64,000 nucleotides of DNA, taken from a virus. Position numbers and translations under genes: made by a program. The stretch is taken from the UHGV virus genome UHGV-1352889. One strand, written 5' to 3'. Positions 1-64,000 of the stretch are shown here, one piece after another (positions within the stretch are counted from its first letter, which is position 1; each line of letters begins with the position of its first letter). The notes beneath the pieces were generated by a model that ran no database searches, was not told the DNA's origin, and saw only the letters and a list, made by a program, of their open reading frames with translations.

Positions 1-196
1 ACTTACAATGTTAGGCTGGACTTAAAAGTTAGACGGCACTTACAATGTTAGGCTGGACTTAAAAGTTAGTCCAGACTTAAAAGTTAGTCCAGACTTAATA
101 AGTTAGTCCAGACTTAAAAGTTAGGCTGGACTTATAAAGTTAGACGGCACTTACAATGTTAGGCTGGACTTAAAAGTTAGACCGGACTTACAGGGG
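1..196. repeat. iteron-like tandem array, at least 8 copies of RGACTTAWAAGTTAG
   Basis: Copies at 18-32, 55-69, 73-87, 91-106, 110-124, 128-143, 166-180 and 184-192. Spacing is 18-19 bp in the middle and 37 bp in the longer units. Flanking GCTGGAC/GTCCAGAC inverted half-sites are present. Confidence 0.8.
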
Positions 197-290
197 AATG
201 TTTAAGAATCCTTAATAGTTATGAATCCTTAACTATCTTGAAGCCGTTGAAGCCGTTGAATCCTGATACCCATTGCACCCGCTATCCCAC

Positions 291-326
291 CACAACCACA
301 ACCACAACCACAACCACAACCACAAC
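291..326. repeat. hexanucleotide microsatellite (CACAAC)x6
   Basis: Six perfect CACAAC units are read directly. ORF 238..486 translates this run as poly-Thr, which is an artefact. Confidence 0.9.
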
Positions 327-351
327 TTCCCGATTGCCCTATTGCCCGAAA

Positions 352-367
352 ATGTTCCATGTGGAAC
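352..367. promoter_or_regulatory. 16-bp near-palindrome TGTTCCATGTGGAACA followed by TTTAA
   Basis: There is one central mismatch. A perfect copy, TGTTCCACGTGGAACA, lies at 4278-4293 with the same TTTAA flank. Confidence 0.5.
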
Positions 368-426
368 AATTTAAGGCCAAAAGATACCAAAAGATACCAA
401 AAGAATGCCCTACACTATATATAAAA

Positions 427-554
427 GGGGAACCGGGGGAACCGGGGGAACCGGGGGAACCGGGTGTGCCGTCTCTCTATATATAGGGGGAACCGGGTGT
501 GCCGTCTCTCTATATATAGGGGGAACCGGGGGAACCGGGGGAACCGGGGGAACC
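427..554. repeat. symmetric G-rich array: 4x GGGGGAACC, 24-bp unit, 1x, 24-bp unit, 4x
   Basis: Read directly. The 9-mers lie at 427-461, 486-494 and 519-554. Two copies of GGGTGTGCCGTCTCTCTATATATA lie at 462-485 and 495-518. Confidence 0.85.
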
Positions 555-591
555 GGGAAAGTTGTATGACACAATCATAAGTGCCTGATTC

Positions 592-1182
592 TTAAAGGGT
601 GAAGAGAGCCGTGTACTCTCTTGTACCGTCTCCCGTGCCTCTGAAAATATCATCAGGGGAAAATGGCAGGGCTTTAACGGCGGAAATGAGGGCGTCTTCA
701 ATCGCTTCAGCCTTTTCCGCTGGCAAGCCCGCGCCGTAAGTCACAGAGAGAAGAATCTCTGTAGGTTCAGGGTCTTCCGTGCCAAGCGGGCCGCATGTGA
801 GAGCTTCAACCGCTTCCAGATAGTCCACATTGCCAAGGCGTCTATCATGCACGATTGCGAGGCGGTCTCTCTTAATGTTGTGGCGCAACCGGGTGGCAAC
901 CTTGCGGATGATTGCGAGCTTATCCGCCATGTCTTGCGGGGCGGGTGCGTCATCCGTCCAGCGCACCCTTGCGATATAATCCAGCAGTTCAAGCGGATAG
1001 CCACATGTGGAAATGTAGCACATGAGCGCGGCCTTGACGTCATCTTCCGTTCCCCCGTCTACGGCGGCGGCAATATCAGACATACGGGCGTCTGTGGCAT
1101 AATCATAAATTGCTTTAAGGTGCGTTGCGGCGGTGTACTTAATTGCGCCGTCACGGCGGTCTAAGATAATGTCAATAATCAT
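592..1182 (-). CDS. hypothetical protein (196 aa)
   Basis: ORF with ATG at 1182 and an AAAGGA-like motif 7 nt upstream. It is the lone minus-strand gene next to the repeat region. The overlapping ORFs 741..1043 and 847..1164 are judged spurious. Confidence 0.45.
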   Translation of the reverse strand: MIIDIILDRRDGAIKYTAATHLKAIYDYATDARMSDIAAAVDGGTEDDVKAALMCYISTCGYPLELLDYIARVRWTDDAPAPQDMADKLAIIRKVATRLRHNIKRDRLAIVHDRRLGNVDYLEAVEALTCGPLGTEDPEPTEILLSVTYGAGLPAEKAEAIEDALISAVKALPFSPDDIFRGTGDGTREYTALFTL

Positions 1183-1351
1183 GATTTTAATCCTTTCTTT
1201 TAGATAGTGTTCTCATTGTTCCGGGTTGTTCCCGGTGGATGAATGCAATTTAACATGATTGCGGAAGGCGTCAAGCGGTTTTCTTTCCGGCACGTTGTAA
1301 CTCGCTCATTATCTGCGTGTTATAATTGTGTCATACAACTCAAAAAACTAT

Positions 1352-1379
1352 CTGACAAGATACGAAAATCTGATAAATT
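1352..1379 (+). promoter_or_regulatory. early promoter copy 1: CTGACA-N16-TAAATT, weak hairpin at 1391-1406
   Basis: It is one of five near-identical upstream cassettes and is followed by the leader ...AATAGATAGGAGATTAAACA-ATG(1450). Confidence 0.6.
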
Positions 1380-1449
1380 GAAATCATCAACGGGGGAACA
1401 ACCCGGATAACGAAAAGAAACACTAAAACAATAGATAGGAGATTAAACA

Positions 1450-1818
1450 ATGAACAATCAAATCAAATTGAAAGACGGTGAAACGCTGACATGGGCAATC
1501 TACGAAAACGGTTCCGGCGTCCTGTCTCTTGTCCTGTACGCTGAAACAATCGCACACGCCCGCCCTGTTGCGGCGGTGTTTGACATCTTGCCCTGGGATG
1601 TTAAGCCCGCACTGGCGGACCTGGACATGATTCACATGTGGGAAGGCGTGAACTATGACATCGCAGACATTCATACATTCTTGCGGGAAGAGGCTACCCG
1701 GCCAGTTGCCTATTCATCCGTCATCTACCCGTCCGGAGAAGTTGAAACAATCATGGAAGAAGAGCGCATGGGCTACACCGCAAAGTGGGCGTTCGGCCTC
1801 GTCTCCCTCGTGTGCTGA
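1450..1818 (+). CDS. hypothetical early protein, paralog family with 3350..3679
   Basis: The ORF has its own promoter cassette. The N-terminal 50 aa align with the 3350 product (MNNQIKLKDGETLTWAIYENGSGVLSL vs MNTQIELKDNEIPAWAFYENGDGLLSL). Confidence 0.65.
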   Translation: MNNQIKLKDGETLTWAIYENGSGVLSLVLYAETIAHARPVAAVFDILPWDVKPALADLDMIHMWEGVNYDIADIHTFLREEATRPVAYSSVIYPSGEVETIMEEERMGYTAKWAFGLVSLVC

Positions 1819-1849
1819 ATAACTTACGCTTTTTGTCATACAACTCAAA

Positions 1850-1877
1850 AAACAATTTGACAAGCTAGGAAAATCTG
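1850..1877 (+). promoter_or_regulatory. early promoter copy 2: TTGACA-N16-TAAATT, hairpin 1889-1905 (CCGGG GGAACAA CCCGG)
   Basis: Cassette identity with copies at 1352, 3263, 4467 and 5023. Confidence 0.65.
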
Positions 1878-1954
1878 TTAAATTGAAATCATCCACCGGG
1901 GGAACAACCCGGACAACGAAAAGAAACACTAAAACAATAGAAAGAAATAATACA

Positions 1955-2383
1955 ATGAGCATATATACAGAACACGCAAAAAGATTCCTTGAAAATTGCG
2001 GAATCCGCATTACCGGAAAGTATAAGGGAAGATATGTTCCCCTGTGGGATAAAGAGCCGCATAGTACATGGGAAATTGTCCTGCGGCGTGAAGACCGTCA
2101 GAAGGGAGAAAGGCATGCAATCTTCATCACGTTCTACCAGTCACACGCAGATAAGTACAAGACGCCCACCGCATATGACGTGCTTGCCTGTCTGTGTAAG
2201 TCAGATTGCGGCGCCTATCGGGATTTTTGTGAAGATATGGGATTGCCCGAGTATGACGAGGAAACGGGGGAACGTAATATGGTTTCATATAGCATGTACA
2301 CGGGCGCATGTCACGAGTACGCAGAACTTAAAACCTTCTTCACCCGCCCGGGTGAATGGGAAGAGCTGGAAGAGATTTATTGA
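1955..2383 (+). CDS. hypothetical early protein (142 aa), Cys-rich C-terminal half
   Basis: Start chosen at the ATG at 1955 inside ORF 1883..2383, because the conserved leader AACAATAGAAAGAAATAATACA-ATG matches the other early genes. Confidence 0.55.
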   Translation: MSIYTEHAKRFLENCGIRITGKYKGRYVPLWDKEPHSTWEIVLRREDRQKGERHAIFITFYQSHADKYKTPTAYDVLACLCKSDCGAYRDFCEDMGLPEYDEETGERNMVSYSMYTGACHEYAELKTFFTRPGEWEELEEIY

Positions 2384-2450
2384 ACCTTGAAAAGATACGC
2401 CACTCTACGAAAACATTTAACCACAAACCAACAACAGAAAGAATAATACT

Positions 2451-2840
2451 ATGAAAGACATATCAGAATTACATATCAGAAAGGAAATAAAAGTAGAAGG
2501 AAATGGAAAAGTTCACCTCGCCATTGAAAGCTTTAATTCCTTGCACCGAAAAGAGTATACCCTTTCCCCCGCCATGTGGGCGGCTTCGGAAGTACTACAG
2601 GACAAGACGGCCAAGCCGGGAAGTATGTACCTGAAAGATACGTTTTCTATCTATCGGATTGGTGCTTATGACGTTATGATAATTTCATCCGTGAATGAAT
2701 CTCCGTATTTAACCCTTGAAAGATTATCGCTAGCGGAAAAGATAGCATGGTTCCCCTTCGGCATTGAAAACGTCCAACAGGTAGAAGATACCCGGCATTC
2801 TGATTCACAACATGTATCTTATCTGCGTATCATTCAATGA
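2451..2840 (+). CDS. hypothetical early protein (129 aa)
   Basis: ORF preceded by the conserved leader AACAACAGAAAGAATAATACT-ATG. Confidence 0.55.
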   Translation: MKDISELHIRKEIKVEGNGKVHLAIESFNSLHRKEYTLSPAMWAASEVLQDKTAKPGSMYLKDTFSIYRIGAYDVMIISSVNESPYLTLERLSLAEKIAWFPFGIENVQQVEDTRHSDSQHVSYLRIIQ

Positions 2841-2852
2841 ATATGAAACCCG

Positions 2853-2882
2853 TTAAAGCTGAATAACTACGCCGCCCTACAA
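2853..2882 (+). repeat. 30-nt exact repeat TTAAAGCTGAATAACTACGCCGCCCTACAA (second copy 4430-4459)
   Basis: Exact match is read directly. Shorter versions lie at 3239-3255 and 3673-3695. Confidence 0.85.
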
Positions 2883-2921
2883 TATCCAACCAACAATAAA
2901 ACAACAGAAAGAAATAAAACC

Positions 2922-3224
2922 ATGAATGAAGACGAAAAGAAAACGGCAATCGATATGTTAGCCGCCCATATCCGGGAAACACGCCCCTATCTTTTCCAGT
3001 TGTCCGCACGCCATGATGAAGAGCTAGGACTAATCGCCGCACTAGCGGAAGCAACCGGAAGCAAGCTTACCTTGCTTGTCAGGGGCCGGGAATCTGGGGA
3101 AATGCGGGCAATCAACATTGCGGACTATCGCCCTCATGAAATGGTAGTTAGCCGTGCCTTTATTTCCGACCCTCTATGCCTCGCACTGGAGGAAGCGGGC
3201 GCAAGGATTGTGTATAACCGTTAA
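2922..3224 (+). CDS. hypothetical early protein (100 aa)
   Basis: ORF with the conserved A-rich leader. Confidence 0.55.
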   Translation: MNEDEKKTAIDMLAAHIRETRPYLFQLSARHDEELGLIAALAEATGSKLTLLVRGRESGEMRAINIADYRPHEMVVSRAFISDPLCLALEEAGARIVYNR

Positions 3225-3262
3225 GTTCCCCCTGAAAAGTTACGCCGCCCTACAAAAAGTAT

Positions 3263-3290
3263 TTGACAAGATAAGAAAATCCGATAAACT
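3263..3290 (+). promoter_or_regulatory. early promoter copy 3: TTGACA-N16-TAAACT, hairpin 3302-3320 (GCGGGAG ACAAG CTCCCGC)
   Basis: Cassette identity. It is preceded by the ACGCCGCCCTACAA motif. Confidence 0.65.
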
Positions 3291-3349
3291 AAAATCATCC
3301 AGCGGGAGACAAGCTCCCGCATAACCTCAAACCTAAACAACACTATATC

Positions 3350-3679
3350 ATGAACACTCAAATCGAACTGAAAGACAACGAAATCCCGGCATGGGCATTC
3401 TACGAAAACGGTGACGGCCTTCTGTCTCTTATCTTTTTCGCCAAGTCATCCTCGCATGCACGCCCCATTGCCGCCCTGCTTAACATATACCCGCGGGACG
3501 CCCTGCCCGCAATAGATGATTCTGACATTGTGCGCTTGTGGCAGGCGGTGAAAGAGAATGAGTTAGGGGCTTGGTGTACCTACGACCCGGCGGAAATTAA
3601 CCAGTATCTGGAACAACGGTTCTGCCAGCCAGTAGCTAAAGCTTCCCATGCTCAATTATTCCCGCTTCCCATTGAATAA
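3350..3679 (+). CDS. hypothetical early protein, paralog of 1450..1818
   Basis: Shared N-terminal domain and own promoter cassette. Confidence 0.65.
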   Translation: MNTQIELKDNEIPAWAFYENGDGLLSLIFFAKSSSHARPIAALLNIYPRDALPAIDDSDIVRLWQAVKENELGAWCTYDPAEINQYLEQRFCQPVAKASHAQLFPLPIE

Positions 3680-3733
3680 CTACGCCGCCCTATAAAATCA
3701 AACAACAATAAAACAATAGAAAGCAACCATATT

Positions 3734-4264
3734 ATGAAGACTACAACTAAACCGGAAGTTCTTAAAGTATCGGACTATGCCCTTATCCATGACATTCCCA
3801 CCTATGCCCTCAATTACTTGGCGTGTGGGGAAGATGAAAGCCTCGCCCCTGATGACATTGAAAACATTGAAGAGTGGGAAAAAGACTACTATCTTGCCTA
3901 CCTCGTTGAAGGCCAGCAGGTTGCCCTTCATTCTGCCACTCCGGCTTTCGGTTCACCCTGCCCCTGCGTAAAATACTATGTCCTGCCTCGCTTTATGGGT
4001 GCTGTCCTATCATGGATAAATCCGGGTTGCCGGATGACTAACTGCTACCTTGAACTCAAGCTTACAGACGGTAGCCGGGTGAAGGTGTACCTGAAAGGAA
4101 ATCAAACCCTGCGTAGTACTATCCGCAACCTGATTGGCTTGGTAGAAATGGGGCATACTTTCACCGATATGAACGGCCACAATGTATCGCCCCGTCCCCG
4201 TGATATCGTTAATTTCTGGGTTCGCACGATGCACGGCCAAACACTGGCAACTGGAAGAATATAA
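3734..4264 (+). CDS. hypothetical early protein (176 aa)
   Basis: ORF with the leader AATAGAAAGCAACCATATT-ATG. Confidence 0.55.
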   Translation: MKTTTKPEVLKVSDYALIHDIPTYALNYLACGEDESLAPDDIENIEEWEKDYYLAYLVEGQQVALHSATPAFGSPCPCVKYYVLPRFMGAVLSWINPGCRMTNCYLELKLTDGSRVKVYLKGNQTLRSTIRNLIGLVEMGHTFTDMNGHNVSPRPRDIVNFWVRTMHGQTLATGRI

Positions 4265-4277
4265 ACCACTTGCGGCT

Positions 4278-4293
4278 TGTTCCACGTGGAACA
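4278..4293. promoter_or_regulatory. perfect 16-bp palindrome TGTTCCACGTGGAACA
   Basis: Read directly. It is followed by TTTAA, as is the copy at 352-367. Confidence 0.55.
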
Positions 4294-4434
4294 TTTAAAC
4301 CCCGGAACCCCCGGAACCCGTCAAATAACTCTAACCAAATAGAAAGAAAAAGTAGAAAGACAAAGGAATAATTCCCGCCCCCGGAATGCGGGGGATATCG
4401 GGTGCAACGGGTTCCGGGGATTCCGGGGTTTAAA
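4294..4434. repeat. long inverted repeat: 27-nt arms (TTTAAACCCCGGAACCCCCGGAACCCG / CGGGTTCCGGGGATTCCGGGGTTTAAA) flanking an 87-nt gene-less leader-like sequence
   Basis: Arms at 4294-4320 and 4408-4434 are complementary with one mismatch. The interior has an 18-nt exact match to 5913-5930 (CAAATAACTCTAACCAAA) and an internal hairpin at 4373-4396. No ORF follows. Confidence 0.7.
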
Positions 4435-4466
4435 GCTGAATAACTACGCCGCCCTACAAAAAGTAT

Positions 4467-4494
4467 TTGACAAGATAAGAAAATCTGCTAAAGT
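4467..4494 (+). promoter_or_regulatory. early promoter copy 4: TTGACA-N16-TAAAGT
   Basis: Cassette identity. It is preceded by the second copy of the 30-nt repeat. Confidence 0.6.
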
Positions 4495-4556
4495 ACATTC
4501 ATCAGCCACCGGAAGGGTGACAACTATATCAACAAAACAATAGAAAGAATAATACT

Positions 4557-4985
4557 ATGAAAGAAAATGAGATTGAAGTATGGGGAACTACGGAAGCGCA
4601 AGACGTTTCATCAAACGCCGTTAATAGCCAAGGTGAAAAGTGCCGCATTGTGCGCACCTATGACTACTACCCGGACGCGCAGGAGATTCATGAACACGTC
4701 AGTATTCAGAATGCCGTTAGCATTAAACTTGTAGAGTTTAACGCTTACAAGGTTAGGGACTTGATTGAAAATACAGAAAGGTTCCGTGCTCGTCTTTCCG
4801 ATTGCACAACCACCGTTCCTACGTGCGAGCCGAAAGCCGAACCGTATGTGAGAAGCAACTCTATTAGATTATTCCGGGAAAGAGCCGTGCAATATTATGG
4901 CACAAACTCTGATTCTTTTACCCTTTACACAGATAGAAACTTTTTGGATATTCCTATCCCCCTCGTTGTTCTCTTCTCAAAATAA
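4557..4985 (+). CDS. hypothetical early protein (142 aa)
   Basis: ORF with conserved promoter and leader. Confidence 0.55.
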   Translation: MKENEIEVWGTTEAQDVSSNAVNSQGEKCRIVRTYDYYPDAQEIHEHVSIQNAVSIKLVEFNAYKVRDLIENTERFRARLSDCTTTVPTCEPKAEPYVRSNSIRLFRERAVQYYGTNSDSFTLYTDRNFLDIPIPLVVLFSK

Positions 4986-5022
4986 ATAAGATACGCCTTT
5001 TGTCATACATATAAAAAAGTAT

Positions 5023-5050
5023 TTGACAAGATAAGAAAATCTGCTAAACT
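5023..5050 (+). promoter_or_regulatory. early promoter copy 5: TTGACA-N16-TAAACT, hairpin 5062-5079 (GCGGGG GACAAA CCCCGC)
   Basis: Cassette identity. Confidence 0.65.
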
Positions 5051-5123
5051 GAAATCATCCAGCGGGGGACAAACCCCGCAACAATAAACCAAACAACAAT
5101 AAACCGATAGAAAGAATAAGACA

Positions 5124-5873
5124 ATGAATACTACATCCGCAAACCTCAACAGTGCCGCCGCCATTAATGCCCTTACTGAACGGGCAAATGCCGCTATCGA
5201 TGCCGCCGTAGACAAGGTGCGTGACGACCTCATGAAGAATAATCAGAATGACTATGTCATCCCGGTGAAAAACATGGGGCATAACCTGAAACAGGTTGTC
5301 CGAGATAATGCCGCCTATGGTCTGGCCGCCCTTATTACTCACCGCATGCTGATGCTAGTGGCCGAACGCCTTCGCCAGTTTGAAGGCAAGGTCTATAACG
5401 TCCGAGTAGAACGGATGATGAATGACTGTCTGGCCGCCGCAATTACACAAAGCGTTGATGCGGACATTAAAATCCGAGCCTATATAGATAGAAGTCACTA
5501 CTCATGGTCGAAAGTGGTGTTTCATCATATCCTCCCCGGCATGTATGATAACATAAATATTTCCTTTAACTTTGACGTCAATGAGCTGACGCAGAGGCAG
5601 AAGCGGATTGTCACCGGAAGGGACATGGAGAAATTCATTGAAGGAATCTTCAATGATATGGTTCGTCTTGATACCAAGCTTCAAGAAATTGAGGATTCAA
5701 ACTACCGCCTTTGCAATTCCGACTACGTGTGCGCCTATTTTACACAAGCCGTTAAAGTGGAAGAGCAAGTGGAGAGCTTGAAGCAAGGCCTTAAAAACCT
5801 GACTGGTGCACAATACTATCGCTTCGACTATAACCACACAACCGTTTCCACCCTTCCCTCCTACAGGGCATGA
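5124..5873 (+). CDS. hypothetical early protein (249 aa)
   Basis: ORF with conserved promoter and leader. Confidence 0.55.
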   Translation: MNTTSANLNSAAAINALTERANAAIDAAVDKVRDDLMKNNQNDYVIPVKNMGHNLKQVVRDNAAYGLAALITHRMLMLVAERLRQFEGKVYNVRVERMMNDCLAAAITQSVDADIKIRAYIDRSHYSWSKVVFHHILPGMYDNINISFNFDVNELTQRQKRIVTGRDMEKFIEGIFNDMVRLDTKLQEIEDSNYRLCNSDYVCAYFTQAVKVEEQVESLKQGLKNLTGAQYYRFDYNHTTVSTLPSYRA

Positions 5874-5942
5874 CTTAAACCCCGCCCCAGCTACCCTATT
5901 TATTAGAACCCTCAAATAACTCTAACCAAACAATAAAACACC

Positions 5943-6272
5943 ATGAGAACCTACATTGAAAAATTAGGCAAGGAATACATTGAAGGCAGAAAAGAAAGTG
6001 GCAAGTCTCCCTTGCGGACCGGATTATACGGAGAGCGTTTGCGCTCCATGTCATGGAAGCGCACCCGACTTTTCTCCTATCAAACGCACGTTGCCACCGT
6101 CGACCGCCGAGGTAAAGTACTGTATATTACGACCAAAGAATATTCACAAACCACTACCCGGCAAATGCGGGATATGGAACGGCTCGCAAGTTGCAACGGC
6201 TTTCATATCGTACCTACCGAACGCGTTGAAGCCTATGCAAATATCCTTGAAGGACAGTATCATACATATTAA
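5943..6272 (+). CDS. hypothetical protein (109 aa)
   Basis: ORF preceded by the TTAGAACCCTCA motif at 5903. Confidence 0.5.
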   Translation: MRTYIEKLGKEYIEGRKESGKSPLRTGLYGERLRSMSWKRTRLFSYQTHVATVDRRGKVLYITTKEYSQTTTRQMRDMERLASCNGFHIVPTERVEAYANILEGQYHTY

Positions 6273-6332
6273 AGTAAAACCTGATAGAGTATTATCTTTT
6301 CTCTTAGAACCAACAAAGAACACTACAAAATT

Positions 6333-6938
6333 ATGACTGCATTTGACATTGATATTAAGGGCAGGAAACGTGATGAACTTTCCCGCACGGAATGGCTTAA
6401 ACTCACAAATCAAATCAATAAACTTCAACCTGCAATCTTTTCTTTTAAGGCAGGTGTAATATCCCATAGGATAGACAGGCCTTCCGAATGGAATGGAGAA
6501 GGAACGGTATGTGTTAAGCCGTACATGCGGCCCTACGCAATCGAACTGGAACGCACACACAATGGTGCGTGCATTGTCCGGCTCCACAAGTTGAAGTGGA
6601 ATGGCACGGTGTGGAAACTTGCGGAAACGGCGGCTCTGACTGTAGGGGATGCTATAGAACTGGCAAAGCACTTTATTGCGGTGGTTAATCAGAACTGGCA
6701 GGAAGTGGGGTTGCGTATTGCGCAGGAAGCAGGGGCGGTGGACTTCATGGTGGACGGTAGCCTCACCTATATGCGCTTCCGATTCCTCACACCCGATAAG
6801 GAATCCATGAATAAACTTAACTCCATAAAGGTTCGCAAGCTGGCAGAACGTTTCTTCCTCCCCTGCATGGTGAAGTTTACGAGCAACAAATGGCACGATG
6901 AATTGAATCTGGAAACCGTGAAGCTCGTACTCCGTTGA
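6333..6938 (+). CDS. hypothetical protein (201 aa)
   Basis: ORF preceded by the TTAGAACC motif at 6304. Confidence 0.5.
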   Translation: MTAFDIDIKGRKRDELSRTEWLKLTNQINKLQPAIFSFKAGVISHRIDRPSEWNGEGTVCVKPYMRPYAIELERTHNGACIVRLHKLKWNGTVWKLAETAALTVGDAIELAKHFIAVVNQNWQEVGLRIAQEAGAVDFMVDGSLTYMRFRFLTPDKESMNKLNSIKVRKLAERFFLPCMVKFTSNKWHDELNLETVKLVLR

Positions 6939-6942
6939 ACCC

Positions 6943-6968
6943 TTAGAAACCTCACATAGCTCTATAGT
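6943..6968 (+). promoter_or_regulatory. class-II conserved intercistronic motif TTAGAAACCTCACATAGCTCTA (copies at 7323-7350 and 7704-7727)
   Basis: Three consecutive genes share this motif 26-38 nt upstream of the ATG, overlapping the preceding stop codon. Confidence 0.55.
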
Positions 6969-7322
6969 ATGACCTCCGAAAAAGAATCTAACGTCGTCAT
7001 CCTCCGCAAGAACTGTCTCCACCACATCGGGCGAGCCGATAGGCTTCATGCCTTGTGGAGCATCGTGGAGCACCTCCATTCGGTAGTGGACATTGTTGCC
7101 CTCGTAAGCGCACTGGTTTGTTTAGGTTATCTCCTTGCCACTGGTGAACTTCTCGTATCGTACCTTACATGGTGCATCATCATCACGGGCTGGTTTGTCT
7201 TCCAGCTACTGGTAGAGTGGGGCATTGACATCATACGCCGACGCCTAAAGCGGCATCAGTTGGAGGCAAATCGCCTCGCCCGTTGCCTTGAAGATATGGG
7301 ATTCACTCGACCTATCTTCTAA
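6969..7322 (+). CDS. small membrane protein (117 aa, two predicted TM helices)
   Basis: ORF with hydrophobic stretches ALVSALVCLGYLLATG and IIITGWFVFQLLVEWG. Confidence 0.5.
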   Translation: MTSEKESNVVILRKNCLHHIGRADRLHALWSIVEHLHSVVDIVALVSALVCLGYLLATGELLVSYLTWCIIITGWFVFQLLVEWGIDIIRRRLKRHQLEANRLARCLEDMGFTRPIF

Positions 7323-7353
7323 TTAGAAACCTCAAAGCACGCTAGAAATTATT

Positions 7354-7707
7354 ATGGAGAATTTTGACCTAATACTTAGCCAAGCAGAAACCACAACTGG
7401 AAGGAAGCCGTACCCCGATAAGCCGAAAGAGCAGGACCCTCTTGCAATCAGCTTCAAAATATCTAGTCGGAAAAAGCGGATGCTACTTTGTCTTCAACAA
7501 ACAATATCATCAAAGACTGGAGAAAACATCTTCCCCATACGAACCTATAGGTTGCCCTATTCTATGGTTGTCAAGGATATATTCATTTATCTGTGCGGGT
7601 ACGTCCCAGATAGCGTGACCTTCGTAATATCTCGTGACGGCATCTTCCTTTACCTTGAATCCAGTGAGGACGGCTACCCAACTATTCGCTGGAAACTGGA
7701 TATTTAG
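7354..7707 (+). CDS. hypothetical protein (117 aa)
   Basis: ORF with the class-II motif upstream. Confidence 0.5.
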   Translation: MENFDLILSQAETTTGRKPYPDKPKEQDPLAISFKISSRKKRMLLCLQQTISSKTGENIFPIRTYRLPYSMVVKDIFIYLCGYVPDSVTFVISRDGIFLYLESSEDGYPTIRWKLDI

Positions 7708-7741
7708 AAACCTCACATCGCTCTACAAAAACAAAACAGAT

Positions 7742-8317
7742 ATGAAACCTATCGCACTCGCTCAACAAATCATGCTCCTTCATTCTTGGGCACGGGATAA
7801 TAATGGTCGTACCGGAAAACTTGGAAGCCCTATGGTTCTTCCTGCCCATGTCAAGGGAGAGTTCTATATTCCCCGGAACCCGGAGGATAATAGTCTCCAA
7901 TCTGAACAGACCAAATTCCAGATTGAATCCTTCGGTATTGGGGAGGTATTCACGTCAGGCATCTTCTTTGCGGTTAGGACACTCTACGACCCGAATGCCT
8001 ATGAGGATAGAACGGTGCGCATCATTCGTCTCAACTACCATAAGGTGAAGCGCGGAGAAAACCATGATTATGCCACCCTATTTTCCTACCATAATTTTTA
8101 CGCCGTTAGGTATAGCAAAACCCTTTACGATGCTATGTTTAAGGCCCGCCCATCTCTTGCCTGCTCCGTTAAATTGGGTTGTATATTTCCTACGGAGCCG
8201 GGTGCGGAGATTCTGTCCATGACGCCTGACCACATGGTGCTTAACATGAGCACGCTATCTAAGGATGAAATCCTCTCACTCCACAAAGATTCCTTCCAAT
8301 GCAATCTAAGAGTTTAA
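7742..8317 (+). CDS. hypothetical protein (191 aa)
   Basis: Start chosen at the ATG at 7742 inside ORF 7634..8317, downstream of the class-II motif. Confidence 0.45.
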   Translation: MKPIALAQQIMLLHSWARDNNGRTGKLGSPMVLPAHVKGEFYIPRNPEDNSLQSEQTKFQIESFGIGEVFTSGIFFAVRTLYDPNAYEDRTVRIIRLNYHKVKRGENHDYATLFSYHNFYAVRYSKTLYDAMFKARPSLACSVKLGCIFPTEPGAEILSMTPDHMVLNMSTLSKDEILSLHKDSFQCNLRV

Positions 8318-8431
8318 CCCAACAATTTCTTGCACTCCTTCGGGTTTCCCGTTTAACTCGGGAGATAATGGAGGAACAGAAAAAAGAATACGAACGAAAT
8401 CCAAAAAGTTATAACCACTACTATCAAGAAT

Positions 8432-8968
8432 ATGTTAGAACCCAAAGACTATCAAAAATATATCGACGAGGACATCAACCCCGGTGACTACATTGTCAGA
8501 GAACTGGGTGGAGAGTATTACGTGGGGAGAGTAGTCGAGCTTTCTCCAAACTTCTACAGATACAAAGTCTTAAATGCTTTCCCTCTGGGTGAGGGGGTTG
8601 TCCGTCATGAAGAAGCAATCAAATGTTACCCTACACCTCTTCGGAAGTTTAAGGAGGGGGACGAGGTAATTTGTAGAGAACATATAGGTAAATGGACTGT
8701 AATGGAGGACGAGAAGGATTCCGTTCTTGTTGGTATTAAGGATAAATGTACAGGAACTATCAAAGCAGTAACCCCTGCCTCTCTTCTTCTCATCAGGCCA
8801 ATCGACCTGCATTATCGGTTCAGAGTTATCGACGGAGCTATTTGGGACTTCAAGAAGAACCAGTCCTTACGTGTCAACCCTTCATGTGAGGGAACAACTG
8901 AAATGGAACGTCTCTGCAATCTTCTGAATGAATTAGACAGAAACGAAGAAACTTCTCTTGACAAGTAA
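8432..8968 (+). CDS. hypothetical protein (178 aa)
   Basis: ORF with GGAGG 45 nt upstream. Confidence 0.5.
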   Translation: MLEPKDYQKYIDEDINPGDYIVRELGGEYYVGRVVELSPNFYRYKVLNAFPLGEGVVRHEEAIKCYPTPLRKFKEGDEVICREHIGKWTVMEDEKDSVLVGIKDKCTGTIKAVTPASLLLIRPIDLHYRFRVIDGAIWDFKKNQSLRVNPSCEGTTEMERLCNLLNELDRNEETSLDK

Positions 8969-8994
8969 TAAAACCCAGATACTATTATCCGCAC

Positions 8995-9597
8995 ATGAAT
9001 AATACTACAGAACCAAACAAATTGAGCCTCGATAATATTCAGGAAGAGGTAGCCCGCATTCTCACCGAACCGAAGTCTATCATGTTGAAGGAAAGACTGC
9101 AACGGGAGTGGGATGCAGTCCCCGCATTCAACCTGCCCATCGACGCGCCTGCGGAGGCGGTTGCCGAGAAGGCTCTTGAACTGGGGGACTACGCCGCCAA
9201 CATCTTTGATATTGAACCCCCGCCGCTGGCGGGAGTTCAGTTCATCATGGCAGAAGTCGCCGAGAACCTCGTCACTGTGAAGGAATACATTGCCTTCATG
9301 CAGGAGCTTGAGAACCCCGGCAAGGCGTGCAATATCTTTACAGATTCCCACGTCATGATTAAGGCACTCGTCCTCTTCATGGCCATTCACCTCTTGGTAG
9401 CGTATGCCAGTCAGAACGACCCGGACCGCATTGATGAAGAGAAGGGAGGCATCTCCGCATTCCGTCTCTTCTCCGTGGCGAGCAATGTAATTTCCATGAA
9501 CCTGATGGAACAGTCTACTCTTACCTTCGTAGATAAGTCGGAGCTTGCCGAGAAGGAAGCTAACGCCCGTAAAATTATTCTGCCTCACGAAGCATAA
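8995..9597 (+). CDS. hypothetical protein (200 aa)
   Basis: ORF. Confidence 0.5.
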   Translation: MNNTTEPNKLSLDNIQEEVARILTEPKSIMLKERLQREWDAVPAFNLPIDAPAEAVAEKALELGDYAANIFDIEPPPLAGVQFIMAEVAENLVTVKEYIAFMQELENPGKACNIFTDSHVMIKALVLFMAIHLLVAYASQNDPDRIDEEKGGISAFRLFSVASNVISMNLMEQSTLTFVDKSELAEKEANARKIILPHEA

Positions 9598-9601
9598 AGC
9601 A

Positions 9602-9853
9602 ATGGAAATGACTAGCGAACAGAAGAAATATCGTAAACTTGTACGGAAAATTATTCGGACAATCTGTAAGAATTTAGTGAAGAAAGCTAGCGAGTATAAC
9701 ACAGTCCCTTTGAGGATGGAGTATGTTACCTTATTGGAGTTTGTACTTATGCCTCCTTCAGATTGTCACAAGATAGTAGAGAAAGAACTTGACAATCTCA
9801 TTAGTGAAGGTATTATTCCAGTCAGAAAGGAAGACGACAATGGAGATAGGTAA
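9602..9853 (+). CDS. hypothetical protein (83 aa)
   Basis: Start chosen at the ATG at 9602 inside ORF 9545..9853, to avoid overlapping the previous gene. Confidence 0.4.
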   Translation: MEMTSEQKKYRKLVRKIIRTICKNLVKKASEYNTVPLRMEYVTLLEFVLMPPSDCHKIVEKELDNLISEGIIPVRKEDDNGDR

Positions 9854-9863
9854 TCCTAAAAAC

Positions 9864-11834
9864 ATGAGCGTGATGGAGTTGGAAGAAGTGATTGCTATCT
9901 TCAATAGCTCCTACTACAAAGAGGGGAAAACCCTTCTCCCTGACACGGTTTATGATACGCTGGTTGAAGAACTGCGTTCCCGTTCCCCGGAATCCAAGGA
10001 ACTCGATAGTCTTGGGGACGACATACAACGGGGAGCCAAGACCTTCCGGCATCCTAATCCCGTGCTCTCCCTTGCCAAGATTCATGAGGGCAAGGACGGA
10101 ATTGGTATGGACCAGCTTCGCGGCTGGATTGCCGGACGTGACGTCGTGGTTGAACCGAAGTACGATGGCCTCACCCTCGTTCTGTACATTGAAAAGGGAC
10201 GGCTCGTCAAGGCCGTTACCCGTGGCAACGGAACCGAGGGGGAAGTAATCCCCCTTGATAAGGTTCTCTATATGGTCCCGCCAAGTTATGGCAATTACAC
10301 GGGAGCTATCCGCGGGGAAGTGGTCGTAGCTAAGAGCGAAGAGGGGCGGGTGGAAAGCATGGGGTACTCCAACCTCCGCGCCTGTGCCGTTGGTCAACTC
10401 CGCAACAATAAGCTCAAGTGGTCTGACTGGCTCATTACCTTCATCCCGTTCGATGCAAGTCCCTTCCCGGAGGGTGTTGAATCCCGCATGGAACTGCATG
10501 GGTGGCTGATGGAAATGTTTGACCTCGTAACCCTCCCCAATGAATGGCCAGAAGGCGAAGCTCTGACAGATGAATACATCCGGGACATGGCCAAGTACCT
10601 GCGCGACGACATCGCATATCCTACTGATGGTATTGTGTTTAAGTTGAACCAGAAGAATGCCATTGCCGCGGCAGGGGAGGCTACCGCCCATCACCCGAAG
10701 GACGCGGTAGCCTTTAAGTTCAACCCGCAGGGAGTTGAAACTACCCTCCGAGATGTCATTTGGCAAGTAGGCAGAACCGGAGTTCTTACCCCGGTTGCTG
10801 TCTTCGATACGGTGAAGATTGGTGGAACCAACGTTTCCCGTGCCACCCTCTCCAACGTGGCTAATGCGGCCTCCTTCCACATTGGTGATACCGTGGAGGT
10901 GATTAAGGCAGGGGAGATTATTCCGTACATCCGCAAGGTTCGCGGCTGTGGCAATACGGTTTCCGTTGTCCCTCTGACCTGTCCCTGTTGCGGCTCCACG
11001 TTATCCTCTAGTGACCTCAACATCTTCTGTACCAATCCGTTGTGCAGGGATAAGGTAGCGGCCAAGCTGGAATACGCATGCGGTAAGAATGCACTGGACA
11101 TTGATGGCATGGGACTTGTATTCTCACGTATGATTGCAGACAAACTGCTCGCCGGGGAGAATGATGTAGAGCCTCCGACCGCAGAAACTGCTTACCTCCA
11201 CCACCCGTTCCTGCTTCTCATGTCCGGCACGATGGACAATCTCATCAACGGAATCCCCGGAACCCAAGGGTACAGAGGATTCCTTGAAATCGTGGAGGAA
11301 CGGAAGCACCATGCAACCCTTGCTCAATGGATTACTGCGATGGAGATTCCCCATGTTGGTTGCACCCGTGCGGAAAGTCTCTCCTATGCTTACCCCAATC
11401 TCTACTCTTTCCTCACTCTCTTTCCCGAAGATTTAAGGAACAAGCGTCATGCGGAGTTCGGCCCCCTGATGACCGAGGCAATTCTGAATTACATGGAGAC
11501 CGTGCCAACGTGGAACGAGATGACGGCAATGGTTATGACAGGAGATATTCCCAATGCCGAGGGCAATGTTCCCAAGAGCACCGCGTTGCGGGGAGTAAAC
11601 TTCGTCATCACGGGAACCCTGTCCCAGCCTCGCCATGTATATAACCTGCTCGTTCAGGACATGGGAGGCACGGTCAAGGAGAACGTGTCGAGGAAGACCA
11701 ACTACCTTGTTGTCGGTAAGGAACCGGGGGAGCACAAGCAAAAGATTGCGAGGCTCCACAAGATTCCTTCAATTACAGAAGAAGAATTCATGCAAATGAT
11801 TAACCCTTCAATTACAAATGAAAAAAATTCCTAA
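9864..11834 (+). CDS. ligA: NAD-dependent DNA ligase
   Basis: The adenylation motif EPKYDGLTLVLY...TRGNGTEGE matches the LigA KxDG site. A CxxC...C zinc finger (CPCCGSTL) and a C-terminal BRCT-like FVITGTLS are present. Start chosen at 9864 after the previous stop. Confidence 0.85.
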   Translation: MSVMELEEVIAIFNSSYYKEGKTLLPDTVYDTLVEELRSRSPESKELDSLGDDIQRGAKTFRHPNPVLSLAKIHEGKDGIGMDQLRGWIAGRDVVVEPKYDGLTLVLYIEKGRLVKAVTRGNGTEGEVIPLDKVLYMVPPSYGNYTGAIRGEVVVAKSEEGRVESMGYSNLRACAVGQLRNNKLKWSDWLITFIPFDASPFPEGVESRMELHGWLMEMFDLVTLPNEWPEGEALTDEYIRDMAKYLRDDIAYPTDGIVFKLNQKNAIAAAGEATAHHPKDAVAFKFNPQGVETTLRDVIWQVGRTGVLTPVAVFDTVKIGGTNVSRATLSNVANAASFHIGDTVEVIKAGEIIPYIRKVRGCGNTVSVVPLTCPCCGSTLSSSDLNIFCTNPLCRDKVAAKLEYACGKNALDIDGMGLVFSRMIADKLLAGENDVEPPTAETAYLHHPFLLLMSGTMDNLINGIPGTQGYRGFLEIVEERKHHATLAQWITAMEIPHVGCTRAESLSYAYPNLYSFLTLFPEDLRNKRHAEFGPLMTEAILNYMETVPTWNEMTAMVMTGDIPNAEGNVPKSTALRGVNFVITGTLSQPRHVYNLLVQDMGGTVKENVSRKTNYLVVGKEPGEHKQKIARLHKIPSITEEEFMQMINPSITNEKNS

Positions 11835-12138
11835 CGAATTTACACGCAACCCCTTCACCTGTCGCCTCATTTTCCGTGAGGCTGGCGTTGCCATCTATGA
11901 GCTAACCCATAAAGGAAGCGGGAAGGTAAACAATTATGAGGTTGTCATCGTCCGTCAGCACAAAGCGGACAATGATTTCATCAAGGTTAAAGCCGGAGAT
12001 GAATACCTCCCCAGCACCAGTGAGTGGGGCCAGTATGGATGGACATTCCCCACTCTTGAACTCGCAAACTACAAAGCCAAACATATCATTCATGAACGTT
12101 CTATGGATAAATCAGGAAGTCACACTTCCGCTAACTAA
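11818..12138 (+). CDS. hypothetical protein (106 aa)
   Basis: ORF that overlaps ligA by 17 nt. Confidence 0.4.
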   Translation: MKKIPNEFTRNPFTCRLIFREAGVAIYELTHKGSGKVNNYEVVIVRQHKADNDFIKVKAGDEYLPSTSEWGQYGWTFPTLELANYKAKHIIHERSMDKSGSHTSAN

Positions 12139-12754
12139 ATCAGTAATAGATAAACAGGTTGAGGCCGCAGAGATAATGGGTCGTATCTGCTATAAAAGCG
12201 AACCGAAGGGCGACCCCATTGCGTTTCTCTCCCGTATCATTAACCGCGGACACGAAAGTGTCATCGAGCACATCAACATCCCGGCAGTCCTCTCGACGGA
12301 TAGAGCGGTGACACATCAGTTGGTGCGACACAGGCACATGAGCATCAGCATGGAGAGCCAGAGGTACGTCAACTATGACCGGAAGGGAATCATTTGCTTC
12401 GTCCGTCCGCAGTTCTTTAACGACGAGAAGGTTGACCCGAAGACCATTGAAGAGTTTAAGAATACCTGCCAGAACCTTGCGGAGAAGTACGTGGAACTTG
12501 TCCAAGGAGGACTGCCTCCCGAAGAAGCGCGGGGATTGCTTCCGAACTGTACGGCTACGGTGATTGGCGTGACTGCTAACCTCCGCGAGTGGAGGCACAT
12601 CTTCCGTATGCGATTGGACGGTGCGGCCCAGCCGCAAATCCGTGCGCTCCTTCTGGCCCTCCGGCAAAAGATGGAATTGAAGTACGACCTCGCATGGGCA
12701 TTCAAGGACATCCCCGTTGATACTAACCGACTTCATTCCGTTCCAGAACTATGA
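12092..12754 (+). CDS. thyX: FAD-dependent thymidylate synthase ThyX
   Basis: The ThyX signature RHRHMSISMESQRY (RHRxxxxxS) is present. Start chosen at 12092 where the N-terminus resembles ThyX (...ICYKS); upstream alternatives exist. Confidence 0.75.
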   Translation: MNVLWINQEVTLPLTKSVIDKQVEAAEIMGRICYKSEPKGDPIAFLSRIINRGHESVIEHINIPAVLSTDRAVTHQLVRHRHMSISMESQRYVNYDRKGIICFVRPQFFNDEKVDPKTIEEFKNTCQNLAEKYVELVQGGLPPEEARGLLPNCTATVIGVTANLREWRHIFRMRLDGAAQPQIRALLLALRQKMELKYDLAWAFKDIPVDTNRLHSVPEL

Positions 12755-13356
12755 GCCGTATCAGTCTCAAGAAGTATCGGGAACAGATGGCGGCTAACAT
12801 GAAAGCCCCAACCGCGAAGCGTCGAAGAGGAAAGTTCAAGTGCAAGAAATATGGAGATAAATTTTACTGGTATCGAGATAGCCCCGCGGAGCAAAAGAAG
12901 TTCTTGAGGGAGACAAAAGCTAACAAGCTTCGGTCTCGCATCATGCCTGAACATAAGCAACTTATCCATGCCTCTCTCCGGTCGAAGAAACAACTGACCG
13001 AGGAACAACTAACCTACGGTCGCATCCTTGCGTCCAATAAAATATCTACTGGTGCAGTTGGAGAAACTACCCCAGATGAAACCCCTAGCTGGATTAAGGA
13101 GGACAACTCCTTTTTCTTCCAGTTTAAATTTCATGGCTATTTCATCAAAGGTGAAGTCCCCGTGGCTCTTGTTGGAAGTTCCTCTGCGGCTCTGGAAATA
13201 TGCAGGAAGGCGTACAAGTTCGCACGGAGAATTACAAGGAAGTGGACAGTCAAAGAAGGATGTTTAACTCTACCCTCTCCCCGCCTCTTCGTCATAGCCA
13301 AGATGTCTATTCGCAAATATATCAACAAACAAATTTACAAGCACCTCACAAAATAG
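12751..13356 (+). CDS. basic hypothetical protein (201 aa, K/R-rich N-terminus)
   Basis: ORF with a stop-start overlap with thyX. Confidence 0.5.
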   Translation: MSRISLKKYREQMAANMKAPTAKRRRGKFKCKKYGDKFYWYRDSPAEQKKFLRETKANKLRSRIMPEHKQLIHASLRSKKQLTEEQLTYGRILASNKISTGAVGETTPDETPSWIKEDNSFFFQFKFHGYFIKGEVPVALVGSSSAALEICRKAYKFARRITRKWTVKEGCLTLPSPRLFVIAKMSIRKYINKQIYKHLTK

Positions 13357-13357
13357 T

Positions 13358-13864
13358 ATGCACGCGCACGAAGCAATCAACGCAATCGTTTCAACCAAGG
13401 TAAACTCACAGGCTTTTCCCGACCTGCCGGAAGGAAAGGAATCCATGAACGATGCCGTCAACCACCCGAAGCATTACACCTCCCACCCCAGCGGAATCGA
13501 AACCATAGAAATTACTGGCAAGCTTCCCTTCGCATTAGGGAATGCCGTCAAGTATTTGATGCGGTCACAGTACAAGAAGGACCGTATTGAAGACCTCAAG
13601 AAAGCACGATGGTATTTGGAGTACCACGCTAAGCACTGGTCCAAGGTGTTTGAAACGTTTGACCTTTACCTTATCCTTGAACAGTTCAGGCGCACGGTGA
13701 TGAGCCATAGCTACCAACGTAGTCCCGAAGATTCCATTCTGGTACGGCTCTTCTATATCTGGGCGCATGATAAGTTGGTTGAGGTAAACCCCGCATCGGA
13801 ATTGCAACGATGTATCGGCGAGATTACCCAGCTAATAGAATCCCTCGAAGCGAAACAGAACTAA
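13358..13864 (+). CDS. DUF3310-like phage protein
   Basis: The motif VNHPKHY...IE...GNAVKYLMR...EDLKKARWYLEY resembles the conserved DUF3310 core as recalled. Confidence 0.45.
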   Translation: MHAHEAINAIVSTKVNSQAFPDLPEGKESMNDAVNHPKHYTSHPSGIETIEITGKLPFALGNAVKYLMRSQYKKDRIEDLKKARWYLEYHAKHWSKVFETFDLYLILEQFRRTVMSHSYQRSPEDSILVRLFYIWAHDKLVEVNPASELQRCIGEITQLIESLEAKQN

Positions 13865-13872
13865 AACAAAAC

Positions 13873-13901
13873 CCCCGGAAGGAAATATCTTCCGGGGTTT
13901 T
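13873..13901. terminator. bidirectional intrinsic terminator at the convergence of early plus-strand and late minus-strand transcription
   Basis: A 9-bp GC stem CCCCGGAAG/CTTCCGGGG with loop GAAATAT is followed by TTTT on the plus strand and preceded by AAAACAAAAC, which gives U-rich runs on both strands. Confidence 0.65.
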
Positions 13902-13987
13902 CGCTTAGAACCCAAACAACTTACAGTCCAAACAGAATGATGTCGTTGCGGATTCTTTATACCATGCAGTACCTATGATGTCAATAC

Positions 13988-14371
13988 CTAACTGACAGGA
14001 ACTTCGTTTTTCTCAATGCTCGCCATCAGTTCGGCGAGCTTTTTCTTTCTGGTTTCGAGTTGTTGTTCGAGCCTCTCTATCTCTTTGACGTAATCATGGC
14101 ACGCATGCTTGGCCGCATCCTCATAGGTGAGGAAGACAGTGTGGTTGAGATATCCGTTTTCTATGGTTCTGAATCGGTGGTTGATGTATTCGATTCTGAC
14201 ACGGGAAACGAAACATTCAAAGGCGACATCAGATACTTCAACGGCTCTCACTGTGGGCATGCCACCGCAATGTACGTTAATGAACACCGTGCATCCCTTA
14301 TACAGGGGGAGCTTGCTAGCTTCTTCTGCGGTGAAGGTTTGGTTCTTCATACGGAGGGAAGTATGTACCAA
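13988..14371 (-). CDS. hypothetical protein (127 aa, C-terminal coiled coil)
   Basis: ORF at the end of the minus-strand operon. Confidence 0.5.
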   Translation of the reverse strand: MVHTSLRMKNQTFTAEEASKLPLYKGCTVFINVHCGGMPTVRAVEVSDVAFECFVSRVRIEYINHRFRTIENGYLNHTVFLTYEDAAKHACHDYVKEIERLEQQLETRKKKLAELMASIEKNEVPVS

Positions 14372-14390
14372 CTTGAAATAATGTCAAGGA

Positions 14391-14996
14391 TTATTTCAAC
14401 CAGCAGTCAGATTCGATATCGAAGTGAGCCTTTACGGATAGGTCGCAACCGCATAAGGTACAATAGAGAGGGGCCTCCCCGTTGGTCAGGTCTGCCCGCC
14501 CGGAAATTTTTTCCTTGAGGAATTTGCGGCCAGCTCCTTCGGCTCCACATGTGGCGCACCCCTGCTTCTCTAAATCCGGGGGAGGCGTAGAGGTAGCATA
14601 CGGACAGGAGGAACAGATAGCATAGCGGCGGCGTGCTTCTGCCTCGTCTACAAATCTGTGTCCCCGCCGATACCAGAGAACCATAGTACCGAAGAAGGCC
14701 AGTACCTTCTTGGCACTCATGGGTTCATACTCCCTCCATTCAATCCCCTTATCCCCGCAGGTAGTACAGTATTGGGGAGGGAGAGAGGAACAGAGTTCTG
14801 ATTCAAAGAGCGCAACCTGAAAGGGTTCTCCATTATTCATGAAGAGACGGGCAACGGATTTGCGAAGTTGTTCCAGTGAACCCGCGGAAACCTTGGTTCC
14901 CTTGAGCCTGACACTCATGGATTCAGGGACAACAAACTTCCAGCCACCCGGAGGTGTAACCATAACATGATTGGGGACTATACGAAAAGAGGGCAT
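14391..14996 (-). CDS. Cys-rich hypothetical protein (201 aa)
   Basis: ORF with several CxxC pairs (CTTCGDKG, CSSCPY, CATCGAEG, CTLCGC). Confidence 0.5.
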   Translation of the reverse strand: MPSFRIVPNHVMVTPPGGWKFVVPESMSVRLKGTKVSAGSLEQLRKSVARLFMNNGEPFQVALFESELCSSLPPQYCTTCGDKGIEWREYEPMSAKKVLAFFGTMVLWYRRGHRFVDEAEARRRYAICSSCPYATSTPPPDLEKQGCATCGAEGAGRKFLKEKISGRADLTNGEAPLYCTLCGCDLSVKAHFDIESDCWLK

Positions 14997-15046
14997 GGGA
15001 GAATTATAGCTCCCATGCCCCCGAAGGTCAAGGATATAAATCCTTG

Positions 15047-18000
15047 CTACTTCATCCGATTATGAATTTCCTCTGTACTCAATGCCCCATCAATCGGAAT
15101 GCTACCCTTCTGCATGAGGTTGATAATGAGTTGCTTCTGCTCTTCGATTAGGCGTTTGCCCTCGTCCGTGGTATTAGACTTCTGCAATTCACGGTTGAGC
15201 TTCGCGATAGCTTCACGTCCTGCTTGCGGACTAATGACGTAGGGCATGATGCCCTGCATGGCCGCGCCGTAGGTCTTGGCACTCATACCGGAACTCTCAA
15301 TCACGGAGTCCAGAACTTCCGAACGGATGGACGGGTCAAGCATGTTTGTAATTTCCGTAACGAACCGGACACTATTGACTAGCTTGGTGAAATTCTTCAC
15401 GGCATCCGCGGTTTCCACGGCTTCCATGAGTTCCACATCCATCCCGGATTCCATTCTCTTGTAGAAGTCCGGACGCAGAATGCTCATTCGCTTCGACTTA
15501 GTGACCGCCGCGTTGGCATTCTTTAACCCGGCGGCAAGGGCTTCGGTCAAATCCTTTGGACGACGGAGACCAGCACCGAACGTTTGCAACAAGTATGCCG
15601 CGGTACTCATGTCAGGTGTATCGCTAGCAAATTGTTTACCAGTCTTGACTGCCCAGCCGTAGAAGGGAATCTTTTTATTGGCAACCGTCGCAACTCGTTC
15701 AAGGGCTTGCCATGTATGTCCACTGCCAAACGAGGGGTTCAGTCCTGCGGCCAACAGGATTGCGTTGCCGACTGCCGGGAGAACGTTGACGCTTTCATCA
15801 CCGGAGAGGCTATGCTTGTAATTGAAGTCTTCCTCATTAAACAATTCAGAAGCGGCATTCAGAAGGAGGGATTCTTCGAGCACCGTATTTTCCAGCAGGT
15901 TTTTCAGTTCGGCAACCTTGTTCATCCCCCACTTGTCCACATCCATATCCATGAAGAGGCTGGGCAGGGTTTTGGCTAACACCTTGATGGTCTTGAACGG
16001 GTTCATGTATTCAAGGTTCAAATACTCGAACTCATGCCGCTTCATATCTATGATGCCAATCAAGTCCCCGAACTTATCATAGTCAGGAATTAGCCCACTG
16101 TCTGCCAGCTTCCTCATGACTTCCGCGTCGTCAATGATTTTACGGTCATCGTCATCTCCCAAGACACTGGTGATAATCTGTCGGGCAAACAAAGAAGAGA
16201 CCGCAGAGGTTGCAGAAATAGTTCCTACGGAACCAGCGGCGCGGAGGATAGCGCGTCCCAAGAGGTAAGCCCCCTCCTTCTTCATGCCGTTATTGATAGC
16301 CCACACACCATCTACCCCTTCGCCTATGGCGTGGCCAAGGTTGTAGACTACGGACTGGGCGGTATGGTACTGGAACATGAAGAACGGAGCCATAACTATG
16401 TTCAGGATTTTCACCCACGAAGGAGTACGCGAACCCGTGGGGAGCAAGCTCTTCACCATGTGGGCAGTATACCTATCCACATACGCATTCCAACTCTGGT
16501 CAGTCTGGCTCGCGTCAAGGAGTATCTGGTCCCGCGCATTGGGGTTGGCCTTGCCTTTCGCCCGTGCCAGTTGTACCTTTAATTGGGTGTCGGCAATCGC
16601 TCTCTGGTTAGTGAAGAGAACAATCTTGGCCGCCGCGTCCGGCAAGCCATAGGCGAAGGCCATCGTTTTGATGGGCCATGCTACCACTTTGCCCGCCATC
16701 TTGGCGGCATCCTTAGCCACCTCGCCCTTCGTCCGTTCCTGTTTCTCGTTCAGAGCTTCGGCGAGTTTGAAGAAGGAATCTTCATTCACTTCTTCGAATT
16801 CTCCTGCCATCTTACTGAACTCGTCAGACTTCCAGACGTTGCGCAGGAACTCCCCTTGACCTGCGTCCAGCAGACCAAGCTCTTGCCAGTAGCGAATCTT
16901 CTCGTTGTACCTGTCTTCCGCGGCCAGCAGTCTATCCGCGGAAGCCTGTGAACCAAGGTCCTTGCCTTTGGACAACCGCCGCAACTTACGCAACTGAAGC
17001 CAGTCCCCGACAAGGTTTGCGATGTCTTTACTCCCCGTGAATGGAAGTGCACCCGCATGGGTCATTTGAGCTACTGTACCATATAAGTTACGTAACGTGG
17101 AATTAGGACTAGCTATTAAGACAGAAAGGTTAGCCAAGCTACCCGCCTTACTCCCCCATCCTTGACCCTTGCCGGACTTCTGCCAGTACTTGCGCACCTT
17201 CTTATAGTCGTCCGTCCGACTGTTCATGATGTCGTCGCTCGGCCTGTAGATGTGATAGATGGCGTCGGCTACATCCTTGTCGGCATATAATCCGTTCAAC
17301 GCATTCTTCGTATTCTTCAAGGAGATTTCCACCATGTCGGGGGTACGGTTCGTGCTAGTCGCGGGTACGACTACACCCTGTGCCTTGAGCACGGTGGCGT
17401 ACTCGTCAGCAAGCAACTGGTTCACGGCAATCTTCGACTGCATGGATATGGTATTCTGCAATGTCCCAATGGCATCCCCAATGGTGAGGTCGCTAAGTTC
17501 ATACATAGCTTTCCTCTGCCATTCGGGCAAGCGTTTCCGCTGGGCCAGCGCATCTTCATTCGTCCTCTTCTTGGTCAGCACTTCGTCGATGGCCTTCATG
17601 GCATCGCTCACCGCAAGACGGGAGAGTTCCGGATATTGCAACACTTTCAAGTCGGTAGCGGAGATGACGTTGCCCATATTGTTTGCCCTCATGAGAATGC
17701 CCGCCTGACCCCGGAGAAGATTGAGCGTCTTGTCCAGTCGTTCTGCGGCATTCATATTCGGAGCGTTCCATATCTGGTCGATGGCCGAAGTCGGGATAGT
17801 GGGGATGGCCTTGTTCACTTCGGAAGCCACGGATGCCGGGGATTCAAGGCCGCCGATTTTGTCGGCAATCGTGTTTCCCGGAAGGCTGGAGAAGACATCG
17901 GCGAGGAAACTATCTCTGGCTTTCATGTCCAGAGTTTCTTTCATCTCTGCCATCTTTGACTTCGTGCGATAGTCTGCCTGTGCTATCATGCTCATGGCCT

Positions 18001-21000
18001 TGTTATACATGGCACTGATGTTGTGGCCGTCCCGCAGGTCCGCAAGCATTTGAACCCTGCCGAAGTTGTTCTGAATGAAGTCAAGAATTTCTCTGGTCCT
18101 GTAGTTCTTGGCTACACCTTCGAACAGGAGTTTATAATTCGAAGAGGCTCCCGGGGGAGCTGACACCAGCGGAAGTTTCAACTCGTCATGGAACGCGGCC
18201 AATGCTTGCATGTTGTCCAGCACTTGGCTTATGTTTTCGGACAACTCTGTCTGGTGCGCTTCGGCATGAGCGATTGCGGCTTCCTGCAACAACTTCGTCA
18301 GGCCATCATACTTCTGTGCCATCTCCCCGTTGGGATGTGCAATGATGTCCTTCATCGTCCGGGTGAAGTCTCCGGCATGGCGACCTACGGCCATGTAGGT
18401 GCGATGAAGATAATTCATCTCCGCGGCGTTGTTAGCCATACGGCTATCCCCAATGAGCTTGGCAATAGAGATTTGCGTCGCGGCAATTTCTTTACGGGAA
18501 TCGGCGATGACATTGTAGACCAGTTGACCTACAACCCCTTGTGACAGAAGCCATTGTTCCGCGGCATCCCGCTTAGCCATATACTCTGCCTGTTTCTGAC
18601 GGCGTGCATCGAGGATAGCGTTGTCCCGTTTCAGCCACACGGAACCAGCAGGAGTAGTTACGCCAGCACGAGTTACACCCGCTCTCTTTGTTGCAGCGTA
18701 GAAATCATCGTTGGCTTCCCGGATGATTTGTTTAGCTTCGGCCCGTGCCCTAGAGATGTCCTGAATCATAGGAGCAATGGCGGGGTGGTTTGTACTCTCC
18801 GCATAGAGGTAGTCGTTGCGAAGGTTGGACCACCTGTCCAGAAGTTCATCCATAGAGAAGGGACTGTCCACCTCGTTAATCATATCCGCGAGGTAGTTCT
18901 GCGTATCGCGGGCAAGACTAAAGTAGGAGGTTTCCAGATTGGCATCCCCTGTCGCGGAGATACGAGAGCCAAGGTCGGAGAGCGATTTGTGAATCTGCTG
19001 GGAGAGCATGGGGAGAGCCACCGTCTTGTCCAGCATGGCCCCATATCCCTTGACGCTCATGTCTTTAATCCGGCGCATCATGTCATTGATTTCCAATCGC
19101 CCTTCACTATTAAGCGCAAGGGAGTTGGCTAGACGCACCGCTTCCGCGTGCCTATTGACGGCATCGGTAACGGTCTTCTTAGCCAACGCGATACGGAAGT
19201 CGCGGGTCTGTTCGTGCTGGCGAACTTCTGCTTGGGCCTCTGCGTTAATGCGTGCAACGGTTTCAGGGTCAATGTCGTTGTCCATATTCCCCGACATGTC
19301 GAGAATGGACTTGCTCCATTTCTTTCGCGTGGCGGCATCCCAGCCCAGACTATCCGCACGGCGTTGAAGCATATCACCGATTTTGTCGATGCGTTTAATA
19401 CTGCGCTCGTATGCCGCATTCACGTTGGTCCTTTGTTCCAGCACAATCAGCTTCTGTTCCTCGGACTTAACATTGATGCCAGCTTTGTCCCAGCCCTTAG
19501 ACACGCCTTGCCATACGTTCTTAACACTAGTCACCCAGTTCCCGGCATTCGTACCGATAATCTCTGCACCCAGACCGAAGGACAGTCTTTGGGTCATGTC
19601 GGTCTCATAGGCCAACGGGTTGAAATAATCTACCTCATGGCTCATGGTGTAGTCCGTATCGTCTACTTTCCATGATGGGGTGCGAGGCATATCGAACCAC
19701 TTGCCGGGGGTTATGTCCGCGACGCGGTCCACATAGGAATCCCATTCAGCCGCATTCTTGGCGGCGGTGGTTCCGTCCATGTCGTCCGCAGTTTGCCGCA
19801 CATCTCTAATCAAATCCTTAAGCCATTCAATGAGGCGCACGTGAACGGGTCTCCTGCCCCCAGCCGCTTCGGCATAGCGAGCCAAATCCGTGAGGGTTAC
19901 ATTGTCTCCGCTCACCTCCGCAATCATGAAGTTCATGACAGGATTGGAGAACGCAACACTGGCAAATTCGTCCGGGCCACGGAGACCATAGTTGAGGTCG
20001 GAGGCAAGCGCGGCGATGGCATTCATCTCATTGATGTCCACGCTAGCTTCATACATAGCGGTGAGGCTATCAATGAATTGATTATAGTTCTCCGCAACTG
20101 CGCTTCTAATCTTGTCCATCCGCTGGGAGTAGTCCGCGTTAGTGGCACGAAGATGACGGTCAATGAGGTGGATGGCCTCATGCAGTACTGTTCCCGTTAC
20201 GCTCTCAATCGCATTGTCCCGGTCCATGTACAGGTCAATGACACCACCGACAAGCTTCCCGTCTGTTCCGTTCATGTAGGTGATACTGGCGGGGGAGGCT
20301 ATATTGGCAGGAGCATTGGTGGCTCGGATAGCCACGTCCAAACCAGCGGCATGCAATGCGCGGAGCACTCCGTCAATGGCCGCGGCCTGTGCAGGAGATG
20401 CCTTGACGCGAAGGTCCGAAAGGATGCCGTAGGCATTTACGCCCGTCCCGTCAGAGGGGAGATTGAGAGCGGAGACCCTATCCCCCCACTTGGTGCTGGG
20501 TGTCCCTCCCTCGCCCATGTTGTACATGCTTGCGTGCGGAGAGACGACAATGGTTTCTCCCGTGTTGCTCGTAACCAGCGGGGCATTAATCCCGGTCATC
20601 TCGTTCAAGGAGACGAGCTTGGTTCCGCGGTCAAGAGGTGAACCGGATGAAAGCCATGCCCCAGTGTTGGGGTCGAACGAAGTAATGGCGGCATCCAAGG
20701 TATCCACGGTTTCCACGGCTTCGGGGGTAACTACTCCCGTATCTACCATGTTAGTGACGGAGGCAATGGCTTGGTCCCTCTCCTTCCGTGCCGTGAGTTC
20801 CGGGGATTCCGTGGTAGCCGTGGGTTCCGTGGGCACCGGGGATTCCTTGGTAGCCGCGGCTTCCGTCAATCCGTTAATAACGTTAATGGCGGCATCGAGG
20901 TCTTCATCTCCTGTAGTAAGGATGGACAGGTCATCGTCTACTTCGATAACCTGAACCCGGTCTCCCATAGCATCAAGGGCTTCCGAAAGCATGGTGCGCA

Positions 21001-24000
21001 TGGTGTCGAGGTTTTCCTTATTTGGGAATGACAGGGTATTGGGCAGGTCGTTAATGGCTTCTGCCATGAATGAGCTTGCCGCGGCACTGCCCTCGTAGGT
21101 ATATATTTCGGAGGCCCGTTCCACTAGGTTGCGGAACTGGGTGAAATTGCTGATGCCCATACGGGTTGCGCCTTCCACCCATGCCTTCCGGGTTTCGTCG
21201 GAGACAACCAGACTTTCATGGGCAATGGATTTGTCCACCCATTCGCGGGCAACTTCCGCGGCATCCCCCTTCTCCCCGGCAATCTCGATAACCTTCTTTC
21301 CGGTTTCTACCAAGCTTTCCGGCACATTGTTTTTGGTAATGGCTTTGCCCGTTTCCTCGATGATGTTGCTCGCATCTTTCGTAATATCCGGTAGCATGGA
21401 AGTAGCATCCTTTACATCAAGGGTGGGAACGGCTTCGGTTTGGAAACGTATGTTCCCTTCCCCAGCTAACTGGCTACCAACGTAGCCGCCGATACCCCCA
21501 AGGAAAGCAATCTTTATAGCACCGCTAATCACTTGGTCAGTAGTGGCAATAGAGGATTCGGAGATTTCTCCGTTCTTCACCAGTTCAGTAAATGCCCATT
21601 CTTGGAATTCGTCTGCCAGTTCTTCGGTGGCTCCTTCCACTGCGGCCTTGCTCGTGCTGTACAGATAGGAAGCAACGGAAAGCGTCTTCTCCTTGGTAGT
21701 CATTTCAGACCACGGCTTGCTTCTCCATCTGGCCATCTTCTGTTCAAGGGTTTGGAATGGAGATTGACCGCGAAGGTTTTTAGCTCCAACAATCTTACGC
21801 ATGTAGGAATCCACACCTGCGCGGTTGTTGATAAGCGTACTGCCAGCGGAGACCAGAGCCGCACCAAAGAGGGCACGCCTACTGGCAATGCTCTGTGCCC
21901 GGTTCGTGTTCTCGGCAGTCGGTTCCTTCCCTTCCATCTCCCTGTCATAAATGGTATAGAAGATGTCGGAGTAAGCATTCGGTGCAACCTGCGAGATGAT
22001 GGTAAGGTTTACCCCAGCACCAGCTCCCGCCCTTTCAAGGCTCAAGGCCGCAAGGTTATTAAGGTTACGCTGAATAGTTCCACTCAAACGTCCCGCCAAT
22101 CCCGGACGGGCGGCAGGGACCAAAGCTTCTGCCCGCTTCGCTACGACGTTAGCCGTTGCCCTCGCGAACTTGGTCAGAGCGGTACGTTCCAATGCGCGGC
22201 CAGCAAGGCCACCGATTTTACCAGCCCCCGCGGTTGCCACCATTTGGTAGCCGAGGTTAGCGATTTCCGCAGTATAGTCTGCAAGGATGTTGCCTCGAAC
22301 AAGTTCAGCTTCCGCTTCCTGTTTTTTGTTCAGCTGGTCCCAGAGGGTGCGGGTATGTTCCATCGCCGCACGACTGCCGACTGCATTCTGCGCAAAGAGA
22401 AGAGCACCATAGGCGGCCCCTGTCCCAAGGTCGATGGCTTTGTGCGTGCCTATCTGGAACCCACGGAGAATAGGATTGATGTGAGCCTGTCCTTTCTCCT
22501 GCCACGCGGAGAGAATGTCCTCGTCGCTCTTGCCCGCTTCCTTCTGTTCATTGTAGAAATTCTTGAAGGAAAGGTACTTGTCCAGATACTTCATGCTTTC
22601 GGTCCAGATAGGGTAGACCCGCATGCCGAAACCAAGCCACGTATCATGGAGCGTTCCCAGCGTTTCATCTAATGCAATGTTGTCCTTCACAAGTTCCTGT
22701 GCGGATTTCGTGCGGAGGTTCTGGAACTTTTCAATGGTGCGATTAATGAGACCTTCGTCCGCGCCGCTAGCACGGAGAGCCTCAATGCTCTTGTCCATCA
22801 GCTTGTTGTCGTAGAGAGCATTGGGGTTCAGTTCGAGAGTGGCGTTCGTATCAACTTCCTTGGTGTGCGGGTTGTACGCAAAGAGACTGCCACGGCCTAC
22901 GCCCAAGTCACCCATACGTGCGGCATGGGAGAGGGAGTTGAGGGCATCGCGAGTATTTTCAATATGGTATTGGGCCATGTATTCCTTCAACCGTTCGGGA
23001 CCTACATCAAAAGAGGGACCCCCCAGTACGCCATACTCCCATGTGCCACGCCTCGTTCCCTTTCTCCACTCCATTGTACTTAATGGGTCAGAGGTCTTGC
23101 CCACACTATCTCCCGGCTGGAGGGTAAGCACATCCGCAATTTGTCCCCCCGTGCTTCGGTAGTTAGCCATTGCGCCCTTGACCGCATCCATGAGAGTGCC
23201 TCTCGGCGTAGCCTTGGCGACATAACCCTGAATCAGATTGGTTACTCCCGCTTGGTACAGGATGGATTTGGGAACCCCCGGAAACCTTGTAGCCACGGCT
23301 TCCAGTATAGCCTCACTCATGCCAATCTGTTCATCGGTCTCGAAGGTCAGGGGGCGGTCCTTCTTGCGACGAAGGTCCTTGGCAAGAACTTTGGCCCTTG
23401 CACGTATTGCGTCCATGTCAGCATTGGGGACTAAAGACAGAAGGGTAGAGGCCGCGGCTTCCGGATTGAGAATCGCGTCGCGAAGTTCGAGGTAGGGAAG
23501 GCCAGTGTAGTCTTCTTCGAGCCGACGTACCATTTTGTCTGCCGCCTCTATCTGTTCACGAATCCTATCCTCAACAGGCTTTTCTTTCTTTGAAGTTTGA
23601 TGCCTGGGGATATAGATATCACCGTTCCGGGAAAGGTAATCCCCGTAGTCGCGGACAAGCCGGAACATTTTGCTGGGAGACTTAGAGAGGTTGGCGAGTT
23701 CAGCAAAAACATTCCCAGTAAATGAAGGTGCTGAATCAGAGAATTCGCCAACGCCAAGCTCCCCCACGTTCGTCTGGCTGGGGGTTTTCTTCTGCACGTT
23801 CTCCGTCGAAGCGGCTCGGTGCTTATTATAGAGAGACTTAGCGGCACGATAGTTGTCAATGTCTTCGCGCCTAATCGTATTGATGATGCTTTCTATTTCC
23901 TCCGCAGTGTAAGCAATGGGTGCGCTCTCGATGGCTTCTGCTTTAGGTTTACCTGAATAATCTAGATGCGAGTTGAGGTAATCCTTCCGGGCCTTTTCCA

Positions 24001-24691
24001 TTGTGCTGGCAATGGATTTGGCCACCGCCTTTGCGTTACGGTTTCTGTCCGCGGCAATGGCGAGGAACTTTTCCGTTACGACGGGGTTCCCGTCCTCTCC
24101 CATGCCGAAGCCAAAGCGGGATAAGAATGCGGGTTGCTGGGGAGAAAGTTCGGAGGAAGAGACTGCGACGATGCCCGTGTTATTCGTAAGCTTTTTAATG
24201 GCGTCACTATCACCACGAGCGGCGGCCTTCAAATCAACCCGCGCATCTTCTCCGCTGTCTAGGTAGTTCTTTATGTAGTCGATTCCCTCAAAGGTGAACC
24301 CACGGTTTCCTTTGTTCAAGACATCAACGTCAGCCTTTTCCGCGGCGGTTTTCCATTGTTGTTCCGTATGGGCGCGGGTTTTTGTTTCCCATTCTACGTT
24401 ACGTGCGCGGTCTGCCTGTTCAATCTGTTTCTTCTGAAAGTCCTCAATGGACTTAGAGACATAGTCATCAAACTCCGCGGTAGCTCCTGCGGCTTTCTCC
24501 GCGTGGGTCTGTTTCTTTTCCGCTAACCTTTGCTCGCGGTCTAGTGCTTTCTGTGCTCTGTCTTCCTGTTTCTGTTTTTGCGTCTCTTGCCACGTGGCGT
24601 GCCTTTCTGCGGCTCGCTGTTCACGCGCGATACTGCTTGCCGACGTCGGAGCGAAGTCGGACATATTGGCGGTACTAAAGTCAATGGCCAT
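15047..24691 (-). CDS. giant virion protein (3214 aa) with HExxH zincin-like motif; function unknown
   Basis: One uninterrupted 9.6-kb ORF sits in the structural gene train. VLHEAIHLIDRH is encoded near 20155-20184, with a Glu 23 aa downstream. Charged coiled-coil regions and T/E/P/S-rich linkers are present. Confidence 0.7.
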   Translation of the reverse strand: MAIDFSTANMSDFAPTSASSIAREQRAAERHATWQETQKQKQEDRAQKALDREQRLAEKKQTHAEKAAGATAEFDDYVSKSIEDFQKKQIEQADRARNVEWETKTRAHTEQQWKTAAEKADVDVLNKGNRGFTFEGIDYIKNYLDSGEDARVDLKAAARGDSDAIKKLTNNTGIVAVSSSELSPQQPAFLSRFGFGMGEDGNPVVTEKFLAIAADRNRNAKAVAKSIASTMEKARKDYLNSHLDYSGKPKAEAIESAPIAYTAEEIESIINTIRREDIDNYRAAKSLYNKHRAASTENVQKKTPSQTNVGELGVGEFSDSAPSFTGNVFAELANLSKSPSKMFRLVRDYGDYLSRNGDIYIPRHQTSKKEKPVEDRIREQIEAADKMVRRLEEDYTGLPYLELRDAILNPEAAASTLLSLVPNADMDAIRARAKVLAKDLRRKKDRPLTFETDEQIGMSEAILEAVATRFPGVPKSILYQAGVTNLIQGYVAKATPRGTLMDAVKGAMANYRSTGGQIADVLTLQPGDSVGKTSDPLSTMEWRKGTRRGTWEYGVLGGPSFDVGPERLKEYMAQYHIENTRDALNSLSHAARMGDLGVGRGSLFAYNPHTKEVDTNATLELNPNALYDNKLMDKSIEALRASGADEGLINRTIEKFQNLRTKSAQELVKDNIALDETLGTLHDTWLGFGMRVYPIWTESMKYLDKYLSFKNFYNEQKEAGKSDEDILSAWQEKGQAHINPILRGFQIGTHKAIDLGTGAAYGALLFAQNAVGSRAAMEHTRTLWDQLNKKQEAEAELVRGNILADYTAEIANLGYQMVATAGAGKIGGLAGRALERTALTKFARATANVVAKRAEALVPAARPGLAGRLSGTIQRNLNNLAALSLERAGAGAGVNLTIISQVAPNAYSDIFYTIYDREMEGKEPTAENTNRAQSIASRRALFGAALVSAGSTLINNRAGVDSYMRKIVGAKNLRGQSPFQTLEQKMARWRSKPWSEMTTKEKTLSVASYLYSTSKAAVEGATEELADEFQEWAFTELVKNGEISESSIATTDQVISGAIKIAFLGGIGGYVGSQLAGEGNIRFQTEAVPTLDVKDATSMLPDITKDASNIIEETGKAITKNNVPESLVETGKKVIEIAGEKGDAAEVAREWVDKSIAHESLVVSDETRKAWVEGATRMGISNFTQFRNLVERASEIYTYEGSAAASSFMAEAINDLPNTLSFPNKENLDTMRTMLSEALDAMGDRVQVIEVDDDLSILTTGDEDLDAAINVINGLTEAAATKESPVPTEPTATTESPELTARKERDQAIASVTNMVDTGVVTPEAVETVDTLDAAITSFDPNTGAWLSSGSPLDRGTKLVSLNEMTGINAPLVTSNTGETIVVSPHASMYNMGEGGTPSTKWGDRVSALNLPSDGTGVNAYGILSDLRVKASPAQAAAIDGVLRALHAAGLDVAIRATNAPANIASPASITYMNGTDGKLVGGVIDLYMDRDNAIESVTGTVLHEAIHLIDRHLRATNADYSQRMDKIRSAVAENYNQFIDSLTAMYEASVDINEMNAIAALASDLNYGLRGPDEFASVAFSNPVMNFMIAEVSGDNVTLTDLARYAEAAGGRRPVHVRLIEWLKDLIRDVRQTADDMDGTTAAKNAAEWDSYVDRVADITPGKWFDMPRTPSWKVDDTDYTMSHEVDYFNPLAYETDMTQRLSFGLGAEIIGTNAGNWVTSVKNVWQGVSKGWDKAGINVKSEEQKLIVLEQRTNVNAAYERSIKRIDKIGDMLQRRADSLGWDAATRKKWSKSILDMSGNMDNDIDPETVARINAEAQAEVRQHEQTRDFRIALAKKTVTDAVNRHAEAVRLANSLALNSEGRLEINDMMRRIKDMSVKGYGAMLDKTVALPMLSQQIHKSLSDLGSRISATGDANLETSYFSLARDTQNYLADMINEVDSPFSMDELLDRWSNLRNDYLYAESTNHPAIAPMIQDISRARAEAKQIIREANDDFYAATKRAGVTRAGVTTPAGSVWLKRDNAILDARRQKQAEYMAKRDAAEQWLLSQGVVGQLVYNVIADSRKEIAATQISIAKLIGDSRMANNAAEMNYLHRTYMAVGRHAGDFTRTMKDIIAHPNGEMAQKYDGLTKLLQEAAIAHAEAHQTELSENISQVLDNMQALAAFHDELKLPLVSAPPGASSNYKLLFEGVAKNYRTREILDFIQNNFGRVQMLADLRDGHNISAMYNKAMSMIAQADYRTKSKMAEMKETLDMKARDSFLADVFSSLPGNTIADKIGGLESPASVASEVNKAIPTIPTSAIDQIWNAPNMNAAERLDKTLNLLRGQAGILMRANNMGNVISATDLKVLQYPELSRLAVSDAMKAIDEVLTKKRTNEDALAQRKRLPEWQRKAMYELSDLTIGDAIGTLQNTISMQSKIAVNQLLADEYATVLKAQGVVVPATSTNRTPDMVEISLKNTKNALNGLYADKDVADAIYHIYRPSDDIMNSRTDDYKKVRKYWQKSGKGQGWGSKAGSLANLSVLIASPNSTLRNLYGTVAQMTHAGALPFTGSKDIANLVGDWLQLRKLRRLSKGKDLGSQASADRLLAAEDRYNEKIRYWQELGLLDAGQGEFLRNVWKSDEFSKMAGEFEEVNEDSFFKLAEALNEKQERTKGEVAKDAAKMAGKVVAWPIKTMAFAYGLPDAAAKIVLFTNQRAIADTQLKVQLARAKGKANPNARDQILLDASQTDQSWNAYVDRYTAHMVKSLLPTGSRTPSWVKILNIVMAPFFMFQYHTAQSVVYNLGHAIGEGVDGVWAINNGMKKEGAYLLGRAILRAAGSVGTISATSAVSSLFARQIITSVLGDDDDRKIIDDAEVMRKLADSGLIPDYDKFGDLIGIIDMKRHEFEYLNLEYMNPFKTIKVLAKTLPSLFMDMDVDKWGMNKVAELKNLLENTVLEESLLLNAASELFNEEDFNYKHSLSGDESVNVLPAVGNAILLAAGLNPSFGSGHTWQALERVATVANKKIPFYGWAVKTGKQFASDTPDMSTAAYLLQTFGAGLRRPKDLTEALAAGLKNANAAVTKSKRMSILRPDFYKRMESGMDVELMEAVETADAVKNFTKLVNSVRFVTEITNMLDPSIRSEVLDSVIESSGMSAKTYGAAMQGIMPYVISPQAGREAIAKLNRELQKSNTTDEGKRLIEEQKQLIINLMQKGSIPIDGALSTEEIHNRMK

Positions 24692-24743
24692 GTTTGTTGA
24701 GTGTTAGTCTAATAAGTTTGCCCCACTCATGTGGGTCTTCAAC

Positions 24744-24771
24744 ATCCTATCATGAGTGGGGCGAGGGTCAA
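24744..24771 (-). promoter_or_regulatory. candidate promoter TTGACC-N16-TAGGAT upstream of the giant gene, overlapping a 12-bp-stem hairpin
   Basis: Read on the minus strand. The hairpin GCCCCACTCATG...CATGAGTGGGGC lies at 24720-24762. Confidence 0.3.
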
Positions 24772-24794
24772 GTGAAATATCAACTATGACAAAT

Positions 24795-25922
24795 TTATTT
24801 TCGGAATTCCAAATGGGCGAACTCCGGACCTTGCATCAGTTCGGTATATAGCGCGAGCCTTGCTTGCGGGTCTTTCTTCTGTAGGGCTTGATACTGCGCG
24901 TACTGCCGCGCAAAGCGGGGGTCTCGGATGTTGAGCCGATTCCTGAACATGTTGCGCAGTTCCTGTTTTTTAGCCCGTTCCAGCTTTTCAAGGAGTTTAA
25001 TTTCCTTGCCATACTTTTCCGGCTGGGCGTACATGGTTCGGACCTTGAGGTATGTTCCTGCCTGTGCTCTAGCTTCTGGGCTGGCCGTGTTGTCCTGTAG
25101 GGTTCGAAGCATGTACTCGGCAGTCCCGCCACCGGGACTGTTGGAAGTATCCACGGCGGGCGCACTTGTGGTTGAACTTCTCGTGGGAATGGGAGTATTG
25201 CCAGAGGGCAGTGCGTTTGTGGAGCGTGCGGAGGGAGACGGAGCAGAACCTTTCGGTAATGCCGCCGTGGTAGCGGCTGGTGCATTCTTGGTCACCATCT
25301 CGGCGTACTTGCTATATATGGCTTCCTGCCGTTCCTTCGGCATAGACTGGAATACCTTGTACCCTTCCGAACCGAGTTTATCTTGCAGATATTTTTGAGC
25401 CGCTTCCGTCGTTCCCGTGGGACGTCCGGTTGCCGTGGATGCCGTGGATGCCGTGGGACGTCCGGTTGCCGTGGGAACCACGGATGCCACAGGAGAGATG
25501 GTGGGCATCAATCCCCTGCTCACATTCTGGTCAACTCCCCGAAGCATGAGCCTGTCCTCCGCAGAGAGTTTCCCCGCCGCGGCTTGTTGCATGCCAGCCC
25601 GGAACGCCGCTTGTTGCCGCGCGGCGTAGCTTGCGCTATTGGGGTCAACCGCGCCCGGCACTGCTGGTTCCGTAATCCCCCGCCCGTAGGGACTGGCGGG
25701 AGGATTCTTAATCCCGTGGTTGCTATTGGCCGCGGCGATGGTGTTCATCTCCTTCGCGTCGATAGGCTTGTTCGGGTCGTTGTTATTCATGGGACGGAGA
25801 GGGATGTTGGGATTCGACTTCGGAAGCACCTCGTCCATCGTCTTCTGTTTGAGAGACTTGGCGGCGGGGATACCCCCGCTCGCGTTCATCTCACTCGATA
25901 TGTCAGTCTTTTTGGTCGGCAT
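24795..25922 (-). CDS. low-complexity structural protein (375 aa) with in-frame 9-nt tandem repeats
   Basis: ORF. The DNA at 25421-25492 carries eight 9-nt units encoding TATGRPTASTASTATGRPTGTT. Confidence 0.5.
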   Translation of the reverse strand: MPTKKTDISSEMNASGGIPAAKSLKQKTMDEVLPKSNPNIPLRPMNNNDPNKPIDAKEMNTIAAANSNHGIKNPPASPYGRGITEPAVPGAVDPNSASYAARQQAAFRAGMQQAAAGKLSAEDRLMLRGVDQNVSRGLMPTISPVASVVPTATGRPTASTASTATGRPTGTTEAAQKYLQDKLGSEGYKVFQSMPKERQEAIYSKYAEMVTKNAPAATTAALPKGSAPSPSARSTNALPSGNTPIPTRSSTTSAPAVDTSNSPGGGTAEYMLRTLQDNTASPEARAQAGTYLKVRTMYAQPEKYGKEIKLLEKLERAKKQELRNMFRNRLNIRDPRFARQYAQYQALQKKDPQARLALYTELMQGPEFAHLEFRK

Positions 25923-25924
25923 AA

Positions 25925-26668
25925 TTACATGAGGTTAAGTCCGGGGCACTGCATGATGCCGCCGTTCTGAATAATATTCGGAGCCTGATACGTACCCTGA
26001 CGATATTTGCGCAGGTGGTCGTTCAGGTATTTGACGGCAAGGCCATAGCTGTCCGTCCCCATTTGAGTGTTGCCCTGCTCATTATAGACCACGGCCAGCA
26101 TCATTGCCTTCAATGCCGGAAGACATCCGGGGTAGATACGAACCTCCTTGTCTTCCCATGCCGCGTCATCATAAATGTTGAGGGATAGGCCGCGCAATGC
26201 GCACCGTGCCGAAACCGTCATGACGTTGCTTGCGGGGTTGTCGTTGATACCGCTACCACCAGACAATACTGAATAGGTGCGGAGGTTCTGCTCATTCAGT
26301 CCCATGTCCAGCATGATGGCATGGTAGCCACTGTCATGCTTCGGGTATTCGGAACGGAACCAAGTGTTGCTTTCGAACATGGCCCGGTCGATGATGTGGT
26401 ATTTCTTGCCGCTGGGCGACCATGCCTCAACGATACTGTCATATTCTTCGGGCAGGGAGATAGTTCCCTCGCGAGGGATTCCTTCAAAGTCCAAGGTTTC
26501 CACGGAATCCGGGGATACCGTGGCCTCATTCAGCAGGAGGTTCTGCGCTTCCTTCAATATGCGACGGAAGTCAACGTTGGACTTGGACGGCGGCTGGTTC
26601 GTAATGAGCATGCAAAGCTCGTCACAAACATTGCGATAGGTTAAATAGGATTTGGTAATGAATGCCAT
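25925..26668 (-). CDS. hypothetical structural protein (247 aa)
   Basis: ORF in the operon. Confidence 0.5.
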   Translation of the reverse strand: MAFITKSYLTYRNVCDELCMLITNQPPSKSNVDFRRILKEAQNLLLNEATVSPDSVETLDFEGIPREGTISLPEEYDSIVEAWSPSGKKYHIIDRAMFESNTWFRSEYPKHDSGYHAIMLDMGLNEQNLRTYSVLSGGSGINDNPASNVMTVSARCALRGLSLNIYDDAAWEDKEVRIYPGCLPALKAMMLAVVYNEQGNTQMGTDSYGLAVKYLNDHLRKYRQGTYQAPNIIQNGGIMQCPGLNLM

Positions 26669-26672
26669 GAGA

Positions 26673-29564
26673 TTAACTGGGTGGATAAATGGTTACTTTC
26701 TTGCACATCATGCCCCCGTTCCACGGGGATGCGTAATAGGAGGTCACGGGTTTCCAATCTGTGTGGGCAGTCCCCGGAAAGTTTGTATTAAACCCGCCGG
26801 GAAGCCACTTGGCGTCCTGACTGCCAATGGTTACGGATATAGTCAACGGGCCGTGGAGGCATGCGGGCAGACGGTAATCGCAAAGCGGCGAAGAGAAATA
26901 CCCACTGTTCGTCGTGAATTGTACCGACGTCCCAAGACCCCAGCCTTTAGGCCATGTACCATCAGGGGAGAAGGCTTCCTCTACCACGGCGGTGCAGGGG
27001 CCGGAGTAACTGTCCCTCAACATCTTGGTCTGCGGGAAGTACTTGCCTTCCTGTCTGCCAGAGCGGTCGGGCCTCGTATCCCACGGAATCCACTGAACCG
27101 AACCGAACACGGCGGGGAAACTGTAGTTCATCGTCGTGGTATATTTTTTGTAGTACCCGATTCCCGGAATCTGCATGTAACTATCTACGGCGTAACAGGG
27201 GTTCACCCACTGGCGCAGGATGACGCGTTGAATCTTGTCGCCCGTCGTGACCTTGAACGTATTGCCTCGGAGCTGACATATAGTGATTCCGAACTGGAAG
27301 TACGGGAACTTCGCCCCATCATAGGTCAGGGTAATCTTCTCGGCAACCTCGGCATTAAGGATATAGTCCCCAACACGGTATTTAGTCTTCGCGCCGTAGG
27401 ATGTATTGACCGTAGGTTCCGGCTGGTTAGGCAGTCCTACATTGCTAGTCGTGACTACCTTGATATCAAAGACCTTTGTCCCGTTGAGGAAGATAGGGAT
27501 AACTCCATTGATGACGCCGCAGTAGGGGTTAGAGACATGTACGGTCATGTTCAGCTGGCCGTTCTCCACGTCAAAATATACGTTGCCAATACCGTTAGGC
27601 AGTGTACCTATGGTGAATCTCATCTCTGGGTTATATCCATCGTCTCGCTTGTAAATGGCCGCAGTATCCGAGACACCCAGCGGGAACACCCACGGAGCAC
27701 TCGTTACATCCTCCGCATAGAGGGTATCCCGGATAATCGCCTCCATCCTAATCTTGTACCATCCGTTCTGTGTCATCCACGGACCATCGGGGTTAGGGGC
27801 GTTGTAAAAATAATCTGCTTTCATCGTGCCTGGGGACTGAACTCTGGGATAGCTGTTCTGGATATATATGTTCCACCAGCGGACCCCCTTAAACCGGATG
27901 CCCACATTCATGCCACGGTCAGCATCTTGGTTGTCCATACTAAACGAGCCGAGTAATGCGAAAGTATTCGCGAACTGGGGATAATTGGGGTCGTTCCATC
28001 CATTGATGAGGGACATGTTTTGGAGCATACCCGTTGCTGGGGATGAATCCTCAACCGCAGTAAAGTCAGAAAGGTTATATCCGATTCTGGTCCACGGCGT
28101 GTCGGGGATAGTAATGGCTACCTCGGTTTCCGGGGTTTCCAGCTTCCGGGCATAGTAGGCATTACCCACGGCATCCGTGTATTTGGTGAATCCTTCCCTC
28201 TGCCAGTCTGTGTCGAAGTCAGTGCTCGGATTGGGCACAATCTTCCGCAGTACCGGATAAACTTGGTTCGTAATTCGGTCAAAGGAGGATTCCCAGAACT
28301 CGTCAATCTGGTCGTAGGTGGTGCAACTCTTTCGCGTTTCCTTGTGGCTATATCCCTCACGGACTACTACAGAGGAATCGACGCGCCATTGGCTACAGTT
28401 TTCACTGGGGTCCGGGGGGTCAATCGCAGGGACGTCGCCATTCGCCGTCCAGTCAACAGACTGGCTAGTCGTCACGGTCGTATTGATGCACCGGACAAAA
28501 CGGGAATCCGGGTTGCAACAATTGCCGGAGAGGGTGTTCTGTTCCTCCTTTTCCGCGATGCCGCTGTTCCGTTTGTACATGGATACGAGGGTGTACATTT
28601 GCGTACTCGGATAACTGCCCTTGTCCCAGCCCGCACTAACGGGCCTATTGTCCAGTTCAAGCGTGGGCATGTGGGGAATGCGGGCCTGTCCCGGTTCCTT
28701 CCCTCCACCATCGACGGGCCAAAGCGGCGCGGCCCATACCTCTCTCGATAACTTAATTGCAGTCTGTGCCACCCATTCAGATTCGGGCAGGGCCGTTCCC
28801 GGACCCCCTTCATCCCACACCGTATCTCCCTTCCGCCAAATGTTATAAGGGATGAACTCTTTAACCACCGGGCCGGGCAGGGTCTTGTACACGCGTACCA
28901 CCTTACGAAAATACTTTCGCAGGTGTTCTTCTCCAAACTGGACTACTTCTTCAAATACCAGCTGGGCATCGTAGGCCGTGTAGAAGTGCTGGTCATAGAA
29001 GTCAGGGTCAAGCTTTTCGTTGCTGGGGTCAAACGAGCCAAGGGGAAGCGGGGCATACGCGGAATCCAAGGGTTCCACCCACTCCCGTGTAATCTCGTAA
29101 AAGTCTTTCAGCTCGTCGGTGTCTGCATCGGGTCCCATGAACTTACCCGTAGCGGCAGTATCCTTTAAGGTATAGCCGTCACGAATCTTCTTCATGTCCT
29201 GAATGTTATACCGGAACTGCTGTTCCGGCGGGACCATGTAGTAGAAACGATAAACGTGCTGTCTCGCCGCCTCGTTGACGGGTTCGACATGCACAAGAAC
29301 TGCATCCCGCATGAACGGAAGGAAGGTCGTACCCGCAGTAGGTACGAACGGTGTTCCCAATTCAATGGTAATCTCGCTGGGATTCTTGGCAATCCTCTCA
29401 ACGAAGAACATCACGTTTTTTACCACCGGAGTGGGAAAGTTAATTATCGGCTCACCCATTGGCCTGTCAGGACTGAACCCATTGCGCCACGAGGAATCCG
29501 TGGTTCCAATGGGTATTGTCGGAGGCTGTGGAGTGGAGGCCGTGGTATTAGGAATTAAGGCCAT
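26673..29564 (-). CDS. large structural protein (963 aa), tail-associated candidate
   Basis: Long ORF in the operon. The antisense ORF 26652..27956 is judged a shadow ORF. Confidence 0.5.
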   Translation of the reverse strand: MALIPNTTASTPQPPTIPIGTTDSSWRNGFSPDRPMGEPIINFPTPVVKNVMFFVERIAKNPSEITIELGTPFVPTAGTTFLPFMRDAVLVHVEPVNEAARQHVYRFYYMVPPEQQFRYNIQDMKKIRDGYTLKDTAATGKFMGPDADTDELKDFYEITREWVEPLDSAYAPLPLGSFDPSNEKLDPDFYDQHFYTAYDAQLVFEEVVQFGEEHLRKYFRKVVRVYKTLPGPVVKEFIPYNIWRKGDTVWDEGGPGTALPESEWVAQTAIKLSREVWAAPLWPVDGGGKEPGQARIPHMPTLELDNRPVSAGWDKGSYPSTQMYTLVSMYKRNSGIAEKEEQNTLSGNCCNPDSRFVRCINTTVTTSQSVDWTANGDVPAIDPPDPSENCSQWRVDSSVVVREGYSHKETRKSCTTYDQIDEFWESSFDRITNQVYPVLRKIVPNPSTDFDTDWQREGFTKYTDAVGNAYYARKLETPETEVAITIPDTPWTRIGYNLSDFTAVEDSSPATGMLQNMSLINGWNDPNYPQFANTFALLGSFSMDNQDADRGMNVGIRFKGVRWWNIYIQNSYPRVQSPGTMKADYFYNAPNPDGPWMTQNGWYKIRMEAIIRDTLYAEDVTSAPWVFPLGVSDTAAIYKRDDGYNPEMRFTIGTLPNGIGNVYFDVENGQLNMTVHVSNPYCGVINGVIPIFLNGTKVFDIKVVTTSNVGLPNQPEPTVNTSYGAKTKYRVGDYILNAEVAEKITLTYDGAKFPYFQFGITICQLRGNTFKVTTGDKIQRVILRQWVNPCYAVDSYMQIPGIGYYKKYTTTMNYSFPAVFGSVQWIPWDTRPDRSGRQEGKYFPQTKMLRDSYSGPCTAVVEEAFSPDGTWPKGWGLGTSVQFTTNSGYFSSPLCDYRLPACLHGPLTISVTIGSQDAKWLPGGFNTNFPGTAHTDWKPVTSYYASPWNGGMMCKKVTIYPPS

Positions 29565-30104
29565 TTATATTGGATTGAAAGAAGGGCATGATTGCACCGG
29601 GAAGCGGGGTGTCCACATCATGCTAATATGCCCGTTCAACGTTAATTGCATTGGTTCTCCCCGCGGAAAACTTACTGTCTCGCCCCGATAATATGTTCGG
29701 TTCGTTCGCCTGTCAATAACATATCCTTGTATGACAAGTAATTTATGGCTTCTCTCCGCATCAATAATTCTTGGCAGTTGAACTTCTTCACGAGTTTTAA
29801 CCTGTGTGACCGAAGAGGTAAAAGTTTCTCCGTCATAGCGTATCCCTACTTTCCCCCGTAAAAAATAGGCCCATCGGTTTCTGGGCAGTTTTAGCTCACC
29901 CTCGCGACCAAAGGGAAGGGAGGCATAGAATTGATTCCTTGAGCGGAGCCTTTCAGTACACGCATGGATGCTTTCCTGTAACTGATTAAGATTCTGGGTC
30001 AACTCGTTTTCGAGTTGTTCCTGCTCTGGATTTTTTCGGAACAGATTGAATAGCTTCATGTCTGTCGGAGGGGGTATCTTGTTGCGTAATTGCGCGGAAG
30101 GCAC
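29565..30104 (-). CDS. hypothetical protein (179 aa)
   Basis: ORF. Confidence 0.45.
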   Translation of the reverse strand: MPSAQLRNKIPPPTDMKLFNLFRKNPEQEQLENELTQNLNQLQESIHACTERLRSRNQFYASLPFGREGELKLPRNRWAYFLRGKVGIRYDGETFTSSVTQVKTREEVQLPRIIDAERSHKLLVIQGYVIDRRTNRTYYRGETVSFPRGEPMQLTLNGHISMMWTPRFPVQSCPSFNPI

Positions 30105-30110
30105 AATCCA

Positions 30111-30416
30111 TTATTGCTTCATGGTCGCTTCATGGTCGCTTCGTAGGTTGTCTATTTTTCCATGTAATTGGTCTAGAGATTCATCCAACTCGGATATAAC
30201 TCTTAGAGCCTCTTGCAATAGTATGAGAAATGACTTCTCCTTGTCAAGACTAAACTCTATCTTTTTTGAGAGATACTTATACGCCAGCTTTACTGCCACG
30301 TAAATAACTCCCACAAATACGAGATATGCGGGAGACATTTCCTCGACGATACGAGTGAGAAACAAAGTCCATACGTTACCGTCAATGGTGTTTAGCTGTG
30401 CGACGAATTTAAACAC
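30111..30416 (-). CDS. small single-TM protein (101 aa), holin-like candidate
   Basis: Hydrophobic helix LVFVGVIYVAVKLAYKYL. It is adjacent to the peptidoglycan-binding gene. Confidence 0.35.
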   Translation of the reverse strand: MFKFVAQLNTIDGNVWTLFLTRIVEEMSPAYLVFVGVIYVAVKLAYKYLSKKIEFSLDKEKSFLILLQEALRVISELDESLDQLHGKIDNLRSDHEATMKQ

Positions 30417-30483
30417 GGCGGCAAGGAATTACCTTGCCGCCATGTTATCATTTGGGGTTTAACGGGTCAAGAAAATTCCCCGA

Positions 30484-31248
30484 CTATTTCCTTGACAATA
30501 GGGTTAGGGCATAGGCATGTCGCGCATCGCATCGGTTCATCCAGCCCGTAAGGAACTTCGCCTTCACTGGATTGGCCCTTACAATGGAGTGGTAGCGGGC
30601 ACGACAAGCGCGGTCCAGCGAATCGAGAACTACCATTTCCTCCCATGATAGGACGGCGTCCGTCCATTTGGCTTGAGTAGTTTTTCCCCACTTGCCGTCA
30701 ATATCAATGTCGAGCATGCGCTGGACAACCTTAGTCGTTCCCGCCGTACCCATGTTGAAGGTCATGTCACGGAGCATGAATTCAATGGGGTAGCTTCCTG
30801 CAACACCCTTAGAGACTAGTGGTTCCGTATTGGCGAGAACATAGCGGAGGCATTCGTCCCATGCCTCTTCTCTATCCCCCCGGTCCAACATGGACTTGAT
30901 TAGATTGAATTCCTTAGGTTCAATCCCATCACAGATACCGGCAATCTCCCACGTGCCGCCGCCGTCGCCAGAGGGGAGACGGGTAACGCGCAGAGAATCG
31001 GGACCTGTAATCTTATAGTCCTCCATGTTGAGAATCTTCTTGGCCATTCCTTTGCGGATAATCTCTGCCGGGGATTCCACGGGACCCACGGATTCCACGA
31101 ATTCCGGGACGTCCATAGGTCCCACGGAAACCGTGGGTTCCGGTTGTATCTTTTTCCATATAGCATCAATGGTCTTCTCCCCAAGGATACCGTCGGGTGA
31201 AGTTCCCGCCCACTTCTGTATGTCCTTTACTTTGTCTTTCCTTGTCAT
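30484..31248 (-). CDS. peptidoglycan-binding domain protein, putative endolysin
   Basis: The N-terminal motif WAGTSPDGILGEKTIDAIWKK and a second motif DGKWGKTTQAKW resemble PG-binding repeats. The catalytic family was not recognised. Confidence 0.45.
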   Translation of the reverse strand: MTRKDKVKDIQKWAGTSPDGILGEKTIDAIWKKIQPEPTVSVGPMDVPEFVESVGPVESPAEIIRKGMAKKILNMEDYKITGPDSLRVTRLPSGDGGGTWEIAGICDGIEPKEFNLIKSMLDRGDREEAWDECLRYVLANTEPLVSKGVAGSYPIEFMLRDMTFNMGTAGTTKVVQRMLDIDIDGKWGKTTQAKWTDAVLSWEEMVVLDSLDRACRARYHSIVRANPVKAKFLTGWMNRCDARHAYALTLLSRK

Positions 31249-31678
31249 TAGTTGTTTCTACTTTGATTTCGTCAGGGGTTAACTTCCCCAATGAGATTTG
31301 ATGGTTAATGATGTCCGCCATCGACTTGGCAATCTCTTCGGCCCATTGATTGAAATGAAGAGTTCCCAACGGGGTGGGTATTTCATTGGTAATTCCTGCG
31401 ACAACATAGGTGTCCAACTTAACCCGAACTATATCCGAGAATACTTCTACCTTGGCTTTCGAGGGTACGGGTTCGACTTCATACCACATGACATCCTGTA
31501 TCTCTTCGTCTTCACTATCTGCTTGAGGGTAATGGACATGGAGGACACCAGCATCATCCTCGTCGGATAATACTCGGAGAATTGCATCTACCGGGATGCT
31601 ATCCCCACAGGTTCCGCATCTACCCGTATCTACTCTGCGAACGATGTCCCCGCACTTAAATCTGGCTTTCATTATCAT
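31166..31678 (-). CDS. hypothetical protein (170 aa); 3' end overlaps the endolysin-like gene by 83 nt
   Basis: ORF. The overlap is unusually long, so the 3' end is uncertain. Confidence 0.4.
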   Translation of the reverse strand: MIMKARFKCGDIVRRVDTGRCGTCGDSIPVDAILRVLSDEDDAGVLHVHYPQADSEDEEIQDVMWYEVEPVPSKAKVEVFSDIVRVKLDTYVVAGITNEIPTPLGTLHFNQWAEEIAKSMADIINHQISLGKLTPDEIKVETTNDKERQSKGHTEVGGNFTRRYPWGEDH

Positions 31679-31883
31679 TTTTCGTTTGGTTTATGTCTGG
31701 CAACATGACATGCTCGTTAAGGTCCTCAACGATTTGATTAGCCCAGTCCACCACCTCACAACACATATCGACCTCTTGGTCGCCCAGCTTATATCTGGTA
31801 GGTATGCGGAGAACGGGCCGATAGTTGAAGAGGATGATAGCCTCGTCCTGTGTGTATCGGACGAAGACTTTATCGTTGGTCAT
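31656..31883 (-). CDS. small protein (75 aa), member 5 of tandem array
   Basis: ORF, overlapping start/stop with its neighbour. Confidence 0.5.
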   Translation of the reverse strand: MTNDKVFVRYTQDEAIILFNYRPVLRIPTRYKLGDQEVDMCCEVVDWANQIVEDLNEHVMLPDINQTKNDNESQI

Positions 31884-32127
31884 TGGTGTCGTCCCTTTCG
31901 ACGAAGGTAATTCCCGTGTCAGATTCTTCCGTCGTTAACTTCTTAATCTTGTCACGAAGTTCGATTGCCATTTTGAGGGCGCAGTCTCTTGTCGGAACTC
32001 CCTTCTCGTCCTCCTTCTTGCAATAGGGGAACAGGGCGATACGGTAGTTTCGATGAATCACCGCAAGGATTCCTGCTCGCGGATATTCCATTAAGAAGGT
32101 TTCCAGTAAATATTTTTCGTTAGTCAT
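31870..32127 (-). CDS. small paralog (85 aa), tandem array member 4
   Basis: Shares the pattern hydrophobic-x-F-x-YC-x-K...KKxAxKLxxKL with its neighbours. Confidence 0.55.
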   Translation of the reverse strand: MTNEKYLLETFLMEYPRAGILAVIHRNYRIALFPYCKKEDEKGVPTRDCALKMAIELRDKIKKLTTEESDTGITFVERDDTNDQR

Positions 32128-32365
32128 TGGTGTTGTTCCTTTCCCGTTTGACTAGTTTAAATCCCTTCTTGGTTTTGATGGTGGTGCTCTTTTCAATTTT
32201 GCGGACGAGCTTTTCAGATAGCTTCTTTGCTTGCTTCTTGGTGAAGAATCCTCCCTCACCTTTCGTGCAATAGTTGAAAGTGGCAACGCAATGGTCTTCG
32301 AGCATGACCCGGAACATTCCGGGAAGGGGGTCGTTTATGGTAGTAATAGTCAGAGTATTAGTCAT
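32120..32365 (-). CDS. small paralog (81 aa), tandem array member 3
   Basis: ATFNYCTKGEGGFFTKKQAKKLSEKLVRKI aligns with its neighbours. Confidence 0.55.
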   Translation of the reverse strand: MTNTLTITTINDPLPGMFRVMLEDHCVATFNYCTKGEGGFFTKKQAKKLSEKLVRKIEKSTTIKTKKGFKLVKRERNNTND

Positions 32366-32597
32366 GGATGTTGAAGTATATTTGGTTTAATTCTATTCCC
32401 TTAGGGGTAAGGAAAGTTCCTCGGCTAACAATGTAGCGGGCAACTTTCGTTGCCAGTTTCTTTGCCGCTTTCCTGCTTAGGTAGAACGGTACGTTCTCGT
32501 CGATGCAGTAGTAGAAACTGGCAACGACATTCCCATTATGGACTACTTCGAATTTGCCTCTCGCTATATCTTCGAAAATTCTTACGTTATCGTTCAT
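32358..32597 (-). CDS. small paralog (79 aa), tandem array member 2
   Basis: ASFYYCIDENVPFYLSRKAAKKLATKVARYI aligns with its neighbours. Confidence 0.55.
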   Translation of the reverse strand: MNDNVRIFEDIARGKFEVVHNGNVVASFYYCIDENVPFYLSRKAAKKLATKVARYIVSRGTFLTPKGIELNQIYFNIHD

Positions 32598-32600
32598 GGT

Positions 32601-32840
32601 TTATTCCTCGTGGATTGCAATGTGTTTAGGAAGTAGGCCAATACCCTTCGTGGTTGGGATAGCCTCATAGGTAAGAAGGCTACGAGCAAATTCTTTAGCC
32701 ATTTTGATGGCACTATCCTTGGTGAGGTATTTGTAATCTTCTCCTTTTTTGCGGTAGAAGACTTCCGCAAAAACGATTCCATCATACTTCACCTGAATAA
32801 TCCCTACGTCAGTGTAGTCTATTACGGCTAGCTTATACAT
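32601..32840 (-). CDS. small paralog (79 aa), tandem array member 1
   Basis: AEVFYRKKGEDYKYLTKDSAIKMAKEFARSL aligns with its neighbours. Confidence 0.55.
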   Translation of the reverse strand: MYKLAVIDYTDVGIIQVKYDGIVFAEVFYRKKGEDYKYLTKDSAIKMAKEFARSLLTYEAIPTTKGIGLLPKHIAIHEE

Positions 32841-32861
32841 AAGTTGTCTGGATTGTTTGGG

Positions 32862-33371
32862 TTAAACAGTTGTGGTTTCTGGTTTCGTGGGGTCCCCAGG
32901 AATGGCAATCTCCCAACAGAAGGAGACGATGAAATCGTTGCGAAGAGTTACCTCTTCTCCGACTTTATACCACCCATCAGGGAGTAGATAATCTCTCTTC
33001 ATATCAATGGCGGCTCCTGCCTCTATCCGTTCCAACGCCATGAAACGGTAGTCCCATTCGTTGTTTTCCGTCTTAAAGGATTGCAGGATGAACCAAGGGG
33101 TAACGTCGGCATCTTCATCCCTATTCTCGGTTTCCTCCCCGGTAGATGTTCCTACGACGCGGGCACAATAACCATTCCTCATGTTCTCCAAGGCAACGCC
33201 GAAGGGCAGGTTGAAGTGAGTGAGGGAATAGGCAATAACGCCCCACGTCAAGGACCGGGCGCGGGAGCAAACCCCGTCAAGCCGTGGAAGTACCGTGGCT
33301 ATTACTTCGGGGTTGCTCTCCGGGCCGTCGGAACAAAGAAAAAATTCTCGGACGCGAGTTGTTGTGGGCAT
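32862..33371 (-). CDS. hypothetical protein (169 aa)
   Basis: ORF. Confidence 0.5.
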   Translation of the reverse strand: MPTTTRVREFFLCSDGPESNPEVIATVLPRLDGVCSRARSLTWGVIAYSLTHFNLPFGVALENMRNGYCARVVGTSTGEETENRDEDADVTPWFILQSFKTENNEWDYRFMALERIEAGAAIDMKRDYLLPDGWYKVGEEVTLRNDFIVSFCWEIAIPGDPTKPETTTV

Positions 33372-33379
33372 GGGTTCTA

Positions 33380-33751
33380 TTAGACGTAATTGTTCAGTAG
33401 TCCGTAAATCTTTTGGGCACTCTGCTCGAAGTCCTCTGCCAGTTTCCTTAGCGCGGGTTCATTCCCGGCAATGGTGTAGAGGTAGGGAACGAGGTCATGT
33501 AGGATGACATTTCTGTATATGATAATGCAATTGGTAGAAGTATCAGGCAACACGGGGCGTTCCAACATGGGCTTTACCGTCCAGTTGCGGCCATGTAATC
33601 CGAGATAGGTTTCAATGAAACTATCGGCAATGCCGCCCAATTCTTCTACCGCATCGTCGTATCGTTCATGATGGAAGCCACTACTTGTCTGGTAATGGAG
33701 GACCTTCAGGACGGGGTAGAGTTGCAGGATGTGAGATAAATCCAATTTCAT
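33380..33751 (-). CDS. hypothetical protein (123 aa)
   Basis: ORF. Confidence 0.5.
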   Translation of the reverse strand: MKLDLSHILQLYPVLKVLHYQTSSGFHHERYDDAVEELGGIADSFIETYLGLHGRNWTVKPMLERPVLPDTSTNCIIIYRNVILHDLVPYLYTIAGNEPALRKLAEDFEQSAQKIYGLLNNYV

Positions 33752-33753
33752 GG

Positions 33754-34206
33754 CTAGACGATTTGAAGTGTGAGGGGGAAGGTGCGGGTCCAGTCAACTG
33801 TATCGGAGAACTCAACAGTCATCCAGTAGGTCCCGGCAGGATATTCGGCAGGGTCTAATTCAAAGAAGTCGGTGGGGAGGATAACGGTATCGGCAGTGCC
33901 TCCGGGTTTCTCCGGGGCCGTCATGCCAGACGCGACCGTCTTCCATACAGGTAGTCCCCCAGCATTGAGCTGGGCTAACTGAAACTTCCATGTAAAGGGG
34001 CTTGACGTGGAGACGTTGCCAAGAAGGGCAGAGGCATGGGAGATATTAAATCGGAGGTCTCCCTTAAATCCTGCGCCAAACTGGAGGACAAGTGAGGATA
34101 TTCCATGCTGGACTTCCAATGAGGCGTCTACGCTTACCTGTTCATATCGAGCCTTGCGAATGAACTGACCAAGGCTTCCGTCAAAATATAATTGGTTTGT
34201 GTTCAT
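33754..34206 (-). CDS. hypothetical protein (150 aa)
   Basis: ORF. Confidence 0.5.
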   Translation of the reverse strand: MNTNQLYFDGSLGQFIRKARYEQVSVDASLEVQHGISSLVLQFGAGFKGDLRFNISHASALLGNVSTSSPFTWKFQLAQLNAGGLPVWKTVASGMTAPEKPGGTADTVILPTDFFELDPAEYPAGTYWMTVEFSDTVDWTRTFPLTLQIV

Positions 34207-34229
34207 GTGGTGAATGAAGATTAGCGATT

Positions 34230-34898
34230 TTATTTGACCGTGTCAACCATAACTTGCACGCGCCGGGGATAATCCGCAGAACAGGGGGCGGTGCTCGCGT
34301 TCTTTTCCCAGCCGCGTTTCACGGCGACGTCCAGTACATCTTTATCGTACTGGTAGTCGAGGCTCACCCCGAAGTGACCAGCGAACGCGTCATGATAGAC
34401 GAGGTAGGTATTGCGCATCCTCTTAATGGCCTTAAGGTCGCTGTCGTGCCGGAACCCCCACACGCTACCATCAACGATGCCAGTCCATTCAGGATAGTCT
34501 GCGACGTTCGTCCGCTTCAATCCCATGTAGGCAGAGATGAAGATGACATCCTTCTCGGTGACAATTTGGCTGGCCATAACGTCGAGGAGGTCCGCTTCGC
34601 GTACCGGGCATTGGGTGTCGAGCACCATGATATTCTTTCCCGCATGCTCTGCGGCGATGGAGAGGATAGCCTCGTCGGGCGCGTCAGGGACACGGGCAAC
34701 GTTCAGCCCCTCCGCTCTGGCCCATGAGAGAACGCCGAGGTCTTCGGACATGACGGTAACGTTCTCGCCGGGAATGTTCAGGGATTTAAGATAGTTGACT
34801 GTGTAATGGATTAGGTTCGATTCCCTCTCCGGCCAATGGAGGGAAGGGTTATACGCGCTAATAATATAATGGAAGTTGTTGTCCATGCCCGCTATCAT
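34230..34898 (-). CDS. hypothetical protein (222 aa; real start possibly the ATG at 34886)
   Basis: ORF. A TATGAT -10 element overlaps the first ATG, so the fifth codon (ATG at 34886) may be the real, leaderless start. There is weak resemblance to GT-A glycosyltransferase N-termini (YIISAYNPS). Confidence 0.45.
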   Translation of the reverse strand: MIAGMDNNFHYIISAYNPSLHWPERESNLIHYTVNYLKSLNIPGENVTVMSEDLGVLSWARAEGLNVARVPDAPDEAILSIAAEHAGKNIMVLDTQCPVREADLLDVMASQIVTEKDVIFISAYMGLKRTNVADYPEWTGIVDGSVWGFRHDSDLKAIKRMRNTYLVYHDAFAGHFGVSLDYQYDKDVLDVAVKRGWEKNASTAPCSADYPRRVQVMVDTVK

Positions 34899-34921
34899 AC
34901 ACAGGAAAAGATTCTGGTCAA
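34894..34921 (-). promoter_or_regulatory. sigma70-like promoter TTGACC-N16-TATGAT, 7 nt upstream of the ATG at 34886 (leaderless candidate)
   Basis: Read on the minus strand immediately downstream of the 34961-35015 hairpin. Confidence 0.5.
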
Positions 34922-34960
34922 GAAATTTTTAATTGGTATGACACAGCCGTATCACAACGA

Positions 34961-35015
34961 AGGAACCCACGGAACCCATTGTGGCCATTTGGCCGTGGGT
35001 TCCGTGGGTTCCGTG
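34961..35015 (-). terminator. long GC-rich hairpin (about 17-bp stem plus extension) built from GGAACCCACGG repeats
   Basis: GGAACCCACGGAACCCA...TGGGTTCCGTGGGTTCC inverted repeat with TTT loop. The following minus-strand tract is only partly U-rich. Confidence 0.45.
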
Positions 35016-35074
35016 GGAGTTTAACGTCCTGACATTTCGATGTACGAAATCGATAAGCCAGTTGTACTGCTATA

Positions 35075-35887
35075 TCAAAGTGTCGTGAACTGTAATCCCT
35101 TAAACCATTGATTCATTTGGGAGATTTCGGGAGCGGCAACGTAGGGGGTCCAACAGTAATAACTTCCAAGGCAGTCAACTTCTACTCCACCTATCGTGGT
35201 GCTCCATGTGACTGTTCGCATGGAAGCCTTATTCCCATTCGCCCAATATTTAATGGGGTAGCCTACATAGGCAAGTATCGAAAAGGTCTGCCATACACCA
35301 GAGGATGTTTTTCTCTCATACTTGAAGCTTAAATCGATACTTACATCCAGATAAACTGCTCCACTTTCTGATTCAATATACCACATATTATCCATAAATC
35401 CGCTTCCATAATGTGGTCCGTATATACTGTTTTGGTATAGCCAGCCGTCGTCATAGTAGGGCCAATCGCGGGCTTCCTGCAATGTGACTTCATGTGGAGT
35501 AATTTCAGTTCCTTCCGGCACTCCCTGCCATGCGAACCAAAGTGCTGGCTCGTATACTCGATATTGAGTACGAGCATCGACGCCTCCGGGAATGCCATTC
35601 TGACTAGGCAACTTCGCCGGAAGCGCGATGGAGTTAAATCCTTTCAATGTGTTGAAGACTTTCCACGCGTCCACAAGGTTCTTGCACTTAATCCCCGGTT
35701 TATGCGTTGCGTTTGGTGAAATAGCTACGGCTCGACCTAGAGGTACAGGAAGCCCGGAAACCGTGGGTCCTTGGGTTCCATACCACAAACTACTTTTATA
35801 TTGTTCAGTGTAGTCAGGATTATTCTTCCTCATTAAAACCGAAATATCCTTCGACGAGTTCGTGGGGAGTAAGAGGTGAGACTTCAT
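35075..35887 (-). CDS. hypothetical structural protein (270 aa)
   Basis: ORF. Confidence 0.5.
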   Translation of the reverse strand: MKSHLLLPTNSSKDISVLMRKNNPDYTEQYKSSLWYGTQGPTVSGLPVPLGRAVAISPNATHKPGIKCKNLVDAWKVFNTLKGFNSIALPAKLPSQNGIPGGVDARTQYRVYEPALWFAWQGVPEGTEITPHEVTLQEARDWPYYDDGWLYQNSIYGPHYGSGFMDNMWYIESESGAVYLDVSIDLSFKYERKTSSGVWQTFSILAYVGYPIKYWANGNKASMRTVTWSTTIGGVEVDCLGSYYCWTPYVAAPEISQMNQWFKGLQFTTL

Positions 35888-36915
35888 GGTGCTACGGTAG
35901 AAACTTCTGCATATTGCCCAACACGTCCGCTTACTCCATCCACGTAGCCACTATACCAGACGGCGGCCAGTCCAGTATTGACCAGCTGGGATTTCACGGT
36001 TGCGTCGAGACTATTGTCCTGCGGGTTTCGCGTTACTGTCAGGATGGCAATCGCGCATTTGCTCTTACCCGTTCCCTCGGCACTCTCAATCGGAGTGATT
36101 ACCTCCTTACCATCCCACGGCTTATCATCAACAACCAGCTTGGCGTTCGTCACGGTATTGGCGGGCCAAGTGTATTCCCATTCAAGGAGTACGGGAAGTT
36201 CACCGTCGGTTACGATTTCCTTCTTAGCCGCGCCGTCTTTGAACCCGGCAATCTCCACCTTCTTCCGTTCGGTATCACGGAAACCGCCCGGCTCGATAAC
36301 TGCGTAGGTATGCCAGTTCTTGTTTGCGTCCTGCTCCTTAGTCGTCGTGACCTTGTATGGGAACTTGCCGCCACCGCCGCCGCCTCCAATGAAGATAGCA
36401 CCTCGGTGAAGTTGCTGGATATATCCGTTCCTGCCCTTGCTCATCCTCGCAATGGGGACGGAGAAGTCCGCGCTGGTGTCTTTCTTACTAGACACGGTGG
36501 AGGACTTGCGGTCGGATTTAACATTGACATACCAGATAATATCCTTATCCAATGGTGCCTTCTCTCCACTATCCACTGCCTTCAACGTCCCCGGCGCACC
36601 ACCAATTTCATGCACCTCATTATCATCAATGACAACACCGCAGGTGTACATGACCTTTGCGTTAGGTCCGGAATCCGTTGGGTCATACACGACGGAGAAC
36701 ATGCTCTCTTCCCTGTTGCGCATGAGGGGGTCATCATTATATACCGGGGTATGGAACGTCCCTATATCACTATCCCCATAGACAGGGGCAATCGGGTCCG
36801 GCATTGAATCAAACGGCGGGGCCTCATTAAACATCTCCGTACCCACGGGAACCGAGGGTACGGGATGATTAAAGAGGTCAGGAGCTTGTGGAATCTCGCT
36901 GTACTCTTCTGCCAT
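35884..36915 (-). CDS. hypothetical structural protein (343 aa, Gly run GGGGGGK)
   Basis: ORF. The antisense ORF 35914..36807 is judged a shadow ORF. Confidence 0.5.
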   Translation of the reverse strand: MAEEYSEIPQAPDLFNHPVPSVPVGTEMFNEAPPFDSMPDPIAPVYGDSDIGTFHTPVYNDDPLMRNREESMFSVVYDPTDSGPNAKVMYTCGVVIDDNEVHEIGGAPGTLKAVDSGEKAPLDKDIIWYVNVKSDRKSSTVSSKKDTSADFSVPIARMSKGRNGYIQQLHRGAIFIGGGGGGGKFPYKVTTTKEQDANKNWHTYAVIEPGGFRDTERKKVEIAGFKDGAAKKEIVTDGELPVLLEWEYTWPANTVTNAKLVVDDKPWDGKEVITPIESAEGTGKSKCAIAILTVTRNPQDNSLDATVKSQLVNTGLAAVWYSGYVDGVSGRVGQYAEVSTVAP

Positions 36916-36916
36916 A

Positions 36917-37351
36917 TTATTTGCAGTATTCTTTGGAGGGGATTACCACCGGACCTGCATCCGTCTTGGGCTGTTCCTGCGTAAAGGTCAACCTTCCGGG
37001 GCTAACGATTACACAGGATTCTCCATTGCAGATAACTGCGCGGTCCTTACTCACATCCGCGTAGGTGCAACTACTCTGCCCCAATGCTCCAAACATGGCT
37101 AAAGCTCCAAGGGCGGCACTAATAATCCCGGAGATGATAGTCTTGTACTTGCCGGGTACACCAAGCTGGACACAGTACTTCGCCGTCAGCTGGGCAAAGA
37201 TGTCAGCCTCTCCCTTGATTAGTTTGCCCGCCATGTTCATGTAGGGCTTCTTCTTTACCGCGGTGAGCTGGTCCCACGGGGTTGGAAGTTCAGCCATGCT
37301 ATAGAGCTTGGCCGCGACTTCTGCCTGTTCATTGAGATTATTTTTTTCCAT
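36917..37351 (-). CDS. hypothetical protein (144 aa, one hydrophobic segment)
   Basis: ORF. Confidence 0.45.
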   Translation of the reverse strand: MEKNNLNEQAEVAAKLYSMAELPTPWDQLTAVKKKPYMNMAGKLIKGEADIFAQLTAKYCVQLGVPGKYKTIISGIISAALGALAMFGALGQSSCTYADVSKDRAVICNGESCVIVSPGRLTFTQEQPKTDAGPVVIPSKEYCK

Positions 37352-37359
37352 GTCGTTGA

Positions 37360-37713
37360 TTAGATTGTTTGTGGCCGGAAGATGTCACGACAGAAAGTGA
37401 TACCTTTCGGAGTTAGTTTACTTTTAGTTTGTTTCCTCGACCCCCTCACTCCCTCGTATTCAATATACCCTTTTTCTTCCAGCTTGCGCAGGACATAGTA
37501 GAGAGATGATATCTGGATGCGAGTACCCCTGCTAATTTCCGGGTTACTATGCTCACTCTCAAATCCATTGGCGTGCATGTACAGAAGAACACGTATGTTA
37601 TCAATGGTGAGGGAGAAGTCAAGGAGGTCGATATTCAGAAGGAGACCGAGCAAGGTTTGTTGATTGCTCTGGCCCTTCTGCACTGTTCTGGTTGTGGAGT
37701 AGGTCGTTCTCAT
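37360..37713 (-). CDS. winged-helix transcriptional regulator (MarR/PadR-like)
   Basis: RVLLYMHANG...ISRGTRIQISSLYYVLRKLEEKGYIEYE is a typical wHTH recognition helix plus wing. Confidence 0.45.
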   Translation of the reverse strand: MRTTYSTTRTVQKGQSNQQTLLGLLLNIDLLDFSLTIDNIRVLLYMHANGFESEHSNPEISRGTRIQISSLYYVLRKLEEKGYIEYEGVRGSRKQTKSKLTPKGITFCRDIFRPQTI

Positions 37714-38186
37714 ATGCCAGAGCTATCTAAACCCAAATGAGAAAGGAGGTCAAGCAAATTGTACGCAAACCGTGTCCTACGACCGCGAGGGTCGCTGTCG
37801 TCACGATACCGTACACGTTGAACCTTGCCCCGCTTGAATAGGGTGGTCAGATACGCCGGAGACTTCAAGCCCGTAGATTCCAATGCGGTAGCTACATCAA
37901 CGTACCCTTCCGGGATGCTGTCATATAGACCTTTGACCTGCATCTGAATATATTCATTGGCTCCTTCCCCTTCCCAGTACATGGTATGCCCACAACGAAC
38001 GTGTTTGACCTTCAATCGGTTCAGGGCGTGAATTACCCACACGGAGCTTCTCCCGATTTTATCGGCAATCTCCCCAGTGGCAATGTAGCCCCGTGGCACG
38101 TTCTTTACCGGGGGAGTACTATGCCGCGGCCTCCGTGGATGTTTCAATCCGGGATGGACGATTAGTCCTCTACTGTTCTTCTTCAT
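37710..38186 (-). CDS. putative HTH DNA-binding protein (158 aa)
   Basis: YIATGEIADKIGRSSVWVIHALNR is HTH-like and the N-terminus is basic. Confidence 0.35.
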   Translation of the reverse strand: MKKNSRGLIVHPGLKHPRRPRHSTPPVKNVPRGYIATGEIADKIGRSSVWVIHALNRLKVKHVRCGHTMYWEGEGANEYIQMQVKGLYDSIPEGYVDVATALESTGLKSPAYLTTLFKRGKVQRVRYRDDSDPRGRRTRFAYNLLDLLSHLGLDSSGI

Positions 38187-38273
38187 GCAGGGGTTAAGTC
38201 GTTGTCGTTATTGTTCTCGATGATGTAGTAGAAGAGAATACCGAGAAGGAATCCAGTGAGTGTGTACATGCGT

Positions 38274-38504
38274 TTAGCGGGTGAATTTGACTGCATGGTT
38301 CAATGCGTCATTAGGGATTAGGAGGATTTCATCCCCGGTCGTATAACTACCGTTGTACGGTACGACAAAGGAATATCCTCGTTTGAGGATTGTATCGAGT
38401 AGCTCTGTGTCAGAGGCTAGACCGACTTCGATAGGGGAGAGAATGCGCTCGTCAATGAGGAATTGGCGAAGCCCTTTAATTTGTCCGATGTATGGTAGGT
38501 TCAT
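38274..38504 (-). CDS. hypothetical protein (76 aa)
   Basis: ORF. Confidence 0.45.
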   Translation of the reverse strand: MNLPYIGQIKGLRQFLIDERILSPIEVGLASDTELLDTILKRGYSFVVPYNGSYTTGDEILLIPNDALNHAVKFTR

Positions 38505-38601
38505 GAGATGAAATGTTATGCGGCGAGGTCTCCCTCCGCGATTAGTATGGAGTTAATGGGGAGGACGAATCCTCCCCCGCTAATGGTTATCCAGTGGTCG
38601 T

Positions 38602-39636
38602 TCATTTTTCTTGGGACTTCATAGTTAATATGAAGCTATTCCAGCGGGCTACCGCTTCTTCGCGAGTGCGGCCATGAATGGAAAAGCTATGAGGAAGGAG
38701 CTTGACCCCGTTGCAGACGACATAGCAATGTTCCTCTCCGGGATAGATGGTTTCCCCCACGACCTCCGGGATTTCTCCGCAGTAGAAGCAAGGACGTGGA
38801 TGGGCGTCGCAGGCTTCAAAATGCCGTCGCACCTCTTGCCCCACTCTTTCGACAAACATATCAACAATATGCTTCGGCACAATTTCTGTGACCCCGGAAT
38901 CCGTGGAATCCACGGGTCCCCCGGTGCCTTCGTCCTCGGATTCCGTGGCTTCCTCGTAGTTCAGGGGATGGTCCAGCCCCTCGTCGAAACAGGAAGCACA
39001 GGGTCCCACGGTTCCGGGCAAGTCCCCATACTTACAGGTAGCGCAGGGGGAGAGGACATCCTCTTCATCCCCTTTATCCTCTTCATATTCCGGGTACTCA
39101 ATTCCCCGCTCCTGTCGGCAATGAGAGCATGGAGGATTGCAACGGAGGTTATCCCGGTGAGTGCAAGTATTGCACGGTTCGATGACATCGTCGTTCTCGT
39201 CCGTACCTTCGGCACATGGCGCAGATTCATCCGGGGTATAATTCTGATAGCCGTTGCAGGAGATGCAGGGTTCCTCTTCGATAGATTTCCCCTTATATTT
39301 ACATGTCTGACAGGTCTGCCCCGTCATCTCGGCTTCTCTCCGCTTTGCTTCTTCCCGCTTCATCATCTCCACCTCTACCAACTTGTTGGTATCGAAGGTG
39401 TAGCAGGGAAGTCCGGGAGTGAGAGCACACTTCTGGCAGGGGGATTGCACCAGCAAGGTATCACGGAATTTGCAGAGGGAGCACCTCCGTGCATCCTCGC
39501 TTGCCGCGGTGTCCGTCGCTTGCGTGGATTCCGTGGATTCAAAGTGGCTAAAGTACATGTCACAACTGGCGCAGGGTTCCGCGGTTTCGGGGAAGTTGCT
39601 GTATGCGCAGGTCCAACAATTTGGTTCGTCGGTCAT
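38602..39636 (-). CDS. protein with five tandem CxxC-x10-PCxxC zinc-ribbon-like repeats (344 aa)
   Basis: Repeats CWTC..PCASC, CSLC..PCQKC, CQTC..PCISC, CNTC..PCSHC and CATC..PCASC, plus a C-terminal CFYC...CYVVC. The antisense 369-aa ORF is judged a shadow ORF. Confidence 0.6.
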   Translation of the reverse strand: MTDEPNCWTCAYSNFPETAEPCASCDMYFSHFESTESTQATDTAASEDARRCSLCKFRDTLLVQSPCQKCALTPGLPCYTFDTNKLVEVEMMKREEAKRREAEMTGQTCQTCKYKGKSIEEEPCISCNGYQNYTPDESAPCAEGTDENDDVIEPCNTCTHRDNLRCNPPCSHCRQERGIEYPEYEEDKGDEEDVLSPCATCKYGDLPGTVGPCASCFDEGLDHPLNYEEATESEDEGTGGPVDSTDSGVTEIVPKHIVDMFVERVGQEVRRHFEACDAHPRPCFYCGEIPEVVGETIYPGEEHCYVVCNGVKLLPHSFSIHGRTREEAVARWNSFILTMKSQEK

Positions 39637-39758
39637 TTTCTTTTGATATGCTTCTTAATGGTTTCGATTACCCACAGGGTGAATAGGACGAGGATGCACA
39701 GAGTAATTCCTATCCATGCAAGGATGTCAGTAATACTAACAAATATCGTTGTGGTCAT
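39633..39758 (-). CDS. mini membrane peptide (41 aa, one TM)
   Basis: MTTTIFVSITDILAWIGITLCILVLFTLWVIETIKKHIKRK. Its stop overlaps the ATG at 39636 (ATGA). It is below the ORF-track length cutoff. Confidence 0.35.
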   Translation of the reverse strand: MTTTIFVSITDILAWIGITLCILVLFTLWVIETIKKHIKRK

Positions 39759-39867
39759 GGTGAATGTATTTGCTGGGATTTAGTAGGAATAAGAATAGAA
39801 TTCTTACGAGGATAGATGTACTCGTTATGATACAGAATGCAAGGATTAAATTGAGGAAGAGTGTCAT
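39736..39867 (-). CDS. mini membrane peptide (43 aa, one TM)
   Basis: MTLFLNLILAFCIITSTSILVRILFLFLLNPSKYIHHDHNDIC. Its start overlaps the upstream stop (ATGA). Confidence 0.35.
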   Translation of the reverse strand: MTLFLNLILAFCIITSTSILVRILFLFLLNPSKYIHHDHNDIC

Positions 39868-39989
39868 ACTCCTTCCTCCTTCTGCTTCATACCTGCCCTT
39901 AGCCCAGCGTAATACGCGAGGACCATTCCGAGAGCGGCGATGCTCATGGGACATACGATGAAGATAATGAATAAGAGGTAGGCAATCAT
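39864..39989 (-). CDS. mini membrane peptide (41 aa, one TM)
   Basis: MIAYLLFIIFIVCPMSIAALGMVLAYYAGLRAGMKQKEEGV. Confidence 0.35.
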   Translation of the reverse strand: MIAYLLFIIFIVCPMSIAALGMVLAYYAGLRAGMKQKEEGV

Positions 39990-39994
39990 GGAGG

Positions 39995-40405
39995 TTAATC
40001 GATTAGTTTGAGGTCAAAGAACATAACGGTGTTGAAGTAGTTGACGGTTACTCCATCGATAGCTACCCAGCCATCGCTGTCTTCATCATCGTAAACCGCG
40101 TACTCCTGATAGGGCGTAGGCTCTTCATCATAGCTTACCCAGCCGCGAGGAACGTATTGTACCCTATCCCCTCTCTTGAACGGTCGCCGGGGTTTGGCGG
40201 CGTTAGTGCAACCAGCGCGGACAGATTCTTCTGGCGCATCTAGAATTTCTTCCATCTGGTTAGCAGAGGCCCACTCCGCTAATCCTCCCGAATAGCGTAC
40301 CTTGTACGGGTAGGAAGAACGTTCGTTGTCGATTTCCACGACGCGACCGCAAGGGCCGCCGTCGACGCGGACAATCATTCCGAGTTTAATTTGATTCTTT
40401 TCCAT
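39995..40405 (-). CDS. hypothetical protein (136 aa)
   Basis: ORF. Confidence 0.5.
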   Translation of the reverse strand: MEKNQIKLGMIVRVDGGPCGRVVEIDNERSSYPYKVRYSGGLAEWASANQMEEILDAPEESVRAGCTNAAKPRRPFKRGDRVQYVPRGWVSYDEEPTPYQEYAVYDDEDSDGWVAIDGVTVNYFNTVMFFDLKLID

Positions 40406-40406
40406 G

Positions 40407-40868
40407 TTAGAATTTGATGTTTGGGTATTCGCGGTAAAGTCGATAGCGGGTCATCCACATGAAAACCCCCGTGGTTATGTAGTTAGATACAACAATAAAG
40501 AGATACCATGCGGCAATCCATGCGGAGATAAGAGAGAGGACATAAAGCGGAGGTGCGGGAAGAGTGAAGAGGCACTCGGCAATGATACTTACAGTTAGTC
40601 CGATTAGCCCAAAGATAACCCACTGAACCGAGGTATTGAAGATATGGTTGTATATGTTCTCCATTTCCTTGCGCTCATATAGGGTATACTCGCTTCCTCT
40701 CGTCCGGTAGCTATTGGTCTCAATACCAATGAGCTTCAAGTGAGCTTTCAGCCTCTTGGCCATCTCGGTGAGGGCAGTACCTCCTAAGCCGCGGAAAGCT
40801 ACACCCGCAAGCGCGAAAAGGCCCGCAAGCGCGAAGTATTGTGTGGTTGATAGATGCAATGCGTTCAT
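40407..40868 (-). CDS. multi-pass membrane protein (153 aa, 3-4 TM)
   Basis: Hydrophobic segments are read directly. Confidence 0.5.
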   Translation of the reverse strand: MNALHLSTTQYFALAGLFALAGVAFRGLGGTALTEMAKRLKAHLKLIGIETNSYRTRGSEYTLYERKEMENIYNHIFNTSVQWVIFGLIGLTVSIIAECLFTLPAPPLYVLSLISAWIAAWYLFIVVSNYITTGVFMWMTRYRLYREYPNIKF

Positions 40869-40886
40869 GATTGTTCTCCTTCTTGG

Positions 40887-41471
40887 TTACTCGGCTTGCT
40901 CCATTCCCCACGGCCATTCAACTATCCTGCTGGGTTCAATGCTTCGTCCGTCTTCCAACAGGATGCGCATGGAGACGCGGGTTCTTCCTGCAACGATTCC
41001 GGTATGCCGACGGAACATACCATCGAAGTACTGGATTTCGGAACCGGGTTGAAGACGCAGAAGCGGAGGACAATGGTCAATGAAGAATCGAGCATTATTC
41101 CATGCCTCTTCATACGCTGTCTCCGGGTCATCGTTATCACATCCTTGCACGGCCAGTGAGCAACTCACACATTGAATGAACTCGTAGTTACCCTTCCGTC
41201 TTTCTTCCAGCAGACCGCCGCAGATAGGACAGAACAGTGGGGGATGTTCTTCCTCTGGGAATGCCTCATCAAAGGCCTTCTCAACTACTGCTTGCGATTC
41301 TACGGATTCATCGCGAAAAGAGAATTCGCTCTTGGTAGGAATGTTCGTTGGGGCCGTGGTATTGGCTTTAACTATTTTCGGGCTAAGGTCTGACATATAA
41401 ACGTGTGTCAAGCCATTGGCCTCGTCAATAACAATCTTGGTTATCTGTTTGGGGTTTGATGTCTTGGACAT
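40887..41471 (-). CDS. zinc-ribbon protein (194 aa)
   Basis: CPICGG...CVSCS motif. Confidence 0.5.
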   Translation of the reverse strand: MSKTSNPKQITKIVIDEANGLTHVYMSDLSPKIVKANTTAPTNIPTKSEFSFRDESVESQAVVEKAFDEAFPEEEHPPLFCPICGGLLEERRKGNYEFIQCVSCSLAVQGCDNDDPETAYEEAWNNARFFIDHCPPLLRLQPGSEIQYFDGMFRRHTGIVAGRTRVSMRILLEDGRSIEPSRIVEWPWGMEQAE

Positions 41472-41477
41472 GGCACC

Positions 41478-41505
41478 ACCATATAATAGTTTTATTATTT
41501 GTCAA
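41478..41505 (-). promoter_or_regulatory. sigma70-like promoter TTGACA-N16-TATGGT, ending 6 nt before the ATG at 41471 (leaderless candidate)
   Basis: Read on the minus strand. Confidence 0.45.
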
Positions 41506-41516
41506 GAAATTATTTC

Positions 41517-41549
41517 AATAAAAATCCCCGGAGGGGTTAGCCTCCGGGG
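41517..41549 (-). terminator. intrinsic terminator: 9-bp stem CCCCGGAGG/CCTCCGGGG plus U-tract
   Basis: Hairpin 41526-41549 with loop GGTTAG, followed on the minus strand by ATTTTTATT. Confidence 0.6.
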
Positions 41550-41609
41550 CGATGTGCTACTTGCGCTTCCAGCCAAGTAAGTCAAGAAGTTCGAGTAAGC
41601 TCATGATTA

Positions 41610-42002
41610 TCATCCTTTTGTGAAGAAGTTAAAGAAGGATAGTGTACCGCTATCGGTGAGTACGAACTGGGGATATTGGTCAGGGGTAAATATTTTTGTA
41701 CCCCCGGAATCCCCGGTAGCCTCGACAGTCAGAAGGACTGCGGGCACCTTGTCCGTCGGGCTGGAAGGAGATGGAACCTCTCCCAATCGTGCCCAAACTT
41801 GGCACGCTTGCCACTGTTCGTCAAGAGCGGCAATGGCCTCGATAGCCCCCGCGAGGGTGGGTATCTGCTCCTTCGGCAACGTGGTCTCACTGTACTGGTC
41901 AAGGTGCGTAAAGCCCAGTGCGTCCGCGTAGATTACACTCATAATGAGCTTGGTCCAGTCGCCGGGCTGTGGGAATTGAATTTGTATTTCTGCGTTGTTC
42001 AT
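41610..42002 (-). CDS. hypothetical protein (130 aa)
   Basis: ORF. Confidence 0.5.
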   Translation of the reverse strand: MNNAEIQIQFPQPGDWTKLIMSVIYADALGFTHLDQYSETTLPKEQIPTLAGAIEAIAALDEQWQACQVWARLGEVPSPSSPTDKVPAVLLTVEATGDSGGTKIFTPDQYPQFVLTDSGTLSFFNFFTKG

Positions 42003-44146
42003 GCCTGTTCAAGGGGGATGTTAATATCTTCGAAATCCGTGGCTTCCTCGGATTCAATGGCATCGACGGCCATTGCTTCCAGTCCATAAAAGACCGGGTT
42101 CGTGCCTCCCGGCTGGTAATAGGTGTGCTCTCCGTCGCCTGCATAAACAGAAATGTTGCCAGTCGAATTATTCACCACATCAGTTACCCAGCTGATAATG
42201 CCGGAGTTTGTCTCAAAAGTGGAGACGCCGCGGCATGTGGCAATTTTATACAGATTATTCGCCTGACCTCCGGTGAGCATGAGCCAGAGTGCACCTAGAT
42301 TATCATACTGGGCAATATTGGCCGAAGCGTTCTGCTGGTAAATAACCTTGGCAATCGTCCAAGGGATGGGTTCGTTTTGACTGGCCGGGATGAAGCTGGT
42401 GGTGGTTTTCACCTGCCAGCCCGCCGTGGAATTGAGCGCGTAAATCTCACGCACCCGCACCGTATAACCGTTACGCTGGGTATCTCTGACGTTGTCAAAG
42501 GTAATATCCAGAATTTCGCCCTGATTGTACGCCAAATCGTTTGCCGGGATAATACTGTAAGAATCTATGGAAAGGTCGGAACGAACCGTCTTCGCGCCAC
42601 GGCCAATACCAAAGGTCAACTTTGCCGCACCAGTAGCACGCCAAACGAAAGAGAACCCTGCGAAACTGGAATAATTCCAGCGGGCATTAACTCCCACAAA
42701 GTCTGCCTGAATAGTCGAATGAGTTCCCGGTGGAACCTTAATAGTAGCTATATGGTATGGGACTGTTTGTGTCACCGTCGAAGTCCCTGTCTTGGTAATG
42801 GTCGTCGTATTGAGGAAAGCATTAGTGGTCAGGATGTTCGCCTCGCTAGCCAATCCCAACGCATAAAAGCGATTAACCGCCCCCGTATTCGTCGGTGCAC
42901 CCACGGCCAACGGGATGTTGATGCCGCTGTTGGCATTGGGGGTTTTGGTGAACGTCAGAACACCGCCCACGGAAATGGTGCCGTACATACGGGTTTGGGA
43001 GTTGAACGTAACTACCCCGTTATGGTTTTCATTTTTGTAGACCCACAAGTCCCCAGACGTATCGATGGTCAATGTCTTATTGTTGACGTTATTGGGGTCA
43101 GTTATGGAGAGGAAACCGTCGGATTCTTCGTAAAGTATGGCTCGCGTAGGACCGCTCTCCTTGCCGAAGAGGATGCACTTCATCTTCTCGCCAGTGGTGG
43201 CAACGAAGCTAATGCCGTCATCAAAAGTGGTGGGGTTTTGGAACTTGACAGGAATCGCAACGTCCATGTGGGAAGCGTCCGTCCCCTCAATGACTGCGGC
43301 TCCGCTACCATCGCCGTGGATTTTCACCGCGTCATCCCCTTGTCCGAGAACTAAAGGAACTTCGTTTCCGAGAACTAATCCCGCCGTGTTGGTGAAACTC
43401 CATGCCCCGGAGATTGTCTGGTCACTAGCTGGGTCAAAGCCAGTGCCAGAACCGCCACCCTCACCGGAGCCTAACCTAAAATTTCTGATGGAGACGAAGT
43501 AGCCCGCTTCTTCAATCGTACTACCGAGAGAAAGAATTGCAGAAGTTTCAGTTGCCACAAAGACCAGCTGGTCAGTAGTCTTACCGCCAGCGAGGAATGC
43601 CTTAGGATTGTTGTCGGCTCCTACGCTAAAGAGCGCATAGCTGAATTCCGGATTAGGCTTCGTTTCCATCAAGCCGCCCAAGTCAGGATGCACATTGATA
43701 GAGTAGAGCTTACCGCTTTCGAGGTTGGAGATTTTGTAGAAACCTTCGGAGACAGGGCCATCACCGTCCAGCGGAAGGGCCTGATACTCTTGGTCGTAGT
43801 CGAACCCCAACGGGTGAAGAGCAATCGTCGCGTGTGCACTTTCGACGGAGGCGTTCTTGTCCTGCGCGTTAGTGGGGACGACGAAGTACTTACCGTTGGG
43901 AGATGCAATCTCAATCACCTGTCCCGCGACCGAACCATTGATGATGAACTGTTCCGGCGTAATGTTGGACCACAGTTCGTCAGTAGGAGCGGTAGCGGAA
44001 AGCTTGAAGAGACAGGGAGAACTGGAAGCAAGAAGCCACGCGGTGTGCGTGTCGGCATCGCCCAGCTTATAGGTTACGCCCGGCGTAATAGGAGAACCGT
44101 TGACGTAGTTTTCAATATTGATTTTAGAAGAACGTTTACGTGCCAT
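41999..44146 (-). CDS. tail fibre / receptor-binding-like protein (715 aa)
   Basis: Large protein following head genes, with a Gly-rich linker GSGEGGGSGTG. Assignment is by size and position only. Confidence 0.35.
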   Translation of the reverse strand: MARKRSSKINIENYVNGSPITPGVTYKLGDADTHTAWLLASSSPCLFKLSATAPTDELWSNITPEQFIINGSVAGQVIEIASPNGKYFVVPTNAQDKNASVESAHATIALHPLGFDYDQEYQALPLDGDGPVSEGFYKISNLESGKLYSINVHPDLGGLMETKPNPEFSYALFSVGADNNPKAFLAGGKTTDQLVFVATETSAILSLGSTIEEAGYFVSIRNFRLGSGEGGGSGTGFDPASDQTISGAWSFTNTAGLVLGNEVPLVLGQGDDAVKIHGDGSGAAVIEGTDASHMDVAIPVKFQNPTTFDDGISFVATTGEKMKCILFGKESGPTRAILYEESDGFLSITDPNNVNNKTLTIDTSGDLWVYKNENHNGVVTFNSQTRMYGTISVGGVLTFTKTPNANSGINIPLAVGAPTNTGAVNRFYALGLASEANILTTNAFLNTTTITKTGTSTVTQTVPYHIATIKVPPGTHSTIQADFVGVNARWNYSSFAGFSFVWRATGAAKLTFGIGRGAKTVRSDLSIDSYSIIPANDLAYNQGEILDITFDNVRDTQRNGYTVRVREIYALNSTAGWQVKTTTSFIPASQNEPIPWTIAKVIYQQNASANIAQYDNLGALWLMLTGGQANNLYKIATCRGVSTFETNSGIISWVTDVVNNSTGNISVYAGDGEHTYYQPGGTNPVFYGLEAMAVDAIESEEATDFEDINIPLEQA

Positions 44147-44220
44147 GATAGTAAAAATTTGGGGCTGAACCCATAGAAGTTTAGCTCATGAGTTCAGCCC
44201 CGTCAAGGTTTAATTGTTGG

Positions 44221-45192
44221 TTATGCGATATTTCCAACGAAGGTAATCACCGCAGTTCCTTTAAAGGTCCCGGCATCACCGCCCGTAGGAATCTGGAACG
44301 AGGCAACGGCGGCTCGCTGTCCCGCACCAAGAGCAGTCCCCTGTGAAAAGATAAGAGTTCCTCGAAGGTTCTTACCAGTCACAATACCCTGCGCGGCCTC
44401 GAGAGGAAGAAGACCTTGCGCCCCTGCTTCCCCAACTACGTTGGTAAGGACTACGTTCTGGTTCTGGATAGTGATGTTGCCATCGTATTGGAATTCAGGT
44501 GCGGCGGCTTCGGTCACGAAGTCCACGCGGTAATATCCGGCAGGGGTAGGACCTACAAGAGCTACGTCGGAAACGGTGTCCGAAAGGGTCGTAAGCTGGG
44601 GAGCGGTAAGACCCTCAATCCCCTGCGCGGCTACGATGTCAACGTTAGCCTTTACTGCTCCATCTACGTACACCCACGCTTTCGTACCGGTGGAAGTGAA
44701 ACGAGTGGTCCCTGCGGCAGTTACAAACGGAGGTTCTTCTATTGCGTCTGCAATGGTATCTCCTGTCTTGACAAATACGGTTACAGGGACTTCCGCACTT
44801 ACTTTCAATTCGTACCCCGTATCTGCGACTAAATCACCGATACTATACCACTTGTCAGGTGATAAGTCTGCGGGAAGAGTTGCTTCTTCGGGGGCCGGAA
44901 TTTGGTCGGCCTTCATAGTCAGGGTAATCTCCGCGCCTTCAAGGGCATCGATGCGGAGGTAAGCGTTAGTCTGACCACCTTCCGTCACGAAGTAGAAAGC
45001 ACGGCCAGAAAGATACCCTTCGGCTTCCACCTGCTCCAACGCTTCATCTTTCGCGATGACCACATGCGGGCACTTGGTAGACGTGACAATAAACTTATAC
45101 CGAGTGGCCTCGGTCAGTCCGGTAAGCTGATAGATTTGCCCGCGAGCGATAGTTGCATTCTCTGCGGGGATGGGAAGATTTTCTATTGCCAT
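44221..45192 (-). CDS. structural protein (323 aa)
   Basis: ORF immediately downstream of the major capsid protein region. Confidence 0.45.
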   Translation of the reverse strand: MAIENLPIPAENATIARGQIYQLTGLTEATRYKFIVTSTKCPHVVIAKDEALEQVEAEGYLSGRAFYFVTEGGQTNAYLRIDALEGAEITLTMKADQIPAPEEATLPADLSPDKWYSIGDLVADTGYELKVSAEVPVTVFVKTGDTIADAIEEPPFVTAAGTTRFTSTGTKAWVYVDGAVKANVDIVAAQGIEGLTAPQLTTLSDTVSDVALVGPTPAGYYRVDFVTEAAAPEFQYDGNITIQNQNVVLTNVVGEAGAQGLLPLEAAQGIVTGKNLRGTLIFSQGTALGAGQRAAVASFQIPTGGDAGTFKGTAVITFVGNIA

Positions 45193-45222
45193 AATTCTTC
45201 GTTAAGAGTTTTAGTTAAAAGA

Positions 45223-45504
45223 TTATGCTCCAAAGCCAGAGGCGATAATAGAACCAATGTCGGCTCCTTCTGCCAGTTCTTCGGCTTCTTCGGTTTCGGT
45301 TTCCTGTTTGGGAGATTCGGTTTCTTCTTCTTCGGAGTTATCGTCGTCATCGTCGTTGCTATCATCGTCACCTATTTCTTGGTCCTCGATAGAAACAATC
45401 TCAATAGATTTGCCATCATCTGAAACAACGCCAACTCCCATGAGCTGAACCTCATCCCCCGGTTTAAGGTCTCCAAATTTTTCAGGGTCATACGTAATCT
45501 TCAT
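45223..45504 (-). CDS. small acidic protein (93 aa, D/E-rich tail)
   Basis: ORF. Confidence 0.45.
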   Translation of the reverse strand: MKITYDPEKFGDLKPGDEVQLMGVGVVSDDGKSIEIVSIEDQEIGDDDSNDDDDDNSEEEETESPKQETETEEAEELAEGADIGSIIASGFGA

Positions 45505-45571
45505 GCAGATAAAAAATTGAGGCGAGCGGGTTCATCCCGCCCGCCTCGGTTTAAGAGTTATAGGTTTAGGC

Positions 45572-46828
45572 TTAGAGGCCCGGCACTGCCGCGGGGGTAC
45601 TTACCAGAGAGCCAACGGGCTTGCCGTCAGCACCAACGAGTTCGCGGCCAGCGGTCGTGCGAATGTGTCGGATGACTACACCGTGACGCGGGAAGACAGG
45701 CATCGGAGCGGCAGAAAGCGTCGCGATGAACATGCCCTGCGTACCCATGTAGTTATCGCCGTTGTCCTTGTTGTTCACCCAAACCAGCTCACCAGCGTAA
45801 GTCACGGGGTCCCACTTGGCCTGACCGTAGGCAGACACCGGACGAGGAACGAGGGACTTGTACACGTCCTTCACAAAGATAATCGTATCTTCGTAGGGGG
45901 CATTCATGTACGCGGGGTTCGGCACATAGCGGTTGCCAACAGTCGTTTCCACCTTGATATACTGGGGAACTTCCACCCACTTCTGACCAGTCGGCTTGGT
46001 GTCGTCGAAGGTGTAGCGGGGGTTCATGTTGTCCACGATGTAGGTAAAGCCCTTGTACGTCCACTTCACGCCCAGCTGACGCAGGAGGGTAGCATCCTTG
46101 CCTTCCGCGGCCTCTGCGAAGTTCCAGTCCTTGCGGATAACTTCGTTGTGACGCAGGATGAAGTCCACGGTGTCCTTAGACGTGTAAGCCAAGAAGACAG
46201 GGGAACCTTGGTCCATCAGAGCGGCAGATTCGCCAGCACCTTCATTGATGAGCAACTGCCAAGCTTGGTTCATCAGGTCGTCGTTCAGAGCGGCTTCGGG
46301 CTTAACTTCCGGCATGGAGTTAATATCGTTGCTCACGACATCGAGACCAACAACACCCGCCTTCGTGGGGATGAGTTTGTAGCTGGCGATGTTGATGTAG
46401 CTCTGACGGTAGAAGCGAGACCAAGTATTACCGACGGCACGGACCAACTGCTTCACCGCATTCTCGGCCTGTTGCTTAGCTTGCCATGACTGACGCATAC
46501 GGAGTACGTCCAGTTTCTGGGAGGAAAGCCTCGTGATGAAGCGGCTGTAGGAGTATTCCGTAGCCCCAGTATCATTTACCGTAATCGGAATCTGGTTGGA
46601 GGTGGAAGCGAGGTTAATGTTCATCCATTCGGCACGGGGGTCCGTAGCACCGAAGGTTGCGATGCGCCCGGAATCACCAACACCGTCAGTCCATTCACCC
46701 GTCATAATCATCTGGGAGTTCCACGGAGAAGTACGAGCAAAGGTGCTGAACATGTTGGCGTTAAGAAGGTTGGTCATCGTGACCAGCTTCAATTCTTGGG
46801 CCTGAATATCGTTAGGAGAAGTAGCCAT
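45572..46828 (-). CDS. putative major capsid protein (418 aa)
   Basis: Gene order is portal, small protein, scaffold-like, then this ORF. The size is typical of HK97-fold capsid proteins. No motif was verified. Confidence 0.5.
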   Translation of the reverse strand: MATSPNDIQAQELKLVTMTNLLNANMFSTFARTSPWNSQMIMTGEWTDGVGDSGRIATFGATDPRAEWMNINLASTSNQIPITVNDTGATEYSYSRFITRLSSQKLDVLRMRQSWQAKQQAENAVKQLVRAVGNTWSRFYRQSYINIASYKLIPTKAGVVGLDVVSNDINSMPEVKPEAALNDDLMNQAWQLLINEGAGESAALMDQGSPVFLAYTSKDTVDFILRHNEVIRKDWNFAEAAEGKDATLLRQLGVKWTYKGFTYIVDNMNPRYTFDDTKPTGQKWVEVPQYIKVETTVGNRYVPNPAYMNAPYEDTIIFVKDVYKSLVPRPVSAYGQAKWDPVTYAGELVWVNNKDNGDNYMGTQGMFIATLSAAPMPVFPRHGVVIRHIRTTAGRELVGADGKPVGSLVSTPAAVPGL

Positions 46829-46971
46829 TTGTAAATTAAATTTGGTTTAATTTGCAACGCCTAGTTCTCTTTGGAAGATTTTGTTTTGGGGTCTTACGCG
46901 GTCATGGCAGGGTCAGGACCAAGAATTTTCACACCTGCATAAAGGTTTGTTTTGGTTTGCTCGCGGGAAAG

Positions 46972-47007
46972 CAAGAATGGGACACCGCATTTGATGCCCC
47001 ATTCTTG
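46972..47007 (-). promoter_or_regulatory. 10-bp-stem hairpin in the 212-bp scaffold-capsid intergenic region
   Basis: CAAGAATGGG...CCCATTCTTG with a 16-nt loop. Confidence 0.4.
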
Positions 47008-47040
47008 TCATAAAATTACCAGTATGTCAAGGAAAATTTA

Positions 47041-48243
47041 TTATAATCCGAAGGCACTACCAATAATGTCCCCGACTGCGGTCGGCCCGGCGGGTGGCTG
47101 GGTCTCTGGGGCTTTGGAGCTACCACTGTTAGCGGAGGGGCGGGCCTTGCGAAGTTTGGCCACCTTCACGTTGAGAGCCTCGATTGTCGCGCGAGCATCT
47201 GCCAGTTCCTTAACCATGAGTTCGGCCAGTGCGCCATCCATGAAGGAACCATTATTTATCTTGTGAGCAAGATGGCGGGCATGCTTCACATTCTCTTCGG
47301 TAATCTCCGTGGTCATGCCCAGTTCCTTGGCGCGTTCCTGCATCGCTTCCAACGTGTAGTTGTCGAGATTGACGGTGTAGGTTGCACCTTCGGATTTGCC
47401 GCCGCGGCTGGCCTTCAACTCTTCCACATACTTGTCGGCTTCGGCCTGATAGTTTCCGTGGGCGACAATGGCCGCGTCGCGGACCTTAGCCATGCGGACA
47501 AATTTGAACACGGCAGAATCGCTGATGCCCAGTTCCTTCCCAATGGCCTCATACGCTTCTTCCCGGTCGTACTCGTCGAGGTCAGGATTAAGGGCAACTT
47601 CATTCAGCTTGTCCATGTCCAGAGATGCACCAGAGGCGCGGGCAATCTCTGCAAGTTTGGCGTTAGCCTTATTGTACGGGGCAGTTACATTGGTCTTGTA
47701 TTCTTCGGTTGCGGTGAAGGCATAGCCGCGTACAATTTCTCGCAGAGATTCAAGCTCTTCATTGCTTGACGTGGACTTACCCGCTTCTTCCAGCTTGGCC
47801 TTCAAGTCCGCGATTTCTTTCTTCGCGCCCCTCAACTGGACGCGCATTTCAGCGAATGCCTTGCTCGCGGCCTTGCTCGCTTTCTGTTCCTTAGGACCGT
47901 TGTTCTGTTCTTCCTTCTTCCCTTCTTCGTTTTCTTCCTCTTCGTTTTCCCCCTCTTCGTTCTGTTCTTCCTCGGTTTCCTCGGATTCCGTGTCATCCGG
48001 GGGAACCGGGGTTCCCGTGGTATTGACTACTTCATCATCCGCGATGCGGGGACCAGCGTCCGGCATGACTACCGTACCATCCGGGGATTCAATGGGAGCC
48101 GTGGGGTTAGCGGGATTGGAGGGTTGAGTGGAATCCGTGGAATCCGGGGCGAACAGGGTCTGTTCGAAAATGCTATGTACGTCGTTGTGAATGGCACCAC
48201 CTATGATGCCCTCCGCTACTGCGGGAATATTTACATTATCCAT
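47041..48243 (-). CDS. putative scaffolding protein (400 aa)
   Basis: Acidic EEEQNEEGENEEEENEE segment and coiled-coil heptads. It lies between the portal and capsid genes. Confidence 0.45.
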   Translation of the reverse strand: MDNVNIPAVAEGIIGGAIHNDVHSIFEQTLFAPDSTDSTQPSNPANPTAPIESPDGTVVMPDAGPRIADDEVVNTTGTPVPPDDTESEETEEEQNEEGENEEEENEEGKKEEQNNGPKEQKASKAASKAFAEMRVQLRGAKKEIADLKAKLEEAGKSTSSNEELESLREIVRGYAFTATEEYKTNVTAPYNKANAKLAEIARASGASLDMDKLNEVALNPDLDEYDREEAYEAIGKELGISDSAVFKFVRMAKVRDAAIVAHGNYQAEADKYVEELKASRGGKSEGATYTVNLDNYTLEAMQERAKELGMTTEITEENVKHARHLAHKINNGSFMDGALAELMVKELADARATIEALNVKVAKLRKARPSANSGSSKAPETQPPAGPTAVGDIIGSAFGL

Positions 48244-48250
48244 CTATGTA

Positions 48251-48568
48251 TTACTTGTTTGGTGAAAGTGAGTTAATCCAAGCGTTACGCTCGGTCATGG
48301 GATGATTCATCATAGTTACCGGGGATTCGGTTTCTTCATTCTCTTCGGCCAGATTGAAGAGAGCGGCGATAACGGATTTAGCCCCAGCCGCGAAAGCTCC
48401 ATTCAATGCGGCGGCTTCCATTGTGGGCTGTAATGTCGCATTGAGTTTTGACTGAACAATGCAGAGAGCTTCTTCCATTACCGGGTCATGCAGGAGTTCA
48501 GCAAGGCGGCCAGTCGCCGCCTTGTTGCTTTTGAACCCTTCGACAGTGTAGGTAGGAACTGCCTTCAT
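48251..48568 (-). CDS. hypothetical head-associated protein (105 aa)
   Basis: ORF. Confidence 0.45.
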   Translation of the reverse strand: MKAVPTYTVEGFKSNKAATGRLAELLHDPVMEEALCIVQSKLNATLQPTMEAAALNGAFAAGAKSVIAALFNLAEENEETESPVTMMNHPMTERNAWINSLSPNK

Positions 48569-50835
48569 CGTGCACCTCCCAGCGATTGAGCCGCTTTAGC
48601 GTTAGCTTCTACGGCGTTACGAGTAATCTCGGCATCCTGCTTTTCCTTAGCCAACTGGATTTCAGCTTCCGTCTTCATGCGCTTCAATTCAATTTCGGCT
48701 TCGGCTTTCATCTGTTCAGGAGTAGGTCCTTCTTGGGGAGCCGCTTCTTCGTTCTGTTGCATCGCTTCCAAGGCCCGCATGCCGTTGGTAATAACCTCGT
48801 TGCACCTCTTGACCAGTTTCTCGTACTGTTCAAATTCGGGGACAACTTCCTTGGCGGCCTGCAAATAGTCCATGTGTCCTGCCAACTGGGCGACCAGAAG
48901 CTGTAGAGGTTGAGCTAGCTGGGCCATCTCTTCGGGTTCCAGCTGTGCGTCCGGTAGCATGGACATGATGAAGTTGGCATGCACTTCCGCGTGCGTCCTG
49001 TGGTCCTCGTTCGGCATAACCGGAACTTCCTGACCTGCCATGAGCTGGTTGTTCTGGATGGATGCGATAGAGGCGGCCACGGTTTCGGACGGGTTGGGGT
49101 CATCCTTCAACGGCATGAACAACTGCGCGGTGCGTCCATTCGTTTCATTGGCAATGGCCATGCGGATGAGACGTTCCTGCCCAGCGCGGGGCATGAACTG
49201 CATGTAGTTGAGACACTGACGGAGAGCCATTGTACGGCGAACCTTACTGCCCGCACCGATAGGGGGAAGAGCGGTAACGCTGTCAAGGTCGATAGCGAAG
49301 AAGGCATCCCTTGGCACACCTGCTTCGTCCAGACGTTGGAGCATGCGTTCACGTTCCTTAAACCCGCCAATCCCTTCATCGTAGTCCTTGCGGATGATAC
49401 GGCGAACGATTTCACGGAGAAGGATGGTCATGTGCTCCAAGAGCATATCCATGATGTTATTGCTGACCTTGCTCGCATTACCCATACGGATTTCAGCTTC
49501 CAGCTGGGTGCGGCCCATGCCTCCATCAGCATTCACGTCAATCTCGCCCAAGCGTTCCCGGATTTGGTTCTGCAAGAATGCGAGGGGAGTTCCGGCAACT
49601 TGTTGCAGATTCGGCACGGGATTAGGAACCACTTGCGTTGACGGGTCCAAAATGGTATAGGCCCCCATCGGGTTCACCATTGCGGAGAGACGGGAGGTTT
49701 CATTGGTGGCAGAGACGTTCAGAGCCATGCCGAGGAACGCCGCGTCCGTCGCTTGGTTCATCAACTTGTCAATGACACGAGTGTGAGGCAGAAGGTCATT
49801 GCCATATCCGCGAAGGGCATGAATATCTCCATTGGTGCTACTGCCCAGCGGGAAGAGAATGAAGGCTTCTTCCATAGAGTTGTAGGCTCCTTCCTTGGTG
49901 TAGAGGAACTTGGTGTCATCTACATCGCGGTTCTGGTCACGCTTCACATCCTGACCATTGCCGCCGCTTCCGTTGACGAAGAAAATGGAATGAGTAACCG
50001 TACCGTTGAATTCGCGTACCCACATGTGGGCAATCGGAATACTGGTTCCAATTACGTCGGTCAGGGTGTAGTCTCCGTTTTTGAGCATCTTCTCGGTCTC
50101 CCAAGAAATGCGCTGGGGCTGTACTGTCTGATTGTAACTACAGGTCTTCAACACCTTCATGACCTCTTCCACATCCCAGCCAGCTTCCCTTGCGGTCTGC
50201 GGGTCACGAATGAAATCGTAGAGTTCATGGGCACGAAGGGTACGAGTAGCAAACACAACCTCAAGGGTGCTACTGTCCGGCTTAACCTTTCGCTCGAAGG
50301 CAAACTCGTTCAGACTACCCGCCTTGAAGTACCAAGTGTCAGGGTCCTCAAAGTAGGCAAGGCCGAAGCCGTGGAAGGAGAAGTTGTGAAGAAGGTCTGT
50401 CATGATGGAAGTGAATCCCGGCATGGACTTGACCATCTTCGTCACCTCGGTGGAAAGGATGTCTGAATAAATGGGGCGACGAGCATTATCTCCGAAGGTG
50501 GTTTGCACCGAAACAAGTTCGGGGTTATCCCACACTTCACGGAGGCTGGCCGCCACCTTTTCACGAACAATCCGCATCGTGCGGAAGTTGTAGTTGGTTC
50601 GATAATTCTGACCAACTGCGGAAAGGGCCATTGGGTCATACGGGCGTTGTCCGTCCAGCTCTGCCTGTGCCTCTGTCCTCGCTTGCATGGATAGCTGGTC
50701 AGCGGTGAGGCAGAAGTAGAGCAAGGCGCGGGCTTGGTCAGCGGTCGGAACCCTTCGCTTGAGAAGAGTTCCGTTCTCGTCAACCACGCCAATAACCCCC
50801 GGACCTACGGGAGCATTTGCGTCTGGTTTCGGCAT
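48565..50835 (-). CDS. putative portal protein (756 aa)
   Basis: Size and position between the terminase and scaffold/capsid genes. A C-terminal coiled-coil and acidic tail are present. Assignment is by synteny only. Confidence 0.5.
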   Translation of the reverse strand: MPKPDANAPVGPGVIGVVDENGTLLKRRVPTADQARALLYFCLTADQLSMQARTEAQAELDGQRPYDPMALSAVGQNYRTNYNFRTMRIVREKVAASLREVWDNPELVSVQTTFGDNARRPIYSDILSTEVTKMVKSMPGFTSIMTDLLHNFSFHGFGLAYFEDPDTWYFKAGSLNEFAFERKVKPDSSTLEVVFATRTLRAHELYDFIRDPQTAREAGWDVEEVMKVLKTCSYNQTVQPQRISWETEKMLKNGDYTLTDVIGTSIPIAHMWVREFNGTVTHSIFFVNGSGGNGQDVKRDQNRDVDDTKFLYTKEGAYNSMEEAFILFPLGSSTNGDIHALRGYGNDLLPHTRVIDKLMNQATDAAFLGMALNVSATNETSRLSAMVNPMGAYTILDPSTQVVPNPVPNLQQVAGTPLAFLQNQIRERLGEIDVNADGGMGRTQLEAEIRMGNASKVSNNIMDMLLEHMTILLREIVRRIIRKDYDEGIGGFKERERMLQRLDEAGVPRDAFFAIDLDSVTALPPIGAGSKVRRTMALRQCLNYMQFMPRAGQERLIRMAIANETNGRTAQLFMPLKDDPNPSETVAASIASIQNNQLMAGQEVPVMPNEDHRTHAEVHANFIMSMLPDAQLEPEEMAQLAQPLQLLVAQLAGHMDYLQAAKEVVPEFEQYEKLVKRCNEVITNGMRALEAMQQNEEAAPQEGPTPEQMKAEAEIELKRMKTEAEIQLAKEKQDAEITRNAVEANAKAAQSLGGAR

Positions 50836-50840
50836 ATCTA

Positions 50841-51731
50841 CTATTTGTCAATTTCGTCTTTACCCTCAACCGCATCAGCCTTCATGGCTTTCTTGGTCTT
50901 GGGCTTCACAGGTGCAGGTGTAACAACTTTCGCGCTGGGTGTCAAGTCTTCTGCTTCACTTAAATCCTCGCGGGCTTTAGTTGCTCCACCTACTTGCTCG
51001 GACTGTCCCATCATATTGATAGATTCCGCTTTGATGCTGGCGATAGATACCTCGGCAGGGGTCGTCACCGTGACTTCGCCAAGAACTTGGGGAAGCTTAA
51101 AGTTGTCCGCGTCGGGGATTTCACCAACGGTGATGAGGTCGTCCCAGTTCTCCACGTTGAAGCACTTCTCGGTCAGCACCTTGTCAAGGAAGAGACGGAA
51201 ATGCTGGGAGATGGTGACGTAGGGAACTCGCTGGGGATAGAGCTTCGCCAGCTGGCTGGACATGACGAAGGTTCCGTCCACGGTGCGAGATTCGTAGGAA
51301 CCTTCGGTAGCGGGAACGGTGAAGTATTTACCCGCAATAACCGGAGCCTTCTTGCGATAGAACGTTGCATCCAGCGTATCAATCGCGCCGGGCTTAAACT
51401 TTTCATTGCCGCGTTCGGAAACCCAAATGATAGCTCGTTCGTCCGGCGCGTTCTCGTAAGCCAGAGCCTGTTGCAGTCGGGCGAAGAGATGAGTAACGAG
51501 AGCGTAGCTACCCGTGACAGGGGTCAGCAACTCAATCGTGCGAAGGTCCCGGAACTGATTCTTCAAGATTTTAACCATGGGTTCAGCGGCGGCCTTGGCC
51601 CGGTAAGGGAGCAGGAGCCAAACATCGTGGTCGCCACGGCTGGAAGCCGCAACGCTGTCAATGAGGTTCTGTGCAATGTTCGCGCCGTTGATAAGGACGC
51701 GAGGTTCACAAGGGATTGCTATTGTAGCCAT
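50841..51731 (-). CDS. hypothetical protein (296 aa)
   Basis: ORF. Confidence 0.45.
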   Translation of the reverse strand: MATIAIPCEPRVLINGANIAQNLIDSVAASSRGDHDVWLLLPYRAKAAAEPMVKILKNQFRDLRTIELLTPVTGSYALVTHLFARLQQALAYENAPDERAIIWVSERGNEKFKPGAIDTLDATFYRKKAPVIAGKYFTVPATEGSYESRTVDGTFVMSSQLAKLYPQRVPYVTISQHFRLFLDKVLTEKCFNVENWDDLITVGEIPDADNFKLPQVLGEVTVTTPAEVSIASIKAESINMMGQSEQVGGATKAREDLSEAEDLTPSAKVVTPAPVKPKTKKAMKADAVEGKDEIDK

Positions 51732-51737
51732 TGTCGT

Positions 51738-52229
51738 TTATTTTGTTTTAGTTGCTTTGAGGGCGCGGCGTTCAGCCTGTATGCCCAAGGATGTGTCCGC
51801 TTGAGGCGGCAGGATATTGAATGCCCATTCAGTTACCAACTGCTGGAAGAGATACCAGCGGAAGTAGAGCTGGGATTCGACGAGAGGCTCATACATTAGA
51901 TAGGAGAAGAAGGGGTACTTTCGAGGACTGCCCGGAGTTAGCGTGAGGGGTCTAGTGAGGGGGGTTTCCGTACTATTCGAGAATATCTTTGTCCGAAAGT
52001 ATTTAGGACGCACTCCATGCACCGGGTCAACATCCTTAAAGGCCATCACGTGTGTAGGGTTCGCCCGGTCGGGGTATGGGTGCATGACCTCGCCACGTGT
52101 AGGCGCAAGCCTCGCGGACTTCCCGTTCACCCACGCAAGGTAGTAGGCACGGTATCTCCATGCTTTTCCCCACACCTCCTTATCCCGTGCTACCTCATGG
52201 AAGACGGCGGCATTCTCACTTATCGCCAT
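51738..52229 (-). CDS. hypothetical protein (163 aa)
   Basis: ORF. Confidence 0.45.
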   Translation of the reverse strand: MAISENAAVFHEVARDKEVWGKAWRYRAYYLAWVNGKSARLAPTRGEVMHPYPDRANPTHVMAFKDVDPVHGVRPKYFRTKIFSNSTETPLTRPLTLTPGSPRKYPFFSYLMYEPLVESQLYFRWYLFQQLVTEWAFNILPPQADTSLGIQAERRALKATKTK

Positions 52230-52980
52230 TGTCGGACGTGGGTTTCAGGTTTTTATCCTCTTGTGCGTCTGCAAGGTAGTTGACGAAGTTAATGAAGGTA
52301 GCCGCGTCAAATTCGGGCAGTTCGTTCTTGTAACTGGCATACGCGCTTGTATTCGCCATTGGGATTGCGGGCCAAGGTTTATATTCCTTGGTCAGCTTCT
52401 CGGCAATACTGCGTAGGAACTGACTATATTCCTCCGACGGTGCGATGAGGGAAAGGAAAGCGTCCACCCCGTCAGGGCTACCGGAGGTCTCTACCTCCCT
52501 GTCAAACGTCAGCGGGTCGTCCGCGTACTCGACATGGGAGAGCTTGGCATTGTACTTGTTCGTTCTCTTGACGGCCTTCTTGTACTTCTTCGCGTGTTCG
52601 CGAAGCTTGTCAAGGTCATCGAGCCACAGAGGAACCTGTTGCCACCATGAACGCATAGCTTCTACCCGCAAGCGGATAAGATAGGATGAGCGCATGATTT
52701 GGGTCAGGCATCCACAATGGTGTTGCTTGCGCGTTAATTGCAGACGGTTCATCGTGACCACATTCCCGCATGCACATTGCGCGACATACGGATATCGGAC
52801 ATCGTGGGAGTACCCGATAACTGTTAGAATCCCTTGGGTATGACCAACAGGCAACGGTTCATCATCCGTTCCCATATAATCGGGGAACGTTTCTGGGGTC
52901 TTCACTTCCTCCGGCAAGTTCATGAGAGCTACCGGGGTCCAACGACGGAAGACTTCTTGAATTGATTCGGGTTGAGCCAT
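52216..52980 (-). CDS. hypothetical protein with CxC...HHCGC metal-binding motif (254 aa)
   Basis: ORF. CACGNVV...KQHHCGC. Confidence 0.45.
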   Translation of the reverse strand: MAQPESIQEVFRRWTPVALMNLPEEVKTPETFPDYMGTDDEPLPVGHTQGILTVIGYSHDVRYPYVAQCACGNVVTMNRLQLTRKQHHCGCLTQIMRSSYLIRLRVEAMRSWWQQVPLWLDDLDKLREHAKKYKKAVKRTNKYNAKLSHVEYADDPLTFDREVETSGSPDGVDAFLSLIAPSEEYSQFLRSIAEKLTKEYKPWPAIPMANTSAYASYKNELPEFDAATFINFVNYLADAQEDKNLKPTSDNGDK

Positions 52981-53016
52981 GCCCTCAATATAGGAGAAAA
53001 TACGAACTTGTCAATA

Positions 53017-53676
53017 TTATTTTTCGTCAGCTTCGGGCTTTTCGCCCTTCTTCTTTAGCTTCAAGGTGATGGTACGGGCCGCGCTTCCTTCTTCCAGTTC
53101 AGGACGAGTGCCATCCTTGTTCAGAGTTACTGGTCCACCCTGCAATCCCATCTGCGTCACTATCTCGGTTTGTTCCAGCTCGAACTGCTGGATAACCTGT
53201 GACAGTAGGTCCATGTCGCGCTTCGCAATCGCTTCGTTAAACTTCTCCCACAGACCGTGGCTTCGCTCCATGATAGAGAGGAAGAGAGGTACATCCTTAA
53301 TGGATTGTATCTCTGCGTCGGCCATGAAGGAAGCGACACGGGAGAATCCACTGTTCATCAGTTCTTTGTACTGGCTACTCATGGATTCAACGATGTCAAG
53401 CTCAATCTTCGTCCTCGCCTCTTGGCGTTGGAGGATGCGTGCCTGTGTGTTCTGTGTGTACGTATTGAGAAGTTCATTGCGGATAGCCAGTTCCTCCTTC
53501 GAGAGTTGGACGCTATCAACAATCTTATCAACACGTTCACGGGAGAGGCCAGTAACTTCCGAGATGACAGGAACCGGGGTCCCTGCCTTGTACATCTCAA
53601 TGGCCTTCCTTATAACGGTGTTCTCGTTAGTGATTGGTTTGGGAGCAGAAATCTTAGCGGCGGCTCTTAGGTCCAT
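53017..53676 (-). CDS. HTH plus coiled-coil protein (219 aa); small-terminase-like architecture, but downstream of TerL
   Basis: N-terminal ISEVTGLSRERVDKIV is HTH-like. Confidence 0.3.
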   Translation of the reverse strand: MDLRAAAKISAPKPITNENTVIRKAIEMYKAGTPVPVISEVTGLSRERVDKIVDSVQLSKEELAIRNELLNTYTQNTQARILQRQEARTKIELDIVESMSSQYKELMNSGFSRVASFMADAEIQSIKDVPLFLSIMERSHGLWEKFNEAIAKRDMDLLSQVIQQFELEQTEIVTQMGLQGGPVTLNKDGTRPELEEGSAARTITLKLKKKGEKPEADEK

Positions 53677-55505
53677 AGCATGTTCATTGCGGCGGTTACG
53701 TCGGAGGCAAAGGTGTCGCGGGCAGGAGCGGGAGCGGGGGCATTGCCTCCGACGAAGCCTCCGAGATACCTGCCAATGTCTGCGGCTTCAATATATGCGG
53801 TTCCGTCTTCGCGATATTTGATTACCTCTTGATGTTCTACCACCTTATGGTTCTGAATGTCAAGCCTAATCTTACCGAACTCCGGTCCCATGATTCCCCG
53901 GCACACGTGCACCAATAGTGCTAGTGCGTCCGCGTTGTCCGGGGATTTATGAATCCGCTTCTTCATGGCCGCCTTGGGTTCCACGGCAATTCGGGTTCCA
54001 TTCATGGTGTAGAGCCGGGATTTAAGCTCGACGATAGTTGTCGGGTCGAGGCCATAAAGTTGGCGAGCATTGATTGCCAGTTTCATACATCCCCAAAGCT
54101 CGGAGACCTTGTTGCTATATTGCTGGCATGCCTCCTGATTCTGCAACAGGCCAATGGGCACCTTGCTCGCCATACCCGCGAAGCTGACCGTCTGGAAGTC
54201 CGTGCCGACATGCTGGGCGAGGATGTCGATGAAACCAGTACCTCCGGTTACGTCCACGGCAAGGTACTTACTTTCAACCCCGTTGGCCCGGAGAATCTCT
54301 CCAACTTGCTGGGCGATGTCGAAGTTCCTTTGCTTCATCCGTTCCTTGTCGGACGTAGACTTCAACAAATAGGTACGGAACACCGCGCACGCCCAAAGCC
54401 CTTCAACCGTTCGTCCGACTTTGGCGAGCTTCAAACATGACTGGTCGCCGCCGTTGGTGTAGGCAGGGTCGAGACCCGCTATCGTAATCAACCCGCCGTC
54501 TCCCCAGACGGGCATGGCATCCGCGCCACTGCCGTAAATTTCAGCCTCCGACATTAGTGAACCTTCTTCCGTATCGTCTGAAAAGGTAGCCCGGTGGAAC
54601 CGCATCACGAACGGACTATTCTCCCCGTACTGTTCAATCGTTTGCTGAACGATGTCCAACGGAGTGTAGAAGCTCCAATCCTCGCGGCCATATTTGATGC
54701 GGGGGTTCTGGGTGTTGTCGAAGCGGATGTAAATCCCGTCCTTGGTCTCCCACTCGTATTCCTCAAAGATGTCAACGCTGTTCCACCCATCCTTGGGCAT
54801 AGCCATAACACCAAAGGCATCGGTGCGGCTCTTGGGGTTAGAGGCGGCCATCAGGGTAGGAGGCGTGTCCGCTCTGTTGGTGATGAGGTTGGTACGCCAC
54901 ACCTCGACGAGTTCAATCGGCAATTCGGAAAGCTCGTCGTAAAAGACGTGCATGTTCTTTGCCTTAATACCGATAAATCGGCTACTGGGGTCGCCGACGT
55001 TCGCGCAGGGGATAATGGAGATGCCGCGGGAATCGTCAATATCTCCGTCCTCGTTCACGCCTTTAATCTGTCCCTTGCCATCAACGAGCTTACCCGGAAA
55101 TTCCTTGCGCCACAACCGTTTAATATCCTTGAAGATACGTTTCTTCGCACCTTCAATAGTAGTCGATGTGACTAGGCAAAGGGTATCGACGGGGTCGGCC
55201 AGATAGAAGAGCGTCGCCATGATAGCCATAGATAATGACTTCCCAGAGGACGAGCCTCCACCCATGATGACCACATCATATTTGCACGCGGTTTCAATCA
55301 TCCGTTCAATCCACGGTGTCCAGATAATGGGAGTAGGACTGCCCTTGTAATTCCACAGGAGATTGATGGCGTTCTTAGCGTGTCCATACCTGCCCAGCCC
55401 TCCCTTCTCTTCGGGCCACGCGTATTTGAAGCACCAGAGTTCGATGTCAAGCTCTGATACTCCGTACTCCCATTGTCGTCCGTAGCGAGTAAAGTGTCGT
55501 GCCAT
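53667..55505 (-). CDS. terL: terminase large subunit
   Basis: Walker A VIMGGGSSSGKS and Walker B-like MHVFYDE are present. The 612-aa length is typical, with a C-terminal nuclease-like region. Confidence 0.8.
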   Translation of the reverse strand: MARHFTRYGRQWEYGVSELDIELWCFKYAWPEEKGGLGRYGHAKNAINLLWNYKGSPTPIIWTPWIERMIETACKYDVVIMGGGSSSGKSLSMAIMATLFYLADPVDTLCLVTSTTIEGAKKRIFKDIKRLWRKEFPGKLVDGKGQIKGVNEDGDIDDSRGISIIPCANVGDPSSRFIGIKAKNMHVFYDELSELPIELVEVWRTNLITNRADTPPTLMAASNPKSRTDAFGVMAMPKDGWNSVDIFEEYEWETKDGIYIRFDNTQNPRIKYGREDWSFYTPLDIVQQTIEQYGENSPFVMRFHRATFSDDTEEGSLMSEAEIYGSGADAMPVWGDGGLITIAGLDPAYTNGGDQSCLKLAKVGRTVEGLWACAVFRTYLLKSTSDKERMKQRNFDIAQQVGEILRANGVESKYLAVDVTGGTGFIDILAQHVGTDFQTVSFAGMASKVPIGLLQNQEACQQYSNKVSELWGCMKLAINARQLYGLDPTTIVELKSRLYTMNGTRIAVEPKAAMKKRIHKSPDNADALALLVHVCRGIMGPEFGKIRLDIQNHKVVEHQEVIKYREDGTAYIEAADIGRYLGGFVGGNAPAPAPARDTFASDVTAAMNMLWT

Positions 55506-55506
55506 G

Positions 55507-56022
55507 CTATATCCTTTCTATATCCCAGTTGTCGAGGGTCAGTGTGTGGTCGTCGTTCAGTTCCCGGTACGCGTACAATAGAATGAGAAGAGCGTCCGCG
55601 TTCTGCAATGTCACCTTCGCGCCGGGGAAGTTCTCCATCGCGATGCGTTTCAGGTTGTTCTTCCACTTGGTCCGGTCCCTTGCGGTTAGTCCCGTATCAT
55701 ACGCGCCCATAGCCCGCATCCATACGATTGGGGAAACCTTTGTGACGGTGTACCCTGCCGCCGCGGCGTAACCGAGGACCTTCCCGGTTGCCTCTCCCAA
55801 TACGCCACTACTTCTCGGATTGGACACCTTGCCGCCTCCGCTCATGGCATAGCTCATCTTCTCAATGTACATGATACGATGACGGCTACGTGGCAGTTTG
55901 TTCAATATGATTTCCAGTTCCCTTTCGTCTTCTGGCATGTGCTTTATCCAGATTTTCTTGCTCCGGGTGTCCGCGAGTACAAGGGCGCCGTGGGTTCCGG
56001 GGTCAACTCCTACTAGTTGCAT
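55507..56022 (-). CDS. RuvC-like Holliday junction resolvase
   Basis: N-terminus MQLVGVDPGTHGALVLAD resembles the RuvC catalytic Asp motif. Its stop codon at 55507-55509 abuts the terL ATG. Confidence 0.6.
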   Translation of the reverse strand: MQLVGVDPGTHGALVLADTRSKKIWIKHMPEDERELEIILNKLPRSRHRIMYIEKMSYAMSGGGKVSNPRSSGVLGEATGKVLGYAAAAGYTVTKVSPIVWMRAMGAYDTGLTARDRTKWKNNLKRIAMENFPGAKVTLQNADALLILLYAYRELNDDHTLTLDNWDIERI

Positions 56023-56060
56023 AGGAGAATATATCCCACAAAGTCCAGAAGGTCAAGCAC

Positions 56061-56094
56061 AAAAATAAGACGGCCACCCCGGTATGGGATGGCC
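56061..56094 (-). terminator. intrinsic terminator between the ssDNA-binding-like gene and ruvC
   Basis: Hairpin GGCCAYCCC/GGGATGGCC at 56072-56094, followed on the minus strand by UCUUAUUUUUG. Confidence 0.45.
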
Positions 56095-56164
56095 GAATGG
56101 AACGTGCTCCTTTTTTACCCGCAATGCGGTGCTACGGGATAAACCCGTCAGAGCCGGGAGGGGG

Positions 56165-56932
56165 TTACTTAGTTACCGCGGAAAGGAGGCCCATCTCTTG
56201 GATGGCTTCAACCTGTCCTTCCACCGGGTGCGGTTTGAACTTGAGGAACGCTTTGGCGTAGCTGTTCTTACCGTCACGGGAGACGGCGCGTTGTGCACCA
56301 ATCTGCACACGGAAGGGCAGGGAGCCGAGCTTGTTCCCCTTCAACATCATGAACTGGATGAAGGGAGCACCAACGCCCGTGTACTGATTACCTTCCGGAG
56401 TGTATCGTGCCAGCGTCCACTGGTCGCCCATGAAGTCAATGGTGAAGAGAGCGTCAAGGTCATCCTCGGTGGTACTTGCGTCCTTAATACCCTGCGGCTT
56501 CTTAACCAGTAGCCACATGGCAAGGGCACGGTTGACCTGCGACTTGTCGAATCCTTCTGCTTCATACTCTTCCTTCGTATTCCACGTCTTGGCATATACG
56601 CCGGGCTGACGTTCGTTGTACGGGATGTATTCGCGGAAGAACTTACGAGCCTTCAATACGATACATTCAAGAGGATTATTGCGCTCGGCAACGACCAGAC
56701 CGTTGAGAAGGAACGCACCCAAACTGCCAATCGGTTCTTCCAGTTTAGCCTCATCGCAAGAGGCTTGCCAAAGTTTGAGGTAAGGAATCTGGATATCCGA
56801 AGCGTCGGTCTCGCCCTCGAAGGAGTGGTATTCCGTAGCGGTTGCGAGTTGATTGGGTTCGGGAGTTCCCAGTTCCAATGCGTCTCCCGGGTCTATTCCC
56901 AAGGTTTCGTGTTCTGTTTTCTTAGTAGCCAT
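56165..56932 (-). CDS. putative ssDNA-binding/annealing protein (255 aa)
   Basis: Position between the Cas4-like nuclease and the resolvase, as in the common phage nuclease/SSB/PolA/helicase replication module. No motif was verified. Confidence 0.35.
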   Translation of the reverse strand: MATKKTEHETLGIDPGDALELGTPEPNQLATATEYHSFEGETDASDIQIPYLKLWQASCDEAKLEEPIGSLGAFLLNGLVVAERNNPLECIVLKARKFFREYIPYNERQPGVYAKTWNTKEEYEAEGFDKSQVNRALAMWLLVKKPQGIKDASTTEDDLDALFTIDFMGDQWTLARYTPEGNQYTGVGAPFIQFMMLKGNKLGSLPFRVQIGAQRAVSRDGKNSYAKAFLKFKPHPVEGQVEAIQEMGLLSAVTK

Positions 56933-57008
56933 AGTATTCGTTTATTCTTGGTTTTGGGTTGAGGGCTTCTTTGGCGAGTGAACTACCCTCGGTAACTTCT
57001 CTGACGTG

Positions 57009-57036
57009 ACTATATCACAAGTTCGTGAAATGTCAA
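57009..57036 (-). promoter_or_regulatory. consensus sigma70-type promoter TTGACA-N16-TATAGT
   Basis: Read on the minus strand about 75 nt upstream of the ATG at 56932. Confidence 0.55.
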
Positions 57037-57041
57037 GATGT

Positions 57042-58256
57042 TTATTTGATTTTGAGCAAAGCCATCGCGCTCGTCACTTCTTTCACTACTCCAAGTTCTT
57101 GAAGCTCTTCGAGTAAGGATTCCTTGGCTTCTTTCATCTCGGCACGTGTGGCTCCTTCAACTTTGTTTTTATCTACCACCATGTCAAGAAGCTTCGACAC
57201 AGGGAGGCGGGAGATGCTGTCCAGAATTTCCTCTGGGGAAATGTACTGCTCGACGTAGGCACGGAAGGCATCGTTGTCCACCTTTACGGTATTACCTCGC
57301 CGTGCATACTTCCATCCGGGAACATCAACGCCGCAAGCGAAGAGGGTCTTGGCATAGTCCTTATGCACCTTGTTGGCCTCCGCGATAATGTTCGCAAAGG
57401 AAAGAAGGGAGCCAAGGGTTTCCGGGTTGTCCATCGCCGTACCGACGCTATCAATCATCCCTTCGGCTAGGTCCTTGTCCTTCAACACTTTGAGCGAGAA
57501 GTTACGGGCCATGCTAGTCACCTTCTTACACCGGGCGAGACGGGAACAGTAGGGGCAGACGTGCGGAGAGGATGAGTAAGCGTAGGGGTTCTCCGCGTCA
57601 CGGCAATGGCGGGCAATGACTGCGGACATGTTTCCCCTTGCGGTAGCCTCGTCCATAGGGACTGCGGACATGTCGGTGGTGAACTTCGGCCCCTTACCGT
57701 CGCGGTAGAACGCCGCAATCTTCATGCTTTCGGTCTGGCTGGGTTGTACCACCGCGAGGATAATGCGCTTACATTCAGGGCGTTCTGCCATTTCCAGCAA
57801 ACCATAGTAGATGAACTGGGTATTCTCGGCAGGGTCAGAGACAGGGACCATCCCCATTTTGTAGTCGATAATCATGGAAGTATCACCATGCCGGACAAGA
57901 ACGTCAGCCGTTCCGGTTTGTGCTTCGTCGTCTGGGTTGAAGACGATTCCTTCAAACTTGTGTTCCGGGAGTACTTCTACCTTGTCCGTTTGTACCTCGG
58001 TTGCGAAGATGGACATGAGCCTATCCACCATGTTGGATGCCGCAGTGTAGAGGATGTGCTCATGCTTGGTAAGAAGGGATTCTGGGTTCTTGGTTTCGAG
58101 GGCCGCGTGAACACGGGTCCCAATGGCCGCCGGGGAGAAGTCATCCTCTTCTTCCTCTTTAGTCATGGGGCGTGGGACATATCCGGGACAGGTGGCGAGC
58201 AATGCCATCTTACTCGGACTGTACTTGCTGTGAGTGTTGGTTTCGTTATAGGCCAT
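57042..58256 (-). CDS. PD-(D/E)XK nuclease with C-terminal Cys cluster (Cas4/RecB-like, DUF2800-type)
   Basis: The D...IIDYKMG (D/E-x-K) core and CPYCSRLARC Cys cluster are present. It lies next to the polymerase and helicase. Confidence 0.55.
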   Translation of the reverse strand: MAYNETNTHSKYSPSKMALLATCPGYVPRPMTKEEEEDDFSPAAIGTRVHAALETKNPESLLTKHEHILYTAASNMVDRLMSIFATEVQTDKVEVLPEHKFEGIVFNPDDEAQTGTADVLVRHGDTSMIIDYKMGMVPVSDPAENTQFIYYGLLEMAERPECKRIILAVVQPSQTESMKIAAFYRDGKGPKFTTDMSAVPMDEATARGNMSAVIARHCRDAENPYAYSSSPHVCPYCSRLARCKKVTSMARNFSLKVLKDKDLAEGMIDSVGTAMDNPETLGSLLSFANIIAEANKVHKDYAKTLFACGVDVPGWKYARRGNTVKVDNDAFRAYVEQYISPEEILDSISRLPVSKLLDMVVDKNKVEGATRAEMKEAKESLLEELQELGVVKEVTSAMALLKIK

Positions 58257-60672
58257 TTGATGTTAATGCGTTAAAACAAATTTCTTTAATATTGAGTGAT
58301 TGTATGATTCGTTCTTCCACTGTACCAGAGGCAGTCACAATGTACTGCAAGGTGTGTGACTTAGCACCAAGACGGGCAATGCGTCCTTGTGCCTGAACCA
58401 GATTAACCAGTGAAAAATCTAAGTTAATGAGAGATGCTCTAGGGTTACTTCCTGTCGTATCGTGAAGTGAAACTCCTGCGCCCCCTGCACTGATTTGTAC
58501 TAAGGCTAATCTATTAGTATTGTTTTGGAATTTAGTTATTTCATTGTCTCGGTCATTCCCTGTAACTCGTCCACTTATCTCGGAGTAAGAGATGTCCTTA
58601 CCTGCTTCTTCGTTGATTAAGTTGCTTAGACTGTCTAGACTGTCTATGAACGCAAGGAAAATCACTACGCTATAGCCACTGTCTAAAAGTTCTACTGCTT
58701 TTTTAGAGAGGGCAGGAAGCTTAGCCAGTTCCGATTGCTGACGAAGCCGCAGGAGTTCCACGATAGCGGGAAGTTCGGTTCCCTTCTCGTTAGCCCGTTC
58801 GATGGACTGGTCCCATGATTTGTCCAGCTTGTCAAGTGCTTTCTGTAATTGTTTAATCTCTCTCATACCTTTCATGTCCACGTCCACGGACAGATATTCG
58901 ATTCTATTCTCTGGGAAGAAAGTGTCAAGCTTTTCCTTGTCAATCTCTGTCATAACCCCCGCAGTGTAGAGCTTTTGTTTCAGGCTCTCCATCATGGCGT
59001 GGTTACGTGGGTTGAGCTTGAACTCAATGCCTCCCCAGAAACAGTCGGTGCATCCGTGCATGCGTGCCCAGAGCCAGAACCCGCGCCGGGGGTCTTGAAT
59101 CCACTTGGCATACGTCGCGGGGACGCTCATGTCGAGAGGGGAGATAAAAGGTGTGGCAGAGAGCATAATCGTCGGAAGTCCTTGATGAGCCGCGGTTAAT
59201 GCCATTATGTTGCTCTGACTTCCATAGGTCTTGGCCTTGTGGCTTTCATCGAAAATGAGTAATGAGTTGTTAGGAAGATTCCATGTACCAAAAACAACAC
59301 GAGACTTAGGAATCTTTGTGGGGCGTTTGTAGTAGGGAGTACCGCCTCTGCGCACCTTCTCCCATGAGAGGACTTCTATATATTCTACTCCTTGTTGTTC
59401 GAAGGCTCGCTTCCATTGGGTCACGACGATGGCGGGACAGACTACTAACGGCTTGAGATTTAATGTGCTCGACGTTTCTATTGCGCATAAAGTATTGTGA
59501 GTAATTGTAAAATCTCCGAGCAAGCAATGCGGTTCTTCCTTTAGAGTGAATCCGAAGTACTCTCCTTTTCCTATAGGCTCTAGCTTAAAACTATCTCCCA
59601 CTCGCCCCATAGTTTCTCCCTGCCAAGCCTTCTGGGGAATTTGTTTTCTCTTTAGTCTTGTGGGGATTATATGGATAGGACCAGTTATAAGTATCAAGTA
59701 GCATTGCGACTTGGCATGGCCGTTCTGATGCCCCGCTTGCATTGAAGTTTTCAGGCCCAAGGAATTTGCTAAAAATTGAACTCCTTTCAGTATATCTTCA
59801 TTAGTATTACTAAATTGTAATACGTGTTTAGGAGCATAGTAACAACCATCTGTATCAATTAACCCTGCTAAAAGTTGGAGACGGTCTTCTCGACTTGCTG
59901 TTAAATAATTATGAAGGATTGTCTTATATGGAGTATCTCCTTGACATACTCTCCTAATTACTCGGTAGGGGGTTTCCGCATCTTCTTTGCCTTTAATGAT
60001 ATGCCATTGAGCACATTGAGTGGACACGCCGTTGAAGTACGGTCCCGTTAATTTCCACCCCTCCTTACGGCAAGTTTCCTCCACTGCCTCTTTAATTTCA
60101 TGGTCATTGACGTTAATTGATATTTTAGCTCCATACTCTCGGACGGAGGTCCCATCTCCCAAATAAGCTCCTACGAAATAAGGGTCCAACGGCAGTTCCT
60201 TTTCTTCAAAATCTACCGAAGCTGTCACGAGCCTTGCACGCTTCCTCAAAGTAGGGGCTATGGCCATAAACTCTGAAATTGTGTAGTCATGAAGTTTTCC
60301 CTGCACATTTCGCCAAAAAGGTCGTAAAGAAGGTTCTGCGGGACTTACCGCAAATTGAACCGTGAGAATATGAGAGGCATTACAGGTCCAAGGCTTACCA
60401 CGTCTGGGAATGACTTTGTACATTTCTTCCTCCCCGTGAGCTAAACTGGTAATTGTTCGAGGCTTGGAATCAGGTCCCATTAACTGGTCCCCTACTTTCA
60501 AGGTTTCTACCGGAACTATGGTTCCATCATATTTGAGCATAGGGGTCCCCTTCCCCCAGCATTTACCACATCCTGTGGCACTTGTGTTAATAGTATAGCC
60601 TTGAGTTTTAATGGCTTCTACCATCTCGTTTATACATTGTTGTTGCGGAGGGAAGGGAACTAGAGGTTTCAT
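58246..60672 (-). CDS. SF2 helicase (DExH) interrupted by an intein
   Basis: Exteins carry Walker A GCGK|T (restored across the intein), DESH motif II, LSATP motif III and QAQGRIARLG motif VI. The extein is 452 aa and the intein 356 aa. Confidence 0.8.
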   Translation of the reverse strand: MKPLVPFPPQQQCINEMVEAIKTQGYTINTSATGCGKCWGKGTPMLKYDGTIVPVETLKVGDQLMGPDSKPRTITSLAHGEEEMYKVIPRRGKPWTCNASHILTVQFAVSPAEPSLRPFWRNVQGKLHDYTISEFMAIAPTLRKRARLVTASVDFEEKELPLDPYFVGAYLGDGTSVREYGAKISINVNDHEIKEAVEETCRKEGWKLTGPYFNGVSTQCAQWHIIKGKEDAETPYRVIRRVCQGDTPYKTILHNYLTASREDRLQLLAGLIDTDGCYYAPKHVLQFSNTNEDILKGVQFLANSLGLKTSMQAGHQNGHAKSQCYLILITGPIHIIPTRLKRKQIPQKAWQGETMGRVGDSFKLEPIGKGEYFGFTLKEEPHCLLGDFTITHNTLCAIETSSTLNLKPLVVCPAIVVTQWKRAFEQQGVEYIEVLSWEKVRRGGTPYYKRPTKIPKSRVVFGTWNLPNNSLLIFDESHKAKTYGSQSNIMALTAAHQGLPTIMLSATPFISPLDMSVPATYAKWIQDPRRGFWLWARMHGCTDCFWGGIEFKLNPRNHAMMESLKQKLYTAGVMTEIDKEKLDTFFPENRIEYLSVDVDMKGMREIKQLQKALDKLDKSWDQSIERANEKGTELPAIVELLRLRQQSELAKLPALSKKAVELLDSGYSVVIFLAFIDSLDSLSNLINEEAGKDISYSEISGRVTGNDRDNEITKFQNNTNRLALVQISAGGAGVSLHDTTGSNPRASLINLDFSLVNLVQAQGRIARLGAKSHTLQYIVTASGTVEERIIQSLNIKEICFNALTSNGL
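59494..60561 (-). mobile_element. intein with double-motif LAGLIDADG homing endonuclease, inserted in the helicase P-loop
   Basis: It starts at Cys38 (CWGKGTPMLKYDG) and has block B NASHILT. The LAGLIDADG motifs are FVGAYLGDGTS and LLAGLIDTDGCYY. Block F EPHCLLGDF and block G THN are followed by Thr. Codon checks were done at 60559-60561 (TGC) and 60562-60570 (K, G, C). Confidence 0.85.
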
Positions 60673-60727
60673 GTGTTTGAAATTTGTGATAGGTTTACTA
60701 TAGTAATTCTCTAGTAAATGTCAATCA

Positions 60728-62647
60728 TTATTTTCTGTACTTGTCCATGATTTCAGGTTCGGCAAGGAGCGGAAGGGATGAAGCCCACTGCGGAGTTTCT
60801 TCCATTATCTGTTCGATGCGCTGGGCGTATTCCTCGGCATGGTCAGCCGGAACCATCACTACGGCTTCGTCATGCACGAGAAGGATAGGTTGCGCACCCT
60901 CTAATTCCTTGCACAGGCGGTTGAACGTGCGGACCATGAGGTCACGTGCGATTGACTGGATGTTATTGTTGCTAAGGAGGTTAGTATTGACGATGGAGGA
61001 CTTGTACCCGAAATCGACGCAGGTTGCGAAATAGGGACGACGACCGTCCTTGGGTTGAATGAGTTTCTTGTAACAGTTACGATAATAGAGCTTCCGGCCA
61101 GAGGGAAGGGAGAGCGCGAAGCTATGGGAGGGGGTACGATAGCCGCGAGCCGCTAATGCGTCCAACTCTCTCCACCATGCTACCACTTCTGGGCTACGAC
61201 TGCGGTACATGTCCACAATCGCTTGGCACTGGTCCCTGTCCATTCCGGGGTTCGAGCGTTGAATAGCCTTCCATCCAGCACTAAAGCCGCAAGCAAGTAC
61301 CCCCGCCTTCACATGCTGACGAAGGTCCGCTTGCCCCGGAGTTTCCTTGCAGTACTGTTTGAAGTCCTTGACATCCGCGGGGATGAGGCCCCAACCTTTC
61401 GCGTTAGCGGCATAGATGTCCTTCTCACCAGCACGGAGGGTATCAAGAATTTTCTCCTGCCCGCAGAGCCAAGCGGTCAGACGTGCTTCAATCCCAGCCC
61501 AGTCACATACCACGAGCTTATACCCTTCGGGTGCTTGAATGGCGTTGCGCTGGTTAAAGCCCAGAACGTCTTCACGGTTAAGCTGTTGCAGGTTGAGCTT
61601 ATCTCCCCCGGCAGTCCAACGGCCCGTACTTGCGCCACAATAGGTCAGGGTGTAGGGGAGACGTTCTATCCCTTCATGGTCAGTATAGACGCGGGAAAGC
61701 ATACGCTCGGTAATGCTAATCATGCGGTTCACGCTCCTGTACTTCCCGATAAGAGTTACCCACGGAACGAGGTGGCCATACTCTTCCAGCCAGTCCGTAA
61801 AATCTTCGCTGGACTTGCTGGTGGTTGTGGGGGGCGGGATGTTCAGTTCCTCGCACGCTCTACGTAGTTGGGGAATGGAGAGTTTCTTTTCAAGCGGGAT
61901 AGCTTCCTTGTATTCCTCCTGCGCCTGATGGAGTTTCTCCAATCCGTCAAGAAGATACTGGCGGGAAGTAGGAACTCCGCGCCATCCCATGATGCAGGTA
62001 TTGAGCCAACAGGCGCGTTCATCTTCCGGCCAGAAGTTCTTCATCTTGTCCCACAAGGCGAGACAGTAGTAACTATCGCCCGCCACGTATTCCTTCATGT
62101 CGTCGGGGATGACTTCCATCTTGCGGAAGTCAACACCTTCGGCTTTGGCTCGGACTTCCTTGCTAATCTCTACACCCCAAAGCTTTGCGACAATCTTGTC
62201 AAGAGAGCCATAGATGGCGAGATAGTTGGAAGCGGCGCGGGAACAGAGCCATGCCTTGAAGGGCGGCTGGAAGCTTGGCGTGCACGGGATGCCCTTGGAC
62301 CCCGGCGCGTGAAGACCGAAGAGGTAAACGGCATAGTCGAAGCTGGCGTTAAACGCGACGAGGGTTTTGTCCTTCGTAGTTTTCTCCCAGTCAAAATCCT
62401 TCGGATGTCCTACCCAGCAATACTTCCCGTCATAGACGGACATGATGTATGCGTCGAACCGCGGGTCCCTACAATAGGAATGCGGGTCCATGAACTTGAG
62501 GGAATATTTCCCCTCATAATACGTTTCAAAGTCAACGGCAAGAGTATCGCCTGTGAGTTTGGTCTGGTCGTCTGTAATCTCCATTTCATACCCCGGAATG
62601 CGAGGCAGTGAAAATGATATAGGGTTCTTATCTATTTCTTCGTGCAT
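60728..62647 (-). CDS. family A DNA polymerase
   Basis: Motif A DWAGIEAR (DxxxxEhR) and motif C LLVHDEAVV are present. Length is 639 aa. Confidence 0.8.
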   Translation of the reverse strand: MHEEIDKNPISFSLPRIPGYEMEITDDQTKLTGDTLAVDFETYYEGKYSLKFMDPHSYCRDPRFDAYIMSVYDGKYCWVGHPKDFDWEKTTKDKTLVAFNASFDYAVYLFGLHAPGSKGIPCTPSFQPPFKAWLCSRAASNYLAIYGSLDKIVAKLWGVEISKEVRAKAEGVDFRKMEVIPDDMKEYVAGDSYYCLALWDKMKNFWPEDERACWLNTCIMGWRGVPTSRQYLLDGLEKLHQAQEEYKEAIPLEKKLSIPQLRRACEELNIPPPTTTSKSSEDFTDWLEEYGHLVPWVTLIGKYRSVNRMISITERMLSRVYTDHEGIERLPYTLTYCGASTGRWTAGGDKLNLQQLNREDVLGFNQRNAIQAPEGYKLVVCDWAGIEARLTAWLCGQEKILDTLRAGEKDIYAANAKGWGLIPADVKDFKQYCKETPGQADLRQHVKAGVLACGFSAGWKAIQRSNPGMDRDQCQAIVDMYRSRSPEVVAWWRELDALAARGYRTPSHSFALSLPSGRKLYYRNCYKKLIQPKDGRRPYFATCVDFGYKSSIVNTNLLSNNNIQSIARDLMVRTFNRLCKELEGAQPILLVHDEAVVMVPADHAEEYAQRIEQIMEETPQWASSLPLLAEPEIMDKYRK

Positions 62648-63030
62648 TAGTGTTTGGGTGTATTTAGTTGTTCCTTCGCTTGCGCGTAGTATTCTTGGGG
62701 GGTGCTCATAGGAATTCCGGCGGCCCTATCCTTCTTGTACAGTTTCACGGCACGGTTCATGCGGTTCACGACTTCCCGGCATTTTTCGTTTGCGAGGAAT
62801 ATCCCATCCTCAAAGGAGAAACCTTCATCGCGCCCCGTAGCGGCTACTAGGCGCAATGCGAGAATGGCGATGTCGGTTGCCTCCTTTACGCGGTCCTCCG
62901 CGTCAGCTTCCCGGTATTCTTCAATCTCCCACAGAAGATGGCGCAGGAGGTCAGCGGCTGATTCCTCTAATCCCATATAGGAGAAGTGGGAATCAATAGT
63001 TTGGGCGGCGATGGCAATTTCGTTGTACAT
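62647..63030 (-). CDS. MazG-like NTP pyrophosphohydrolase candidate (127 aa)
   Basis: All-alpha protein with HLLWEIEEYRE...EATDIAILALRL, resembling the MazG EExxE/D core. It has an ATGA overlap with the polymerase gene. Confidence 0.35.
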   Translation of the reverse strand: MYNEIAIAAQTIDSHFSYMGLEESAADLLRHLLWEIEEYREADAEDRVKEATDIAILALRLVAATGRDEGFSFEDGIFLANEKCREVVNRMNRAVKLYKKDRAAGIPMSTPQEYYAQAKEQLNTPKH

Positions 63031-63033
63031 AGT

Positions 63034-63294
63034 TTAGAGTGATATGATTATGAAGAAGAGAGTGACCAATGTTGCGGAGAGGCCGAAGATATTGATGTTC
63101 ATGTCCCGGTTACTCCGTTTCAATAGATGTGTGATGGTGATGTAGATGAAGGACCATACCCACAGAACGATGAGGACGAGAATGAGCGAGAAGATGAGGG
63201 AGGCCAGTAGGGGCATACCATTGACCAGAAGGCCCATAAATAGGGAGAGGTAATAGATGCCCATGTAGGGAGATAATTCTGCTAGGTCTTTCAT
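63034..63294 (-). CDS. small membrane protein (86 aa)
   Basis: Start chosen at the ATG at 63294 inside ORF 63034..63474. Two hydrophobic helices. Confidence 0.4.
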   Translation of the reverse strand: MKDLAELSPYMGIYYLSLFMGLLVNGMPLLASLIFSLILVLIVLWVWSFIYITITHLLKRSNRDMNINIFGLSATLVTLFFIIISL

Positions 63295-63299
63295 GATGT

Positions 63300-63623
63300 C
63301 TATACGTTGATACCCATCCAGTGGCAGAAGAGGAAGGGGGCAATAAAGAAGGCAGTACCGAGAATGACCAGTCCGTAGAACTTGTGCTCCTTCTTCGGAA
63401 TGGATATCATGGCCGCGGCAAAGAGAATCAGAATCAGGCTCATGCCGACAACGGTCAAGAAGCACATCATCCAAGAAGACTGGGGCAGGTGTGATTTAAG
63501 GTACGTGACAAAGATTAAAGGACAGAAGAAGGCATACGGAAGCATCCGTACCATGTCCATGAAGTTATCCTTAAATCTGTCAGAGTAGTCCATGTTTTCC
63601 AATGTCATAAGTCTTTTGGGCAT
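63300..63623 (-). CDS. membrane protein (107 aa, 3 TM)
   Basis: ORF with hydrophobic segments. Confidence 0.45.
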   Translation of the reverse strand: MPKRLMTLENMDYSDRFKDNFMDMVRMLPYAFFCPLIFVTYLKSHLPQSSWMMCFLTVVGMSLILILFAAAMISIPKKEHKFYGLVILGTAFFIAPFLFCHWMGINV

Positions 63624-63635
63624 AAGAGGTTAGAC

Positions 63636-64000
63636 TTAGAATTCGGCTTCATTGGCTTCCTGCACATCAATAATCCAGTCAAGACTGTCAATGCACTTGT
63701 TCAGCTGGTCACGCTTCTGGCTAAGCTCGTACCGGTCGCGGAGGTTCTGGTTCTGCGCCTTCAAGTTGGCGAGACGTTCATTGGACGGGCGTCCCAGCTT
63801 CTTGCCATTCTTGCTATAGCCGGGGCGGGGAGAATCCGCAACCGTGGTAACGTGCGTACTATTCATCAAGTTGCCAAGACCGTCAAGGAGATTGATGAGC
63901 TTGACAATGCGGTTGTGGTTATTGCGAAGGGACTTCAATTCCTCTTCGGCTTTTTCCACCTGTGAGCGAAGCTCGGATTCAAGAGCTTTCAACTCGGTAA
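63636..64000 (-). CDS. coiled-coil protein, probably 5'-partial at the window edge
   Basis: The ORF-track start at 63992 is a TTG codon and the frame stays open to position 64000. Confidence 0.4.
   Translation of the reverse strand, partial: TELKALESELRSQVEKAEEELKSLRNNHNRIVKLINLLDGLGNLMNSTHVTTVADSPRPGYSKNGKKLGRPSNERLANLKAQNQNLRDRYELSQKRDQLNKCIDSLDWIIDVQEANEAEF

Follow-up and report, generated by a model that had tools for sequence, protein, structure and literature searches.

The first 590 nucleotides of the window, the whole 64-kb (64,000 nucleotides) stretch of viral DNA analyzed here, are almost certainly a cis-acting element, because six unique anchor sequences within them are 92–100% identical in 21 relatives while the adjacent gene is 64–95% identical at the DNA level. 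Our preferred but tentative reading, with a probability of roughly 40%, is that these nucleotides are a control platform to which proteins bind, upstream of the early operon. The region contains ten iterons of 18–19 nt, a palindrome, five other arrays of short tandem repeats and, around TATATATA units, two arrays of G-rich 9-mers. Nine of the 45 repeats that Tandem Repeats Finder reported for the window fall in its first 557 nt, i.e. in 0.9% of its length, a density well beyond what chance would give. An earlier description of this DNA, a sequence-only reading, had called the left end repeat-dense and free of credible genes. Every element it listed was found in its place, with several details corrected below, and the open reading frames over 1–590 are translated repeats. 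Since the arrays of relatives differ by units of 6, 8, 9, 10, 17 and 18–19 nt, no reading frame would be expected to persist. Rfam searches gave no match in the window at gathering scores, nor any in the contigs L014 or L001 at E-values up to 1, and a tRNA search found none. Comparing the region with phage and plasmid records by megablast and blastn returned nothing but a chance match of 27 nt. A 33-mer was absent from IMG/VR, but exact protein matches led to identical contigs.

The genome is that of an uncultured phage of the human gut that assembles as a circle of about 70.1 kb and has about 80 genes and no tRNA. It is therefore distinct from LoVEphage, which has 130 genes and 9 tRNAs (PMC8525569). 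In the reconstructed genome the non-coding control region comprises 67,767–70,076 and 1–591, and 1–590 is the right end of this roughly 2.9-kb stretch, which runs from the primase-helicase operon to the early genes. The window start had been proposed to be the physical end of the contig or genome. The second half of this proposal found no support: contig L014, 100% identical to the window, crosses position 1 and continues leftward through 2.3 kb of further non-coding DNA, the two together close a circle of 70,076 bp, and in relatives the region is internal to contigs of 69–70 kb. Other assemblies end in about a dozen different arrays, often within runs of identical 19-nt units, a scatter expected of assembly breaks. 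For this count we used only ends with stated record coordinates, together with L037 and L043, whose sequences are the two ends of one contig, since some locus ends are storage cuts (an interior cut, L023 versus L003). Judged from these assemblies, position 1 is plausibly a contig end and probably an assembly break, not a physical end. The variable-copy arrays explain why short-read assemblies of these genomes break at this spot.

The iteron array (1–190, + strand) consists of ten full 18–19-nt units starting at 1, 20, 38, 57, 75, 93, 112, 130, 149 and 168 and a degenerate last unit at 186, with some units in a 37-nt higher-order repeat. Of the at least eight iterons claimed before, ten are present as full units, but the consensus given for them, RGACTTAWAAGTTAG, fits five; the other five have a core that is one base longer. 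A better description is ACTTA-N3-4-GTTAG plus a variable spacer of 4–5 nt. As had been noted, the window begins inside this array, which extends 32 nt further left, with one more complete unit and half of a degenerate one. The motif occurs 11 times in the reconstructed 70-kb genome, always in this array and near no other promoter. Relatives carry from 1–3 up to at least 13 iterons, and their contigs often break within runs of identical units. More distant relatives in which the large terminase (TerL) is 86–89% identical lack the array and keep one degenerate copy, and it is likewise missing where PolA is 81–84% identical. In L058 the pentamers ACTTA and GTTAG are retained around a different unit middle.

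To the right of the iterons, short tandem arrays alternate with anchors. The anchor GGAATGTTTAAGAATCCTTAATAGTTATGAATCCTTAACTATCTTGAA (195–242, +) contains two 17-nt units and the nested inverted repeats TTAAG..CTTAA and TAGTTA..TAACTA. Most relatives differ from it by 0–1 mismatches, some have an extra 17-nt unit, and its counterpart in L119 is a homologous array of four TTAAGAAACCTTAACTA units. The GAAGCCGTT tandem array (238–260, +) has 2.6 copies here and 0–7 in relatives, where the unit is altered in all copies together (GAACCCGTT, GAACCCCCG), indicating concerted evolution. The following block (279–349, +) joins the anchor CCGCTATCCCACCACAAC, unchanged in 20 of 21 relatives, to (CACAAC)6 at 289–326 and 2.6 copies of CCCGATTG at 329–349; relatives have 1–6 CACAAC and 0–8 CCGATTGC units. 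The palindrome AAAATGTTCCATGTGGAACAATTT with its core GTTCCAYRTGGAAC (349–372, no strand assigned) is kept in relatives including L058 and has two matches in the window, at 354 and 4279, versus 0.04 expected. It had been described as CACGTG-type, and a palindrome is indeed there, but it reads GTTCCATGTGGAAC and its center is imperfect. Next come 2.8 copies of CCAAAAGATA (377–404, +), an array found in most relatives, and the anchor CCCTACACTATATATAAAA (406–426, +), which includes the first (TA)4; the longest TA run in relatives measures 8–18 nt. Of the tandem repeats listed earlier, AAGCCGTTG (2.6 copies), (CACAAC)6 and the CCAAAAGATA array stand, whereas the two copies of GAATCCTTAA are not in tandem and belong to the 17-nt repeat.

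Two G-rich arrays follow. The left array (427–464, +), composed of GGGGAACC, three GGGGGAACC units and GGG, and the right array (519–557, +), composed of four GGGGGAACC units and GGG, both scored as canonical G-quadruplex motifs in a pattern scan; they are the two strongest predicted in the genome and flank the (TA)4 units. Between them two GGGTGTGCCGTCTCTCTATATATA spacers enclose a single GGGGGAACC with a period of 33 nt (462–518, +), seen by Tandem Repeats Finder as a 33-nt repeat at 453–530 with 2.4 copies and 100% match. GGGGGAACC has eight exact copies at 435–554 and nine in the whole window, versus 0.92 expected. All nine G-rich 9-mers in 427–557 are on the + strand, and the AT core is (TA)4, i.e. 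8 bp. The arrangement had been read as a mirror-like 4-1-4. The blocks are indeed parted by two copies of GGGTGTGCCGTCTCTCTATATATA, but the left block opens with AGGGGAACC, which makes the pattern (1 imperfect + 3)-1-4, and it is not conserved. Among 27 distinct versions of the region the spacer GGGTGTGCCGTCTCTCTATATATA occurs in 11 and is doubled in the window only, the remaining 16 having a single undivided array; L054 has one spacer copy and an expanded (CT)n. The right 9-mer array has 0–8 copies in relatives or is replaced by one to three GGGGAATCATGGATACC, and distant relatives display a looser layout of array, TATA spacer and array. TATATATA, also when followed by a G-run, is restricted to 1–590 and to the AT tract of the origin-like locus discussed below.

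Several other ideas were considered. TATATATA followed by GGGGG resembles the T7-class promoter CACTATAGGGAGA, a candidate that we rejected as no single-subunit RNA polymerase was recognised, neither Pfam nor PHROG giving a match for the 3214-aa protein, and ACACTATA occurs only twice in the genome. A virion polymerase of the N4 type, as a case for terminal repeats, found no support. Neither do the 9-mers derive from collagen-like coding sequence: coding CCGTGG repeats give a Pro/Thr-rich linker, not Gly-X-Y.

The order of the modules is identical in all 27 versions, while the copy number of every array varies widely, and in every relative the first early transcription unit follows the region directly. 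Between the near-identical assemblies L048 and L049 the only differences are a single CCGATTGC unit and a single TA unit. Relatives with TerL 86–89% identical keep the 17-nt array, GGAAC-type 9-mers around a TATA-containing spacer and the GTATGACA element, which is followed by a first early promoter with a 5' hairpin. Slippage and unequal recombination would generate and renew the arrays if the region were a largely neutral, hypervariable spacer in which only a few short anchors are functional. In favor of such a spacer are the wide variation of all arrays, the concerted change of units within one genome, length differences such as those between L048 and L049, and the origin of the iteron array as a clade-specific expansion of a single copy. 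We nevertheless regard a neutral spacer as very unlikely, as all relatives retain these arrays at unchanged positions, even L058 has ACTTA and GTTAG, the anchors are more conserved than coding DNA, and GGAAC-type arrays remain at this position in distant relatives despite a different unit sequence. The very fast change in copy number also fits weak constraint on the arrays themselves, which counts against a control platform.

Three motifs of the region recur beside other promoters of the genome. TGTCATAC has seven copies in the genome, five of which sit 13–17 nt upstream of a TTGAC -35 box. The left inverted repeat AGTTGTATGACACAATCATAA (560–580, no strand assigned) is an inverted orphan copy of it, kept in relatives including L114, L115 and L119, with 20 of 21 bases complementary to 1320–1340. 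There the right inverted repeat TTATAATTGTGTCATACAACT (no strand assigned) also provides the first early promoter (1352–1379) with its upstream element. An early intergenic element at 4279–4432 (+) is related to the region, containing the second palindrome copy and two CCCCGGAAC; about 100 nt past it, an inverted GGGTTCCGGGGATTCCGGGG lies 39 nt upstream of an early promoter. GGAACC-type 9-mer repeats are likewise found in three further locations: ahead of the early promoter at 4467, beside a promoter at 34,950–35,015 between late genes, and flanking the promoter of the 247-aa/primase operon.

The segment is a series of short tandem arrays whose fixed order is kept by strongly conserved unique sequences. 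Cooperative binding of phage proteins of the conserved backbone, or of host proteins, may occur at sites of four kinds: 9-mer arrays of the GGAAC type that flank the readily melting (TA)n, the palindrome GTTCCAYRTGGAAC, the orphan promoter-upstream element TGTCATAC and, in this clade alone, the expanded 18–19-bp iteron array. The bound complex would set or shut off the first early promoter or promoters and could also insulate the early operon from the neighboring origin and a candidate small-RNA unit. Protein binding, the identity of the binders and an output in transcriptional control are what we infer here. Operator and centromere arrays of this general kind are known from plasmid R1, whose parC has two sets of five iterons, and from P1, whose C1 operators are scattered at promoters. 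As in these systems, phased short repeats flank a TA-rich core and motif families are reused beside several promoters. Unlike them, 1–590 has no evident sigma-70-type promoter between the arrays, none being found within the arrays by a scan or a stricter pattern; the nearest promoter is 150–700 nt away, and no ParR, ParB or repressor gene was recognised. A winged-helix protein indicated by a pooled scan was not among the 30 proteins scanned singly. For the early promoter of a lytic phage, an upstream region of 600 nt with multiple arrays would be unusual, another point against a control platform.

The two inverted repeats enclose a cassette (581–1319, - strand) with a 196-aa gene (592–1182) and its own promoter (about 1274–1247). 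The cassette is inverted in the window strain compared with all relatives examined, and in the strain's own sample the inverted orientation alone was seen. An invertible segment of the Gin/Hin/Cin type would agree with the inverted repeats, but the relatives all share one orientation and a search for a recombinase family for this cassette found none. The inversion leaves the cassette promoter facing the arrays from about 700 nt. As this strain was assembled from several samples, a strict function as promoter-proximal operator is not essential. The 196-aa protein has no Pfam or PHROG match, and its AlphaFold model is unreliable (pLDDT 60, pTM 0.36), too poor for a structure search.

Replication was another function suggested by the repeats. 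The neighboring module encodes a VapE-like primase-helicase, an enzyme of the SF3 class. The anatomy of a classical origin, however, lies about 2 kb left of the region, outside the window, at roughly 67,787–68,306 of the reconstructed genome. Here we find eight of the ten genome copies of TGAGACA, mostly in opposed orientation across the least stable AT tract. Measured over 100 nt, duplex stability reaches its sole extreme minimum of -99 kcal/mol at 68,041, compared with a genome mean of -141.6 and values of -124 to -150 kcal/mol in 1–590. The locus also has the GC-skew extremum, and the non-coding block as a whole coincides with the cumulative GC-skew maximum and with the divergence of the two transcription blocks. 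SaPI/PICI-type origins lie beside pri-rep genes and carry two sets of short iterons in opposed orientation that flank a central AT-rich tract, at least two iterons per side; the iterons are specific to the neighboring initiator-helicase and therefore vary with it (PMC9371898). This two-sided arrangement is present in the opposed TGAGACA copies around 68,041–68,135, and the AT-tract heptamers follow the replication proteins, being TGAGACA, AAGGACC, GTTGTTA or TAACAGA by lineage. The 1–590 arrays share with such origins short direct repeats near (TA)n and an adjoining VapE-like module, but their GGGGGAACC units are one-directional, the AT core has 8 bp, and they remain constant through swaps of the replication module. 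They are unchanged across lineages whose primases are 27–100% identical. As this includes lineages with a primase-helicase only 27–31% identical and different heptamers, the arrays are not initiator sites. The earlier suggestion of an origin in 1–590 is thereby weakened; sequence comparison places the main replication origin probably at the locus 2 kb to the left.

The region could still be an accessory or secondary element of replication, with the iterons and the 9-mers around (TA)n binding a conserved replication or host factor and serving the main origin, at a distance of 2 kb, as second origin, enhancer, copy-number control site or fork barrier; crr of P4 and the family of repeats in EBV oriP are parallels. 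In accordance with this, the 18–19-bp direct repeats have the typical length of iterons and number 11 copies, TATATATA followed by a G-run is shared with the AT tract alone, the strongest quadruplex motifs flank (TA)4, the non-coding block is shared with the origin-like locus at the skew maximum and transcription divergence, and the VapE-like module adjoins. Nonetheless, we consider an accessory element unlikely: it is the AT-tract heptamers and not the arrays that co-vary with the replication module, and the iterons are missing where PolA is still 81–84% identical. In P4 ori/crr and in oriP both parts share one motif, whereas the motifs of 1–590 differ from the AT-tract heptamers. The repeats furthermore all point in one direction around an AT core of only 8 bp, their 18–19-bp spacing is out of helical phase, and a search of the entire non-coding region showed no TTATCCACA-like cluster of DnaA boxes. 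Plasmid and phage origins of the iteron type (lambda ori, P1 oriR, F, R6K), which have several direct repeats of 17–22 bp, resemble the region in its many non-coding tandem direct repeats of 18–19 bp, here 11 full units with ten in the window. They differ in that 1–590 is without an adjacent AT-rich unwinding tract or DnaA boxes, and in that its units abut at 18–19 bp rather than at about two helical turns and form a clade-specific array; a cognate Rep gene was not recognised. A further alternative, which we hold to be very doubtful, is a composite DNA switch of a new kind: G-quadruplex-forming 9-mer arrays, all on one strand, flanking the meltable (TA)n, with a clade-specific 'family of repeats' beside them, would couple the first early promoter to the VapE-served origin in a manner dependent on structure or supercoiling. 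Such a switch could act as a second initiation site or as a barrier to forks or transcription, and array copy number would tune its output strain by strain.

The position of the region also invites comparison with genome ends. Strong sigma-70-like early promoters adjoin it and read away from it, resembling the left ends of T7-like phages, and short repeats lie beside the termini of T7, T5 and herpesviruses; the P1 pac site consists of four plus three hexamers. If the region served in packaging, as a physical terminus or both (pac, cos or the border of a direct terminal repeat), the arrays would be the target of the terminase, which would cut close by, possibly at a (TA)n unit, and the early genes would be first into the cell. 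Consistent with this, the region has no second copy in the genome, has a direction and is strongly conserved, and TerL is 98–100% identical across lineages that swapped replication modules. Two genes downstream of the terminase there is also an HNH-endonuclease match, and HNH genes beside terminase genes are associated with cos-type packaging; this match is, however, weak and without Pfam support. Packaging or a terminus here is nevertheless quite improbable in our view, since assemblies traverse the region and the circle closes, and contig ends scatter over the arrays and cluster at the AT tract as well, these being the limits of DNA that co-occurring strains have in common. About 14.5 kb separates the region from the terminase gene, and a small subunit of the terminase was not recognised; moreover, the iterons are missing where TerL is still 86–89% identical. 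The anchors are conserved in the clade in which TerL is 96–100% identical. Hypervariable copy number is also not usual for packaging sites. The 4-1-4 symmetry is strain-specific, the double spacer behind it occurring in the window alone, whereas a P1-type pac has conserved symmetric short repeats on both sides of the cut. What the region has in common with the T7 repeats by the terminal repeat, the 4+3 hexamers of P1 pac, the T5 injection-stop region and herpesvirus pac1 are dense non-coding short repeats and palindromes beside the first-expressed genes and G-runs flanking an A/T-rich core. The circular assemblies, the lack of a conserved symmetric layout and the lack of similarity to phage or plasmid records set it apart.

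The analysis yields a first map of the phage's control DNA, with a likely origin bearing lineage-specific repeats, a separate conserved multi-array platform beside the early genes and, between the two, a candidate small RNA at about 68,650–68,815. The swaps of the replication module are a natural experiment that separates origin-specific from backbone-specific repeats, thus telling experimenters which DNA to test with which proteins. The variable-copy arrays are possible strain markers. No relative was found among 50,697 deposited phage genomes, in which TerL had no match and PolA was at most 27% identical, nor in GTDB species genomes searched with the anchor and TerL, and a sequence comparison of TerL with solved structures gave no match. 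The phage nevertheless appears widespread in public metagenomes, mostly of the human gut where the source is named: for the neighboring 196-aa protein, 90%-identity clusters contain 411 homologues at E ≤ 0.001, encoded on contigs of 69–71 kb.

Window 1-590 is a genuine conserved cis-element of an uncharacterised, common gut phage. Within the first 557 nt fall 9 of the 45 rows that Tandem Repeats Finder returns for the 64-kb window, and the repeats described in the sequence-only reading are present in the first 590 nt far above chance. The region opens with ten full iteron units with a period of 18-19 nt and the core ACTTA-N3-4-GTTAG, in which the spacer varies between 4 and 5 nt; a whole-genome scan confined this motif to the one array. 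After the iterons lies a 48-nt unique stretch that includes a 17-nt repeat, followed by the GAAGCCGTT array (2.6 copies), CCGCTATCCCACCACAAC and (CACAAC)6, the CCCGATTG array (2.6 copies), the palindrome GTTCCATGTGGAAC (two window copies vs 0.04 expected), the CCAAAAGATA array (2.8 copies) and CCCTACACTATATATAAAA. The last module consists of G-rich 9-mers with eight exact copies of GGGGGAACC, which occurs 9 times in the whole window vs 0.92 expected. Two copies of GGGTGTGCCGTCTCTCTATATATA split these 9-mers into blocks, and both 9-mer blocks are, in a pattern scan, the strongest of the genome's six canonical G-quadruplex motifs. As had been proposed, there is no credible gene here, the overlapping ORFs merely translating the repeats.

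Comparison of 27 distinct versions of the region revealed a constant module order in all of them and widely varying copy numbers. Iterons range from 1-3 up to at least 13 copies, GAASCCGTT from 0 to 7, (CACAAC) from 1 to 6 and (CCGATTGC) from 0 to 8; the longest (TA) run measures 8-18 nt, and GGGGRAACC is present in 0-8 copies or replaced by one to three copies of a 17-nt variant unit. Array units change in concert within one genome, and two near-identical assemblies (L048 and L049) differ solely in two array lengths. The mirror-like 4-1-4 pattern noticed earlier is present as (1 imperfect + 3)-1-4; however, the spacer that creates it is carried by 11 of the 27 versions and doubled in the window alone, so conservation does not extend to the exact symmetry. 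An intermediate relative, L058, keeps all modules with a different iteron centre (ACTTA-CCGA-GTTAG). Across replication-module lineages the anchors, the unique sequences between the arrays, are 92-100% identical; the adjoining gene is 64-95% identical in DNA, and the terminase large subunit (TerL) is 98-100% identical in those contigs. Since the arrays are conserved across these lineages, they are not the sites of a lineage-specific initiator. That 1-590 is a neutral spacer of variable copy number is, in our view, very unlikely.

The suggestion that the window starts at a genome end was not supported. A contig of 100% identity, NODE_92_length_70139 (L014), matches window 1-527 and 62,647-64,000, runs through position 1 and, joined to the window, closes a 70,076-bp circle. 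The offset between window and record coordinates is constant at 464, from which it is inferred that the record's two ends overlap by 63 nt inside the 33-nt repeat. The iteron array extends another 32 nt beyond position 1 on the left, approximately 2.3 kb of further non-coding DNA lies past its end, and in relatives the region is interior to 53-70-kb contigs. Contig ends within the region are scattered over runs of identical 19-nt iterons, the GGGGGAACC array, the TTGCACCCA array, the position after (CACAAC)6 and the palindrome; 2 kb leftward, a second cluster falls at the AT tract, which is rich in (TA)n. Both clusters mark the borders of a DNA segment common to strains co-occurring in one sample, and for this reason the contig ends are most plausibly assembly-graph breaks. 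A packaging site or terminus at 1-590 is unlikely: the region is conserved along with TerL, is directional and adjoins the early genes, but the assemblies give no evidence of DNA ends, and the iterons are lost where TerL is 86-89% identical. Terminal redundancy may mask a fixed terminus.

The region is part of a larger non-coding block (67,767-70,076 plus 1-591; coordinates beyond 64,000 refer to the circle) between the leftward operon of a 247-aa protein and a VapE-like primase-helicase of 956 aa and the rightward early genes. Within this block the genome's duplex stability per 100 nt reaches its minimum (68,041-68,135; -99 kcal/mol, mean -141.6, sd 7.6), and the cumulative GC-skew maximum lies at 68,148. 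Eight of the ten genome copies of TGAGACA fall inside 67,787-68,306 (L014 2817-2298, minus strand), mostly on the plus strand left of the AT tract and on the minus strand right of it. Origins of SaPIs have two opposed sets of short iterons around an AT-rich centre, adjoining pri-rep genes (PMC9371898), a layout that this locus matches. The heptamer varies together with the replication proteins across lineages. TGAGACA (window, L016) accompanies a 247-aa protein of 96-100% and a primase of 99-100% identity, AAGGACC (L008, L035) accompanies 45-46% and 86-87%, and GGACAA in L017 comes with an 85% identical 247-aa protein. GTTGTTA (L001, L003, L019, L026, L032, L037) and TAACAGA (L007) occur with primases of ~27% and 31% identity, respectively, and no homologue of the 247-aa protein.

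The primary origin thus predicted from sequence most likely lies outside the window, 2 kb from 1-590. The idea that 1-590 is itself this origin is not supported, as heptamers, AT tract and GC-skew maximum are all 2 kb away. An accessory or secondary origin element remains doubtful: TATATATA and a G-run are shared with the AT tract only and the repeats have iteron length, yet the arrays show no co-variation with the replication module and an unwinding tract is absent.

We consider 1-590 best explained as a conserved control platform that binds proteins and lies upstream of the early operon, with a probability of roughly 40%. This reading rests on the selection acting on the anchors, the fixed position beside the first early promoter, the independence from the replication module and the motifs in common with other promoter-proximal DNA. 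The genome holds seven copies of TGTCATAC, which forms the core of the 21-nt inverted repeat found at 560-580. Five of them are followed 13-17 nt downstream by a TTGAC -35 box, whereas the 564-571 copy is an orphan in inverted orientation. A smaller set of the motifs recurs in the early intergenic stretch 4279-4432, where the palindrome GTTCCACGTGGAAC at 4279 is followed by two copies of CCCCGGAAC, and the inverted G-rich partner GGGTTCCGGGGATTCCGGGG precedes the early promoter at 4467 by 39 nt. Between late genes (34,950-35,015), beside a promoter, arrays of GGAACCCACGG occur as an inverted pair, and the 247-aa/primase operon has its promoter between the arrays of another pair. Instead of an iteron array, the more distant relatives L114, L115 and L119 (TerL 86-89%, family-A DNA polymerase 81-84% identical) have one degenerate copy. 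All three retain the TTAAGAAACCTTAACTA array and GGAAC-type 9-mer arrays, which in L114 and L119 flank a TATA-containing spacer on both sides. Also retained is the GTATGACA element, with the first early promoter and the promoter's 5' hairpin downstream of it. The control-platform reading is weakened by the lack of a binder for 1-590 among the proteins scanned, by the iteron motif being unique to its array and by the cassette of the nearest promoter, inverted in the window's strain without apparent harm.

This cassette (581-1319) comprises the minus-strand gene of the 196-aa protein (592-1182) together with that gene's own promoter. It is flanked by 21-nt inverted repeats, one at 560-580 and one at 1320-1340, in which 20 of 21 positions are complementary. 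Its orientation is opposite to that in every relative examined, including one with a 91% identical protein, and its inner flanks are exactly exchanged. Protein-family scans found no invertase or recombinase gene for it, and in the sample carrying the window strain the inverted orientation alone was seen. The inversion looks like a single recombination between short inverted repeats and not a programmed switch.

Five near-identical early promoters (1342-1410, 1847-1915, 3253-3320, 4459-4520 and 5013-5080) share the consensus AAAAAGTATTTGACAAGATAAGAAAATCTGnTAAAyT. At least four of them have a hairpin ~10 nt after the -10 box, with a stem that differs in sequence yet pairs and a loop that keeps ACAA (GCGGGAG-ACAAG-CTCCCGC; GCGGGG-GACAAA-CCCCGC). 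The loop of P22 boxB is GACAA, which these loops resemble; as part of the 5' RNA, the hairpin could serve antitermination or stabilise the transcript. Between the two late genes at 34,950-35,015, GGAACCCACGGAACCC and an inverted copy lie 16 nt apart, and ~60 nt further along comes a promoter whose upstream element is TGTCATAC; the pair could act as an operator or form a terminator-like hairpin.

Outside the window, the non-coding block also contains a candidate small RNA of ~170 nt (~68,650-68,815; L014 1955-1785, minus strand) with the promoter TTGACT-N16-TATGTT, preceded by TG, a 13-bp terminator hairpin with U-run and a fold z-score of -4.46. It has no match in Rfam and is 95-99% identical in 20 relatives' loci and 89% in one more, far above the conservation of the flanking genes. 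Six copies of a GCAnCGGRAAYGGTRY-like motif ~45-50 nt apart (L014 ~1270-1020, minus strand) are a further candidate family of binding sites; one relative's scaffold has an N-gap there. A sigma-70-like leftward promoter (68,416-68,389) reads into the origin-like locus.

The window is phage DNA, with small rightward genes from 1450 to ~14,500 and a long leftward block from ~14,400 to beyond 64,000 that encodes a 3214-aa ORF, TerL, an exonuclease, an intein-bearing helicase and the family-A DNA polymerase. Both blocks have sigma-70-like promoters with an extended -10 box. tRNA and Rfam scans of the window gave no match, and protein-family scans found no recombinase, ParB or RNA polymerase families. 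Searches of deposited phages and plasmids and of GTDB genomes returned no relative. In public metagenomes, 411 homologues of the 196-aa protein were recovered at E<=0.001 from 69-71-kb contigs; the lineage is frequent there, with named sources mostly human gut. Shine-Dalgarno sequences are absent from the genes, which have A-rich leaders such as AATAGAAAGAA; the promoters are nonetheless sigma-70-like. The 3214-aa ORF (15,047-24,691), which ends the leftward block, is without Pfam or PHROG match, as are three further large proteins scanned from this block (963, 756 and 715 aa). The primase N-terminus has a weak BT4734-like match. The 808-aa helicase (58,246-60,672) carries intein and LAGLIDADG homing-endonuclease domains, and PHROG 'terminase' matches at its residues 13-312 are probably an intein signal, not a terminase.

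Follow-up and report, generated by a model that had tools for sequence, protein, structure and literature searches.

The stretch of DNA analysed here, a window of 64 kb, represents most of the genome, about 70 kb in size, of a phage from the human gut that has not been cultured. A nucleotide search against cultured phages gave no DNA match to any deposited phage, protein searches against cultured phages detected only remote similarity of PolA and terminase, and nearly all proteins encoded in the window are without a match to a known family; the phage is novel and falls in no described group. The recognisable genes include those for an NAD-dependent ligase, ThyX, a family-A DNA polymerase, an intein-containing helicase and a P22-like large terminase. 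The genes between about 1.2 and 13.9 kb run rightward, and those of the remaining genome leftward. Five near-identical promoter cassettes of the sigma-70 type are found at 1352, 1857, 3263, 4467 and 5023, all pointing rightward, and the first plus-strand terminators called by a terminator scan are at 13873 and 14018, with none earlier on that strand. Since genes and promoters are directed rightward and no plus-strand terminator precedes 13873, the element that is the subject of this work, a non-coding structure at 4294-4434, lies inside the early rightward transcription unit.

The element is located directly 3' of an early gene (3734-4264, plus strand) for a protein of 176 amino acids, the N-terminal part of which belongs to DUF6926 (Pfam PF21977, 9e-9). 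It starts 30 nt past the stop codon of this gene and, in the window, ends 33 nt before the -35 hexamer of the next early promoter (4467-4494, plus strand; TTGACA-16-TAAAGT with a TG), which is the fourth of the five cassettes. The left side is abutted by a perfect palindrome of 16 bp, TGTTCCACGTGGAACA (4278-4293), of which a second copy is present at 353-368 near the genome end. On the other side, the right arm overlaps at its end with a post-gene module, TTAAAGCTGAATAACTACGCCGCCCTACAA (4430-4459, plus strand), that is an exact 30/30 copy of positions 2853-2882 and marks a recombination joint exactly at the outer edge of this arm. No sigma-70-like site was detected on either strand between 4264 and 4340, and thus the element is without a promoter of its own. 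An Rfam scan of the element gave no match at the gathering score, the best sub-threshold hit reaching 24 bits against a cut-off of 80, and a scan for tRNA and tmRNA genes found none.

No other inverted repeat of up to 150 nt in the 64-kb window is as long or as good as this one. The arms, at 4294-4321 and 4407-4434, are 28 nt each, 96% complementary and separated by 85 nt. The original prediction had given arms of 27 nt with one mismatch; the single mismatch was confirmed (C4308 opposite A4420, in the centre of the stem), and the length has to be corrected to 28. The left arm consists of TTTAAA followed by two copies of CCCCGGAAC and CCGT, and the right arm of ACGG followed by GTTCCGGGG, ATTCCGGGG and TTTAAA, both on the plus strand. 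Together they form a G+C-rich stem of 21-28 bp that is built from two inverted copies of a 9-nt repeat of the phage, CCCCGGAAY, and is flanked by AAA and UUU. As plus-strand RNA the element folds with -70.4 kcal/mol, as compared to -43.9 +/- 3.7 kcal/mol for shuffled sequences (z = -7.1, none of 200 shuffles being as good), and as minus-strand RNA with -78.2 kcal/mol (z = -8.1). The loop contains an unstructured A-rich stretch, followed by a stable inner GC hairpin (4373-4402, plus strand) of 4+6 bp with the structure CCCG-CCCCCG / GAAUG loop / CGGGGG-AUAU-CGGG, in which AUAU is a bulge. This inner hairpin had been anticipated from the letters of the sequence, and it is indeed part of the computed minimum-energy fold.

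The first part of the loop resembles the leader of another early gene. The 18-nt sequence CAAATAACTCTAACCAAA is shared exactly between the interior of the element (4322-4339) and positions 5913-5930 upstream of the gene at 5943-6272, as had been noticed before, and with one gap the match extends to 25 of 26 positions (4314-4339 versus 5906-5930). The segment at 4322-4339 (plus strand) can thus be described as an orphan paralogue of the functional leader at 5906-5930 (plus strand). In some relatives both copies have the variant CCAAATAACAA in common, and the sharing of such variants indicates exchange between the leader in the element and the leader of the 5943 gene. The segment is followed by an unstructured polypurine stretch (4340-4372, plus strand) with two RBS-like UAGAAAGA boxes, at 4339-4346 and 4352-4359, without a usable start codon. 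The presence of RBS-like runs had been reported earlier, and the boxes match the one that is found 9-10 nt upstream of the ATG in six early genes and that is absent upstream of late genes; UAGAAAGA is complementary to the very last nucleotides at the 3' end of 16S rRNA of the Bacillus type. Mechanical translation gives two open reading frames that overlap the element, a TTG-initiated frame of 33 amino acids (4270-4371) and an ATG-initiated frame of 15 amino acids (4386-4433). The first is disrupted in relatives by indels of 19 and 5 nt, and the second begins in the loop of the GC hairpin without an RBS and crosses the paired right arm. Neither frame is credible and the element is non-coding, so that the earlier statement that it holds no open reading frame was essentially right.

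Related sequences were collected in three ways: with the DUF6926 protein, which gave 23 viral contigs, with the ligase, which gave 25, and with a 19-nt junction pattern, which gave 35 contigs from human-gut metagenomes, a single CRISPR array and five matches attributable to chance. Among the ligase-anchored contigs with enough upstream sequence, 19 of 21 carry the element, so that it is present in about 90% of the related genomes, and the absence from relatives that the original prediction had named as refuting it is not borne out. The same junction between the DUF6926 gene and the element occurs in all 23 relatives that were retrieved through the DUF6926 protein. The complete set comprises 43 distinct haplotypes with 24 distinct variants of the element, which is single-copy and keeps a constant position directly 3' of the DUF6926 gene in all 43. 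An exact 17-mer of the inner hairpin is confined to the phage clade among 2.9 million viral contigs, and no copy of the element was found beyond this clade in these viral contigs or in the metagenome collection. Two lineages are without the element. In L020 and L058 it was removed by a clean deletion between two 8-bp TTCCGGGG repeats, of which one is part of the right arm itself, and in L011 and L060 a different short spacer occupies its place. A version of the element that is filled, with a gene inside the loop, was not encountered in about 60 related contigs.

The metagenome search also returned a CRISPR spacer that targets the element. A host search with the accompanying repeat gave no exact match; repeats with one mismatch occur mostly in Treponema genomes, which is suggestive only as a clue to the host.

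The sequence that follows the element on the 3' side exists in three forms. A promoter cassette follows directly in 5 of the 43 haplotypes, including the window. An orphaned leader of a gene encoding a protein starting with MKDISELH, followed by the promoter cassette, is present in 20, and in the other 18 the MKDISELH gene itself follows, without a promoter; in the window this gene is located elsewhere, at 2451-2840. Thus, a promoter comes after the element in 25 haplotypes and a promoterless gene in 18.

Nucleotide diversity is distributed unevenly over the element. For the whole element, pi amounts to 0.034, with 0.005 for the inner hairpin, which is the least variable part, 0.014-0.026 for the core arms and 0.037 for the polypurine stretch, the most variable part, which occurs in three variants. 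The values for third codon positions are 0.087 in the ligase gene and 0.18 in the DUF6926 gene, which makes the element 3-5 times less diverse. However, the orphan leader just downstream of the element is equally invariant in the 20 haplotypes that possess it, and low diversity is therefore no proof of function. A C-to-U change in the inner hairpin (L087) retains a G·U pair. Of the checks on RNA structure that had been proposed with the original prediction, folding gave the stable structure described above, and covariation was uninformative due to too little variation: 27 of the 38 pairs never vary. Among the 24 variants one pair is variable on both sides, as U-A (8), C-G (3), U·G (1) and C·A (12). 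The central pair is a C·A mismatch in 22 of the 43 haplotypes. The outer six pairs have two alleles on each side and these are found in all four combinations, whereas the inner 21-22 bp are kept in 24 of 24 variants. Transitions that yield G·U pairs numbered four events for plus-strand RNA and two for minus-strand RNA, a difference that is not significant, and across haplotypes the quality of the stem showed no correlation with the presence of a downstream promoter. Nearby, at least seven indels or replacements took place, with breakpoints at or outside the outer edges of the arms and never within the core stem. As a sign of constraint, this placement is suggestive but not decisive.

An important comparison is that with the terminators of the same phage. 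One of these, a genuine bidirectional terminator at 13870-13900, has a stem, AAACCCCGGAA / TTCCGGGGTTT, to which the outer 11 nt of each arm are identical. With its stable G+C-rich stem in the arrangement AAA + CCCCGGAA... / ...TTCCGGGG + TTT, and with its location between a gene end and a promoter, the element resembles bidirectional intrinsic terminators in general. It differs from them in its loop of 85 nt as compared to 3-10 nt, in having only three U after the stem and in being followed by a promoterless gene in 18 of 43 relatives. The consensus terminator scan of the window did not call it. The tail reads UUUAAAG or UUUAACA, and its three U can pair with the 5' AAA. With a simple tail score it reaches -3.58, which is in the top 2.7% of 15-mers of the window (mean -2.10), weaker than the canonical terminators of the phage (-4.27 and -5.42) but better than a related hairpin at 35 kb (-2.68).

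This related hairpin (34962-35012, minus strand) is a simpler structure of the same design. It is composed of TTAAAC and two copies of CCCACGGAAC, has a 17-bp stem with a loop of 17 nt, and folds with -52.8 kcal/mol (z = -6.9). On the leftward transcript a small hairpin lies in front of it, while a U-rich tail and a TTGACC promoter come after it, and this combination of small hairpin, U-containing tail and promoter identifies it as a terminator-promoter composite. The design TTAAAC-(YCCNCGGAAC)2 is common to both structures, and the order of the parts, a small hairpin, a long GGAAC hairpin and a promoter, is also the same. The 35-kb hairpin is kept in 23 relatives, with a varying copy number of the 9-mer. 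The suggestion of a complex terminator, one of four candidates named at the outset, fits in so far as the arm ends equal a real terminator stem, the stem stands between AAA and UUU, an analogue exists at 35 kb and a promoter follows 33 nt further on; it does not fit the 85-nt loop.

Considering these properties, we tentatively favour, at somewhat less than an even chance, that the element acts as an RNA hairpin which delimits transcripts within the early operon, by terminating part of the transcription, through cleavage by RNase III, or both, and that the leader in its loop is a fossil of cassette shuffling. From the promoters at 1352, 1857 and 3263, the RNA polymerase of the host would read through the element, since no terminator is found in between, and upon such transcription the stem would form in the mRNA. 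The stem with its three following U would stop part of the transcription. Since a promoterless gene lies downstream in 18 of 43 haplotypes, where it would need read-through, termination cannot be efficient; in the window the next unit has its own promoter. A duplex of at least two helical turns would likely also be cut by host RNase III. Such cleavage would set the upstream message apart, provide its 3' end with a protective structure and shield it from the unit that follows. The orphan leader would be a by-product of cassette shuffling instead of the functional core.

The dimensions of the stem agree with what is known of RNase III sites. The ideal substrate of the Escherichia coli enzyme is 22 bp, and such sites occur on most transcripts of phage T7 (PMC3867540). 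The stem of the element measures 21-28 bp in all 24 variants, in accordance with the length of about 22 bp or two helical turns, and its place would be between cistrons of a polycistronic transcript, as upstream promoters point into it without an intervening terminator. On the other hand, G-C pairs at particular positions of the stem can block E. coli RNase III (PMC3867540), which counts against cleavage. The similarity to the early RNase III sites of T7, such as R1.1 (PMC3867540), includes the intercistronic location of a hairpin on what would be an early transcript of the host polymerase, the duplex of at least two helical turns and the single central irregularity in many copies. The layout of the genome is T7-like as well, with host promoters at the left end, small early genes, a ligase and an early terminator at about 20% of the genome. 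The difference is that in T7 there are five such sites, each compact (about 60 nt) and provided with a defined internal loop, whereas this phage has one candidate site, with a near-perfect 28-bp GC stem and a loop of 85 nt.

A second group of known elements with which comparison is useful are the promoter-early stem-loop (PeSL) cassettes of T4-type phages. These are short conserved non-coding cassettes that are repeated among small early genes in a hyperplastic region (PMC2839356, PMC4122927), and terminator/promoter stem-loop cassettes mediate shuffling in these phages (PMC4122927). The breakpoints of indels and gene swaps lie in the cassettes, and in the present phage the promoter cassette likewise occurs five times and genes are gained and lost at conserved modules. 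However, many dispersed copies, as with PeSL, are seen here for the promoter and post-gene modules and not for the hairpin, which is single-copy, apart from the one simpler relative at 35 kb, and is not part of every cassette. Furthermore, the loop is 85 nt and contains an orphan leader, and the phage is unrelated to T4.

The loss of the element in L011/L060 and L020/L058 shows that it is dispensable there, which counts against a transcript boundary. Still, the most likely explanation is that an unfamiliar phage here carries a variant of the transcript-boundary elements that are familiar from phages, and the element is probably part of ordinary phage regulation.

The strongest alternative holds that the element has no function and is a by-product of recombination, in which, within the hyperplastic early region of this phage, a block of terminal 9-mers was duplicated in inverted orientation and the gene between the copies was lost, with a harmless foldback and an orphan leader persisting. 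This is unlikely, but it deserves serious consideration in view of the origin of the parts. The sequence of the left arm, (CCCCGGAAC)n-CCCGT, recurs in relative L018, where it forms a tandem array in the non-coding region at the genome end, and the copy number of CCCCGGAAC in the left arm is three in relative L003. The right arm with adjacent interior (4392-4434) is the reverse complement of terminal positions 268-288, with 90% identity over 21 nt. The terminal non-coding repeat region of the window (239-560) contains 9-mer arrays, the palindrome and a GGGATAGCGGGTGCAATGGGT homologue, and the CCCCGGAAY repeat of the arms is also found at the genome end. Since each part matches other non-coding sequences of the same phage (the L018 array, the inverse of 268-288, the leader at 5906-5930 and the module at 2853-2882), the element is a composite of the phage's own modules. 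The type of event that a by-product requires, deletion of a gene leaving an orphan leader, is directly visible 10 nt downstream of the element in 20 haplotypes, and the leader left there is as invariant as the element.

The leader in the loop is most simply seen as a relic of gene-cassette shuffling. A recombination scar, another of the candidates named at the outset, suits the origin of the loop content, which is paralogous to the 5943 leader and has a similar orphan downstream in 20 relatives; this candidate and the complex terminator are probably each true in part. The occurrence of the outer-arm alleles and of the central pair in all four combinations, the mismatched central pair in 22 of 43 haplotypes and the two lineages that lack the element, one by clean deletion between TTCCGGGG repeats, also agree with a structure without function. 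On the other hand, about 90% of genomes retain the element with the core stem of 21-22 bp intact despite the many indels nearby, the inner hairpin is almost invariant (pi = 0.005), and the design recurs at 35 kb in a clear terminator-promoter setting. Moreover, a GC duplex of 28 bp in an mRNA cannot be inert to RNase III or polymerase, whatever its origin.

The same terminal repeats raise the question of whether the element acts as double-stranded DNA, with the GGAAC pentamers and the 16-bp palindrome being bound by a protein that also binds the terminal arrays, for replication, packaging or regulation. Unwinding might then take place in the A+T-rich loop that the arms enclose. We consider this improbable, even though several observations fit. 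In the window, GGAAC/GTTCC pairs favour a spacing of 9 bp in all four orientations, as seen in the arrays at 429-549, the palindromes at 354 and 4279 and the 35-kb hairpin; the palindrome and the 9-mer vocabulary are common to the genome end and the element; and the interior at 4322-4372 is A+T-rich between G+C-rich repeats. However, the terminal arrays are hypervariable in unit and period among relatives, with GAACCCGTT, GAAGCCGTT, GGAACCC 7-mers and GGGGAATCATGGATACC as examples, which is what one would sooner expect of simple repeats prone to slippage than of specific sites. The pentamer itself varies between GGAAC and GGAAT in 17-18 of 43 haplotypes. The two central bases of the palindrome vary in relatives (CG, CA or TG), and genomes of the L009/L022 type keep the element without the palindrome. 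Family searches recognised no DNA-binding family among the early proteins. In addition, a spacer of 85 nt makes extrusion of a cruciform unlikely.

An RNA-based alternative to the transcript boundary is a stable small RNA of about 110-130 nt, excised by RNase III as the loop together with a stub of the stem, of which the boxes would titrate 30S subunits or a factor that recognises early leaders, or of which the polypurine stretch would act as a 5' stabiliser. The chances of such a processed RNA seem poor, and those of its more specific form, an excised leader decoy that titrates 30S or an early-leader factor and thereby would time the shut-off or protection of early messages, are slight. Attractive features are the two UAGAAAGA boxes in an unstructured loop that is closed by a long stem and the specificity of this box for early-gene leaders. 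According to the account in PMC7509114, SD-like sequences without a start codon stabilise RNAs in Bacillus subtilis, including an early RNA of phage SP82. The element shares with these STAB-SD or polypurine 5' stabilisers (cryIIIA, SP82 early RNA), as far as they are portrayed in PMC7509114 and PMC2358910, a purine-rich SD-like sequence without a start codon in untranslated mRNA and a position next to a likely processing site, which for the element is a predicted one. Unlike in STAB-SD, the boxes are in a closed loop instead of near a free 5' end, they belong to the most variable part of the element, where one of the three variants loses a box through a 5-nt indel, and ribosome binding is putative. 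The lack of an own promoter and of an Rfam family also counts against a small RNA, and the leader has a simpler origin as a deletion relic. With covariation being uninformative as well, the structured small RNA and the processed decoy leader that completed the original list of candidates received no positive support.

Finally, a mobile miniature inverted-repeat element (MITE-like) or a coding micro-gene has a very small chance of being correct: terminal inverted repeats of 28 nt, an apparent empty site in L020 and the ATG-to-TAA frame in the right half (4386-4433) may give this impression, but there is one copy per genome at a constant locus and none beyond the clade, the 8-bp repeat of L020 lies inside the right arm instead of flanking the inverted repeats and thus points to slippage deletion and not to target-site duplication, and the ATG of the short frame, as described above, has no RBS and is placed in the loop of the GC hairpin, with the frame crossing the paired arm. 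Both ideas were largely rejected, that of mobility on the basis of copy number and junction structure. Two other ideas were abandoned. An N4-like hairpin promoter for a virion RNA polymerase does not agree with the early promoters, which are of the sigma-70 type, or with the 3214-amino-acid open reading frame of the phage, which has no Pfam or PHROG match and contains none of the RNA-polymerase motifs that were searched. Mimicry of a CRISPR repeat was dismissed since the arms are inverted and not direct.

The significance of the element depends on which of these explanations is correct. A decoy RNA would be more interesting than a transcript boundary, but nothing in the present results supports it, and if the element is only a scar its value is mainly descriptive. 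If the hairpin does mark a transcript boundary, it would be the single such boundary within the early operon of a widespread and otherwise unannotatable lineage of uncultured human-gut phages. It would also be an example of how a regulatory hairpin can grow, with a slippage-prone 9-mer stem capturing the leader of a lost gene in its loop. Furthermore, with a step in coverage at 4294-4434 as a guide, the programme of gene expression in this clade could then be read from metatranscriptomes, and the element may likewise help to establish whether early-gene cassettes are shuffled at such structures.

The sequence directly upstream of the 141-nt hairpin element (4294-4434) varies among related phages. 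A 19-nt segment, CCGGGGAATCAAAATTGTT, is present in most relatives (e.g. at 4700-4724 of the related locus L001) and is missing from the window at 4276-4277, as well as from about eight other haplotypes. In most relatives this segment contributes a third GTTCCGGGG unit, which is predicted to be capable of a 9-bp pairing with the left arm around the intervening palindrome (-28.8 kcal/mol). According to this folding model, a different structure could thus form while the right arm is yet to be synthesized.

The surrounding early region is built from recurrent parts. Five near-identical promoter cassettes (AAAGTATTTGACAAGATAAGAAAATCTGCTAAAnT) are found at 1349-1385, 1854-1890, 3260-3296, 4464-4500 and 5020-5056; downstream of each come a small 5' hairpin and an A/C-rich leader. 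A post-gene module, GAATAACTACGCCGCCCTACAA, recurs at 2861, 3234, 3674 and 4438. These cassettes and modules are the joints at which genes have been gained, lost or translocated in relatives. The canonical terminator at 56066-56110 (minus strand; GGCCATCCC...GGGGTGGCC plus UCUUAUUUUU) is immediately adjoined by a TTGACC promoter, showing that intergenic regions of the leftward gene cluster are normally laid out as terminator-promoter composites.

The non-coding stretch at 1-590 of the window is densely packed with repeats, and since many related contigs break at this point, it is probably located at the genome end. It holds GGACTTAAAAGTTAG-type repeats of about 15 nt (1-200), two copies of GAAGCCGTT (239-258), (CACAAC)n (289-326), a palindrome (353-368), three copies of CCAAAAGATA (377-410) and, at 427-557, (GGGGGAACC)4 arrays on both sides of two GTGTGCCGTCTCTCTATATATA copies. 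Among relatives (contigs L014 and L018), the terminal repeats differ strongly in period, copy number and unit sequence. Outside the window, the right-end non-coding region of L014 contains another long inverted repeat (1013-1118), of which the perfect 16-bp arms, TTGACACCTCTGTTAG and CTAACAGAGGTGTCAA, are spaced 74 nt apart and enclose GTTCC-type repeats (ATTCCGTGGATTCTGGGTTCCGTGGGTTCCGGGG). It has the same overall layout as the element at 4294-4434, with different arms.

Palindromes of the GGAAC-N4-GTTCC or GTTCC-N4-GGAAC type, such as CCGGAACTGCTGTTCCGG, also occur within coding regions (29211-29228, 48000-48015, 60510-60525 and 42723-42736). At a spacing of exactly 9 bp there are three per orientation, against about 0.24 expected per spacing. 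Several GGAAC-type 9-mer pairs (e.g. 20795-20841) lie inside an ORF of 3214 amino acids (15047-24691, minus strand), for which neither a Pfam or PHROG match nor any of the RNA-polymerase motifs searched was found. The helicase gene (58246-60672, minus strand) carries an intein composed of a Hint domain and a LAGLIDADG homing endonuclease.

A CRISPR array with a type I-C-like repeat (GTCGCACCCACACGGGTGCGTGAATTGAAAC) is located on the 1000-nt metagenome contig OGUL01034523.1 (L073). One of its spacers matches the left arm/leader junction of the element (protospacer 4308-4341, PAM TTC); the window differs from it at two positions, and 49 retrieved loci at no more than one. Another spacer corresponds to a site at 5653, within the gene at 5124-5873. 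Because repeat variants differing by one base occur mostly in Treponema genomes, and in one Oscillospiraceae MAG, these taxa may be regarded as a tentative host lead.

Translation signals bear on the same question. Several genes have TTGAC(A/C)-N16/17-TATAAT-like promoters (14960-14996, 41440-41471, 52950-52980 and 55995-56022 on the minus strand; 8958-8995 on the plus strand) that end only 5-7 nt before the ATG, and this short distance implies that their mRNAs would be leaderless. Shine-Dalgarno sequences are generally absent from the late genes; the early genes instead possess a UAGAAAGA box, whose complement lies at the very 3' terminus of Bacillus-type 16S rRNA. Taken together, the early-gene box, the late genes lacking a Shine-Dalgarno sequence and the putative leaderless mRNAs form a useful constraint on the host.

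Follow-up and report, generated by a model that had tools for sequence, protein, structure and literature searches.

A PI-SceI-type intein in the Walker A loop of an SNF2-like ATPase gene of an uncultured phage

The 64,000-nt stretch of viral DNA analysed here (UHGV virus genome UHGV-1352889, hereafter the window) encodes on its minus strand an 808-aa protein whose Walker A loop is broken by 356 amino acids. The first-pass annotation had read this interruption as a full-length intein with a LAGLIDADG homing endonuclease, lodged in a replicative SF2 helicase and probably still mobile. The locus raises the questions of whether the insert is a genuine intein, what protein it interrupts, and by what route it came to lie there.

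The insertion point and the interrupted protein

The open reading frame was divided as follows.

58246..60672 (-), precursor open reading frame (N-extein, intein and C-extein), 808 aa, 90.4 kDa
60562..60672 (-), N-extein, aa 1-37, with helicase motif I at its end (...SATGCGK), from the translation and comparison with intein-less relatives
59494..60561 (-), intein, 356 aa, 40.1 kDa, a PI-SceI-like Hint splicing domain with an inserted LAGLIDADG endonuclease (Pfam, PDB phmmer, AlphaFold2, Foldseek)
58246..59493 (-), C-extein, aa 394-808 and stop, starting with Thr+1 and including DESH, SATP, QAQGRIARLG and the Helicase_C domain

The translated precursor reads ...SATGCGK37|C38WGKGTPMLKYDG...GDFTITHN393|T394LCAIET, which places the intein at residues 38-393, between the Lys and the Thr of Walker A (TGCGK|T). 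Translation, Pfam and the PDB match bore out the annotated position, 59494-60561, exactly to the base, and the junctions and motifs quoted in the first pass (NASH, EPHCLLGDF, a terminal HN then Thr, and two LAGLIDADG motifs) were all located in the reading frame. Excision of residues 38-393 leaves TGCGKT, with GCGKT completed by the Thr+1 codon (59491-59493), and a product of 452 aa. Five intein-less homologues (P0001-P0005; 66-80% identical) are 451-454 aa long and carry an unbroken TGTGKT, in keeping with the P-loop restoration and spliced length predicted for the window protein; intein-less relatives have S(C/A/T)TGTGK where the N-extein ends. Alignment to these helicases confirmed the insertion point and indicated that the insert is not a native domain.

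It could be argued that the 356-aa segment is nevertheless retained, either as an accessory domain of the protein or through an artefact of assembly or annotation. The unbroken reading frame is the one feature in favour of this explanation, which we consider refuted: exactly this segment is missing from L001, the empty-allele contig (see below), and from the five close homologues, and it splits the P-loop and is PI-SceI-like from end to end. Moreover, 5 independent contigs encode the identical 808-aa protein and 7 members make up its 90% cluster, so that the precursor is not an assembly artefact.

Two other readings of the gene were rejected. Cys35 of the N-extein, at position -3 relative to the splice junction, falls opposite Cys1 of the TG|C-type inteins (described below) in the alignment and was considered as the true start of the intein. 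Such a start would remove the Gly-Lys of the P-loop, and it was discarded because the Cys38 start gives the motif and the length of the relatives exactly. N-terminal pseudogenisation was likewise considered for the gene calls of 763 aa (P0066, P0067); since L011 has an undamaged, in-frame sequence upstream, the shorter call was ascribed to the gene caller's choice of start site.

The extein itself is predicted to be an SNF2/Rad54-like DExH ATPase of SF2. Its spliced motif I would read SATGCGKT, motif II (Walker B) is DESH at aa 475-478 (within 59239-59262), and the C-extein matched the Pfam Helicase_C profile with 37.9 bits (cut-off 23.5). The best PDB match was the SNF2/Rad54-like structure 1z63 (E 2.4e-11), through the C-terminal lobe only; PF00176 (SNF2-rel_dom) scored 12.5 bits, under its cut-off of 24.9, the ResIII and DEAD profiles fell under their cut-offs as well, and some distant homologues of the extein match PF13871, of Strawberry-notch type. 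The ATPase is part of the replication and recombination module of an uncultured phage of ~70 kb. In the earlier description as a replicative SF2 helicase, the SF2 part is upheld by motifs I and II and by Helicase_C. The word replicative is not supported, and the context speaks against it: the extein is of SNF2 type, a class of enzymes that usually act as translocases, and the same contig encodes, ~1.5 kb upstream of polA, a 956-aa VapE/D5-like primase-helicase. Cultured phages are only remote relatives of this phage, its polA being <=27% identical to polA of cultured phages, and megablast of 8 kb against cultured phages gave no match.

Splicing and endonuclease domains of the insert

The elements expected of a splicing domain and of a homing endonuclease were mapped within the insert.

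60559..60561 (-), codon of Cys1 (precursor Cys38), the block A nucleophile, aligned to PI-SceI Cys1
60370..60381 (-), block B N-A-S-H, intein N61...H64, corresponding to N76-A-T-H79 of PI-SceI
59494..59499 (-), block G His355-Asn356, C-terminal splice junction, from the PI-SceI and family alignments
59662..60204 (-), homing-endonuclease core, intein aa 120-300, with a predicted alpha-beta-beta-alpha-beta-beta-alpha fold (model, Foldseek, Pfam)
60151..60183 (-), LAGLIDADG motif 1, PYFVGAYLGDG, with Asp136 (YLGD136G) aligned to catalytic Asp218 of PI-SceI
59845..59880 (-), LAGLIDADG motif 2, LQLLAGLIDTDG, with Asp238 (IDTD238G) aligned to catalytic Asp326 of PI-SceI
59923-59925 (-), codon of the conserved Lys213, the active-site Lys

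Pfam searches for the Hint and LAGLIDADG domains named in the first pass gave matches above the curated cut-offs: Hom_end_hint (PF05203) matched the precursor with E 1.7e-14 and 54.8 bits (cut-off 32.1), Hom_end with 29.7 (cut-off 21.1) and LAGLIDADG_3 with 29.8 (cut-off 22.5). With phmmer against the PDB, PI-SceI was matched at both ends of the intein query, through residues 1-53 and 226-356 (E 2.4e-14). Chance alone would not produce similarity of this order. A single-sequence AlphaFold model of the intein was unusable (pLDDT 34), and an AlphaFold2 model built on a 34-sequence alignment was used instead (pLDDT 90.4, pTM 0.90). When this model was submitted to Foldseek, PI-SceI was retrieved with E 3.8e-27 and a TM score of 0.78-0.81, followed by TliVMA, PI-PfuI and I-DmoI; matches to Prp8 inteins reflect the Hint fold, while the endonuclease core matched I-DmoI, I-Tsp061I and PI-PfuI. 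The secondary structure of the model includes helices at 127-136 and 224-238, each followed by a beta-hairpin.

C1, N61/H64, D136, K213, D238, H355, N356 and T+1 are all present in the window intein and are conserved across 33 aligned family members, with Cys at position 1 in 28 of the 33 and the Asn and His of block B kept in nearly all. A block A Cys, the block B NxxH, HN followed by Thr+1, a predicted Hint fold and the absence of the insert from orthologues, the marks of a class 1 intein, were thus found together. On these sequence and model comparisons the insert reads as a canonical class-1 intein of the PI-SceI (Hom_end_hint plus LAGLIDADG) family at GK|T, which would be expected to splice.

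We put at roughly 90% the probability that a class-1 PI-SceI-type intein sits at GK|T of this SNF2-like ATPase, that it splices, and that it spreads by homing with co-conversion, where splicing, DNA cleavage and homing as the route of delivery are predictions from sequence. A 90-kDa precursor would be translated, Cys38 (Cys1) would carry out an N-S acyl shift, the thioester would be handed to the hydroxyl of Thr394 (+1), and Asn393 would cyclise with the help of His392; an O-N shift would then yield the 452-aa (50 kDa) ATPase with an intact GCGKT loop, together with a free 40-kDa endonuclease. In co-infections this endonuclease would cleave copies of the gene that lack the intein, close to the codons of the P-loop, and repair off the intein-bearing copy would transfer the intein with flanking extein DNA. 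Two features of the sequence count against this explanation: the +1 residue is Thr, which is less nucleophilic than Cys or Ser, and a near-invariant Pro 3 residues past the active-site Lys is Leu in the window intein.

The same Pro to Leu change, at a family-conserved position, would fit an intein that still splices while its endonuclease is inactive or decaying, so that the element is fixed and immobile, late in the homing cycle. Such a state is also suggested by the variability among the 7 cluster members (17 variable positions among the 356 of the intein, 13 among the 452 of the extein) and by the finding of near-identical inteins, in the databases searched, within this phage species alone. 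The catalytic residues D136, D238 and K213 are intact, however, the frame is unbroken in 7/7 cluster members, and targets exist, since the species-level population to which the phage belongs still includes an empty allele. Selection also points away from decay. Among the three intein-bearing variants (the window against L011 and L012) dN/dS is 0.06 for the intein and 0.05-0.07 for the endonuclease domain, values that rest on 35-45 synonymous differences, and the low ratio shows the domain to be under purifying selection. We therefore consider decay distinctly unlikely. The view that the intein is probably still mobile gained indirect support from the conserved catalytic residues and the dN/dS of ~0.06, as well as from the foreign composition and co-conversion-like divergent tract described below.

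Empty alleles and the DNA around the intein

The search for empty alleles in related phages succeeded with contig L001, whose flanking genes are 93-96% identical to those of the window (polA 93.4%, exonuclease 95.7%). The window, L011 and L012 carry the intein and L001 is empty, with flanking genes 93-97% identical throughout, a distribution that amounts to a presence/absence polymorphism of the intein within one phage species. Comparison with L001 delimited the following segments.

59243..60730 (-), imported tract 1, comprising the spacer, N-extein, intein and ~250 nt of C-extein, from identity to L001 and GC3
58373..58732 (-), imported tract 2, extein codons ~301-420, from GC3 (0.36) and identity comparison
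60673..60727 (-), spacer of 55 nt from the polA stop to the helicase ATG, confined to intein-bearing genomes

The extein parts of tract 1 match the empty allele at ~50-75% identity; beyond the tract the figure is 90-100%. GC3 is 0.30 in the N-extein, 0.38 in the intein and 0.46 over codons 38-120 of the extein, whereas nine other genes set the background at 0.58-0.68 (about 0.62), and GC content is as low in only 2.3% of same-sized windows of sequence. Tract 2 is linked to the intein allele, being 63% identical to L001 and 98-99% among intein-bearing contigs; taken together, the two helicase tracts are 67% and 63% identical to L001 and 96-99% among the intein-bearing contigs. The drop in identity to L001 to ~65%, and the drop in GC3 with it, mark the DNA around the intein as imported, as homing with co-conversion of the flanks predicts. 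The sampled lineages L002, L004 and L005 were rejected as sources of the divergent tracts, all three being equally distant (52-63% nt identity). In the 60 bp around the insertion point, the window exteins and the known empty alleles are identical at only 30-33 of 60 positions; this endonuclease may or may not be able to cut the sampled empty alleles, a point against the homing explanation. In a set of 5.8 billion proteins no close relative of the intein, and hence no donor, was found, the best match being 37% identical; peptide patterns run against IMG/VR, JGI metagenomes and GTDB genomes likewise revealed no donor or close intein relative, and DNA patterns for spacer and N-junction, whether exact or degenerate, gave no match.

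Tract 2 is not contiguous with the intein, and for this reason ordinary mosaic recombination could have contributed to the acquisition, or could explain it. The intein would then be genuine, and a helicase segment already bearing it would have been swapped in from a diverged phage of lower GC by homologous recombination and not by endonuclease-driven homing. Phage genomes are generally mosaic, tract 2 shares the foreign GC3 and the linkage to the intein despite being parted from it by ~500 nt of native-type sequence, and the upstream boundary lies exactly at a gene boundary, with a spacer absent from every relative. Yet divergence is strongest at the intein and decays over ~250 nt of C-extein in the manner of a co-conversion tract, heteroduplex repair is known to leave conversion tracts that are patchy and discontinuous, and purifying selection would be hard to account for in an endonuclease with no role in spread. 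We regard recombination of this kind as rather unlikely and favour homing with co-conversion.

In all intein-less relatives polA and the helicase gene overlap by 4 nt in place of the spacer. The spacer contains TTGACA-16-TATAGT (60724..60697), an 11/12 hexamer match. A scan for such promoter-like hexamers gave 4 sites against 4.5 expected in shuffled sequence, and no function is claimed. There is no Shine-Dalgarno sequence before the helicase ATG.

Known relatives and a cysteine at position -3

The best match to the window intein in both sequence and structure is PI-SceI (VDE), the VMA1 intein of S. cerevisiae (PDB 1vde, 1ef0, 1lws). Both belong to the Hom_end_hint and Hom_end Pfam families and share an unusual form of block B, N-A-(T/S)-H, along with the two catalytic Asp residues, the Lys of the active site and a terminal HN; both hosts are P-loop NTPases. 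Identity is ~22%, however, and PI-SceI has 454 aa against 356 aa in the window intein, in which the stretch from block B to the first LAGLIDADG helix, the part of PI-SceI that recognises DNA, is much reduced in length. At +1, VMA1 has Cys and the window has Thr, and the host is a eukaryotic V-ATPase in one case and a phage SF2 ATPase in the other.

Among cultured phages, inteins at P-loop GK|T occur in gp3 of Salmonella phage St162 ('putative intein-containing helicase', MF158037) and in the helicase of Bacteroides phage BS162P1 (OP172706). These inteins belong to the family of the window intein (~30% identity) and are inserted at the identical point (GSGK|C...THN|T), and they too reside in SF2 helicases adjoining a DNA polymerase. 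Their exteins, in contrast, are no orthologues of the window extein, which in its spliced form is only 21-30% identical to proteins of cultured phages, and the phage backbone is unrelated. [quoted passage not shown] 2016, PMC5050341), and P-loop inteins and those of SNF2/HepA-type helicases have been catalogued (Novikova et al. 2016, PMC4760082), so that the first-pass description of the P-loop as a classic site was well founded. Mycobacteriophage TerL1-a and other 'classic' P-loop inteins also lie between the invariant Walker A Lys and the nucleophilic Thr and are sporadic among closely related phages (PMC5050341, PMC4760082); they differ from the window intein in their hosts (terminase, DnaB, RecA and others) and in intein lineage. 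Nearer to the window protein are the uncultured homologues P0070, P0072-P0074 and P0076, which align with the 808-aa protein end to end, helicase and intein alike, at 31-33% identity. In these members of the same helicase family a related intein lies 3 residues upstream (TG|C...THN|TGKT), an insertion shifted by 3 codons within the same motif, and their Cys1 aligns with Cys35 of the window.

As a selfish element, this type of intein is already well known, from a textbook site and with annotated examples in cultured phages, and the window intein does not change the understanding of inteins. For annotation, the gene should be given as an intein-containing SNF2-like ATPase with a 452-aa mature product and not as an 808-aa helicase. 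Because the flanking tracts have sharp edges and a foreign composition, the window, L011 and L012, set against L001, offer a natural system in which to study co-conversion length and the homing cycle in an uncultured phage population. The 356-aa enzyme, being compact, of PI-SceI type and under purifying selection, is also a candidate for a new rare-cutting specificity and possibly for use as a reagent.

Cys35 (-3) and Cys38 (Cys1) form C-G-K-C across the N-terminal junction. The Pyrococcus abyssi MoaA intein, in which a native Cys at -3 likewise makes a CXXC over this junction, is controlled by a Cys-3/Cys1 disulfide, and an engineered disulfide of the same kind traps the Ssp DnaE intein (PMC3922620, PMC10663303). 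The likeness to MoaA is one of sequence pattern only, as host and intein lineage differ and the disulfide is hypothetical in the window. By analogy, a Cys35-Cys38 disulfide could stop the first step of splicing under oxidising conditions, and the intein would act as a redox switch by which the state of the infected cell gates maturation of the ATPase. All three sequenced DNA variants with the intein retain the CGKC although synonymous changes lie nearby, the -3 position is Thr in all intein-less relatives, and Cys occurs there in 0/33 related inteins, which makes Cys-3 unique to the window allele. This position of the P-loop tolerates many residues, however, so that the Cys may have no significance, the cytoplasm of bacteria is reducing, and the three variants are too similar to show selection on one codon. 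Conditional splicing is therefore put forward as a long shot; if real, it would represent a naturally occurring switch for conditional splicing in a bacteriophage, brought in together with the intein as part of the co-conversion tract.

The insert and its host ATPase

Coordinates are those of the window, except for the primase-helicase, which is placed on the scaffold that includes the window (L008).

58246..60672, minus strand: precursor open reading frame, 808 aa
59494-60561, minus strand: intein, 356 aa, precursor residues 38-393
L008 1622-4492, past the window's 64000 end: VapE/D5-like primase-helicase, 956 aa, ~1.5 kb upstream of polA
9789-11834, plus strand: phage-encoded NAD-dependent DNA ligase with adenylation, OB-fold and BRCT domains

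Translation of the individual pieces confirmed both the insert coordinates and the motifs quoted in the first-pass annotation. The precursor reads ...SATGCGK37 / C38WGKGTPMLKYDG ... GDFTITHN393 / T394LCAIET, with Cys1 at 60559-60561, the terminal His-Asn at 59494-59499 and Thr+1 at 59491-59493, and the intein carries NASH, EPHCLLGDF and two LAGLIDADG-type motifs (PYFVGAYLGDG and LQLLAGLIDTDG). The proposal that this is a Hint/LAGLIDADG intein was borne out by Pfam, where Hom_end_hint matched aa 38-106 (E 1.7e-14, 54.8 bits against a cut-off of 32.1) and Hom_end and LAGLIDADG_3 matched aa 264-331, each exceeding its cut-off. The top match of phmmer against all PDB sequences was PI-SceI, the yeast VMA1 intein (E 2.4e-14), with alignments covering query residues 1-53 and 226-356 and stopping exactly at the terminal HN.

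An AlphaFold model of the intein was built on a 34-sequence alignment of relatives (pLDDT 90.4, pTM 0.90), a single-sequence model having been useless. Foldseek comparison of this model with the PDB placed PI-SceI structures at the top (E 3.8e-27 to ~1e-23, query-normalised TM 0.78-0.81), followed by the TliVMA intein, PI-PfuI, Prp8 mini-inteins and the free-standing LAGLIDADG enzyme I-DmoI. The class-1 splicing residues are complete (Cys1, block B N61/H64, H355, N356 and Thr+1), the LAGLIDADG catalytic residues D136, D238 and Lys213 are kept, and both sets are conserved in the family; D136 and D238 align with D218 and D326 of PI-SceI. As judged from its sequence and model, the element, which occupies the classic P-loop site, is an ordinary but well-preserved intein of the PI-SceI type.

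The predicted spliced sequence of 452 aa was used to search 5.8 billion proteins. The insert was found in none of the five close homologues (451-454 aa, 66-80% identical), nor in 12 more distant ones. Homologues read S(C/A/T)TGTGKTL where the window's allele reads SATGCGK-[356 aa]-TL, and the alignment fixed the insertion point between Lys and Thr as proposed, with no equivalent 356-aa native domain. The unbroken TGTGKT of the intein-less 451-454-aa homologues thus ruled out a native domain. An assembly artefact was ruled out too, because five contigs carry this 808-aa protein unchanged and clustering at 90% places it in a group of seven members. Two of these members (P0066 and P0067, 763 aa) were given a Met45 start by gene callers despite the intact upstream frame; this internal ATG, at intein residue 8, has a Shine-Dalgarno-like GGGGAAGGGGA ahead of it (60538-60560, minus strand).

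The spliced protein carries SF2 motifs I (SATGCGKT), II (DESH), III (SAT) and VI (QAQGRIARLG) and a Pfam Helicase_C domain. Among solved structures its closest matches, confined to the C-terminal lobe, are to the Sulfolobus SNF2/Rad54 core and to chromatin remodellers of eukaryotes, and the Pfam match to the SNF2 N-lobe is sub-threshold. The gene is flanked by those for a family-A DNA polymerase and a Cas4-like exonuclease, and the interrupted ATPase is part of a replication and recombination module. The label of replicative helicase, however, proved unjustified, since the same scaffold encodes the primase-helicase, which is the likelier candidate for that role.

The empty allele and the divergent tracts

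A search for empty alleles in related phages had been proposed, and one was found on a relative's contig (L001), which has the same gene order as the window and is 93.4% identical to it in polA and 95.7% in the downstream PD-(D/E)XK exonuclease gene. Identity drops abruptly, precisely at the polA stop codon, and two tracts diverge.

59243..60730: tract 1, comprising spacer, N-extein, intein and ~250 nt of C-extein
60673-60727, minus strand: spacer, in intein-bearing genomes only, with TTGACA-16-TATAGT (11/12 against consensus)
58373-58732, minus strand: tract 2, a second mosaic tract, spliced-product codons ~301-420, 63% identical to L001

The N-extein is ~62% identical to L001 and the first ~250 nt of the C-extein 43-87% (30-nt bins), with identity of at least 90% beyond. 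Among the three intein-bearing genomes (the window and the variants L011 and L012), both tracts are 96-99% identical, tract 2 alone 98-99%. At the polA-helicase junction, the extra 55-nt spacer replaces the 4-nt overlap (ATGA) of all relatives and offers no Shine-Dalgarno sequence upstream of the helicase ATG, so in the intein allele the helicase is no longer translationally coupled to polA.

The N-extein has a GC3 of 0.30, the intein 0.38, the part of the C-extein nearest the intein 0.46 and tract 2 0.36; by comparison, the helicase segment between the two tracts stands at 0.62 and nine other genes lie at 0.58-0.68. Since L001 has normal GC3 in the corresponding tracts, the foreign tracts are the intein-bearing ones, imported from a lower-GC, unsampled lineage; among the other sampled relatives, none was closer to the tracts than L001.

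Nei-Gojobori comparison of the window with L011 and L012 put dN/dS at 0.06 across the intein and at 0.05-0.07 in the endonuclease domain, where there are 35-45 synonymous differences, as against 0.04 in the C-extein; selection is maintaining the endonuclease. Together with the foreign GC3 and the co-conversion-like flanks, this favours the earlier view that the intein is probably still mobile, and the best reading is that it would be homing-competent now, or was very recently, and entered with co-conversion of its flanks. Entry by ordinary mosaic recombination remains a rival, favoured by tract 2, which is non-contiguous with the intein, ~500 nt of native-type sequence lying between them; tract 2 could reflect patchy co-conversion or independent recombination. 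The locus is of interest mainly because alleles with and without the intein form a clean natural pair whose tracts resemble co-conversion, and because of its CGKC junction.

The CGKC junction and related inteins

60562-60570, minus strand: Cys35-Gly-Lys, followed by Cys1, forming C35-G-K-C38 across the N-terminal splice junction, with Cys at extein position -3

At -3, every intein-less relative has Thr, and Cys is absent from this position in all 33 related inteins. The Cys35 codon is kept in all three intein-bearing DNA variants. The arrangement resembles the redox trap of the Pyrococcus abyssi MoaA intein, in which a native Cys-3/Cys1 disulfide controls splicing; an engineered equivalent traps the Ssp DnaE intein (PMC3922620, PMC10663303). 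By this analogy splicing in the window could be redox-conditional via Cys-3/Cys1, although we regard this as improbable.

The P-loop was described as a classic intein site, and the literature agrees: inteins that split Walker A between its invariant Lys and the Thr are described as the "classic" P-loop insertion (PMC5050341), and ATP-binding proteins host ~70% of inteins, with SNF2/HepA helicases among the hosts (PMC4760082, PMC5050341). Related inteins, ~30% identical, occupy the same GK/T position in cultured-phage SF2 helicases, including Salmonella phage St162 gp3, annotated "putative intein-containing helicase", and the Bacteroides phage BS162P1 helicase (GSGK/C...THN/T). When 1.84 billion cluster representatives were scanned exhaustively with HMMER, 3,163 proteins matched at E <=1e-30, many of them helicases aligning end-to-end with the query, intein included. 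In all five distant homologues examined (P0070, P0072-P0074 and P0076), the P-loop is split by a related intein inserted three codons further upstream (TG/C...HN/TGKT), and thus two adjacent P-loop sub-sites have been invaded in this helicase family. The intein has further relatives in DnaB, RecA and AAA_24 proteins, located at one or other of these sub-sites. Novelty is limited to the host gene lineage, the intein class being large and already well described.

The lineage is seen in metagenomes only (ENA, Logan and JGI contigs of 66-70 kb); the window lies within a 69.8-kb metagenomic scaffold, has no nucleotide-level match among 50,697 cultured-phage records, and its polA reaches no more than 27% identity with that of any cultured phage. 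No tRNA genes were found in the whole window. A 3214-aa ORF (15047-24691, minus strand) had no Pfam or PHROG matches, and ORFs of 963 aa (26673-29564), 756 aa (48565-50835) and 715 aa (41999-44146) were unmatched in the libraries tried. The NAD-dependent DNA ligase gene lies on the other strand from those structural and replication genes that were examined.
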